Of a stretch of DNA of 29,178 nt, positions 1 to 29,178 are shown one piece after another (position 1 is the first letter of the stretch; the number at the start of each line of letters is the position of its first letter). The position numbers were made by a program, and so were the translations under genes. Source of the DNA: an uncultured archaeon. Its GTDB lineage: Archaea > Asgardarchaeota > Thorarchaeia > Thorarchaeales > Thorarchaeaceae. Location: assembly GCA_964631415.1 (NCBI GenBank), contig CAZVZC010000027.1, forward strand, positions 1 through 29,178, read 5' to 3'. The notes under the pieces are model-generated. The model did no database searches. It was not told where the DNA came from and worked only from the letters and a program-made list of their open reading frames with translations.

Positions 1-453
1 TATGTTGACGCAGATGTGACCATTGGAAATGGTGTGAAGATACAGAATGGAGTTTCTGTCTACCACGGAGTCACAATCGAGGATGATGTCTTCTGCGGCC
101 CGCACATGACGTTCACCAATGACATGTATCCGAGAGCATTCGGCGAGTCATGGGAGGTCTTCAAGACTCTCGTGAAGAAGGGTGCATCAATAGGTGCTCA
201 TGCCGTCATCGTCTGTGACACTACGCTCGGTGAATATTGCATGGTGGCAGCCGGTTCAGTGGTGACGAAGAACGTGCCTGCGCACGGTCTCGTTATGGGC
301 AACCCGGCAAGGCTTGTGGGTTTCGTCTGCAAGTGTGGTATGCCTCTCCATGAGGAAACAAGCCGCAGCAAGCAGTCGATTGTCATGCGATGCTCCAAGT
401 GCGGCACTTCCGCGACCATCCCGATGTCAGACGATAAGATGAGGGTCAGGTAA
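1..453 (+). CDS. Hexapeptide-repeat (left-handed beta-helix) sugar N-acetyltransferase, WbpD/WlbB-like; 5'-truncated by the window edge
   Basis: Frame is open from base 1 (YVDADVTIGNGVKIQNGVSVY). Motifs VFCGPHMTFTNDMYPR, GASIGAHA and AAGSVVTKNVP...GNPAR. C-terminal CKCG...CSKCG zinc-ribbon-like tail. Confidence 0.85.
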   Translation, partial: YVDADVTIGNGVKIQNGVSVYHGVTIEDDVFCGPHMTFTNDMYPRAFGESWEVFKTLVKKGASIGAHAVIVCDTTLGEYCMVAAGSVVTKNVPAHGLVMGNPARLVGFVCKCGMPLHEETSRSKQSIVMRCSKCGTSATIPMSDDKMRVR

Positions 454-458
454 GTCCT

Positions 459-2561
459 TTGTCCCAGCTCTACAAGAAGTTTGTCGATGAACGGGCAGCA
501 GCTCTCATAGATGAAACAGGCCGCATACGTAACTGCACAGTCATCGCCCATGTCGATCATGGGAAGACGACGCTGACCGACTCATTGATTGCTTCTTCAG
601 GGCTGATGTCAAAGGAGGTCGCCGCCTCCGCCCGCCTCATGGACTATGATCCAATCGAGCAGCAGCGCGGCATCACCATCAAGGCGTCGGGCATCTCGCT
701 GATCCATGAGATGGCTGGCAAGGACTACTTGATTCATCTCATAGACACTCCCGGACATATCGACTTCTCGAGCCATGTGACGAGGGGTCTCCGGCTGACA
801 GATGGGGCGATCGTAGTCGTCGACATCATTGAGGGTATAATGGTCCAGACCGAAACCGTGACCAGACAGGCGATGGATGAACTGGTCAGACCGATGCTCT
901 TCATCAACAAGGTTGACAGACTGATAACGGAGAAGAAGCTCAAGGCCCGCAAGATTGCCGAGGTGATCAACAAGACTGTCCGCGAGTTCAACGCGATGCT
1001 CGGCAAGTATCTCGACGATAGCCGCCTTGAAACATGGCAGGTCTCTTTCAGCAGGGGCTCTCTCTGCATTGGCTCGGCACTAGACAAGTGGGGGGTCGAT
1101 ATTGATGTGCTTAAGCAGAAGTCCGGTGGTGACTCCGGGTCTGCAGCTCTCACCAATTCACTGATCGCGATTCTTGAGGACATCGTAGACTCGTACGCCA
1201 ATGAAAAGGAGAAGAGCTTGACACAGCGATACCCTGTAGACAGGGTGGTCCTCGACTCACTTGTGCGGACTGTGCCCAATCCAGCACATGCTCAGGAATA
1301 CAGAGTGCCTGTCTTCTGGAAGGGTAAGGTGGGCAGCATTGTTGGCGACTCGCTTCTTCACTGCAAGAAGGACGGGCCTTGTGTGCTTCTTGTTGGCGAC
1401 GTCCAGCCTGATCAGCACGCAGGGACTGTGGCTGCCGTGAGAGTATTCTCGGGGACCCTCCAACGAGCAAAGCCGCTGAGGAACCTGAGGACAGGCAGGT
1501 CTGCGAAGACCCTTCAGATCGGTCTCTTCATGTCCAAGACACGCATTCAGCTCCCATCGGTGCCTGCAGGCAATCTGGCCTTCATCACAGGATTGAACGA
1601 ACTCGCTGTGGGTGATACACTCGCAGATGAGGCGGCTGGTTCCATGCAGCCGATGATGGGACTCCATTATCCCACAGAGCCCGTGGTCACGTATTCGATT
1701 GAACCGAAAAGTCTGTCTGAACTCAGCACCATCCAGAGTCTCATTGAGCAGTATGTCACGAGCGACCCGGCTCTGGAGTTCAGAGCAGATCCGGATACTG
1801 GAGAGATGCTCTTGTCAGGGGCTGGCGAGCTGCACATTGAGGTGACAGTCGAGAAGCTGGCAAGACAGGGCATAAACGTTGCACTCGGTAAGCCGATGGT
1901 CCTACTCAGAGAGCAGATGACAATAAACGGACGGACGTGTGTAGGCGGCGGGGCTACGACAAGCAAGTTCTCTGTCAAAGCGGTTCTGACTCCAGACGCG
2001 GCTGCATTGCATGCCCTTGGGACGTTCATAGATACGGACCCAAGGTCTGCCTGCAACATAGTTGATTCCAGTACCACGATCAATCCTCTGAGCGATGAGG
2101 CGGAGATGATAAGGGAGGGGTTTCGGGTCATCACTCGAAACGGTCCCTTGGCAGGAGAGCGTCTGCGTAAGACGACATTCATTATCGAAACAGCTGAGCT
2201 GCGAACTGAGTCTGCGGAAACCTCATGGCGAGATGTGACTCAACCACTGCTACAGGCTGCAAGAGAGAGCTTCATGAGTGGGCATCCTCTTGTCCTCGAG
2301 CCTTGGGTCCGCCTTGAGATCAGCGCACCTGAGGAGCATATCGGGACCTTGACAGCGATTGTGGCGAAACGAAAGGGACGAGTCCTTCAGATTGACTCAG
2401 AGAGGACACTGTTCAGGGTCGAGGCAGAGATACCTGTGAGAGAGTCGTTTGGTCTGGCAAATGAGATCAGGACATCGACTTCGGGCTGGGCAACGTGGGG
2501 GGCAAAGGCGGGCGGATACAGAAGAGTCGGAGCGTCCAGTGGTGACGAGTCTTTCAGCTGA
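459..2561 (+). CDS. Divergent elongation factor 2 (EF-2/EF-G family) paralog, translational GTPase
   Basis: G1 AHVDHGKT, G2 RGITI, G3 DTPGH, G4 NKVD. Domain III GAGELHIEV and domain V LEP...RKGRV...FGLANEIR. No HRG diphthamide motif and no ribosomal-protein neighbours. TTG start. Confidence 0.88.
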   Translation: MSQLYKKFVDERAAALIDETGRIRNCTVIAHVDHGKTTLTDSLIASSGLMSKEVAASARLMDYDPIEQQRGITIKASGISLIHEMAGKDYLIHLIDTPGHIDFSSHVTRGLRLTDGAIVVVDIIEGIMVQTETVTRQAMDELVRPMLFINKVDRLITEKKLKARKIAEVINKTVREFNAMLGKYLDDSRLETWQVSFSRGSLCIGSALDKWGVDIDVLKQKSGGDSGSAALTNSLIAILEDIVDSYANEKEKSLTQRYPVDRVVLDSLVRTVPNPAHAQEYRVPVFWKGKVGSIVGDSLLHCKKDGPCVLLVGDVQPDQHAGTVAAVRVFSGTLQRAKPLRNLRTGRSAKTLQIGLFMSKTRIQLPSVPAGNLAFITGLNELAVGDTLADEAAGSMQPMMGLHYPTEPVVTYSIEPKSLSELSTIQSLIEQYVTSDPALEFRADPDTGEMLLSGAGELHIEVTVEKLARQGINVALGKPMVLLREQMTINGRTCVGGGATTSKFSVKAVLTPDAAALHALGTFIDTDPRSACNIVDSSTTINPLSDEAEMIREGFRVITRNGPLAGERLRKTTFIIETAELRTESAETSWRDVTQPLLQAARESFMSGHPLVLEPWVRLEISAPEEHIGTLTAIVAKRKGRVLQIDSERTLFRVEAEIPVRESFGLANEIRTSTSGWATWGAKAGGYRRVGASSGDESFS

Positions 2562-2562
2562 A

Positions 2563-4923
2563 CTACCTTCGGAAATAGAATCTCCTGTTCATCTCTTCTC
2601 CGAGGAAGGCCAGCACTCTTCTATCGACCATTGATGCAGAGTCCATCATTCGAAACGCCCTCGCAATGTTGGAGAACACAGCATTCATGTAGGGCTGTGC
2701 CTTAGCGAACTCTGCCTGTTCGACCATCTGCAGGTAGGAGTCGGTTATCTTCATCATGTTCAACCAGTCCTCAGTGAGAATGAGACCGAACTCGCCCTCA
2801 GGCGCTGCCGCCTCCAGAGTAGGGTACTTCGTGCGGTCTATGAGTGTTCCATACTGCTTCTCAAGCGCCGTCGCGAACCTCAGAACTACGGTTGACAGCG
2901 AGTCAGCGGTTGCCCGGATGAACTCGGATGCCTCGTCAAGAGTCGAGTCAGCCTTCTCAACAGCCCTCAGAGCAACAGCCGCTTGATATAGACCTGCTGC
3001 AAGTTCGGAGAAGTTCTTGTTCTCGTAGAACAGCCGGATTGTCTGTGCAAGGCGGACTTGACCTTCCCAGTACTGCGCCAGAAGAGGGTCTATGAGTCGA
3101 ATGAACTCGTTAGCTGGAAACACGACATGCAGCCCTGACTCAAGACTAACCGCATGCTGATTGATCTTCGCTGCAGCCAGTCCCATCATCACGCCTGCAG
3201 GGCCGGACAGTTCAGACTGGTCAGCTATAATCTTCTTCGACCGTCGTGACAGCTGTGACCACCCTGACGTGAGATATGGTACGACGAGGGAAGCACCGTT
3301 CACAAAGATATTGTCTTCAGGTGATCCTATGTCGGAGAGCATCCTGTCGACCTCTTCGAGCGTCCCAAGAAGCCGTGGAGGCAGTTGGGACCCATGTCGT
3401 AGACTGAACCAAGCGGCATTGTAAGTGGCGATAGCCGCCTCTGTATAAGCACGGGGGTCTGTTGGTAACAAGCGCATGTATCGGGCCAATGATTCGCGCA
3501 GCGACTCCTGAGCTACTGCGTCGGAACCATTCGACATCCGCAAAACGGACAAGGCAAGGCCAACTTGACTGCCGATGAGTTCGAGCTCTGTGACACCGCC
3601 TTTGGACAATAGACTCTCTCTGGTCTTGACAGCTCGCTTGAGTGCCTCCACACCGGTCGGCCAGAATTCGTCTGAATCACTGCACAGACACACCCAACCC
3701 AGAGTATGGTCACACCGAGATATCTCAAGACTGAAGTCCTGCCCGGAACTCCCGGCACCCTGAAGGACCTTCTTCGCCTGCTCCAGATATCCCACGGCGG
3801 CGGCCATGTTCTCGTGGTCACCCATCAAGCCATGCGCAAAGCCAAGCCCTGCAAGGCACTTGAACTCGTGGAGCACCTGGTCGGCATTCTTGTCCTTCAG
3901 AGCTGTGCTGACCTTGGACGCAGACTCCAGACGTTGAATGGCCTGTGGTACACCTTCTCGCCATCCCGTGGCCAGAATGCTTGACCCAATGTCGAGCAGC
4001 GCCACTCCGAGATTCTCCTCTCTCTCCTTGCCCGATGCTATAGCATCTCGGTATAGAGCAGCCGCCTTGTCAGCAAGTGACCGTGCGGTCTCATAGGGTA
4101 TTCCATCGTCTCTCGTGTCATTCACGCTCAGCTGCAGAGCGATCAGCGCAAGCTGTTTCACATCATTGTTAAGCCGCGCGCTCGACTCAAGTTCTTGGAG
4201 AATCTTACGAGACTCGCTGAACATCCCCAGCTCCGTTAGCGCACAAGCCTCATCGAATGCGACATCGTACATGAAGGGTTTCAGATCCATCTGGCGAGCG
4301 ACGACAAGCAGACGGTTGAGCAGCGCCTCTGCACATTCAAACAGCCCGGACTCCATGAAATCGAACGTCAGGTAGTGAATCTCGTGAAGAGCCAGCATAG
4401 TCGAGGGTTGATGAAAGCGGTTGTAGATCGCCTCGAGAGTGAGAAGGATCTCGTCTGTCAGGATTGTGGCAAGAGGTCTCAGATTGAGCCGCAGAGCAGA
4501 GCTCATTGATTGTAGGAGCTCGCCAAGTATGTCAATGAGCCGCGGAATGGCTTCTATGTCCGGCTGTAGTTCGGCCTCACCTCTTCTATAGCCGCTTGTA
4601 TATCGGGTGTCCAAGAGCACAAGCATCTCGGGCAGTTCGCGGTCTTGCTCGAACGACAGTCTGACAGTCAGTGCTGTGAGCTTTGTGCTGGCCAGTCCGG
4701 GCCTCCTGAGCAGGATCTCCTCAATGGCTCTCGCGACCTCATATGCGACATCACCAACGTCCTGCTCGGATGTCCTTGAGGCTAGAATCGCGGATAGCGC
4801 ATCATCTAGAGAGAATGATGCGCACAGGACATCCCTCAATGTAACAGGAAGCATCGAGTCCACTGGGGCCACTCCACTCAGGCGATAATGGTACACCTGT
4901 AGCCTTTGGTTAAAAGCTTTCAC
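2563..4923 (-). CDS. Large alpha-helical (TPR/solenoid-like) hypothetical protein
   Basis: About 786 aa, Ala/Leu-rich amphipathic helices with TPR-like patterns (LAGLGFAHGLMGDHENMAAAVGYLEQAKKV; TLGWVCL...EALKRAVK). Probable GTG start at 4923 overlaps the upstream TGA (GTGA); the ORF track extends it to 4950. Confidence 0.65.
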   Translation of the reverse strand: MKAFNQRLQVYHYRLSGVAPVDSMLPVTLRDVLCASFSLDDALSAILASRTSEQDVGDVAYEVARAIEEILLRRPGLASTKLTALTVRLSFEQDRELPEMLVLLDTRYTSGYRRGEAELQPDIEAIPRLIDILGELLQSMSSALRLNLRPLATILTDEILLTLEAIYNRFHQPSTMLALHEIHYLTFDFMESGLFECAEALLNRLLVVARQMDLKPFMYDVAFDEACALTELGMFSESRKILQELESSARLNNDVKQLALIALQLSVNDTRDDGIPYETARSLADKAAALYRDAIASGKEREENLGVALLDIGSSILATGWREGVPQAIQRLESASKVSTALKDKNADQVLHEFKCLAGLGFAHGLMGDHENMAAAVGYLEQAKKVLQGAGSSGQDFSLEISRCDHTLGWVCLCSDSDEFWPTGVEALKRAVKTRESLLSKGGVTELELIGSQVGLALSVLRMSNGSDAVAQESLRESLARYMRLLPTDPRAYTEAAIATYNAAWFSLRHGSQLPPRLLGTLEEVDRMLSDIGSPEDNIFVNGASLVVPYLTSGWSQLSRRSKKIIADQSELSGPAGVMMGLAAAKINQHAVSLESGLHVVFPANEFIRLIDPLLAQYWEGQVRLAQTIRLFYENKNFSELAAGLYQAAVALRAVEKADSTLDEASEFIRATADSLSTVVLRFATALEKQYGTLIDRTKYPTLEAAAPEGEFGLILTEDWLNMMKITDSYLQMVEQAEFAKAQPYMNAVFSNIARAFRMMDSASMVDRRVLAFLGEEMNRRFYFRR

Positions 4924-5636
4924 AGCTGCTCTACGACGAACTTCCTCCAAGACTTGGACGCCGGCGAGCCCCTCATCCGCTCCAGCTTGACATGGTAGAC
5001 TGGCTCAGGCCCCGTTTCATCGACCTTGAACTTGAGGACGGCGTCTGTAAGGTATGAGTAGGTGGCGTAGGTCTTCTCGTCATGGACTCCCTCCTCAAGC
5101 AGCAACATGATGCTATGAGACCCCTGGGTCACTCTTCCACTGAGCCGCTGCATAGACCGGGGCATTGTTTCTGCGTTGGAGTGCAGAATCAGCGTTGACA
5201 GGCTGTCCAAGGCCACGCGAGCACACACAAGGTTCTCAACTGCCTCTGAGAGGACAATACCTAGCTCACTGATGTCATCGATCTTAGAGAGTGAGTGAGC
5301 AGCAGTAGTCTTGGGCGCGCCCATCCTCTCTGAGTATGCGTCTATGAACTTGAACTGCCCAGCCTTTTCGCAGGCCTCAATTGGCCATCCGTGTCTGCTC
5401 ATGTCATTCCTTATGACACGGGGGGAAACGTCAGTTGTGATGAAGACTGCAGGGAACCCGAGGCTCAGTCCTTCGGCCAAGAAGGCCTCTGCATATGTGG
5501 TCTTGCCGGAACCCAGGGGGCCAACGAGCATGTAAGAGAGCTGAGTCAGTTGTCCAAAGTCGACCATATCGCCCATCATTGGACGGGCCTTCACAGGTTT
5601 CCCAATGCAGCTGTCCGAATTGGGTTTCTCGCCCAT
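4920..5636 (-). CDS. Single-domain KaiC/RAD55-family ATPase (CII-like, catalytic EE replaced by TD)
   Basis: Walker A GPLGSGKT, Walker B VALDSLS, SYLTD segment, RMRGS Arg-finger region. GGAGG SD upstream of ATG 5636. Confidence 0.85.
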   Translation of the reverse strand: MGEKPNSDSCIGKPVKARPMMGDMVDFGQLTQLSYMLVGPLGSGKTTYAEAFLAEGLSLGFPAVFITTDVSPRVIRNDMSRHGWPIEACEKAGQFKFIDAYSERMGAPKTTAAHSLSKIDDISELGIVLSEAVENLVCARVALDSLSTLILHSNAETMPRSMQRLSGRVTQGSHSIMLLLEEGVHDEKTYATYSYLTDAVLKFKVDETGPEPVYHVKLERMRGSPASKSWRKFVVEQL

Positions 5637-5663
5637 AGCAGACGCCTCCGTCTTGCCTTCTCA

Positions 5664-6410
5664 TCAATGCCCAGGAGATATCTCGCCAGGCCAGACTCTT
5701 ATTCCCTCATCAGTGATTCTCATGGAGTGAATCCTAGAGCTGTGCTTCGATCCACGAAGCTTCAAGACCTCAATAGACCGCGACCGGGATGTATCGCTGA
5801 TTTTCTCGTTGTATAGCACAATGACACCTGAGGCAAGAAATGCTTCAATGTCGAACACTCCCAGTCCTGTGTCCTGTGCGGGTATTTCACTCGTCAGAAG
5901 GAGCGTGCAGCCAGCCCGTGTGATAGCGGCACAGAGCTTGAAGAACTCCTCCCGGAGGATGTCGCGGCTCCTGAACTTGTACGCTAGGATGGAGAGAGTG
6001 TCTATGACCACTCGCTTCGCACCAAGATTCTTGACATGATTCAGTATGATTGCCTCGAGACCGGAAAGGTCGAAGCTCGGGTACTCGCCAATCGTGACAG
6101 GCGTGACCTCCTTGGAGGGTGACAGATCCACAATGGCAAGCTTCCCTGCCTGTTCGAGCTTGGCAAGGTCCATTCCAAACCTGAGCATGTTTCTCTTTAT
6201 CAAGCGGGGAGGCTCCTCTAGGGTGACAAGGACGCCGGCCTCATTGTACAACGTGACACCCTTGTACAGAAACTGATTCGCAAGGATGCTCTTTCCTGTC
6301 CCGGCCTTTCCTGCAACGAGGATAGTGTCACCCCTTGGAAAGCCGCCTTCTATCAGCTCATCCAGACCGGGGATTCCGGTCTTGACGCGTTCTATGGTGT
6401 AGTCGCTCAT
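5664..6410 (-). CDS. Single-domain KaiC-family ATPase (CI-like)
   Basis: RVKTGIPGLDELIEGG, Walker A GKAGTGKS, TLEE, VVIDT, TLLLTSE, KLRGSKH. Confidence 0.92.
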   Translation of the reverse strand: MSDYTIERVKTGIPGLDELIEGGFPRGDTILVAGKAGTGKSILANQFLYKGVTLYNEAGVLVTLEEPPRLIKRNMLRFGMDLAKLEQAGKLAIVDLSPSKEVTPVTIGEYPSFDLSGLEAIILNHVKNLGAKRVVIDTLSILAYKFRSRDILREEFFKLCAAITRAGCTLLLTSEIPAQDTGLGVFDIEAFLASGVIVLYNEKISDTSRSRSIEVLKLRGSKHSSRIHSMRITDEGIRVWPGEISPGH

Positions 6411-6796
6411 TCTCCTGCACCTCTCTTTTTGTAGACCTTCGCACTCAGGATCATCTTCAGGAGCATCTCTGGTTCGGGTATACCCGTGATTGAAACGCCC
6501 CCTATCATCACCGTCGGCAGTGCGAAGATCCCGTACTCCTCTGCTGCCTCGGGGTTCTCAGTCACATTGATGACAGTGAATTTGAATATTGAGGATTCAA
6601 AGTCCTCGAGTGTTTCACGAATCACTTCCTCAGCACGGGGACAGAAAGCGCACGAATCGGACTTAAAGAGGACAATCTCGATGACTGATGACTCACCGAT
6701 CTCCTCTTCTTGGTCTTCAGTGCGTTCTGTCTTGTCTGACAAGCGCGTGTGCTCCTGGTCCGAGGAAATGACAAAGACACTCCTGACATCTGTCAC
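6407..6796 (-). CDS. Thioredoxin-fold protein with CAFC motif, KaiB-like
   Basis: CxxC (CAFC-P), INVTENPEAAEEYGIFALPT with the cis-Pro motif, acidic N-terminal extension. Stop overlaps the KaiC start (ATGA). Confidence 0.82.
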   Translation of the reverse strand: MTDVRSVFVISSDQEHTRLSDKTERTEDQEEEIGESSVIEIVLFKSDSCAFCPRAEEVIRETLEDFESSIFKFTVINVTENPEAAEEYGIFALPTVMIGGVSITGIPEPEMLLKMILSAKVYKKRGAGE

Positions 6797-6835
6797 TTGA
6801 AGCTTTTGACGACGCTATTCTGACAACGCGCAGTT

Positions 6836-7231
6836 CTATTGACCTTTGTAAGACAAGAGCCGCCTGATTCTCGTGGCCGCCTTGCCCAACGCCCTTGAGT
6901 GGTATCGGACGTTGCGGTCCATGACAGCTGCCAGCAAGATGGGCTGGCTCTTGCCCGATGATATCTTCTTAAAGACGGCCTTTCCCAGACTGCAGCGGAC
7001 GGATATGTCCCTGATCTCTCCGAGACCGAGCTCCTTGCGCACCCTGTCCACGGACGAAGTTATGTAGCCTGACATTGCCGCCACGATGTCTTTGTCTGTG
7101 CCAGGTGAAGTGGCGAAAGCCATGGTGAAGCCATCATCCCGAGCAAGGACTGAGGCTTTGTACTTGCCTTCCTTGTTCATCGCTTCCAAGATGCCTGTAA
7201 GCTCCCTGTAGTCAGGCCGTTCCATAGACAT
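6836..7231 (-). CDS. Roadblock/LC7 (MglB-like) domain protein
   Basis: ASVLARDDGFTMA...DIVAAMSG...ELGLGE...LAAV pattern, about 131 aa. GGAG SD before ATG 7231. Confidence 0.85.
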   Translation of the reverse strand: MSMERPDYRELTGILEAMNKEGKYKASVLARDDGFTMAFATSPGTDKDIVAAMSGYITSSVDRVRKELGLGEIRDISVRCSLGKAVFKKISSGKSQPILLAAVMDRNVRYHSRALGKAATRIRRLLSYKGQ

Positions 7232-7271
7232 AATCTCCGATCTGCGCTGTAACCTGACTGTCACTTACATG

Positions 7272-7286
7272 CCTATTAAACAATAA
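7272..7286 (-). promoter_or_regulatory. Putative TATA box (TTTAAT) for the roadblock-Trx-KaiC cluster
   Basis: Minus-strand TATTGTTTAATAG, an AT-rich patch in the divergent intergenic region, about 45 nt upstream of the start. Confidence 0.4.
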
Positions 7287-7428
7287 CGTACATTCCCCAC
7301 ACCACCTGATATGACTCATGCTGTGTCAAGCACAGGGCCTAGCCCGCCAATCCCTACAGAAGAGGCTCATCGGCAGTATGGTTTTTAGGAGGACTGGCCC
7401 ACATCGTCTTGTTCAGGATGTGGAGCGG

Positions 7429-7989
7429 ATGCCTGCCGAGTATCGGTTCAAGATTGTGATGCTAGGAGATGGAGCAGTTGGAAAGACTGCTCTGACTCTC
7501 CGGTTCACTCAGAACCATTTCGACAGTGACTACAAGAGGACTATCGGCAGTGACTTCGCTGTGAAACGAATGCACGTGCCCCAGAGGGACGCCAACTGCA
7601 CCATTCAGGTATGGGACCTCGCAGGACAGCCGCGGTTCGAGATAGTACGGCAGTCATTCTATCGAGGCTCGCGGGGCGGGCTCTTGGTGTTCGACGTGAC
7701 GCGACGCAGGACGTTCCTTAACCTTGAACAGTGGAAAGAGGAGGCGTTCAAGAACACAGGCAGGCCTATCCCGCTTGTTGTCGTGGCAAACAAGGTAGAT
7801 CTTGCAGAGAGCAGGGTTGTCACAACTGAGGAGGGAAAGGAGTACGCTGACAAGAACAAGTTTCTCTATGTTGAGTCAAGCGCACTCTCGGGAGAAAACG
7901 TAGAATGTGCCTACGTGAGCCTGTGCACGATGATGATTGACGCACCGAAGATCAGCTCCCCGGGCGAAACGTCAAGTCCAACCACCTGA
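7429..7989 (+). CDS. Rab-like small GTPase (Ras superfamily)
   Basis: FKIVMLGDGAVGKT, TIGSDF, WDLAGQPRF, FYRGS, NKVD, ESSAL. Probable start at ATG 7429 (MPAEY). No terminal prenylation motif. Confidence 0.93.
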   Translation: MPAEYRFKIVMLGDGAVGKTALTLRFTQNHFDSDYKRTIGSDFAVKRMHVPQRDANCTIQVWDLAGQPRFEIVRQSFYRGSRGGLLVFDVTRRRTFLNLEQWKEEAFKNTGRPIPLVVVANKVDLAESRVVTTEEGKEYADKNKFLYVESSALSGENVECAYVSLCTMMIDAPKISSPGETSSPTT

Positions 7990-8006
7990 ATCAAGGAACT
8001 GCTGCA

Positions 8007-9137
8007 CTAGGTCTGTACTCTCGTGGTCCCTTTCAGTAGACCTAGAGCCTTCTTACATTGCCAGACCGCGTAGAAAAGTCGCTTCTCACGAAGCGTTTCT
8101 TCATCGTAGGCCGAGCGAAGCTGTTCGAACTTCTTGATGAGTTCCTCTCTGTGGGCCAGACCAGCATCAGCTTCAATCTCTTTTAGAAGCGACTGGAACG
8201 GAGCTAGGGTGGCACCAAAGTCAGACGCCTCCCAACGAATGATAGCTCCCGTACCATCAGAGGTCAGAAAGGCGCTCTCGTTAGGAAACCACTCGACCCC
8301 ATCGATCTCACTCGCAGTAGACCCCCGTCCTTCCACCGTGTATCTCTCGGTGGACCATACGAGTATCTCCTTATCGCTCGAGCCTGTTGCCAAGTACTTC
8401 CCGTCGGTACTGAATGCTACAGAACGCACTTCTCCAGTGTGACCGGGCAGCGTTCTATCGACCTTGAGTGATTGACCGCTCGTGTCCCAGAGAATCACAT
8501 TGCGGTCAGATGAACCAGAAGCGAGTCTGGCGCCATCGAGCGAGAAACGGAGAGTGTGTACAGCAGTCCTGTGTTCAGTGAACTTGTCTATCATCTTGCC
8601 AGTGTCCGGATTCCACACGCAAATCGTCGAGTCGACTCCCCCTGAAACAATCCTGTCGCCTCTTGGATCCCATTGACATGTTTGGACATATAGCGAGTGC
8701 CCCCTCAGCTGTTGCTGCTTGGAGCGGTTGTTGACATCCCACACTATCAAAGTGGTGTCGCCACTGCTGGAAACAAGCCGATCCCCGGACGGAGAGAAAG
8801 ATAGGGAGAGCACAGGATATGTGTGACCCTCCAGCTTGGCCATCTGAGTGCCGGACCTAATGTCCCAGAGCTTGATGACTCGGTCGACACCGCCAGTGGC
8901 CAGAATGTCGCCCTTGGGGCTGAAAGCAATGGAGGTACACAGAAACCCGTCCTCCATTTTCTGCATCTCCTCACAGTTGCGTGCATCAAAGAGGCGTATC
9001 GTGCGGTCCTGCATGGCCGCGGCAATCATTCTCCCAACCTTGTTCATTGCGAACCGCCGGGTGATCTCTCCTCCCTGCGAGGCAGCAGGTCTTAGTGTTC
9101 GCGGTCTCAGAAACAGTGGCGCTTCTTCTTGGCCCAT
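8007..9137 (-). CDS. WD40-repeat beta-propeller protein with C-terminal helical extension
   Basis: About seven repeats of the GH...(S/T)xxD..I..WD type (KLWD, IVWD, CVWN, ILWD, LVWS, IRWE). Start is ATG 9137 or GTG 9146. Confidence 0.92.
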   Translation of the reverse strand: MGQEEAPLFLRPRTLRPAASQGGEITRRFAMNKVGRMIAAAMQDRTIRLFDARNCEEMQKMEDGFLCTSIAFSPKGDILATGGVDRVIKLWDIRSGTQMAKLEGHTYPVLSLSFSPSGDRLVSSSGDTTLIVWDVNNRSKQQQLRGHSLYVQTCQWDPRGDRIVSGGVDSTICVWNPDTGKMIDKFTEHRTAVHTLRFSLDGARLASGSSDRNVILWDTSGQSLKVDRTLPGHTGEVRSVAFSTDGKYLATGSSDKEILVWSTERYTVEGRGSTASEIDGVEWFPNESAFLTSDGTGAIIRWEASDFGATLAPFQSLLKEIEADAGLAHREELIKKFEQLRSAYDEETLREKRLFYAVWQCKKALGLLKGTTRVQT

Positions 9138-9252
9138 CGTTCTCACTCACTAGACTTCGGAGGACATGAAGCACCTCGGACTGACGCTAAAAGCATTGTG
9201 AATATAGTACAAACAATCGGGATTCGACCGTGAGCTCAAGGCAGCTGACGAC

Positions 9253-9828
9253 CTAGGCCATGCCGCCTGCCTCAAGAATCTTGATTGCCAGTTCTAAGAA
9301 AGCCGCTTCCACGTTCTCGCCCGTCTTTGCAGAGGTCTCGAGGAAGGAACAATGTACGCCAGTCCGAGTGATGGCCTCTGCGTACTTCTGACCCTCCTGA
9401 GTGGAAACAATCGTCTGTCGCATCACAGGGTTGTCCTTGAACTGCTCTCTGAGGTCTGTCTTGTTACCTATGAGGACAATCGGGATCTTCTTTCCCGAGT
9501 TCGTCCAGCATTCGTTCAACCAGTTGGGCAGGTTGTCAAAGGATGCCCGTTCTACCGTTGAGTAGACTGCAAGTGCGCCCTGAGCGCCCCTGTAGAAGGT
9601 GGACCTCACACTCTTGAAGTGTTCCTGACCGGCCAAGTCCCATATCTGTATGCTGACGTCGTGTCCACCCTCCAGATGCATCTTCTTTACCGCGAAGTCT
9701 GCGCCTATGGTGATCATGTACTGGGCGCGAAAACCCTCACCCATGTAGACCTTTCTTAGTGTGGTCTTTCCAACCGAACCGTCGCCCATGAGGACGACCT
9801 TGAACAACGCATTTACGATAGTGACCAC
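9253..9828 (-). CDS. Rab-like small GTPase with an insertion after G4
   Basis: FKVVLMGDGSVGKT, TIGADF, WDLAGQEHF, FYRGA, NKTD, ETSAK. Start uncertain (GTG 9828 used; the ORF-track extension to 9975 looks non-coding). Confidence 0.92.
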   Translation of the reverse strand: MVTIVNALFKVVLMGDGSVGKTTLRKVYMGEGFRAQYMITIGADFAVKKMHLEGGHDVSIQIWDLAGQEHFKSVRSTFYRGAQGALAVYSTVERASFDNLPNWLNECWTNSGKKIPIVLIGNKTDLREQFKDNPVMRQTIVSTQEGQKYAEAITRTGVHCSFLETSAKTGENVEAAFLELAIKILEAGGMA

Positions 9829-10112
9829 CTCACGGAATCTTTCGCATTGGTGTCTGCTGGTGAGGTCCAGAGAGCTGTCTTGTGGACACTCTTGGGAACG
9901 GAGTATCTTCGAGTTATTAAAGTTCGTTGTGGCGGGCTGTTGAAACGGGTTCTGTGGCATCTTTACTTTCGGCAATCAGTCTGCCTCTACACTGTCTCCT
10001 TGGATAGACACTCACATCTCGCAAAGGCCAGAATCATCCAATGTGGCAGTGTACGCTGCTAGTCCAGAGACCGTTTCCCAGTCATATGGTCTCGTGAATC
10101 GAGGCTGATAGC

Positions 10113-10382
10113 ATGGGGCGAACCGTGAGGACGTTCCGCAATGCCGTTGACATTGAGGAGGCACGCTGGAAGGAATTCAGACGAACCCTGAAACCGCCCC
10201 AGAGAGAACTCCTTGACAGGCTGTTCGACTCTGCGAGGAAATGTGCAGATGCCGGTACTATGATGGTCACCCCTCGCATCACTGAGGTTATCCTGATCTC
10301 ATCACTGATTGACCTGCTCAGTGAGATTGAGGGCCTGAGGGAGAGAGTCTCTGACTTGGAGGACAGGGTCAAGGGGATCTGA
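10113..10382 (+). CDS. Small helical PolB2-associated protein (arCOG07300-like)
   Basis: MGRTVRTFR...W..FRRTL...LDRLFD pattern, directly upstream of a PolB2-type gene, which is the established context for this family. Confidence 0.75.
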   Translation: MGRTVRTFRNAVDIEEARWKEFRRTLKPPQRELLDRLFDSARKCADAGTMMVTPRITEVILISSLIDLLSEIEGLRERVSDLEDRVKGI

Positions 10383-10387
10383 CAGGG

Positions 10388-12658
10388 ATGAGGCAACAGG
10401 GCTGGCTTCTCGATGCCAGTGTTGACCACACAGACAGGTCACTCATTCTCTGGATAAAGGTCGGAAGGAAGACACGCGGCTACAGATATCACGGATTTTT
10501 CCCCTCTGTGTTTGTCAGCACAGACATCCTTGACAGCCCGGACTGGTCCAAAGCCACTGTTCTCCAGGCAGTAGAAGAACATCCCGATGTTGTTGAGTCG
10601 AAGATTGTAGACAGGCTCGTCACTGTCTATGATGACGAACCCAAGCCAGTGCTGCAGGTGTTCGTGCGACCGGGGGCACAGGAAGAGGTCGCCAGAGAAC
10701 TTGAGAAACTGCCAGGCGCCACAGTGTTTCATGCAGACATCGACGCTGTACAGCAGTTCTTCATCTCGAACGATATCTTCCCCTTTGGACGCGTTGAGTT
10801 TGAGTTGAGCAATGACACAGTCACCAAGATCAGATGCCTTGAGAAACGTGAAGACACCGAGTACGAAACACCCGAGCTCGAAGAGGTCGGTCTGGACATC
10901 TTCGCCGACACCAAACATGTGTTTCCCCGTATGGAGGACACGATACATCACATCGAGGTCTCTCACAAGGACGAGGTCATCCGCATCTCGGACCGTGATG
11001 AGAGAGAGATGCTGCTCCAGCTACAGGCTGCGATCGACAGAATTGACCCGGATGTGATAGTCACACGAGGAGGTGATGATGAGCTCTTCAGATACCTCAC
11101 CCTGCGCTGCAGGCTCAACGGAGTGGACCTCGTGCTCTCTCGGGATGGCACGCCCCTCAGGGTCACATTCAGAGAGCCTAGCTCGTTCTGGCAGTACAAC
11201 CAAGTCGTCTACAGGTCAGGGAACCAAGTCATGTTCAATGGCAGGATACACATTGACAGGGCTGAGAGCCTCTACTACTCACCCTCCGGCATGGCAGGGA
11301 TCATCGAAGGCTCCAGGCTGGCGCTAGTCCAACCTCAGAGGGTGGCCCGGATGTCAATCGGTGCTGTCAACGCCGCCATCCAGTATTATAATGCATACAA
11401 GATGGGCATTCTGATACCACCTGTGAAGCGTAACCCCGAGTTTCTCAAAACTGTGAACGACCTCACTGCCATTGACAGAGGAGGACTCATTCTTCAGCCC
11501 AAGCCGGACATCTATGAGGATGTCGCAGAGTGTGACTTCTCATCCATGTATCCCACGTTGATGATCACTCGGAACATCAGTCCTGAAACGATCTGCACGC
11601 GAGAACAGTGTCCCTACAATCATGAGTACTGCATCGAGGTCCCGGAGGTGAACTTCCGTCTCTGCAATCGCAAGAGGGGGATAGTGGCTCAATCACTTGA
11701 ACTGGTCGTGAAGAAGCGCAGAGCATTCAAGAGGCTGGCACGACAGGGACGCGATGCAGAGAAGTACGAGCTCATGGAAAATACACTGAAGGGCGTGTTG
11801 GTCTCCTGTTTCGGTTATCTCGGATTCAAGAACGCAAGGTTCGGCAGGGTGGAGGCACACACGGCGGTGACGGCACTCGCCCGTGATGTCCTGCTGAAGA
11901 CGCAGGAGATCGGTGAGTCCATGGGCCTTGAACTGATTCACGGGATTGTGGACTCATTGTGGCTCAGATGTGAGGGCGGCATCAAACACTCCGACGTTGC
12001 AGAGTTCTGTAAGCGTGTCACGGAAGCAGTCAACATTGAGTTCTCACCAAAGGGCGTGTACAGGTGGATGGTGATCCCGTCGTCGCGAATCCACCCAACT
12101 ATCGCACCCCTGAATCGTTACTACGGCGTGTACAGAAACGGTGCTATCAAGACACGGGGCATCGAGGTGAGGCGGCGTGATACGTGTCTGTACGTGGGCG
12201 ACTGCCAGAATGCCATGATAAGGGCCCTTGCGCATGGCCGAGACAAGAAAGGATTCATGGAAACGATACCTGCCGCTTATGCTGTGTGTCAGGATTATAT
12301 CGATAGGTTGCGGGAGGGCGATGTGGACCTCAGAGACCTCGTCCTCCACTCACGACTCACATGTGAACCCGGAGAGTATCGTGCAGTGTCGAGGACGGCT
12401 CTGGTGGCACAGCAGCTCATCAAGTCAGGGCGAGAACTGCACGCAGGGCAGAAGGTCAGGTATGTGCTGGTCCAGCCCGACGCGGACAATCCGATACGAA
12501 GGGTCAAGGCCCTAGAGCTCTTTGATGACTCCACAAGGTATGACCCAGAGGCCTACGCAAACCTCTGCATGAGAGCCTTCGAGAGCCTGATTCCCAGTCA
12601 GTACCTCACAGCCGATGTCCTTCGCACAATTGAAGAACAGGTATGCAGTCCACTCTGA
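10388..12658 (+). CDS. polB2: Family B DNA polymerase, archaeal PolB2 group
   Basis: Motif A DFSSMYP, motif B K...VSCFGYLG, degenerate motif C HGIVDS (vs YGDTDS), KTRGIEVRRRD. Exonuclease motifs eroded. Confidence 0.88.
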   Translation: MRQQGWLLDASVDHTDRSLILWIKVGRKTRGYRYHGFFPSVFVSTDILDSPDWSKATVLQAVEEHPDVVESKIVDRLVTVYDDEPKPVLQVFVRPGAQEEVARELEKLPGATVFHADIDAVQQFFISNDIFPFGRVEFELSNDTVTKIRCLEKREDTEYETPELEEVGLDIFADTKHVFPRMEDTIHHIEVSHKDEVIRISDRDEREMLLQLQAAIDRIDPDVIVTRGGDDELFRYLTLRCRLNGVDLVLSRDGTPLRVTFREPSSFWQYNQVVYRSGNQVMFNGRIHIDRAESLYYSPSGMAGIIEGSRLALVQPQRVARMSIGAVNAAIQYYNAYKMGILIPPVKRNPEFLKTVNDLTAIDRGGLILQPKPDIYEDVAECDFSSMYPTLMITRNISPETICTREQCPYNHEYCIEVPEVNFRLCNRKRGIVAQSLELVVKKRRAFKRLARQGRDAEKYELMENTLKGVLVSCFGYLGFKNARFGRVEAHTAVTALARDVLLKTQEIGESMGLELIHGIVDSLWLRCEGGIKHSDVAEFCKRVTEAVNIEFSPKGVYRWMVIPSSRIHPTIAPLNRYYGVYRNGAIKTRGIEVRRRDTCLYVGDCQNAMIRALAHGRDKKGFMETIPAAYAVCQDYIDRLREGDVDLRDLVLHSRLTCEPGEYRAVSRTALVAQQLIKSGRELHAGQKVRYVLVQPDADNPIRRVKALELFDDSTRYDPEAYANLCMRAFESLIPSQYLTADVLRTIEEQVCSPL

Positions 12659-12700
12659 ATCGCTGGTACATGTGGCTCCAGTGGCACATGAAGTACCGAA

Positions 12701-14059
12701 TCACTCCGTTATTGCATAGGACTGGAGTGCAATTCGCGGCTTCAGTTCCCGCACAGGAATACCTGTCGCCTGGGAGATCCTGACCACATCATCGGAGTCG
12801 GGCTTTATGTTGATTATACTACCGTCCACACCACGAGAAATCCTGACGCGGACCATGTACTCCGTGCCGTCAATCTCTAGGCGACACGCGACAGTTTCAC
12901 GGGCGGCCGTCAGCCGCTGCCATGTTGAATAGCGAACGCCCATGGCCCCTAGGTGACGCATCAGTATCTCGGCGACGCTCTTGAGCCCGGCCTTGGCAGC
13001 CAACACCTTGATGATGAAGCATGGCCTGTTCTTCTTGCAGAATGCAGGTATCATGACAACGTCATAAGCGAGGCCTTCTGACAGAAGCGTGTCAAAGAGA
13101 GTGCCAACTATCTCACCATCTGCGTCATCAACCGTGGTCTCGATGACGATTATGTCCTCGTCGCTCCAAGCCTCGAGGACCCCGGTCCGCTCTTCCGCAG
13201 CCGCGACTGGTGTTGTGGTCGGAATCGGAGCGGCCTTCTTTGCGGGTGCCTTCTCAGATGGCTTTTCTGCAGGCTTCTTCGAAGGCTTCTCAGCCGGCGG
13301 TGCCTCCTGACCTATTATTATCCGCATCATGTTAGGTGTGCCGCCGAGGTCACGTCTACCAAACCCCACGCCTTGACTCTTTGCTATGAAGCCCTCGGAT
13401 GACTCGACGTACTCCTCAGCAAGACAGACAAGAATGGCGGCACCTGTGGGAGTAAGAACCTCAGTGGTAGCAGAGCCTGTCTGAAAGGGTACGTCATGTG
13501 CCACGAGAATCTCCGCCACGGCTGGGACCGGGACCTCCATATCACCATGCTCGGTTTCGACGGTGCCGGTACCGACAGCGACTCGGGTGCCTACGAACTT
13601 GTACTTGCCCAGTAAGCCAGCCTTCTCAAGCAAGTATGCAGTCCCCACCAGATCCAAGACCGTGTCGACAGAACCAGTTTCGCCTAACTGCAGCTTGTCG
13701 ATCGGGATTTCGTGTGCCCTAGACTCTGCCTCCAAAATCTCATTCAGAGCTTTCTTGGCGAAACCCTTTGCTGGCTCAGACAGCTCTAGCTCCTCAGAAA
13801 CTGCTGCCATGACTTCCATTATCGACTTTGGGGTGAGCTGGACACCCTTGTCCCGGCTAATCTCAAGCTTCTTCCCCGAACGATCGCCAGCATACTGAGA
13901 CACAACACGGACACGGAGCGTTGGGTCGTATATGAGTAGACTCGCCGCTACTGGGAGAAGGGCATCGTCCTGACCAAGCAGGTCAATCAGGGCCGACAGA
14001 AACATGTCTCCAGATGCTCCGGCAGTTGCAACATCGAGAAGGACCTTATTGCTCGTCAA
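12701..14059 (-). CDS. larC: LarC-family (nickel-pincer cofactor Ni insertase-like) protein, divergent
   Basis: AGASGDMFLSAL, HGDMEVPVPA, EVLTPTGAA, GVGFG, ETTVDD, KKNRP. Both LarC1 and LarC2 parts are fused by a Pro/Lys/Ala linker. TTG start. Confidence 0.8.
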   Translation of the reverse strand: MTSNKVLLDVATAGASGDMFLSALIDLLGQDDALLPVAASLLIYDPTLRVRVVSQYAGDRSGKKLEISRDKGVQLTPKSIMEVMAAVSEELELSEPAKGFAKKALNEILEAESRAHEIPIDKLQLGETGSVDTVLDLVGTAYLLEKAGLLGKYKFVGTRVAVGTGTVETEHGDMEVPVPAVAEILVAHDVPFQTGSATTEVLTPTGAAILVCLAEEYVESSEGFIAKSQGVGFGRRDLGGTPNMMRIIIGQEAPPAEKPSKKPAEKPSEKAPAKKAAPIPTTTPVAAAEERTGVLEAWSDEDIIVIETTVDDADGEIVGTLFDTLLSEGLAYDVVMIPAFCKKNRPCFIIKVLAAKAGLKSVAEILMRHLGAMGVRYSTWQRLTAARETVACRLEIDGTEYMVRVRISRGVDGSIINIKPDSDDVVRISQATGIPVRELKPRIALQSYAITE

Positions 14060-14101
14060 ATGCTCAATTCTCCAAGCGAGTCGCTACCTGCGTAAGACTG
14101 C

Positions 14102-14122
14102 TAACCGGTTATACCCTTTTGA
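14102..14122 (-). promoter_or_regulatory. Putative BRE/TATA for larC, overlapping palindrome TAACCGGTTA
   Basis: Minus-strand AAAAGGGTATAACC about 50 nt upstream of the start, with a perfect 10-bp palindrome at 14102-14111. Confidence 0.4.
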
Positions 14123-14227
14123 TTCTTTCGCGGACAGAGAACCATGAATGTGCGAGGACTATTCACGGATTCTCGACTGACAATGGACCTTGAAGCCAAG
14201 AAGGGAAACGCAATGGGCCGCTAAAGG

Positions 14228-15004
14228 TCACTTCTTGCTGCGGCGCCACTCCTCGAAGATGGCCATGTACATACATTCTCGAGGACTGATCCACATCTCG
14301 GCCGAGTCGAAAGACTTGTCGACAAACTCAACCGGTGCTCCGCGTACGAGAGCCGCCGGCACAGACTCATCAGCCTCACCGATGACAAGCTCACAGGCGG
14401 AAGCCAAATTGTCCGCGAGGCCACGGCGCTTGATCTTCAGTACATTGCCAAAGAGGTCCTTCTTGCCACGGTCATCGCCAACTGGTACGAAGCCTGCCAC
14501 GCCCAGGGCAAGCCCCACGTTGCCCAGTCGAAGTGGTTGCGTGCGGCTGTCAATCACCATGGTGCCTATTGTCTTGCCGAGGCGCTGCTTCACTTGATCC
14601 CTGAGCCGGACTGCACTCGCCCTTGGATCTGCCGGGAGGAGACACGCGTGGCCTGGTGGAACATTAGACTTGTCGACCCCTGCGTTGGCCATGAGTGTAT
14701 TGTTCTTGATTGTGAGCAGGACATGTTGGATGCCGCCGAGTATCTCATCGGACTCACGAATGACAAGCTCAACGACCTCGGGAATCATATCATACTTGAT
14801 CGCTAGCTTCTTGGCTTGAGCAGACGGTTTCACTTCTGAGAGCTTTACGATCCGTCCCTCAGTCGTTGCGAGTGGGGTCTCCGCAGCCACTAAGATGTCG
14901 TTGTCTTGGATGCTGTATCCCGTGTGCGAGAGTCCATCGAACAAGACATCTAGGAAGTCGTCGTTCGGAGTTATCGTTCGTGTCTTTATTGGGATTACTA
15001 GCAA
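14228..15004 (-). CDS. cofE: Coenzyme F420-0:L-glutamate ligase family
   Basis: DILVAAET...EGR, ANAGVDKSN, LLPADP, DSRTQPLRLG, DLFG..L, ADNLAS...GEADE. Probable TTG start at 15004 with a GAGGT SD. Confidence 0.85.
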   Translation of the reverse strand: MLVIPIKTRTITPNDDFLDVLFDGLSHTGYSIQDNDILVAAETPLATTEGRIVKLSEVKPSAQAKKLAIKYDMIPEVVELVIRESDEILGGIQHVLLTIKNNTLMANAGVDKSNVPPGHACLLPADPRASAVRLRDQVKQRLGKTIGTMVIDSRTQPLRLGNVGLALGVAGFVPVGDDRGKKDLFGNVLKIKRRGLADNLASACELVIGEADESVPAALVRGAPVEFVDKSFDSAEMWISPRECMYMAIFEEWRRSKK

Positions 15005-15100
15005 TTCGTCCGACCTCGCACGAGCAGAGCTTGGATACAAGATAAAGCCACCCAAACAACCGCGGGTGGCCGAAGGAGCGTCCCACTGACGCAATACGAC

Positions 15101-16546
15101 TCAAACGGTTTCTGACCTGTGACTTGTACGACCGCCCCGCTCTTCCTTCTGCAGCTTCATGCGTGCTCCCATGATACATGAATCGCTCTTGCGTCCGCCC
15201 ATGGGGTTCTCTCTCGTTCCCATCGAGTTCATGCACCTTGCTGCTACAGCCGCGCCCATTGCTAGGCCGTCCTCGACGAACACCGTCTGATGAGAAACGC
15301 TCCAACGGGAACCATCTCTTGTCTGCAGCCCATTCACGATCATGTTTGGTTTGGCTCCAGTGATGATCGCCCTGCCGGTCAGGCCAAGCGAAGTGTTACT
15401 CAGAATGAGTCCACGCTCTTCAGCCACGCCGAGTATCCTCTGCAGGGTGTCGAACTGTACCTGGTCTATGACACCCATCATCAACTCAGTATCACCAGTT
15501 TCGACGATTCCCGCTCCAACACGCTCTATCTCTCTGATCGCCGAGCCGTTCGAACCCGCATCCACGCCTATGAGCAGCACTCCAGATTCCTCGGCGGCGT
15601 CGGGGTTCACAGGGACAGTCCCGAATCGTCTGGCAGAACGTGGCACGACCTCGACACGGATCTGCTTGTGTACCTGCTCTACCCATGCCGGATCTACTTG
15701 GATACGACGGCGACTGGGATGAGTCGTCAGGTCAAGAACACAGCCTGCAGGTCCGATGGCCTCTGCTCCACCTCTGGCAAGAGCATCTGGAATAGCCCCT
15801 GCAAGCCCAGCGAAGGAACCAATGGTTCTGGCATACGGATAACTGTCATCAGCGATCCTTCCAGCAAGTGTAGTGCCGAAGTCCAGCACCATGACAGGGT
15901 TTCTGAAGTCTATGCCGCTGCCTTTGACAGCGCCTTTCAGACCGGCTGTGACTAGCTCCCCTTCCATCTCATTGGCCACGACCTCGGTGTTAGATGGCGG
16001 AAGACAGCTCGCCACTGCTCCATCGAAGTAGACCTTTCGCAGCCAGCTGAACTGCCGTATATCAGCAGGCAGATTCTCGGGGGCAATCGACGCAGTCATC
16101 TTGCTCGGGGGGACTCCAGCAGCAAGACAGCCGTCCGCCAGCGCCCTCACCATCTCCCCGACCTCAGAGGGCTGTGCAAATCCGGCTGTCACACCTGTGG
16201 ACCGCACGACAAAGTGCAGGTCGCTATCAAGACTCAGCCGGGCCTTTGACAGTACAGATGTCAGTATTGCGGAAACGAGCTCCGAAACCGACTGACGAGT
16301 CAGTTCAACACCTGTGATGGTCCTCCCGAAGATCTGTTCTCCCTTCCCAGGAGGCCTCACGTCACGTGTGAATCTCACTTCCTTCGCAATCTCGAATATC
16401 TCTGCAGTCTTCAGGTTCGTGGACGCAATGATGCATTTGGTAGTTGTATTGCCCAGCTCCACAGAGGCCACAGTGTAGAATGTACCGGTCCTGAGTGAGC
16501 TCACCCCTATGTTCCTCGGCCTGATCACTTTGGCCTTCATGGACAT
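15101..16546 (-). CDS. Methanogenesis marker protein 14 (DUF2114-like), ASKHA-type ATPase fold
   Basis: VASVELGNTTTKCI, DLHFVVRSTGVTAGF, NEMEGEL, DFRNP...DFGTTLAGRI, GLAGAIPD, FVEDGLAMGAAVAARCMNS.GT..NP.GG. Lies next to mtrH, as in methanogens. Confidence 0.85.
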   Translation of the reverse strand: MSMKAKVIRPRNIGVSSLRTGTFYTVASVELGNTTTKCIIASTNLKTAEIFEIAKEVRFTRDVRPPGKGEQIFGRTITGVELTRQSVSELVSAILTSVLSKARLSLDSDLHFVVRSTGVTAGFAQPSEVGEMVRALADGCLAAGVPPSKMTASIAPENLPADIRQFSWLRKVYFDGAVASCLPPSNTEVVANEMEGELVTAGLKGAVKGSGIDFRNPVMVLDFGTTLAGRIADDSYPYARTIGSFAGLAGAIPDALARGGAEAIGPAGCVLDLTTHPSRRRIQVDPAWVEQVHKQIRVEVVPRSARRFGTVPVNPDAAEESGVLLIGVDAGSNGSAIREIERVGAGIVETGDTELMMGVIDQVQFDTLQRILGVAEERGLILSNTSLGLTGRAIITGAKPNMIVNGLQTRDGSRWSVSHQTVFVEDGLAMGAAVAARCMNSMGTRENPMGGRKSDSCIMGARMKLQKEERGGRTSHRSETV

Positions 16547-16561
16547 CGTCTTGTCACCTTC

Positions 16562-17497
16562 TCACAAGAGCCTACGGAAAGGATGGCTCTCGGACGGCTC
16601 GATGCCAGACTCAACACTGGCAGACTCTGCTGCGAACACATCGGCCATCGCTGCGACTGGGAAGACGGTCTTGGCATTACTGATTGGTCCATAGAGCACG
16701 AAGTTCGCACCCATCATCTGAACGATAAGACTCGATGCAGCATCACAAGTGCGGTAGGCATCTGGATTGGTTTTCTTGTACTTACGGAGCCAAGACCAAG
16801 AGCTTGGCGCATTGTGGACCCCTGATCCCGTTGGCAGGCCGTAGACAGCCTTTGCCACGAAAGTGAATGCTGCAGCGGTGCCTGCACCAGCACCCATCGC
16901 AGTGGTCGCAGTATCAATCAGGGGCTTTGTGATTCCGAGCTCTTCACTCAGCTTCAAGAGACCTTTGTCAAACCCAGGCACGCCCCGTTCAAGCACTGCC
17001 CGCTTGCCTGCGATGGACGAGTCGTGGGGGTTGAAAGCCAGAATGATAGCGCACTCATGCCTGATCTCTCTCAGGGCGTTAAGCTCTCCGTCCGAGGCGG
17101 AGATGTTGATTGAGTTGTAGATCGCCTTGTCGAGCAGGCCAGACTCTTCGGCGTGTTTCAGACCGGCAATCCTGACATCAGGCACTGTTGAGTCAATCAG
17201 AAACGGCGCATCCGTGATGTCGGTCACGAAGTCAATGTATCGGCACACAGCCTCCTCAGACTCTGAGAACAGTTGAACAAGGGCAGGATTCCCTGTTAGG
17301 TCTGCCATCTCATCTTGAGCCTTGATCAGAGTTTCAGCGGCTTTCCTGTCAAAGAGACCTTTCTTCGCGTCTTGCACTATGTCATGTCCTGTGTAGAAGA
17401 TCGTGCCTGCCAACACCGTGGGAATCTCGCCGGGTGTTCCTCCGATCCTGATGCCGCCAACGTTATGAATCACTTGCTCTTTCTCGAATACGAACAA
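16562..17497 (-). CDS. mtrH: Tetrahydromethanopterin S-methyltransferase subunit H family (canonical-like)
   Basis: MFVFEKEQ, PTVLAGTIFY..H, FLIDST, IYNSIN, GSGVHNAPSSW, VLYGPI. TTG start. Confidence 0.92.
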   Translation of the reverse strand: MFVFEKEQVIHNVGGIRIGGTPGEIPTVLAGTIFYTGHDIVQDAKKGLFDRKAAETLIKAQDEMADLTGNPALVQLFSESEEAVCRYIDFVTDITDAPFLIDSTVPDVRIAGLKHAEESGLLDKAIYNSINISASDGELNALREIRHECAIILAFNPHDSSIAGKRAVLERGVPGFDKGLLKLSEELGITKPLIDTATTAMGAGAGTAAAFTFVAKAVYGLPTGSGVHNAPSSWSWLRKYKKTNPDAYRTCDAASSLIVQMMGANFVLYGPISNAKTVFPVAAMADVFAAESASVESGIEPSESHPFRRLL

Positions 17498-17500
17498 AGC

Positions 17501-18193
17501 TCACAACTCCTGTCCTACAAGCGTGGTTCCCGTCTCGTCGCTCTTCATGACAACCCCGACAGTTGTTGGATGAGCGGAAACCACAGCGACCAAGTTCATC
17601 CTCGACACCAGTGAACTTGCAGGGTCGAGGGAAATGCCAAACTCTGGCAACAGAGCAATGGCCGCACCCATAGTCCTTGAACTCGCCTTGCCGGGTCTAG
17701 CCTTGAAGTCAACCCACATGGGATCAGCAGGGTATGGTCCCGGGTCTCTCGAAACGAGTCCATCTACCGCACGCGCAATCTTATCGGAATCCGTCACGTC
17801 CACCATGTTGACCAGCTGAACCTGACTTCGAAACCTCTCGACTGCCTCGATTGGCACGTTCTCAACATATGGTATTGCCCCCTCAGCCTTGAGTATCCTT
17901 CTGGTGCTGGGATCAATGCCGCCCTCATGAAGGCATTTCACCGAGGCTCCCGTCTTGTGTCCGGGAATCTCGGGGCCCGCGAGTATGAAAAACCTGATAC
18001 AGGGATTCGAAACCACGTTCACTATCATGCGCTCTATGCCTATGTTCTCTGTCTTGCATGTGCCTATTATGGCGTAGTCGGCAGGGACCTCTATCTTCTT
18101 CCCGAGAGTGCATATCGCCACACACGAAGTGGGGTTCTTCACCTCGAAGTCACCAGGAATGGGTGGCCAGTTCCTGTCGTCACTCTTACGCAC
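17501..18193 (-). CDS. mtrA: MtrA-family corrinoid protein, soluble, with a non-canonical C-terminal extension
   Basis: WPPIPGDF, VAICTL, GTCKTENIGIE, SNPCIRF, EIPGHKTG (His ligand), GAIPYVEN, ERFRSQV. No clear C-terminal TM anchor. Confidence 0.9.
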   Translation of the reverse strand: MRKSDDRNWPPIPGDFEVKNPTSCVAICTLGKKIEVPADYAIIGTCKTENIGIERMIVNVVSNPCIRFFILAGPEIPGHKTGASVKCLHEGGIDPSTRRILKAEGAIPYVENVPIEAVERFRSQVQLVNMVDVTDSDKIARAVDGLVSRDPGPYPADPMWVDFKARPGKASSRTMGAAIALLPEFGISLDPASSLVSRMNLVAVVSAHPTTVGVVMKSDETGTTLVGQEL

Positions 18194-18204
18194 TGTCGCA
18201 CCAC

Positions 18205-19122
18205 CTACTCAAACGACTTCGGTTCGAATATGGGCGTGGAAGCCCCAATTGCCTGCTGAGCCTCAGCAACTGCGGCTGCCATCGCATTTGCTATGAGTGA
18301 CACTGCTGTGAAGACATGCTTTGATCGAGCCATCGATCCGTACATGATGCAGTCTGTGGCAAATAGCTGTGCCGCAATAGTCGACGCCACTACGGCTGAG
18401 ATTTGTGTGGTTTCATCGTCCAATCCCGGCTGCTTGATGAACTTCCAAGCAGAGGGAGCGTTGTGAGGACCAAGGCATGTCGGCAGGCCCAGTTCCGACT
18501 TTATGGCCAGCATGGTTCTGTACTCCAAGCCGTAACCAGCACCCACAGGCATGGTGGCTGGGTCCACGACAATCTTCTCCATACCCATGGACTTCGCTTC
18601 TGAGATCATGGCCTTGATTGTTTCCATGCGATCAGCCAGACCTGTTGCTCTCGGAGACCATCCAAGGACGACCGCCATTCTGATGGGGCTGTTCCGAAGA
18701 AGCGCCTTCTCATCCTCCTTCATAGACAGGTTGATTGAGTTGTAGATAGCCCTGCCGCCGAGCCCACCCTGTTCACAGAACTGTATGGCGCGTCTTCTTG
18801 CATCTGCGCTGGTTGACTCGAACATGAAGGGACCCTCGAAGTTGTCCACTAGCCAAGACAGATGACGCACCATGGCCTCGGGAGTCCGGCCAAATGCTTG
18901 GATAATAAGAGGGTGACCCGTTTTATCCACCATCATGTTCGCAGTATCAATCCACTCTCTGGCCATCCGCTCGTCGAAGCTGCCCTCCTTCGGGTTCTTC
19001 ACTATTGGCTGAGTCTGGAAGAATAGACCGCCTATGAGCACAGTCGGGTTCTGCCCTGGCTGACCACCGATTGTCACGCCGCCGAAATCAAACGCTTGTT
19101 GCTCCTTCTTGAACACAAACAT
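18205..19122 (-). CDS. mtrH: Second, divergent MtrH-family pterin methyltransferase
   Basis: MFVFKKEQ, GGQPGQNPTVL, IYNSIN, HNAPSAW. Substitutions GGLFF, FMFEST and MYGSM relative to the canonical motifs. Confidence 0.85.
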   Translation of the reverse strand: MFVFKKEQQAFDFGGVTIGGQPGQNPTVLIGGLFFQTQPIVKNPKEGSFDERMAREWIDTANMMVDKTGHPLIIQAFGRTPEAMVRHLSWLVDNFEGPFMFESTSADARRRAIQFCEQGGLGGRAIYNSINLSMKEDEKALLRNSPIRMAVVLGWSPRATGLADRMETIKAMISEAKSMGMEKIVVDPATMPVGAGYGLEYRTMLAIKSELGLPTCLGPHNAPSAWKFIKQPGLDDETTQISAVVASTIAAQLFATDCIMYGSMARSKHVFTAVSLIANAMAAAVAEAQQAIGASTPIFEPKSFE

Positions 19123-19134
19123 AGTACCTCAACC

Positions 19135-20079
19135 TCATTTCGGTCGCGGGTAGAGTCCCGTGGCTCTCACGAGCTCAGGGATACTCTCTTCCCAGCCTAT
19201 TGCCATGATGTGGATGCCGCTGATTCCGCGAATGTCCCTGACTCTCCTGATTGTTTCCGCAGCAATCTTGAACCCTTCACTGCGAACAGTCTCTCTCTTC
19301 TCGTCACCCTTGAGACCATCGCCAGCCTGTTCCAGTCGTTCTACGAAGCTCTTCGGAATCTTGATGCCCGGGATTCGTTCGTTCATGAAGGTGGCCATTC
19401 TGGGTCCTTTGAGCGGTATCAGTCCTGCCAGTACCTTGACACCGAGCGGTTCGATTTGTTCCATGAACTCCTCCAGCCTGCTCGTGTCGTAGATGGCTTG
19501 AGTCTGGAAGAACTGTGCCCCTGAATCACGTTTCTTCTCAACACGCCAGACCTGTAGCTCCATCGGGTCGGCATTCGGGTTGAGAGTAGCACCGAGATAG
19601 AATGCCGGGACACCCTCAATCTCATCCCCAGCCAGATCCCGCCCTGTCATGAGATGACTCGCAAGCTGCAGAGCTTGGATGGAGTCAAGGTCATAGACCA
19701 TCTTCGCTTGGGGATGCGACCCTAGGATTGTGTGGTCGCCCGTGATGAACAGCACGTTCCGTATGCCAAGAGCATAAGCCCCATACAGTTCGCTCTCGAA
19801 GAGAATCCTGTTCCTGTCCCTCGCAGACATCTGCATTACGGGCTCAGCACCTGCTTGGATCACATAGCGGGCGCATACCATGCTGCTCATCGTTGGAATT
19901 CCACGGACGTTGTCCGTGATGTTGATTGCATCGCAGTAGTCTTTCACAAGGTTCGTTCTATCAAGGACGAGACTATAGTCTGCTCCATGCGGAGGACCCA
20001 CTTCGCCAGTGACTGTGAAATGACCACTCTCAAGCATCCGCTTGAGCCCGGTTTCAGGCAGACCTTGACTGTGTTTCAA
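19135..20079 (-). CDS. metF: Methylenetetrahydrofolate reductase
   Basis: GEVGPP, AINITD, RDRNR, LFITGD, K...GAQFFQTQ, GIHIMA. TTG start with GAGGT SD. Confidence 0.92.
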   Translation of the reverse strand: MKHSQGLPETGLKRMLESGHFTVTGEVGPPHGADYSLVLDRTNLVKDYCDAINITDNVRGIPTMSSMVCARYVIQAGAEPVMQMSARDRNRILFESELYGAYALGIRNVLFITGDHTILGSHPQAKMVYDLDSIQALQLASHLMTGRDLAGDEIEGVPAFYLGATLNPNADPMELQVWRVEKKRDSGAQFFQTQAIYDTSRLEEFMEQIEPLGVKVLAGLIPLKGPRMATFMNERIPGIKIPKSFVERLEQAGDGLKGDEKRETVRSEGFKIAAETIRRVRDIRGISGIHIMAIGWEESIPELVRATGLYPRPK

Positions 20080-20137
20080 ACTAACCTCGAATGTCGCTCG
20101 TCAGCAGGACCACATATCTCCTTTGGTCCTTCACAAT

Positions 20138-20794
20138 CTAGGTCTCTTGCTTGACAATCTCGCGAGGACCTCGCGCCAAGCTCCAGTCTTTGACCTTCCA
20201 GATGGACCGGAGGTTGTCAAGCTTCCCTAGGGCCTTCAGTCTATCGTATATCAGCTGCCACACACAGTCCGTATCGGGGTCTCTCTCACACTTACCGTCC
20301 ATTGACCCCCCGCAAGGGCCATTCAAGATACCCTTAGGGCACCGAGCAATGGGGCATATTCCCCCAGTCAGATCAAGGATACAATCTCCACACATGATAC
20401 AGCGCTCCTGATGAACGAACCTCTCTGGCATTGAACCAAGGAACTTCGAGTCAGCGGCAGGGAAGGACTCCTTCTCTGGCATGAGCTCTGTGAGCGTTTG
20501 AGTTGCCACACCACAGGCCTGTATCAGGAACGCATCTGCTCTCTCGAGCATCTCCCTGTTCTTCATCATCTCTTGTCTGATATTGTTGGTGTCACAGATG
20601 CCGCCCTCAACGAAGATCCTGCCCAGCACTTCCTTTCCGTTCTGCCGAAGGAAGTCCTCCATATCCTCAAGCTGCAAGATGCCGCCCACATCACACATCT
20701 GCGCGCACCCTGAGTCGCCGAACAACACTATCTTCCTGTATCCCTCCAACATCCGGAGAATCTCTTCTGGCGACTTCAGCTCCATGGCAATCAT
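20138..20794 (-). CDS. metV: MetV-like (MTHFR C-terminal domain) Cys-rich Fe-S/Zn partner of MetF
   Basis: CIMCGDC...GGICPIARCPKGILNGPCGG...KCE...CVW, ACGV; directly upstream of metF. Confidence 0.88.
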   Translation of the reverse strand: MIAMELKSPEEILRMLEGYRKIVLFGDSGCAQMCDVGGILQLEDMEDFLRQNGKEVLGRIFVEGGICDTNNIRQEMMKNREMLERADAFLIQACGVATQTLTELMPEKESFPAADSKFLGSMPERFVHQERCIMCGDCILDLTGGICPIARCPKGILNGPCGGSMDGKCERDPDTDCVWQLIYDRLKALGKLDNLRSIWKVKDWSLARGPREIVKQET

Positions 20795-20834
20795 TGCGAA
20801 ACGTACCAGCTATGTTATGACGCTCGATTTGTGC

Positions 20835-20848
20835 ATCTAAAAAGTGTT
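20835..20848 (-). promoter_or_regulatory. Putative TATA box (TTTTTA) for the metV-metF-mtr operon
   Basis: Minus-strand CACTTTTTAGATG about 45 nt upstream of metV. Confidence 0.4.
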
Positions 20849-20866
20849 GGCTATCTGCATAAGGAC

Positions 20867-22189
20867 CTAGCTTGTTTCCCCAGGTTCATCAGCATCCGGT
20901 GGTGCAGACTCGACTCTCCTCAGTGACCCTCTGGGGAGCATCTTGAACAGCTTCTGTGCAGCACCCAGACTCAGAGTTGCCTCCACCTCCACCCCGTCCT
21001 CTCCATAACTCTCGGTCTCGACGTGTCCTGCCTCATGTATCCCAGACAGCATAGACATGGTCGAGTCCCCATATGGCAACGTGATGGAGTACCTTGAGAG
21101 TCCTGGGAGGAGCCCCTCGACGACCTCGACCAGATTCGTGAGGTTGAGCCCATCTCTGGCAGAAACTGGCACGACTCTGGCACCAAGGTTCCTCAGCATA
21201 GAAACCCTCTCCTCGACCTCAGCCACACTAAGGAGGTCAATCTTGTTCAGGGCTGTCACAATGGGCACACTGTTGATGCCTATCTGGCTGAATGTGTCCA
21301 AGCATACATCGACCTTCCTCTTGACCTCTTGTAGCGAGCCAGAACCGTCGACAACAAGTATGATTACGTCAGCCTCTGCAATCTCCATCAGCGTGGTGTT
21401 GAAGGCACGAAGAAGCGACGCTGGAAGGTCACTTATGAAACCGACTGAGTCAGTCAGGACTACTCGTCTTCCGACCATGGTGAGCTCGGTTGATTTGGTA
21501 GACAATGTCGTGAAGAGTTGGTCAGCCACCTCCACGTCAGACCCTGTGAGAGCATGATGCAGTGTGCTCTTGCCGGCGTTTGTGTATCCTGCGAGTGCGA
21601 CTTCTGAGAAGCCCGCATCGATTCGTTTCTTACGTTTCATACTCTGTGATTCTGAGATCTTGTCGAGCTTGTCGTCAATCATCGCCACACGGTGTCTGAG
21701 CTCCATGATTCTGAGATTCAGGAGGTCTTCACCTGCACCAGTCTGCTCTCCAACGGGTTTCGCACCTGTGTGTTCTTTCTGCATGCGTGTCCTGAGCTGA
21801 TGCCGTACGAAAGGTATCTCATAGCTCAGCCTTGCCTGCTCTATCTGTAGCTTGGCCTGCACGGTGCGGGCGTGTTTGTCGAATATCTCAAGTATAAGCT
21901 GAGTCCGATCTCTAACCTCTGTCTTCCACTCCTCCATCAACCTGAACATTTGGCTGGACTTTAGTCGTGGGGAGTAGATCACGACATCCGGCTTGTTGAT
22001 TTCAATCCATGTCTTGATCTCTTCGACCTTTCCGCTTCTGATGCCAAACCTCGCAGACATGGGACCGACGATATTGAAGTCTCCTACTACCATGTACTCA
22101 GCAGTCAAAGCTAGCGCTTTGAACTCACCCATCAAATCGGGCTCGCCAGTACTGCGGTGCTGGACAAGCAATGCAGTAGGAGATGTCAT
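20867..22189 (-). CDS. hflX: Ribosome-associated GTPase HflX
   Basis: DRTQLILEIF..HA...AKLQIE.A, G1 GYTNAGKS, LFTTL, DSVGFI, AF.TTL.E, NKID. Probable start ATG 22189, with a TTTAAG box about 25 nt upstream. Confidence 0.92.
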   Translation of the reverse strand: MTSPTALLVQHRSTGEPDLMGEFKALALTAEYMVVGDFNIVGPMSARFGIRSGKVEEIKTWIEINKPDVVIYSPRLKSSQMFRLMEEWKTEVRDRTQLILEIFDKHARTVQAKLQIEQARLSYEIPFVRHQLRTRMQKEHTGAKPVGEQTGAGEDLLNLRIMELRHRVAMIDDKLDKISESQSMKRKKRIDAGFSEVALAGYTNAGKSTLHHALTGSDVEVADQLFTTLSTKSTELTMVGRRVVLTDSVGFISDLPASLLRAFNTTLMEIAEADVIILVVDGSGSLQEVKRKVDVCLDTFSQIGINSVPIVTALNKIDLLSVAEVEERVSMLRNLGARVVPVSARDGLNLTNLVEVVEGLLPGLSRYSITLPYGDSTMSMLSGIHEAGHVETESYGEDGVEVEATLSLGAAQKLFKMLPRGSLRRVESAPPDADEPGETS

Positions 22190-22299
22190 CAAGGACTGGT
22201 TGAAGCATACGGTCTTAAACCGATTGATTGTTCCCTGTTCCTGCGAGCCTCGCACCACTGGGCGCGCAAAAAGCTCCGTGACTACATGAGGGACTGCGA

Positions 22300-24333
22300 A
22301 TGACACAGTTCGAGCTGCGTGCAAAGGACGGCTTGGCAAGGCTTGGTCGGCTGGAAACCAACCACGGGAGTGTCACAACGCCCCTCTTGATGCCTGTTAT
22401 GCATCCCGCAAAGTCGGAAGTAAGCCCAAAACAGATGCTAGCCGAGTTCGGATTCCAGATGGTCATAACCAACTCCTACATCATCAAGTCGACAGAGCGA
22501 TTCAGGGAAACGGCTCTCTCGCAGGGTGTGCATGGCCTGCTTGACTTCAATGGTCCGATTATGACCGACTCGGGTACATACCAAATGTACTTTCACAGCC
22601 TTCCCGATGAGGAGATAGATCCAATCGAGATTGTGAGGTTTCAGCGGGACATCGGATCAGACATAGGCACGATTCTCGACACTTTCTCCGATCCTTATGT
22701 TGCAAAGGCGGCAGTCGAACGAGATGTCGCCATCTCTCTCGACAGGGCCAAGAGGTCCGTGGCTGAGAAAGGAAACATGCTCTTGGCTGGGACCGTGCAG
22801 GGCGGCATATACCCTGACCTCCGAGCACGCGCAGCGATGGACCTCGCCCCTCTTGACTTCGACCTCCATCCCATTGGTGGCGTCGTGCCGCTCATGGAGC
22901 AGTATCGATACTCTGACATAGTGAGAGCTACTCTCTCAGCCAAGAGGTACCTGCCTCCAGACCGGCCCGTACATCTCTTCGGCTGTGGACATCCGATGTT
23001 CTTTGCACAGGCAGCTCTCTTGGGCTGTGACCTGTTTGACTCAGCATCTTACGCCAAGTTCGCCGAGTCTGGAAGGATGCTGTTCCCAACGGGCACAGTC
23101 CAGCTCGACGGGCTGAGAGAGTTGCCCTGCGAGTGTCCCGTATGTAGCAGCACAACTGTTGAAAGGATTAAGTCACTTGACCCGGCCAGCCGCGAGCTAC
23201 TACTGACTAAACACAATCTCTACGTCACGGCGGCCGAAATGAGAAGAGTCAGGCAAGCAATCTCAGAGGGCAGGCTTCTGGAGCTCGCAGCCATCCGTGC
23301 AAGAGGCCATCCCACATTATATGAAGCTCTACGGGTCTTTCTAGGGTTGATCGGCGAGTTTGACTCGTCAGTGCCAAGTGCAAGTTCGAGTTCTGTCTTC
23401 TATACAGGTACCGAAACGTCCGAGCACCCGCTTCTGAGAGCTTTCCAAGACAGAGTCATAGAAACATACCCATATCGTAAGACAATGATGGTTCTGCTAG
23501 TACCACATCAGGGCGACAGACCGTTTTCTGATACATGTGCATTGATTGAGGACCAGATCAAAGTCAGAAGTCCGGAAGAAGTCGTCCTCATCTACGTCAC
23601 TCCCATTGGTGCAATCCCGTGGGAACTGGAACATGTCTTTCCTGCGCAGCAATGCTTATTCCCAAGCACCCTCGACGACTCGGACATCAAGATTGCTCAA
23701 GAGCGGGTCCAGCGCCTCGTCTCTAAACTATCGTTTGGCGAGTGTGTTTGGCTTTCGAGAGACAGCCCAACCGACCGGATCGTTTCGTATCTGTCCAGCT
23801 ATAACAAAGTTACGAAGGTTTCTGGTGTAACAGAGCTATTGGAGATGCTGCCCCAACAAAGACATCCACCTCCCTCTTGGACTACGAGGATGATTGCAGC
23901 CATCCTAGCGTATCAGTGGGGAGTGAGTGACGCAACGCCGCTAGGGCTGGAGCATCTCGAAACGAGCATCTCTAGGGCAACAGGCAAGATACGACATGTC
24001 ATGAAGGACGGAAAGGTGCTCTTCACACTTGTACCGATGACCGGTCTACTGACACCAACTTACGAGGGAGGATTAGCACTTCTTAGAGCGGGCGCAGGCA
24101 ACGACCACACGGTCATTGTCGAAGACGACGCTGTGGAGTTCGTGGCACAGGGCAAGTCTGCGATGACGAGATTCGTCCACTCGGCCAGTCCGAACCTGAA
24201 GGCAGGCGATGAAGCACTTGTCATGGACAACAGTGGACAGCTGCTAGGAGTCGGGAGGGCAGTGCTAGATGGATCGGAGATGAAGGCCTTCAAGCGAGGT
24301 GTCGCTGTTGTCATGCGGCACTCACGGCACTAG
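22300..24333 (+). CDS. tgtA: Archaeosine tRNA-guanine(15) transglycosylase with C-terminal PUA domain
   Basis: ITNSYI, MTDSG, VQGG, IGGVVPLME, HLFGCGHP, DLFDSASY, Zn motif CECPVC...HNL, PUA (FVAQGKS...GVAV). Confidence 0.93.
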   Translation: MTQFELRAKDGLARLGRLETNHGSVTTPLLMPVMHPAKSEVSPKQMLAEFGFQMVITNSYIIKSTERFRETALSQGVHGLLDFNGPIMTDSGTYQMYFHSLPDEEIDPIEIVRFQRDIGSDIGTILDTFSDPYVAKAAVERDVAISLDRAKRSVAEKGNMLLAGTVQGGIYPDLRARAAMDLAPLDFDLHPIGGVVPLMEQYRYSDIVRATLSAKRYLPPDRPVHLFGCGHPMFFAQAALLGCDLFDSASYAKFAESGRMLFPTGTVQLDGLRELPCECPVCSSTTVERIKSLDPASRELLLTKHNLYVTAAEMRRVRQAISEGRLLELAAIRARGHPTLYEALRVFLGLIGEFDSSVPSASSSSVFYTGTETSEHPLLRAFQDRVIETYPYRKTMMVLLVPHQGDRPFSDTCALIEDQIKVRSPEEVVLIYVTPIGAIPWELEHVFPAQQCLFPSTLDDSDIKIAQERVQRLVSKLSFGECVWLSRDSPTDRIVSYLSSYNKVTKVSGVTELLEMLPQQRHPPPSWTTRMIAAILAYQWGVSDATPLGLEHLETSISRATGKIRHVMKDGKVLFTLVPMTGLLTPTYEGGLALLRAGAGNDHTVIVEDDAVEFVAQGKSAMTRFVHSASPNLKAGDEALVMDNSGQLLGVGRAVLDGSEMKAFKRGVAVVMRHSRH

Positions 24334-25471
24334 CGGGCTCACTCTCAGTAAACAGAGGATGACCAGGAACCTTCCTCAGGGCCTCCACGCCGCCGATCGG
24401 CAAGACCATGACATCCCCTCTCGGAGCATATAGGTGGATAGTGTCACCTGTTGTGACGGTTGAGTCCGGGTCCAGTCGTGCCTGCGCCGAAACATCGCCA
24501 ACACTGAAATAGACCTCAATTGCATCACCGACATAGATAGTCCTGGTCACCTTTCCGGTGATCTCGTTGTCCTGTGGGTCCGTCCTTATGAGATGCAGAC
24601 TCTCAGGGCGCATTGCACACTTCACTGTTTCACCGATCTCAAACGGGTACCCTTCGATAGTTTCCTTTCCGGAGATGATCTGATTGCTAGGTATGCGCAC
24701 TCGGATATACCCGTTCAATGATTCTACTGTACCATCTACAAAGGTGCACCTGCCGATGAAGTCTGCCACGAAAACAGTCTGCGGGTTCGAGTAGATCTCC
24801 TGGGGCGGCGCAAACTGTTGGACGTATCCGTGATCCATGACAGCGACCCGGTCTGAGATGCTGAGAGCCTCATGCTGATCATGCGTTACGTAGACGGTGG
24901 TTATCGAGAGCTCCTTGTGAATGCGGATTATCTCCTCCCGCATCTCTAGCCTCAGCTTCGCGTCAAGATTAGAGAGAGGCTCATCGAGCAGAAGGACATC
25001 AGGCTCTATGACCAGTGCCCTCGCGAGAGCGACGCGCTGCTGTTGTCCACCCGATAGTTGATGGATGTGACGCTGCTCCAGACCTTCCATCCTGACCAGT
25101 GACAGGACGTTCATCACACGTTTGTCAATGGCAGACTTCGTGAACTTCATGCCTTTTATCCGCTTGAGCTTCAGCCCATATGCTACGTTGTCGTAGACGG
25201 ACATGTGGGGCCACAGAGCGTAGTTCTGGAAACACATCCCAGTGTTCCTCTTGTGCGGTGGCACACAAGTCACGTCTCTGTCGTCAAAGAAGATCTTTCC
25301 ATGGTCCGGCGCATAGAACCCAGCAACAAGACGAAGCAACGTTGTCTTTCCGCACCCCGAGGGACCCAAGAGGGTTGAAAGCTCTCCCTCTTGAAGAGTC
25401 ATATTGACCTCATCTGTGGCAACCACATCTCCAAACGTCTTGCGAAGGTTTTGTAGGCGGATCTTGGTCAT
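24311..25471 (-). CDS. ABC transporter ATP-binding subunit (PotA/FbpC type, TOBE domain)
   Basis: GPSGCGKT, FQNYAL, LSGGQQQR, LLLDEP, VTHD. Confidence 0.95.
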   Translation of the reverse strand: MTKIRLQNLRKTFGDVVATDEVNMTLQEGELSTLLGPSGCGKTTLLRLVAGFYAPDHGKIFFDDRDVTCVPPHKRNTGMCFQNYALWPHMSVYDNVAYGLKLKRIKGMKFTKSAIDKRVMNVLSLVRMEGLEQRHIHQLSGGQQQRVALARALVIEPDVLLLDEPLSNLDAKLRLEMREEIIRIHKELSITTVYVTHDQHEALSISDRVAVMDHGYVQQFAPPQEIYSNPQTVFVADFIGRCTFVDGTVESLNGYIRVRIPSNQIISGKETIEGYPFEIGETVKCAMRPESLHLIRTDPQDNEITGKVTRTIYVGDAIEVYFSVGDVSAQARLDPDSTVTTGDTIHLYAPRGDVMVLPIGGVEALRKVPGHPLFTESEPASAVSAA

Positions 25472-25480
25472 GACAGCACC

Positions 25481-27538
25481 TCATATCCCTGTGATCGCTG
25501 AAGTCCTCGTTCCAAGAATCTTATTCGTGATGGTTATCACTACCATCTGCATCGTCATCATCAGAGTACCGAGACATGCCGCGTGGTATACTCCCCCAAA
25601 CTGACCGGTCGCTTCGAGTATCTCACGAGTCCAGAAAGTCATTGGTGCCTGACTGCGGCCCACACTGCCGAGTATGAGGCTTGTGCTTACCTCACTCACA
25701 GAGTATACAAATGACAGTAGGGAACCGGCGAGAACACTGACACCAATGAGTGGCAGAGTTACCTTTACGAATGTCTGGTTCCTACTGGCGCCCATGTTCT
25801 GAGAAGCTTCTTCGAGCACGACAGGAGTAGATTTGAGACCTGCATACGCGGCTCTAACCGTAAACGGGAACTTGCGCACAGTGTAAGACATGGTGAGTAG
25901 GAATGCCGGAGCCTCCGGAGGGAAGAATACCGTGTTATAGAACAGAGTGAAGTAGCCAGTGGCTATCACTATCCCTGGCAGGGCTATGGGCGAAGTCACC
26001 AGCAGGTCAAGAGCGGCCTTTCCGGGGAAGTTTCGTCTGGCAATCAGGTATGCTGCACTTGAGCCCAGCAGTACGATGATCACCGTGGCTATGAGACCGT
26101 ACATCAGAGTGTACTGTATAGAATGAAACACAGATGGGTACTCCCAAAGCACTGCATAGTTTCCGAGCGTCCAAGTGTCAGGCAACACAGAGTTGGTTGA
26201 CCACGTTCCTGTGAAAGAGAGGATAATCACACTCATCTGGGGTATCAGCGCTAGGAACAACAATGGAATCAGGACAAGGTATAGCAGCAATGTAGTCTTC
26301 GGTGTGAGCCTTCTAGTCCTCGGGTTCCACTGCCCGCCTTTCGTGCCCGATTCATAAGACCTCAAGGCTGCATACTTCCTTATCGCAAGGAAGCCCGTCA
26401 ACGCAAAGACGAGAAGTATCATTCCGATGGCGGGTCCGGCAGGGTTGATGGTTCCCGACTGGTTGGCAATGCTCTTAAACACCTGAAAGGCTAACGTCTT
26501 CTGAGCCTGTTGAGACCCATAGAAGACAATAGGCGAACCCAAGTCTTCGATGCTCAGGATGAACGTCAGGATCGCTCCTGCCTGAATGCCCGGCATCGCC
26601 AAGGGAAGTGTGACAGATCGAAACAGTTTGAAGCCTTTGGCGCCTAGATTCTCCGCCTGCTCCTCCAGAGATGGATCTATGCTCATAAACGACGAATAGG
26701 CATTCAAGTACACGAGTGAAAACAACGAGAGTGATTGCACGAAGATGATCGCAGCGAGGCCTTGCAGCTCGATACGAAAAGGAAGAATGTGGAGCGTACT
26801 GTAGAACAGATTGTTGAAGAAACCAGCACGGCCTAGAAAAGTCTTGATGCCCATAGCACCGACAAACGGTGTTGCCAAGATTGGAAAGATGAGTACAGTG
26901 CGGACTATGCGCTTTCCCGGGAAGTCGTATCTTGCCACGATGAAGGCAAAGAAGACACCAAGACACACAGCAATGAATGTGACAAACAAAGCAACGTAGA
27001 TCGAGTTCAAGATGGCTCCGAAATCCCAGCCTTGGATTGTGATTAGGTCTCCTCCGCTCTGGATGGTCTGAAGGTTGATGTAGCTAATCCAAGTTTCTGT
27101 CACAGTGTCGTATTGCCATGGCCAGATATTCGAATCATGAAACAGATTCACAAAGTGCATGAGTGAAGGCTGGCCAGTAGATGGATCGGTGAACGAGAAG
27201 ACTGCAACACTCAGGAGGGGCAACAAGAGAAAGAGGGAGAAGACGACTATCACAGCTATGAGTTGGATTGCCGAAAGAGAGTCCATCTCCCTCTTGAACT
27301 TCGACCCTGCGGCCCTGAGCCTGAGCCCAGGGTGCTTCAGGAAGTCGACAAAAGATGCACGCTTGCTTGTGCGTGCCGGGCCACGGCGCGGCGCCCTCCG
27401 AGTGAAACGTGACGCAACCTTCCTCGGCAAATCCCAGAGGAACGACTGGGTGTTGGTCACGAAGTCATCGGGAACCAGCTCTTCCTCAGCCACTTGAGGA
27501 GGTGGTGCTTCATCTTTGCATGACTTGGCGTCGCTCAC
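25481..27538 (-). CDS. ABC transporter permease (FbpB/ThiP type, duplicated TM domain)
   Basis: Many TM segments and two EAA loops (LEEQAENLGA; LEEASQNMGA). Confidence 0.92.
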   Translation of the reverse strand: MSDAKSCKDEAPPPQVAEEELVPDDFVTNTQSFLWDLPRKVASRFTRRAPRRGPARTSKRASFVDFLKHPGLRLRAAGSKFKREMDSLSAIQLIAVIVVFSLFLLLPLLSVAVFSFTDPSTGQPSLMHFVNLFHDSNIWPWQYDTVTETWISYINLQTIQSGGDLITIQGWDFGAILNSIYVALFVTFIAVCLGVFFAFIVARYDFPGKRIVRTVLIFPILATPFVGAMGIKTFLGRAGFFNNLFYSTLHILPFRIELQGLAAIIFVQSLSLFSLVYLNAYSSFMSIDPSLEEQAENLGAKGFKLFRSVTLPLAMPGIQAGAILTFILSIEDLGSPIVFYGSQQAQKTLAFQVFKSIANQSGTINPAGPAIGMILLVFALTGFLAIRKYAALRSYESGTKGGQWNPRTRRLTPKTTLLLYLVLIPLLFLALIPQMSVIILSFTGTWSTNSVLPDTWTLGNYAVLWEYPSVFHSIQYTLMYGLIATVIIVLLGSSAAYLIARRNFPGKAALDLLVTSPIALPGIVIATGYFTLFYNTVFFPPEAPAFLLTMSYTVRKFPFTVRAAYAGLKSTPVVLEEASQNMGASRNQTFVKVTLPLIGVSVLAGSLLSFVYSVSEVSTSLILGSVGRSQAPMTFWTREILEATGQFGGVYHAACLGTLMMTMQMVVITITNKILGTRTSAITGI

Positions 27539-27555
27539 GTGCTTCTGTCACCTTT

Positions 27556-29025
27556 CTATGGAAGGAGCGCTTGAACTTGGCTTAGGATATCGTTGTAGTG
27601 GTTCTTCGCGGCGATGGTCCAACGGTCTTGAACTTGGCCTGCGTAGACTGAGTCGTAGATCATGTCGTGGTTGATCTCTCTGGCATAATCGACTGTGAAC
27701 TTCTCGCTCAGAGAGGTCTTCGGGTCCAGAATGGTCACTGTGACTCCCATCATGTTCGCAAACATGTTCATCTGAGTCACATTGAGATGCCCTGCATAGT
27801 ATTCAGTCACGATCGTTGTCCAGCAGTTGACAAGCTCTGTATGTGCGTCCGTGAAGACTGACTCGAAGTAGTAGATGAAGGCCGTGTTTATCTCCAGTGA
27901 TAGTGTGTCATTGAAGTCAATTCCCACAGTCCTGATCGTCTGGTTGAACACCGCATAAAGGTCTTGAGCCTGACTGCCAAGCGGTTGATCGAACGCCTCT
28001 CTGAGAACTGGCATCCGTCGGATGTTCGGGTGTAGCCACAGGGACTGGCCATAGGCGGACATCACGAAGTCAACGAAGCCCTCAGCCAAATCCTTGTGGG
28101 AACTGGTGTTTGAGATAGCAATGGGATCACCATTCACGATAGTCTGACCCTCGGGCACAACGTAGTGGCAGTCGGGGTTCTTGTACTGGGTCAGATAGCC
28201 ATAGAAGTCAATCGACATAGATATGCCAACCTGTCCCAGTTCTGAGGCGGCTTGGGTTTCAACTGACCCGCTGTAGATGTTGGAGCTTCCCGCCATCCTG
28301 GCAAGAATAGACCAACCTGCATCCCAGCCAAATCCCTGAGTTATTATCTCGTAGATGCGGGTATTCGATGTCGTATCAGGAGCATTCCCCATGGCAATGG
28401 TTGGAATAGTCGGAAGGAGACTCCCATAGATTGGTTCCGAGAGGTTTGTCCATGTGGTTGGCGTCGGGAGCGAGTAGTCTGTGAGAAATTGGTCGTTTAC
28501 AGTGAATCCGAATGATGATATGGCGGCAGCAATCCATACTAGGTTTCCGTGTGAATCATACCTCTTCATGTCAGCGCCTGCAATGGAGTCATTGACCCTT
28601 GCCGCAACCGTCTGCATCAGAGTGCTGTTCAGAACAGAAAGACGGCCGTCCCTCATGAGCTGATCAAACAGTGTAGGACCACCGCCCCAGCAAACGTCTA
28701 TCTGGCCTGTTTCTATGAGGTCATCCCAGAACTCCTGGGATGGCGTCTTCCACTGTATAGCCGTTATACCGTGGGTAACTGCAAAGTCGCTCGCAATAAA
28801 TGCGGGCTCATACACGGAAAGAATCGACACATCGTGTCGAGTGATGACAGTGAGCGTCAGTCCAGTCGGAGTAGTAGTTGTCGTATTGGTCCCGGTAGTG
28901 GTCGGCCCACCGCCAAGTAGACCCAATCCTATGTAACCACCGACACCTATCAATACTACAACGACCACCGCAATCACTATGGTCTTCGTGCTACGGGCAG
29001 CTTCCATTTCACTCATCATTTGCAC
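27556..29025 (-). CDS. Membrane-anchored ABC substrate-binding protein (AfuA/FbpA-like archaeal family)
   Basis: N-terminal hydrophobic anchor, poly-Thr linker, VITRHD, DVCWGGGPTLFD, SSFGFTVN, IDFYG, NGDPIA. Confidence 0.88.
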   Translation of the reverse strand: MQMMSEMEAARSTKTIVIAVVVVVLIGVGGYIGLGLLGGGPTTTGTNTTTTTPTGLTLTVITRHDVSILSVYEPAFIASDFAVTHGITAIQWKTPSQEFWDDLIETGQIDVCWGGGPTLFDQLMRDGRLSVLNSTLMQTVAARVNDSIAGADMKRYDSHGNLVWIAAAISSFGFTVNDQFLTDYSLPTPTTWTNLSEPIYGSLLPTIPTIAMGNAPDTTSNTRIYEIITQGFGWDAGWSILARMAGSSNIYSGSVETQAASELGQVGISMSIDFYGYLTQYKNPDCHYVVPEGQTIVNGDPIAISNTSSHKDLAEGFVDFVMSAYGQSLWLHPNIRRMPVLREAFDQPLGSQAQDLYAVFNQTIRTVGIDFNDTLSLEINTAFIYYFESVFTDAHTELVNCWTTIVTEYYAGHLNVTQMNMFANMMGVTVTILDPKTSLSEKFTVDYAREINHDMIYDSVYAGQVQDRWTIAAKNHYNDILSQVQALLP

Positions 29026-29095
29026 CTCTCAAGTTCAGTCTTGAATGTGTTCTCTTGTCCCTGACCTTTGAGCTGAGCTGGTGTGAGGTCACCTG

Positions 29096-29113
29096 TGATA
29101 ATTAAGCCTTTTC
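29096..29113 (-). promoter_or_regulatory. Putative BRE/TATA for the ABC operon
   Basis: Minus-strand GAAAAGGCTTAATTAT: a purine-rich BRE followed by a TATA-like box. Confidence 0.5.
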
Positions 29114-29178
29114 ACAAGCGGTCCGTGGATGTCAACTTAACGGTGGCCGGCAGGAAGAATAGGGTCCACTGACTTCTC

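Follow-up and report, generated by a model that had tools for sequence, protein, structure and literature searches.

In the window, a 29,178-nt stretch of a Thorarchaeaceae contig, five genes follow one another on the minus strand in the order Roadblock, Trx, K1, K2 and TPR, with a Ras/Rab-like small GTPase gene divergent from the first of them (Table 1). The earlier note had read three of these genes as a KaiBC-like timer or redox switch, and its minus-strand open reading frames (6796..6407, 6410..5664 and 5636..4920) were recovered as claimed, as were the Trx–K1 overlap and the K1–K2 spacing of 27 nt, both read in the sequence, and the quoted motifs TLEE, FDLSGL, AKRVVID and EAFLASGVIVLYN in K1 and SYLTD in K2. 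The ATGA overlap indicates translational coupling of Trx and K1, and the GTG start of the TPR gene overlaps the K2 stop (GTGA, 4920–4923). The unit is larger than the originally delimited 4920–6796, extending at least from 2563 to 7264 with the addition of the divergent GTPase at 7318–7989. Alignment of orthologues placed the likely true start of Trx at TTG 6742 (about 111 aa) rather than at GTG 6796, with the folded domain encoded from 6685; the probable starts of Roadblock and the divergent GTPase are ATG 7231 and ATG 7429. Near 7275–7281 there is a TTTAATA box. A WD40 propeller gene and a second Ras-like GTPase gene are found farther out with variable spacing and are both missing at the locus of the sister family (G037), and it is uncertain whether they are members of the module.

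Table 1. Genes and sequence features of the KaiC-family locus (positions in the window)
Feature	Position	Strand	Description
TPR-like solenoid	2563..4923	−	All-alpha, 786 aa; closes operon
K2	4920..5636	−	Divergent KaiC-family protein
K1	5664..6410	−	Single-domain CI-like KaiC ATPase
K1 B-loop-like segment	6039..6131	−	Residues 94–124; predicted Trx docking site
Trx stop/K1 start overlap	6407..6410	−	ATGA, read in sequence
Trx	6407..6796	−	Thioredoxin of MJ0307/Thioredoxin_3 type; C49-A-F-C52 and cis-Pro P94
Roadblock/LC7-like protein	6836..7264	−	Heads operon
Ras/Rab-like small GTPase	7318..7989	+	Divergent from Roadblock
WD40 propeller	8007–9146	−	Neighbour within Thorarchaeaceae only (Pfam)
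Second Ras-like GTPase	9253–9975	−	Neighbour within Thorarchaeaceae only (Pfam)

Trx matched the Pfam model Thioredoxin_3 (37 bits) and, among solved structures, was closest to the Methanocaldococcus jannaschii thioredoxin MJ0307 (PDB 1FO5; 68 bits, E = 4.5e-18), a minimal beta-alpha-beta-alpha-beta-beta-alpha fold that has the CxxC and cis-Pro in common with it, whereas KaiB reached 25 bits. The CxxC was conserved in 21 of 21 sequences and the cis-Pro was also invariant. The AlphaFold2 (AF2) model of Trx had a pLDDT of 90.6, and its 50 best Foldseek matches were thioredoxins and glutaredoxins throughout, with KaiB absent among them; the score against the KaiB Pfam model was below threshold, and that against TIGR00411 (redox_disulf_1) was 54.9, under the equivalog cutoff of 92.75. 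Judged by sequence family, Trx is a genuine CxxC redox thioredoxin of the MJ0307 type and not a KaiB, so the label 'KaiB-like' does not hold as a family assignment. It differs from MJ0307 in an acidic, variable N-terminal extension of about 37 residues, in being tied to a KaiC operon and in an active-site face that is predicted to dock on a protein.

K1 matched the Pfam KaiC model (PF06745) with 233.7 bits and retains Walker A (G34–S41), the catalytic pair E65–E66, Walker B (D137) and the arginine finger R219, all of which were invariant among the orthologues aligned; identity within Thorarchaeaceae was 81–97%. Its resemblance to CI, previously noted by eye, was borne out by several comparisons: KaiC structures in the PDB were matched with 175 bits at CI and 73 bits at CII, the K1 profile favoured CI over CII in all 15 double-domain KaiCs, K1 and the CI domains formed a clade (UFBoot 100/SH-aLRT 95), and the B-loop-like segment aligned through in CI while CII had 12 gap positions. 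The invariant residues of this segment are P111-S-F113-D114-L-S116, of which F113/D114 are equivalent to F122/D123 of KaiC CI, residues found by mutagenesis to matter for binding of KaiB and SasA (bioRxiv 10.1101/2020.06.17.158394). Segments of this kind with the F-D pair are seen, too, in K1-like paralogues without a neighbouring Trx, for example C1:81051 of the same genome. From its sequence, K1 can be taken as an active CI-type single-domain KaiC ATPase, presumably hexameric as are PH0284 and KaiC.

An interface between Trx and the first ATPase, which the earlier note had envisaged, was predicted by complex modelling, with Trx docking on the K1 B-loop at ipSAE of 0.74, 0.74 and 0.70 against 0.00 for the best of three controls. 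Of 80 solved complexes, 58 attain the docking mark, as do 2 of 110 mismatched pairs, counts that hold only roughly here because the alignments were shallow (19 rows). The runs shared at least 99% of their contacts with partner pLDDT of at least 84, and the modelled interface set K1 residues 94–124 against C49–F51, A92–P94 and G99–E108 of Trx, and it takes in 11 of the 12 residues that are invariant in Trx. The pass may reflect memory of the solved KaiB–CI and SasA–CI structures.

K2 passed both PF06745 (96 bits) and DUF7504, a family derived from KaiC. The catalytic glutamate pair is replaced by D69–V70 within an invariant stretch T67-T-D-V-S-P-R73; Walker A, Walker B and the arginine finger are kept, and K2 very likely still binds ATP. 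The earlier proposal that a KaiC had been split into CI-like and CII-like genes stands for the CI half, which is K1, but not for the CII half, because K2 matched CI better than CII (37 against 16 bits, and in 15 of 15 double-domain KaiCs), has lost the glutamate pair and fell outside CI and CII in a clade of single-domain KaiC-like proteins (100/99), with a K2+CII grouping not formally rejected by the AU test (p = 0.25). Phylogenetically, K2 appears to belong to a separate old KaiC family. The SYLTD motif suggested as a phospho-site is present and aligned, with S194-Y195 at CII S431/T432 and D198 at D435, but its serine is conserved within Thorarchaeaceae only (S-F in G037, E/N-Y in DPANN relatives). 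Orthologues of K2 were found in Thorarchaeia only. The nearest relatives by sequence outside this group, P0247 (152 bits) and P0248 (143 bits), are V4R-linked proteins, whose neighbours are V4R and RIO kinase genes with neither Trx nor K1, and the best solved relative, PH0284 (PDB 2DR3; 76 bits), retains the Glu-Glu that K2 lacks.

The Roadblock-like protein scored 21.8 bits against Robl_LC7, just short of the 23-bit cutoff; its orthologues (55–100% identical) hold the same position in all Thorarchaeota loci, and the gene at the homologous position in G104 reached 42.5 bits. The divergent GTPase matched Pfam Ras with 168 bits. The TPR solenoid had no Pfam match, but its atlas features were TPR-like and its AF2 model (pLDDT 87.6, 34 helices) matched the TPR solenoids of Ctr9, Ski3 and LGN in Foldseek; it is kept in Thorarchaeaceae and missing at the G037 locus. 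A single conserved cysteine was found in Roadblock (19/21), GTPase1 (20/21) and the TPR protein (17/20), and none in the orthologue alignments of K1 or K2.

Across about 75 Thorarchaeota species, the order and spacing of Roadblock, Trx, K1, K2 and TPR were identical in all of the roughly 60 loci whose contigs were long enough to judge the block, so the arrangement is not due to chance and the three genes originally singled out are co-conserved. The Trx–K1 junction was tight in each of 16 orthologous loci that were inspected, the genes either overlapping as ATGA or standing no more than about 10 nt apart, and the GTPase is conserved beside Roadblock in Thorarchaeota loci. Since more than 20 kb is syntenic across Thorarchaeaceae, conservation at the family level alone is weak evidence of linkage; in G037, however, the wider synteny is lost and GTPase, Roadblock, Trx, K1 and K2 are still together, the GTPase being co-directional and immediately upstream of Roadblock. 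A defence search gave no anti-phage matches.

In three of the four other Asgard families examined, a CI-like KaiC was again paired with a KaiC of the K2 family, usually in the company of a small GTPase, Roadblock and a Trx-fold gene. Trx and a K1-like gene occur with a RagA/Arf-like GTPase and a TPR protein in G048 and G058 and with a K2-like gene in G060; G045 has Roadblock, divergent from a Ras GTPase, with a K1-like gene and a KaiC lacking Walker A, and G104 has a Trx-fold gene without cysteines, a K1-like gene, a fusion of a degenerate KaiC to a GTPase, Roadblock, a K2-like gene and a TRAPP/V4R-like gene. Small GTPases adjoin or are fused to the modules in G048, G058, G045 and G104. The K1-like genes of all four families (G048/G058, G060, G045 and G104) fell in the CI+K1 clade (100/95 in one tree, SH-aLRT 95 in the tree including G104, whose K1-like gene had been picked for its upstream Trx-fold gene before tree building), and the second KaiCs all fell in the K2 clade (SH-aLRT 100). 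Except in G045, the Trx-fold gene lies directly upstream of the K1-like gene, and the absence of both cysteines in G104 implies that redox chemistry is not essential to the module everywhere.

Pairs of kaiB and kaiC occur in cyanobacteria, proteobacteria and some archaea. As in these, a small Trx-fold gene here lies directly upstream of, and overlaps, a gene with an N-terminal or sole CI-type domain, in keeping with the kaiB-kaiC-like order claimed earlier (in L137, KaiB overlaps a double-domain KaiC by 4 nt), and K1 clusters with CI, has the B-loop F-D pair and is predicted to receive Trx on that loop. Unlike kaiBC, the locus has no KaiA and K1 carries no CII domain; its partner Trx is a redox-active thioredoxin with CxxC, of the MJ0307 type, that scores under KaiB thresholds, the second ATPase is of another KaiC family without catalytic glutamates, and a small GTPase, Roadblock and a TPR protein are tied to the module. 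A KaiA-less timer or hourglass of KaiBC type, with stacked K1 and K2 rings, K2 autophosphorylating at SY and Trx closing a slow cycle as KaiB, would accord with these likenesses, with the alignment of S194 and D198 to S431 and D435 and with a K2+CII grouping that the AU test does not reject. We nevertheless consider it quite unlikely, as K2 lacks the glutamates that CII uses for phosphotransfer, is closer to CI in all 15 comparisons and sits in another clade, its serine is not kept beyond Thorarchaeaceae, the equivalent of T432 is a tyrosine, and Trx has a stable canonical fold with no sign of KaiB membership. A timing role of the module is speculation.

It is also improbable that Trx is an ordinary disulfide reductase, co-expressed or maintaining another component without specific K1 binding, beside independent KaiC-like ATPases. 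Its intact active site, its closest relatives among general archaeal thioredoxins and PDOs, and the conserved cysteines of Roadblock, GTPase1 and the TPR protein as possible targets suit such a role; the conserved tight coupling to K1, the placement beside a CI-like KaiC in rearranged contexts of at least four other Asgard genomes, the Cys-less copy in the same position in G104, the passing complex model and the further Trx-like genes elsewhere in the genome for housekeeping argue against it. KaiC-family proteins elsewhere serve as accessory ATPases of machines, and weak matches to FlaH/ArlH and RadA models were seen, but for K1 and K2 it is very improbable that they control archaella or pili in the manner of ArlH/FlaH, control turnover as GvpD does, or act in DNA repair as RadA paralogues: FlaH/ArlH scores were far under cutoffs (66 against 194 and 47 against 215 for K1, lower for K2), genes for archaella, pili, gas vesicles or repair are absent from the conserved neighbourhood, and the partners that recur are GTPase, Roadblock, TPR and Trx.

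On balance, we lean towards a conserved Asgard KaiC-hub signalling operon with a thioredoxin docked in the manner of KaiB, rather than a split clock protein; the recurrence of the set beside small GTPases in other Asgard archaea makes a signalling module probable. Makarova, Galperin & Koonin reportedly described in 2017 archaeal KaiC-like ATPases as 'signal transduction hubs' whose partners include inactivated KaiC proteins, and, as in such hubs, a single operon here holds an active KaiC-like ATPase, a degenerate paralogue and proteins that may serve as input and output. The GTPase gene beside a Roadblock-like gene, a pairing also seen in G037, G045 and G104, resembles MglA–MglB and the Asgard/eukaryotic Rag–Roadblock type, except that the pair here sits among KaiC-family ATPases or is fused to them, an arrangement of which we know of no description. 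In the literature searched, Makarova, Galperin & Koonin 2017 excepted, neither the partner set of CxxC thioredoxin, Ras/Rag-like GTPase, Roadblock and TPR nor the CI-clade position of K1 was reported.

In the signalling operon that we favour, Trx, translationally coupled to K1, is predicted to dock its CxxC and cis-Pro loop face on the K1 B-loop around F113/D114, which would be the site and mode of fold-switched KaiB and of SasA's thioredoxin-like domain on KaiC CI. As conserved cysteines are missing from both K1 and K2, the CxxC would more plausibly work as a binding switch that senses redox state than as a reductase of these two proteins. Thioredoxin binds ASK1 and oxidation alters the affinity; redox gating of Trx would be similar. 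In another Asgard lineage a small GTPase is fused to a degenerate KaiC domain, which suggests that K2 may serve K1 as a regulatory partner or an adaptor and link it to the small-GTPase/Roadblock switch. Through the module, a Ras-like GTPase switch would be coupled both to the nucleotide state of K1 and to the redox state of the cell, with the TPR solenoid as a putative scaffold or output platform.

The window comes from a Thorarchaeota metagenome-assembled genome (MAG; 85% complete, 2.16 Mb). The ORF listing and the sequence bore out the coordinates and motifs that the earlier note had given for the thioredoxin gene (Trx) and the two KaiC-family genes (K1 and K2). All three genes of the unit that it proposed are present, but its extent had been drawn too small, as five minus-strand genes follow one another here. 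The start and stop codons overlap as ATGA between Trx and K1 and as GTGA between K2 and the TPR-like gene, and K1 and K2 are spaced by 27 nt. The Roadblock-like gene adjoins a divergent Ras-superfamily gene (GTPase1) and scored 21.8 bits against a Pfam cutoff of 23, while the homologous slot in G104, a genome of another Asgard family, scored 42.5 bits. The TPR-like protein was assigned to no Pfam family and has TPR-like atlas features; its AF2 model (pLDDT 87.6, 34 helices) retrieved generic TPR solenoids in Foldseek, e.g. Ctr9, Ski3 and LGN, with no match pointing to a specific function, and from its fold it may be a scaffold. Beyond GTPase1 lie a WD40 protein and then a second Ras-like GTPase (GTPase2).

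Features of the window and of the other loci discussed, with their positions
Feature	Position	Strand	Basis or remark
EF-2/EF-G family GTPase paralogue	438-2561	+	EF-Tu GTP-binding domain, EFG_III, EFG_C
TPR-like long ORF	GTG start 4923, end 2563	-	ORF listing and sequence
K2, 238 aa, single KaiC domain	5636..4920	-	ORF listing
K1, 248 aa, single KaiC domain	6410..5664	-	ORF listing
Thioredoxin (Trx)	6796..6407	-	ORF listing
Roadblock-like gene	7264..6836	-	ORF listing
Ras-family GTPase1	7318..7989	+	Pfam Ras, 168 bits
WD40 propeller	8007-9146	-	Pfam
Second Ras-like GTPase (GTPase2)	9253-9975	-	Pfam
Tight cluster with mtr-type genes	14228-20100	-	F420-0:gamma-glutamyl ligase, DUF2114 (methanogenesis marker 14), MtrH, MtrA, second MtrH, MTHFR
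Second K1-like KaiC, own genome	G000:C1:81051-81809
Trx-like ORF, own genome	G000:C1:72614-72871
G104 six-gene operon, L138 (G104:C6:72500-78005)	1043-5160	-
Canonical kaiB-kaiC pair in a chemotaxis (che) operon, L137	4720-11536		KaiB 94 aa
Divergent K2-family and K1-like KaiC genes, L109	6954-8618		L109 and L110: Asbonarchaeaceae MAG, Nanohaloarchaeon
Divergent K2-family and K1-like KaiC genes, L110	6832-8621
Trx-like ORFs with in-frame TGA (examples)	G078:C205:8319-8555; G137:C182:17068-17304; G098:C35:3861-4112

The EF-2/EF-G paralogue is convergent with the TPR-like gene, with 1 nt between their stop codons, and is syntenic in all of the Thorarchaeota loci. A PADLOC scan of the window for anti-phage defence gave no meaningful matches and a role as a defence system was rejected on this basis; the WD40 propeller drew a 78-bit match to 'HEAT-ARM_XIII', which probably reflects generic WD40 similarity and not defence.

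Trx passed the Pfam models Thioredoxin_3 (PF13192, 37.4 bits against a cutoff of 24.8), Thioredoxin and Glutaredoxin, and its best NCBIfam model was the MJ0307 family thioredoxin (TIGR00411), at 54.9 under the equivalog cutoff of 92.75. Among the 16-21 orthologues, C49 and C52 are conserved in 21/21 and the cis-proline P94 is invariant, while the N-terminal ~37 residues vary and in most orthologues the start lies ~18 codons further on. The orthologue profile scored 68 bits against the MJ0307 thioredoxin (PDB 1FO5), 41-59 against protein disulfide oxidoreductases, 24-37 against classical thioredoxins and ~25 against KaiB. The AF2 model was a single confident canonical beta-alpha-beta-alpha-beta-beta-alpha thioredoxin fold (pLDDT 90.6), and the top 50 Foldseek matches were all thioredoxins or glutaredoxin-like proteins, with no KaiB among them. 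Because of these profile matches and the canonical fold with its thioredoxin and glutaredoxin-like relatives, Trx is a real, MJ0307-like redox thioredoxin. The earlier note had called it KaiB-like; membership of the KaiB family does not hold, as both KaiB models scored under their cutoffs (PF07689, 24.0 against 27; TIGR02654, 19.4 against 145). The hhalign probability against an archaeal-context KaiB was 62% over 44 columns, and the resemblance is the general likeness of small MJ0307-type thioredoxins to the thioredoxin-like half of KaiB, a metamorphic protein that switches between a tetrameric ground state and a thioredoxin-like binding state.

K1 scored 233.7 bits against PF06745 (cutoff 26.6) and has all sequence features of a catalytically competent KaiC/RecA-like ATPase, with the Walker A motif (G34-S41), E65-E66, the Walker B residue D137 and the arginine finger R219 invariant in 16 orthologues (identity across the family 81-97%). 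Against solved KaiCs it scored 175 bits with the CI half and 73 bits with the CII half, in line with its proposed CI-like nature. Residues 97-118 align throughout with CI and require 12 gap positions with CII, by which the segment is assigned as the CI B-loop; its F113-D114 pair is invariant in the K1 orthologues. The CI B-loop is the docking site of fold-switched KaiB and of the SasA thioredoxin-like domain, for which F122/D123 matter in mutagenesis (bioRxiv 10.1101/2020.06.17.158394). Identity with the archaellum ATPase ArlH/FlaH was rejected for both proteins, since K1 and K2 scored 47.1 and 17.5 against an NCBIfam equivalog cutoff of 215 and the window has no arl genes. The NCBIfam model circ_KaiC gave 154.6 against a cutoff of 546. 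K1 thus shares with cyanobacterial-type KaiC a CI-type domain with the B-loop F-D pair, but K1 and K2 differ from it in being separate single-domain genes without a CI-CII fusion.

K2 also passed PF06745 (96.3 bits against 26.6), as well as DUF7504, and its Walker A, Walker B and arginine finger are invariant. The catalytic glutamate pair of competent ATPases is absent, being replaced in every orthologue (T-T-D69-V70-S-P-R). Its closest solved relative was PH0284 (76 bits), and within KaiC it scored 37 bits with CI and 16 with CII. The earlier note had pointed to a phospho-site like the STITD of CII: K2 S194-Y195-L-T-D198 does align on CII S431-T432-I-T-D435, but the serine is not kept beyond the Thorarchaeaceae. 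The equivalent site of S194-Y195 is S-F in the sister-family genome G037 and E-Y or N-Y in DPANN relatives, and only D198 is conserved family-wide, so that we treat the match as coincidental. K2 therefore differs from CII both in its missing catalytic glutamate and in having S-Y in place of S431/T432. In an exhaustive profile search, the K2 orthologues formed one 50% cluster (364 bits), followed at 152 bits by single-domain KaiC-like proteins. No K2 orthologues were found outside Thorarchaeota species genomes (64-97% identity) other than one in a sister-family genome (49%). Two KaiC-like relatives that were inspected both adjoin V4R genes.

The placement of the two ATPases was evaluated in trees of Thorarchaeota K1 and K2 orthologues, paralogues from the same genome, sequences chosen to represent the K2 search results, K1-like genes of 20 further Asgard genomes, and 15-21 double-domain KaiCs divided into their CI and CII halves; cyanobacterial KaiC, PH0186 and PH0284 were not included. 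In the main tree (96 rows, LG+G4), CI, Thorarchaeota K1 and four Asgard K1-like genes formed a clade (UFBoot 100 / SH-aLRT 95), where the bacterial and metagenomic double-domain references had been picked as best K1 matches and may bias K1 toward CI. CII formed its own clade (100/99) and K2 fell inside a 38-row clade of single-domain proteins (100/99), while the K1 and K2 profiles both scored CI above CII in 15/15 double-domain KaiCs. In an AU test, holding K2 and CII together was not rejected (p = 0.25), since the trees resolve the deep placement of CII poorly, and the non-CII affinity of K2 accordingly rests on the profile scores, the clade support and the motifs. By these comparisons K1 has CI affinity and, with the AU caveat, K2 does not have CII affinity; the proposed split of KaiC into CI and CII genes is not supported.

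The predicted complex of K1 (19-row alignment) with the Trx domain (residues 38-129, paired rows) gave ipSAE values of 0.74, 0.74 and 0.70, against 0.00 for the best control, where the mark used was passed by 58/80 solved complexes and 2/110 mismatched pairs. The runs agreed in at least 99% of contacts with a partner pLDDT of at least 84. The predicted interface comprises K1 residues 94-124 (and 146) and Trx residues F44, S46, S48-F51, R54-A55, V78-T79, P82-E83, A85-T95, M97, G99-E108, M111 and M115, which include 11 of the 12 invariant Trx residues; the tightest pairs join K1 F113-L118 with Trx A92-L93-P94. Trx is thus predicted to dock on the K1 B-loop. KaiB-CI and SasA-CI complexes have solved structures, so the model shows likeness to these complexes and is no proof that Trx and K1 bind. 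Neither K1 nor K2 has a conserved cysteine in the orthologue alignments, and a main role of Trx as their reductase was rejected for this reason; the same absence suggests that Trx binding may instead be redox-gated.

A close-range K1 homologue search returned only Thorarchaeota orthologues and other Asgard genomes were therefore sampled by genome search. All Thorarchaeota loci with enough contig share the order EF2-like(-), TPR, K2, K1, Trx, Roadblock, GTPase1 with constant spacing; since a region of >20 kb is wholly syntenic within the family, gene order at this level is weak evidence and the distant genomes are the informative ones. The sister-family genome G037 keeps GTPase-Roadblock-Trx-K1-K2, all co-directional, and has lost TPR, WD40 and GTPase2. 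In G048 and G058, an ORF of 152 aa, for which Roadblock likeness was sought and not established, precedes Trx (CGFC), a K1-like gene and a RagA/Arf-like GTPase, and a TPR protein is encoded alongside. G060 has a Trx-like gene, Trx (CAFC), a K1-like gene and a K2-like gene (DUF7504), and G045 has a Roadblock gene divergent from a Ras GTPase, a K1-like gene and a KaiC with a lost Walker A. The G104 operon encodes a Cys-less Trx-fold protein that reaches neither the Thioredoxin_3 nor the KaiB threshold, a K1-like KaiC, a 380-aa protein in which a degenerate KaiC is fused to an Arf/Ras-like GTPase, a Roadblock protein, a K2-like protein (DUF7504) and a TRAPP/V4R-like protein; redox is therefore not universal in the module. 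The survey of Asgard synteny that the earlier note had called for thus found the linkage in rearranged contexts beyond Thorarchaeota.

In the trees, the G104 K1-like gene, chosen only for its upstream Trx-fold gene, fell inside the CI and K1 clade (SH-aLRT 95), and the second KaiCs were all in the K2 clade (3/3, SH-aLRT 100), while of the best K1 homologues inspected elsewhere in Asgard archaea the remaining 16 lay outside the CI clade and had no adjacent Trx. Directly upstream of the nearest double-domain KaiCs lies a KaiB in L137, with an overlap of 4 nt, and in L135 a KaiB-like domain under the threshold. KaiC-family ATPases adjoin small GTPases across five Asgard families. The recurring partners are Trx-fold genes, K2-family KaiCs, small GTPases and Roadblock genes, and in one case a KaiC and a GTPase are fused; this fusion is evidence of the Rosetta-stone type that KaiC and GTPase are linked. 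K2 may accordingly be an ATP-binding adaptor to a GTPase switch.

At L137, 3 kb from the kaiB-kaiC pair, are a V4R gene as well as two KaiC-like genes of one domain each, one being DUF7504/DUF7090-type. At L109 and L110, the K2-family KaiC has T-x-D in place of the EE pair and a shared EEGVHDEK motif, and by these pairs the two-KaiC pairing is older than the Asgard lineage.

Taken jointly, Trx-K1 could be a kaiB-kaiC homologue in an ancestral state and the module an Asgard proto-KaiBC that regulates small GTPases, a reading that we consider unlikely as it stands. A single-domain KaiC of CI type would already have had a redox-active CxxC thioredoxin docked on its B-loop, KaiB would have arisen later from this docked thioredoxin by cysteine loss, with G104 showing such a loss in place, and the unit with its second, degenerate KaiC would regulate Ras/Rag-like small GTPases, together with the Roadblock proteins that partner them, driven by ATP and redox state. 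Here a CxxC thioredoxin occupies the genomic and predicted structural place of KaiB, on a KaiC of one domain that falls with CI, and a Cys-less Trx-fold protein sits in the same slot of another Asgard lineage; the two cases lay out a concrete and testable path leading from a thioredoxin to KaiB. Small GTPases of eukaryote-like type and Roadblock proteins are numerous in Asgard archaea, and the adjacency in five families together with the fusion points to KaiC-type ATPases as GTPase partners. Were the joint reading true, the GTPase systems that eukaryotes inherited would have a layer of control upstream of them that had not been recognised before.

Makarova et al. (mBio, 2017) reportedly described archaeal KaiC hubs with inactivated partners, and if only this ordinary reading holds, the module would be a well-defined, lineage-wide hub member with a new redox input and a new GTPase output. 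A passage of PMC5847659 likewise cites Makarova et al. 2017 for archaeal KaiC hubs. The searchable full-text literature, outside which that paper lies, contained no Asgard KaiC linked with a CxxC thioredoxin, small GTPase or Roadblock protein; the general hub idea is thus already published and the partner set of the Thorarchaeota module was not found there.

The window's own genome encodes a second K1-like KaiC, which scored 177 bits with the K1 profile and has no Trx next to it; a Trx-like ORF lies ~8 kb upstream of this KaiC, a spacing also seen in the Thorarchaeota genomes G016, G018, G028, G036 and G131. One other Asgard family has several small Trx-like ORFs (87-93 aa), each with a single in-frame TGA that could encode the selenocysteine of a CxxU/UxxC thioredoxin-like protein.

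What the first reader, a model, noticed from the sequence alone, without database searches (positions are those of the whole stretch)
15101..20794. Soluble Mtr-derived methyl shuttle: metV-metF-mtrH'-mtrA-mtrH-marker 14, possibly a folate/methanopterin methyl bridge
Seen: six tightly packed co-oriented genes (gaps 3-58 bp), with two different MtrH paralogs flanking one corrinoid MtrA and no membrane subunits (MtrCDE) or mcr in the window. Known: MtrH moves methyl groups between a methyl-pterin and the MtrA corrinoid, and MetFV makes or oxidises methyl-H4folate in acetogens. Inference: one MtrH serves H4MPT and the other H4folate (or another methyl donor/acceptor), so CH3 passes between the two C1-carrier pools via MtrA without ion pumping. 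This would be a non-methanogenic use of methanogenesis machinery in an Asgard archaeon.
Basis: partly seen in the sequence, partly recalled or inferred. Interest (0 to 1): 0.82.

Follow-up and report, generated by a model that had tools for sequence, protein, structure and literature searches.

The report
Soluble Mtr-derived methyl-transfer operon, Thorarchaeia
A Thorarchaeota (Asgard) genome that cannot make methane keeps a membrane-free version of the methanogens' vitamin-B12 methyl-transfer machine, with two different methyltransferases around one cobalt carrier next to a folate-type reductase; the gene set is real, conserved and partly published, but the proposed folate-to-methanopterin methyl bridge is only one possible job and fits this genome poorly.

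Summary
Observation confirmed. Six co-oriented minus-strand genes (gaps 3-58 bp) encode MetV, MetF, a divergent MtrH (MtrH2), a soluble MtrA, a canonical-type MtrH (MtrH1) and DUF2114/marker 14. A CofE-like ligase follows 6 bp downstream. The order is conserved wherever the contig reaches, in 17 of 18 relatives' loci and in about 30 named Thorarchaeota loci. MtrE and McrA were found in 0 of 41 family genomes.

Both MtrH paralogs keep the pterin-site residues. MtrH2 is a Thor-only, fast-evolving clade with a rebuilt tail-binding region. MtrA keeps its cobalt-ligand histidine and has no membrane anchor. DUF2114 models confidently as an ASKHA-fold ATPase, so I infer a corrinoid (re)activase.

Interpretation partly supported. 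Folate enzymes are solid: Fhs, FolD, FtcD/FchA, GcvT and DHPS. No other user of methyl-folate was found. The methanopterin side is weak here: only Mch was found, with no true Mer, Ftr, CODH/ACS or methanopterin-synthesis marker. The operon persists whether or not those are present.

Best reading: a two-site corrinoid methyl relay between methyl-folate and a second pterin-type carrier (0.35).

Partly published (Adam et al. 2022). This scan has reported the same operon on at least eight other Thor genomes.

The parts
20138..20794 (-). MetV, the small Cys-rich partner subunit of MetF
   Evidence: PF12225/DUF5981, 119 bits. Cys-rich motifs are visible in the translation. It is missing next to MetF in about half of the Thor loci.
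19135..20079 (-). MetF, a methylene-tetrahydropterin reductase of the MTHFR family
   Evidence: PF02219, 115 bits. It matches the MTHFR half of NF006396 at 221 bits. It is only about 28 bits to solved MTHFRs. It is the single copy in the genome.
18205..19122 (-). MtrH2, a divergent Thor-specific MtrH-family pterin:corrinoid methyltransferase
   Evidence: - PF02007, 228 bits; below the TIGR01114 cut-off.
- It forms its own 50% cluster among 1.84 billion representatives; the next-best hit is 36% identical.
- It is a 100%-supported clade on a stem of 1.28 changes per site.
- On M. mazei numbering it keeps Asn129, Asp196, His229, Asn230, Gln75, Met200 and Pro201.
- It has Asp103->Glu, Thr32->Gly, a 3-residue deletion that removes Arg239, and Lys243->Gln (PMC12774963).
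17501..18193 (-). MtrA, the soluble cobamide carrier protein
   Evidence: - PF04208, 187 bits; 166 bits to M. marburgensis MtrA 8q3v_A.
- His79, which aligns with the cobalt ligand His84, is invariant in 16 orthologs.
- It has no TM helix.
- Its C-terminal tail is conserved (W160, LPE[YF]G, G222).
- It is the only MtrA in the genome.
16562..17497 (-). MtrH1, a canonical-type MtrH methyltransferase
   Evidence: - TIGR01114, 403.5 bits, above the cut-off; 276 bits to M. mazei MtrH 9qtp.
- It groups with methanogen MtrH.
- It keeps Asp103, Asn129, Asp196, His229, Asn230, Gln75 and Thr32, and the basic patch Arg239/Lys242/Lys243 (PMC12774963).
15101..16546 (-). Methanogenesis marker 14 (DUF2114; m26 of Adam et al.), an ASKHA-fold ATPase-like protein
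   Evidence: - PF09887, 590 bits.
- AlphaFold2 on 46 sequences gave pLDDT 90.3 and pTM 0.90.
- ASKHA-fold matches reach Z 17 (type III pantothenate kinase, FtsA, BcrAD- and HgdC-type activators). Diol-dehydratase reactivase scores Z 12.9, and RACo appears among the Foldseek hits.
- It lies just downstream of mtrH in Methanobacteriales and Methanomicrobiales.
14228..15094 (-). CofE-like gamma-glutamyl ligase paralog, the seventh gene of the unit
   Evidence: - A 6-bp gap follows marker 14.
- PF01996, 230 bits; TIGR01916 187.4, just above its cut-off of 180.65; TIGR04132 (folate-metabolism ligase) 102 bits.
- A second, stronger CofE (262 bits) lies on contig C3.
- It is conserved next to marker 14 in the Thor loci wherever the contig reaches.
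12701..14059 (-). LarC-like nickel-insertion protein; a conserved downstream neighbour whose membership is uncertain
   Evidence: PF01969, 286 bits. A 168-bp gap separates it from the CofE-like gene. It is conserved in position across the family.
20867..22339 (-). HflX GTPase; a conserved upstream neighbour, probably not part of the system
   Evidence: TIGR03156, 261 bits. A 72-bp gap separates it from MetV. It sits upstream in most Thor loci.

Best explanation
The operon encodes a soluble, non-pumping corrinoid methyl relay derived from the methanogen Mtr complex.

**Proposed mechanism**
- MtrA carries a cobamide on a conserved histidine and has swapped its membrane anchor for a conserved soluble tail.
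- Two catalytically intact pterin-type methyltransferases load and unload it: CH3-pterin A + Co(I)-MtrA <-> CH3-Co(III)-MtrA <-> CH3-pterin B.
- MetF (with MetV) makes or oxidises methyl-tetrahydrofolate. MtrH2, whose gene follows metF by 12 bp, most likely serves that methyl-folate.
- MtrH1, the canonical-type paralog, most likely serves a second carrier of the methanopterin type in lineages that have one.
- DUF2114, an ASKHA-fold ATPase, keeps or returns the cobamide in the active Co(I) state.
- The CofE-like ligase may build the glutamate tail of a pterin cofactor.

**Shown:** gene content, solubility, conservation, intact active-site residues, the ASKHA fold, and the folate enzyme inventory.

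**Inferred:** every substrate assignment, the direction of flow, the activase role, and the ligase role.
For: 1. One MtrA sits between two different MtrH genes. The arrangement is conserved across at least 16 genera and about 30 species. Two methyltransferases on one carrier make sense only if their substrates differ.
2. Both paralogs keep the pterin-ring residues defined for M. mazei MtrH and MtgA. MtrH2 also keeps the corrinoid contacts Met200 and Pro201 (PMC12774963; 10.64898/2026.07.03.736320).
3. MtrH2 has a rebuilt tail-binding region and a stem of 1.28 changes per site, against 0.24 for MtrH1. This points to a new specificity.
4. Folate metabolism is solid. Fhs scores 758 bits, above its cut-off, and sits next to FolD and FtcD/FchA. 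GcvT and a bona fide DHPS are also present.
5. Apart from MtrH-family proteins, no user of methyl-folate was found: MetE family 0 of 5, and no MetH- or AcsE-type Pterin_bind protein.
6. MetF co-occurs with a true Mer in 12 of the 18 operon loci. MetF is therefore not simply a Mer substitute, which suggests two carriers.
7. Mch is present in 40 of 41 family genomes.
8. DUF2114 has an ASKHA fold and is linked to mtr in methanogens (Adam et al. 2022, PMC9635834 supplement). The genome's other MtrH sits beside a RACo activase, a parallel pairing.
Against: - In this genome and its genus, only Mch was found as a producer or consumer of methyl-H4MPT. No true Mer was found (best 208 bits against a cut-off of 349), and no Ftr or CdhC.
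- The methanopterin-pathway synthase TIGR00284 passes its cut-off in only 4 of 25 family genomes, with a fifth split in two. All five also carry CdhC, which 8 of the 25 sampled genomes do.
- RFAP synthase was found in 1 of 25.
- The operon is kept everywhere, with 87-96% identity (93-94% for the two MtrH) within the genus. A function that needs methanopterin therefore cannot explain its conservation, unless the cofactor is salvaged or made by unrecognised enzymes.
- No residue pattern distinguishes a folate user from a methanopterin user. MtgA also has basic residues where MtrH1 has its patch.
- MetF of this archaeal type has been proposed to act on H4MPT in ANME-1 (PMC9012536).
- There is no biochemical or expression evidence.
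Confidence: 0.35

Rival explanations
1. Single-carrier entry or exit module. MetF and both MtrH act on one pterin pool, either a methanopterin-like carrier as proposed for ANME-1-type MetF, or folate alone. MtrA exchanges methyl groups with non-MtrH partners elsewhere in the genome, such as the MttB-like methyltransferase, its corrinoid protein and the MtaA/CmuA-family enzymes on contig C10. Methyl groups from methylated compounds would then enter the C1 oxidation route, or leave it to a thiol acceptor.
For: - The genome has an MttB-like protein (444 bits), an MtgC/MtbC-like corrinoid protein and two MtaA/CmuA-family proteins on C10.
- It also has MtrH3, RACo and a B12-binding protein on C34.
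- Chadwick et al. place Asgard MetF with the ANME-1 type, thought to use H4MPT (PMC9012536).
- Non-methanogenic methylotrophy has been proposed for other Asgard lineages (PMC11291895).
- This reading needs no second pterin pool, which suits lineages without methanopterin markers.
Against: - MttB-like genes were found in only 3 of 5 genomes, while the operon is found in nearly all.
- Those systems bring their own corrinoid proteins and their own MtrH3.
- Two conserved, different MtrH on one carrier remain unexplained.
- MetF co-occurs with a true Mer in 12 genomes.
Confidence: 0.25
2. Obligate MtrH1-MtrH2 heterodimer in which only one subunit does chemistry. After the MtrB-G stalk was lost, a duplicated MtrH became a docking or scaffold subunit for the tail of soluble MtrA. 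The module would then be a simple one-way methyl-pterin:cobamide methyltransferase whose acceptor enzyme is still unknown.
For: - MtrH is a dimer in the Mtr complex, and only the membrane-proximal subunit is thought to engage MtrA (PMC12774963).
- The two paralogs always occur together, flanking mtrA.
- The MtrA tail carries conserved motifs with no known role.
Against: - MtrH2 keeps every pterin-ring residue and the corrinoid contacts as invariant columns. Its mean column identity is 77%, higher than for MtrH1. That is not expected of a pure scaffold.
- No acceptor enzyme is encoded in the operon.
Confidence: 0.15
3. Biosynthetic methyl supply. Methyl-Co(III)-MtrA donates methyl groups to a cobalamin-dependent 'core' methionine synthase or another biosynthetic methyltransferase, as long suspected for methanogens.
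For: Core-MetE enzymes of methanogens and Dehalococcoides use methyl-corrinoids rather than methyl-pterins. MtrH and corrinoid proteins have been discussed as their donors (PMC7005905).
Against: No Meth_synt_2 (MetE or core-MetE) homolog was found in 5 of 5 genomes searched, three of them 97-98% complete. No MetH-type protein was found either.
Confidence: 0.05
4. Non-functional evolutionary remnant of ancestral methanogenesis.
For: Adam et al. describe Thor MtrAH and m26 as remnants of methanogenesis (PMC9635834).
Against: All genes are intact. The order is conserved over about 30 species at 50-75% identity, the catalytic residues are invariant, and the soluble MtrA tail and MtrH2 are derived yet conserved.
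Confidence: 0.03

Closest known systems
Thorarchaeial 'canonical MtrAH' plus marker m26 (DUF2114), described as methanogenesis remnants (Adam et al. 2022, Sci Adv, PMC9635834)
   Same: These are the same genes: MtrA, the canonical-type MtrH1 and DUF2114. The paper notes that Thorarchaeia lack the other Mtr subunits and that m26 is tied to Mtr by distribution, phylogeny and synteny.
   Different: In the text and supplement I could read, the paper does not describe the second, divergent MtrH2, the MetV-MetF genes in front, the CofE-like gene behind, the loss of the MtrA anchor, or a fold for m26. It proposes only a general methyltransferase role.
Energy-conserving MtrABCDEFGH complex of methanogens and ANME (PDB 8Q3V, 9QTP/9QTS)
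   Same: MtrA has the same fold and cobalt-ligand histidine. MtrH1 scores 276 bits to M. mazei MtrH with all pterin-site residues. The first half-reaction is methyl-pterin to cobamide.
   Different: There is no MtrE (0 of 41 genomes), hence no CoM-methylating, sodium-pumping half. MtrA has no membrane helix. A second MtrH takes the place of the acceptor side.
mtxXAH of Methanosarcinales (soluble MtrA and MtrH homologs of unknown function; Harms and Thauer 1997, cited in PMC12978539)
   Same: A soluble MtrA-like and MtrH-like pair sits outside the Mtr complex, with its function unresolved.
   Different: Mtx has one MtrH homolog and MtxX. It is not reported with MetF or DUF2114. Here there are two MtrH. 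MtxX was not searched for.
MtgA of Desulfitobacterium hafniense (methylcorrinoid:tetrahydrofolate methyltransferase, PDB 6SJ8/6SK4) with MtgB and MtgC
   Same: It belongs to the same MtrH/MtgA TIM-barrel family and shares the same four pterin-binding residues. It proves that the family can use folate.
   Different: All three Thor paralogs score far below the MtgA equivalog cut-off (164-205 bits against 550). MtgA works with a Rossmann B12-binding protein, not with MtrA.
MetFV of acetogens and the ANME-1/uncultured-archaea MetF clade
   Same: An MTHFR-family MetF has a MetV gene directly upstream. Asgard MetF is reported to group with the ANME-1 type (PMC9012536).
   Different: It is not linked to HdrA, MvhD or RnfC here, but to corrinoid methyltransferases. 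MetV is absent in about half of the Thor loci. Unlike ANME-1, this genome has Fhs, FolD, GcvT and DHPS.
ATP-dependent corrinoid activases and reactivases (RACo, RamA, AcsV; diol-dehydratase reactivase; HgdC/BcrAD-type activators)
   Same: DUF2114 has the ASKHA ATPase fold, with glycine-rich motifs in the expected places. It is genomically linked to a corrinoid protein.
   Different: No ferredoxin domain was found by Pfam. The structural similarity is generic to the ASKHA superfamily (TM 0.3-0.4; Z 13-17), with no closer tie to RACo than to kinases. The activase role is an inference.

Membership tests
Energy-conserving Mtr complex (MtrA-H) | Membrane subunits that methylate CoM and pump sodium (MtrE as proxy for MtrCDE) | tested here: not met
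   PF04206 was found in 0 of 41 family genomes, including the own genome. Controls responded in both methanogens.
Energy-conserving Mtr complex (MtrA-H) | MtrA with a C-terminal transmembrane anchor | tested here: not met
   The highest 19-residue hydropathy is 1.36, inside the Rossmann domain. Six methanogen MtrA reach 2.06-2.76 at the C-terminus.
Energy-conserving Mtr complex (MtrA-H) | MtrA cobamide-binding fold with the histidine cobalt ligand | tested here: met
   166 bits to 8q3v_A. His79 aligns with His84 and is invariant in 16 orthologs.
MtrH equivalog (TIGR01114) | Score above the curated cut-off of 271.4 bits | tested here: met
   MtrH1 scores 403.5 bits.
MtrH equivalog (TIGR01114) | Score above the curated cut-off, applied to MtrH2 | tested here: not met
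   MtrH2 scores 224.8 bits. It is a member of Pfam MtrH (228 bits) but not of the equivalog.
MtrH/MtgA pterin methyltransferases | Pterin-site residues Asp103, Asn129, Asp196 and Asn230 (M. mazei numbering) | tested here: met
   MtrH1 has all four. MtrH2 has three, plus Asp103->Glu, which is invariant in its clade (PMC12774963).
MtgA (methylcorrinoid:tetrahydrofolate methyltransferase, NF047990) | Score above the curated cut-off of 550 bits | tested here: not met
   MtrH2 scores 163.8, MtrH1 204.8 and MtrH3 203.9 bits.
MtgA (methylcorrinoid:tetrahydrofolate methyltransferase, NF047990) | Use of tetrahydrofolate as methyl acceptor or donor | not testable with these tools
   No sequence marker separates folate users from methanopterin users.
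MetFV-type methylenetetrahydrofolate reductase | MTHFR-domain protein with an adjacent MetV (DUF5981) gene | tested here: met
   PF02219 and PF12225, 58 bp apart.
MetFV-type methylenetetrahydrofolate reductase | Substrate is methylene-H4F rather than methylene-H4MPT | not testable with these tools
   Only indirect evidence is available: folate enzymes are present, and MetF co-occurs with Mer in 12 genomes.
Methanogenesis marker 14 (DUF2114, TIGR03285) | Full-length match above the curated cut-off | tested here: met
   578.8 bits against a cut-off of 274, and 590 bits to PF09887.
RACo/RamA-type reductive activases of corrinoid proteins | ASKHA ATPase domain | tested here: met
   The model has pLDDT 90.3. 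ASKHA matches reach Z 17, and RACo entries 3zyy and 4c1n are among the Foldseek hits.
RACo/RamA-type reductive activases of corrinoid proteins | N-terminal ferredoxin-type iron-sulfur domain and RACo middle domain | tested here: not met
   Pfam at E up to 10 finds only DUF2114. The true RACo on C34 shows Fer2, Raco_middle and RACo_C_ter.
CofE (F420-0:gamma-glutamyl ligase, TIGR01916) | Score above the curated cut-off of 180.65 bits | tested here: met
   It scores 187.4 bits, only just above the cut-off. The paralog on C3 scores 262.4, so which of the two is the housekeeping enzyme is open.

The most novel reading that the evidence does not exclude
The operon encodes the first enzyme system that passes methyl groups directly between the folate and methanopterin pools: a CH3-H4F:H4MPT transmethylase built from an MtrH1/MtrH2 pair and a soluble MtrA. 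Its DUF2114 partner would be the missing ATP-dependent activase of Mtr-type corrinoid proteins, in methanogens as well. The CofE-like gene would be the missing folate glutamate ligase of organisms in which no FolC was found.
Probability: 0.22. Interest if true: 0.8.

Novelty: new variant of a known kind. Interest (0 to 1): 0.55.

Why it matters
Mtr is the only energy-conserving step of hydrogenotrophic methanogenesis, and its soluble relatives outside methanogens have no assigned function.

This small soluble seven-gene unit is easy to express. It offers a direct way to test three things:
- whether MtrH-family enzymes can distinguish folate from methanopterin;
- what DUF2114 does. It is a marker found in methanogens and linked to mtr, and it could explain how the Mtr cobamide is kept active;
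- how Asgard archaea that lack methane metabolism and mostly lack CODH/ACS use methyl groups.

If the bridge reading were right, it would be a new link between the bacterial-type and archaeal-type C1 pathways in the lineage nearest to eukaryotes. If it is wrong, the operon still marks an unknown methyl acceptor or donor.

Tried and rejected
1. Complex prediction of the MtrA tail (residues 155-230) against MtrH1 plus MtrH2 scored 0.14, below the mark of 0.32. That is no verdict, and is not evidence either way.
2. A single-sequence AlphaFold2 run on marker 14 failed (pLDDT 33.6). It was replaced by the 46-sequence run.
3. Pfam at E up to 10 gave no second family for marker 14. The Atlas feature search pointed to EutA- and BcrAD-type ASKHA proteins only at 0.81-0.83, which is a lead and not evidence.
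4. No RNA holder is listed among public runs for this stretch. Read laying was not run, so nothing can be said about expression.
5. I tried to read substrate specificity from the basic patch Arg239/Lys242/Lys243. I rejected it as a discriminator because folate-using MtgA is basic there too.
6. I tried to place MtrH2 in the MtrH tree. Its clade is solid, but its sister group is unresolved in both FastTree and IQ-TREE. I make no claim about whether it arose by duplication inside Thorarchaeia.
7. The core-MetE methionine-synthase idea was dropped because no MetE-family gene was found.
8. 'MetF simply replaces Mer' was dropped because 12 genomes have both.
9. RFAP synthase was found in only 1 of 25 genomes, including genomes that do have the TIGR00284 synthase. 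I therefore treat its absence as weak evidence.
10. The bacterial promoter and terminator scan gave nothing above shuffles and does not apply to archaea.

Full report
**Observation**

The window is a whole 29,178-bp contig (C27) of a 2.16-Mb genome in 81 contigs, 85% complete. On the minus strand lie MetV (20138-20794), MetF (19135-20079), a first MtrH (18205-19122, here MtrH2), MtrA (17501-18193), a second MtrH (16562-17497, here MtrH1) and methanogenesis marker 14/DUF2114 (15101-16546). The gaps are 58, 12, 11, 3 and 15 bp.

A CofE-like gene follows after 6 bp, and a LarC-like gene after a further 168 bp. HflX lies 72 bp upstream.

**Organism and conservation**

Marker 14 homologs at 61-95% identity are named Candidatus Thorarchaeota. 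The nearest named genome is isolate OWC3. The window also holds Ras-family GTPases, a roadblock protein and a WD40 protein.

DUF2114 is present in 23 of 24 other genomes of the same family. The order (MetV)-MetF-MtrH2-MtrA-MtrH1-m14-CofE-LarC recurs in 17 of 18 loci taken from relatives. It also recurs in about 30 named Thorarchaeota loci, wherever the contig reaches far enough, at 50-75% protein identity. One locus (G016/L019) lacks MetV and MetF in the cluster. MetV is missing beside MetF in about half of the loci.

MtrE and McrA were found in 0 of 41 family genomes, while both methanogen controls responded. The genome has one MtrA and three MtrH.

**The proteins**

*MtrA.*
- It matches M. 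marburgensis MtrA at 166 bits.
- His79 aligns with the cobalt ligand His84 and is invariant.
- Its best 19-residue hydropathy is 1.36, against 2.06-2.76 at the C-terminus of six methanogen MtrA. The anchor is therefore gone.
- In its place is a tail with conserved W160, an LPE[YF]G motif and G222.

*MtrH1.*
- It passes the MtrH equivalog cut-off (403.5 bits).
- It groups with Methanosphaera and Methanosarcina MtrH.

*MtrH2.*
- It fails the equivalog cut-off (224.8 bits).
- It forms a single 50% cluster among 1.84 billion representatives, with the next-best hit at 36% identity.
- It sits on a stem of 1.28 changes per site, and its sister group is unresolved.

*Active-site residues.* Both paralogs were mapped on the M. 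mazei MtrH residues given in PMC12774963.
- Both keep Asn129, Asp196, His229, Asn230 and Gln75.
- MtrH1 also keeps Asp103, Thr32 and the basic patch Arg239/Lys242/Lys243.
- MtrH2 has Glu for Asp103 (invariant in its clade), Gly for Thr32 and Trp for Phe156.
- MtrH2 also has a three-residue deletion that removes Arg239, Gln for Lys243, and an acidic run behind. It keeps Met200 and Pro201, which touch the corrinoid (10.64898/2026.07.03.736320).
- Folate-using MtgA is also basic at the patch, so the patch does not tell folate from methanopterin.

*Marker 14.*
- Folded with 46 sequences from Thor and methanogens, it gives pLDDT 90.3 and pTM 0.90.
- It is an ASKHA-fold protein. The matches include type III pantothenate kinase, FtsA, Kae1 and BcrAD/HgdC-type activators at Z 15-17, diol-dehydratase reactivase at Z 12.9, and RACo among the Foldseek hits.
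- The resemblance is to the superfamily, not to one member. No ferredoxin domain was found by Pfam.
- In Methanobacteriales and Methanomicrobiales the gene lies just downstream of mtrA...mtrH. This agrees with Adam et al..

**Genome context**

Folate side:
- Fhs (758 bits, above its cut-off), FolD and a fused FtcD/FchA sit together on contig C62.
- GcvT sits beside a bona fide DHPS on contig C1.
- Fhs and FolD were found in 5 of 5 genomes.
- FolC was found above its cut-off in 0 of 25 family genomes.

Methyl-folate users: the MetE family was found in 0 of 5 genomes, and no MetH- or AcsE-type pterin-binding protein was found.

Methanopterin side:
- Mch was found in 40 of 41 genomes.
- A true Mer was found in 21 of 41, with none in the own genus.
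- Ftr was found in 4 of 5, but not in this genome.
- CdhC was found in 13 of 41, in five genera, with none in the own genus.
- The methanopterin-pathway synthase TIGR00284 passes its cut-off in 4 of 25 genomes, plus one split copy. All five also carry CdhC, which 8 of the 25 sampled genomes do.
- RFAP synthase was found in 1 of 25.

Other corrinoid systems:
- Contig C34 carries MtrH3 (closest to a Bathyarchaeota protein), a full RACo and a B12-binding protein.
- Contig C10 carries an MttB-like methyltransferase, an MtgC/MtbC-like corrinoid protein and two MtaA/CmuA-family proteins.

**Mechanism**

One cobamide carrier flanked by two intact but different pterin-type methyltransferases is most simply a ping-pong relay. 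One enzyme methylates Co(I)-MtrA and the other takes the methyl group off. If both used the same substrate the cycle would do nothing.

MetF's product, methyl-folate, has no other detectable user, and mtrH2 starts 12 bp after metF. I therefore assign methyl-folate to MtrH2, and a second carrier of the methanopterin type to the canonical MtrH1. MetF and a true Mer occur together in 12 of the 18 operon loci, which favours two carriers over a simple replacement.

The ASKHA protein would keep the easily oxidised cobamide in the Co(I) state. This is by analogy with RACo, which sits beside MtrH3 in the same genome. All of this is inference. Only the parts list, their integrity and the inventory are shown.

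**Why confidence is limited**

In this genus nothing but Mch speaks for a methanopterin pool, and neither a consumer of methyl-H4MPT nor the cofactor's biosynthetic markers were found. The genome is 85% complete, but its genus mates agree.

Yet the operon proteins are 87-96% identical within the genus (93-94% for the two MtrH). The bridge could be the ancestral role, retained in the CODH/ACS-bearing genera, where it would feed an archaeal acetyl-CoA synthase from a folate methyl branch. A role that holds in every lineage is still missing.

The rivals are:
- a single-carrier module that exchanges methyl groups with MttB- or MtaA-type partners;
- a heterodimer in which one MtrH is a scaffold;
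- a biosynthetic methyl supply;
- a dead remnant.

**What is known and what is new**

Adam et al. (2022) reported canonical MtrAH without other subunits in Thorarchaeia and tied m26 (DUF2114) to Mtr. Valentin-Alvarado et al. (2024) described MtrA-like, MtrH and fused MtrAH proteins in other Asgard lineages. Cai et al. noted that Thorarchaeota may use both carriers.

I found no paper describing:
- the second, Thor-specific MtrH;
- the linkage to MetVF and to a CofE paralog;
- the soluble MtrA tail;
- the ASKHA fold of marker 14.

This scan has already reported the same operon on at least eight other Thor genomes, with the same cautious verdict. This report adds four things:
- the residue map;
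- the link between methanopterin-synthesis markers and CODH/ACS, with the operon present regardless;
- the failure to find FolC;
- the second CofE copy.

**Verdict**

This is a real, conserved, partly published system, and a new variant of a known kind. The folate-methanopterin bridge is possible (about one in three for a two-carrier relay, lower for the full story) but is not supported by this genome's own inventory.

Noticed in passing
window 14228-15094 (-) and genome contig C3:4747-5376: There are two CofE paralogs. The operon copy only just passes the CofE cut-off (187 against 180.65 bits), while the C3 copy scores 262. FolC was found above its cut-off in 0 of 25 family genomes, although a true DHPS is present. 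The operon copy is therefore a candidate for the missing folate (or pterin) glutamate ligase.
   Followed up: partly
genome contig C34:6694-10007 (locus L005): A third MtrH (MtrH3, closest to a Bathyarchaeota protein) sits beside a complete RACo/AcsV-like reductive activase and a B12-binding corrinoid protein. This is a classical methyl-corrinoid:pterin module, separate from the window's operon.
   Followed up: partly
genome contig C10:33723-38303 (locus L141): This cluster holds a non-pyrrolysine MttB-like methyltransferase (444 bits), an MtgC/MtbC-like corrinoid protein and two MtaA/CmuA-family methyltransferases in an organism without Mcr. MttB-like genes were found in 3 of 5 Thor genomes.
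   Followed up: partly
genome contig C62:630-4828 (locus L142): Fhs, FolD and a fused FtcD/FchA (glutamate formimidoyltransferase plus methenyl-folate cyclohydrolase) lie in a row. This forms a compact folate C1 cluster.
   Followed up: partly
relatives G010, G013, G017, G020, G041 (genome search): The methanopterin-pathway synthase TIGR00284 was found only in genomes that also carry the acetyl-CoA synthase subunit CdhC: 5 of 8 CdhC-positive genomes against 0 of 17 CdhC-negative ones in the sample. Mch was found in 40 of 41 genomes regardless.
   Followed up: partly
loci L081, L091, L098, L109, L117, L118, L122, L128: In Methanobacteriales, Methanomicrobiales and related MAGs, marker 14 lies directly downstream of mtrA...mtrH. 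This is not so in Methanosarcinales or Methanococcales loci.
   Followed up: partly
loci L046 and L047 (JGI metagenome contigs): An orphan MtrH-like gene (P0007, one of the nearer relatives of MtrH2) lies close to a LarC-type nickel-insertion gene. This echoes the LarC neighbour of the Thor operon.
   Followed up: no
window 4920-9975: This stretch holds two KaiC-like ATPases, a thioredoxin/KaiB-like protein, a roadblock/LC7 protein, two Ras-family small GTPases and a WD40 propeller. It is an Asgard-style signalling cluster.
   Followed up: no
window 2563-4950 (-): A 795-residue open reading frame has no Pfam match.
   Followed up: no
window 22300-24333 (+) and contig C34:14374-16326 (-): There are two archaeosine-type tRNA-guanine transglycosylase-like genes. 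The window copy has the TGT catalytic domain. The C34 copy has only DUF5591, C2 and PUA domains.
   Followed up: no
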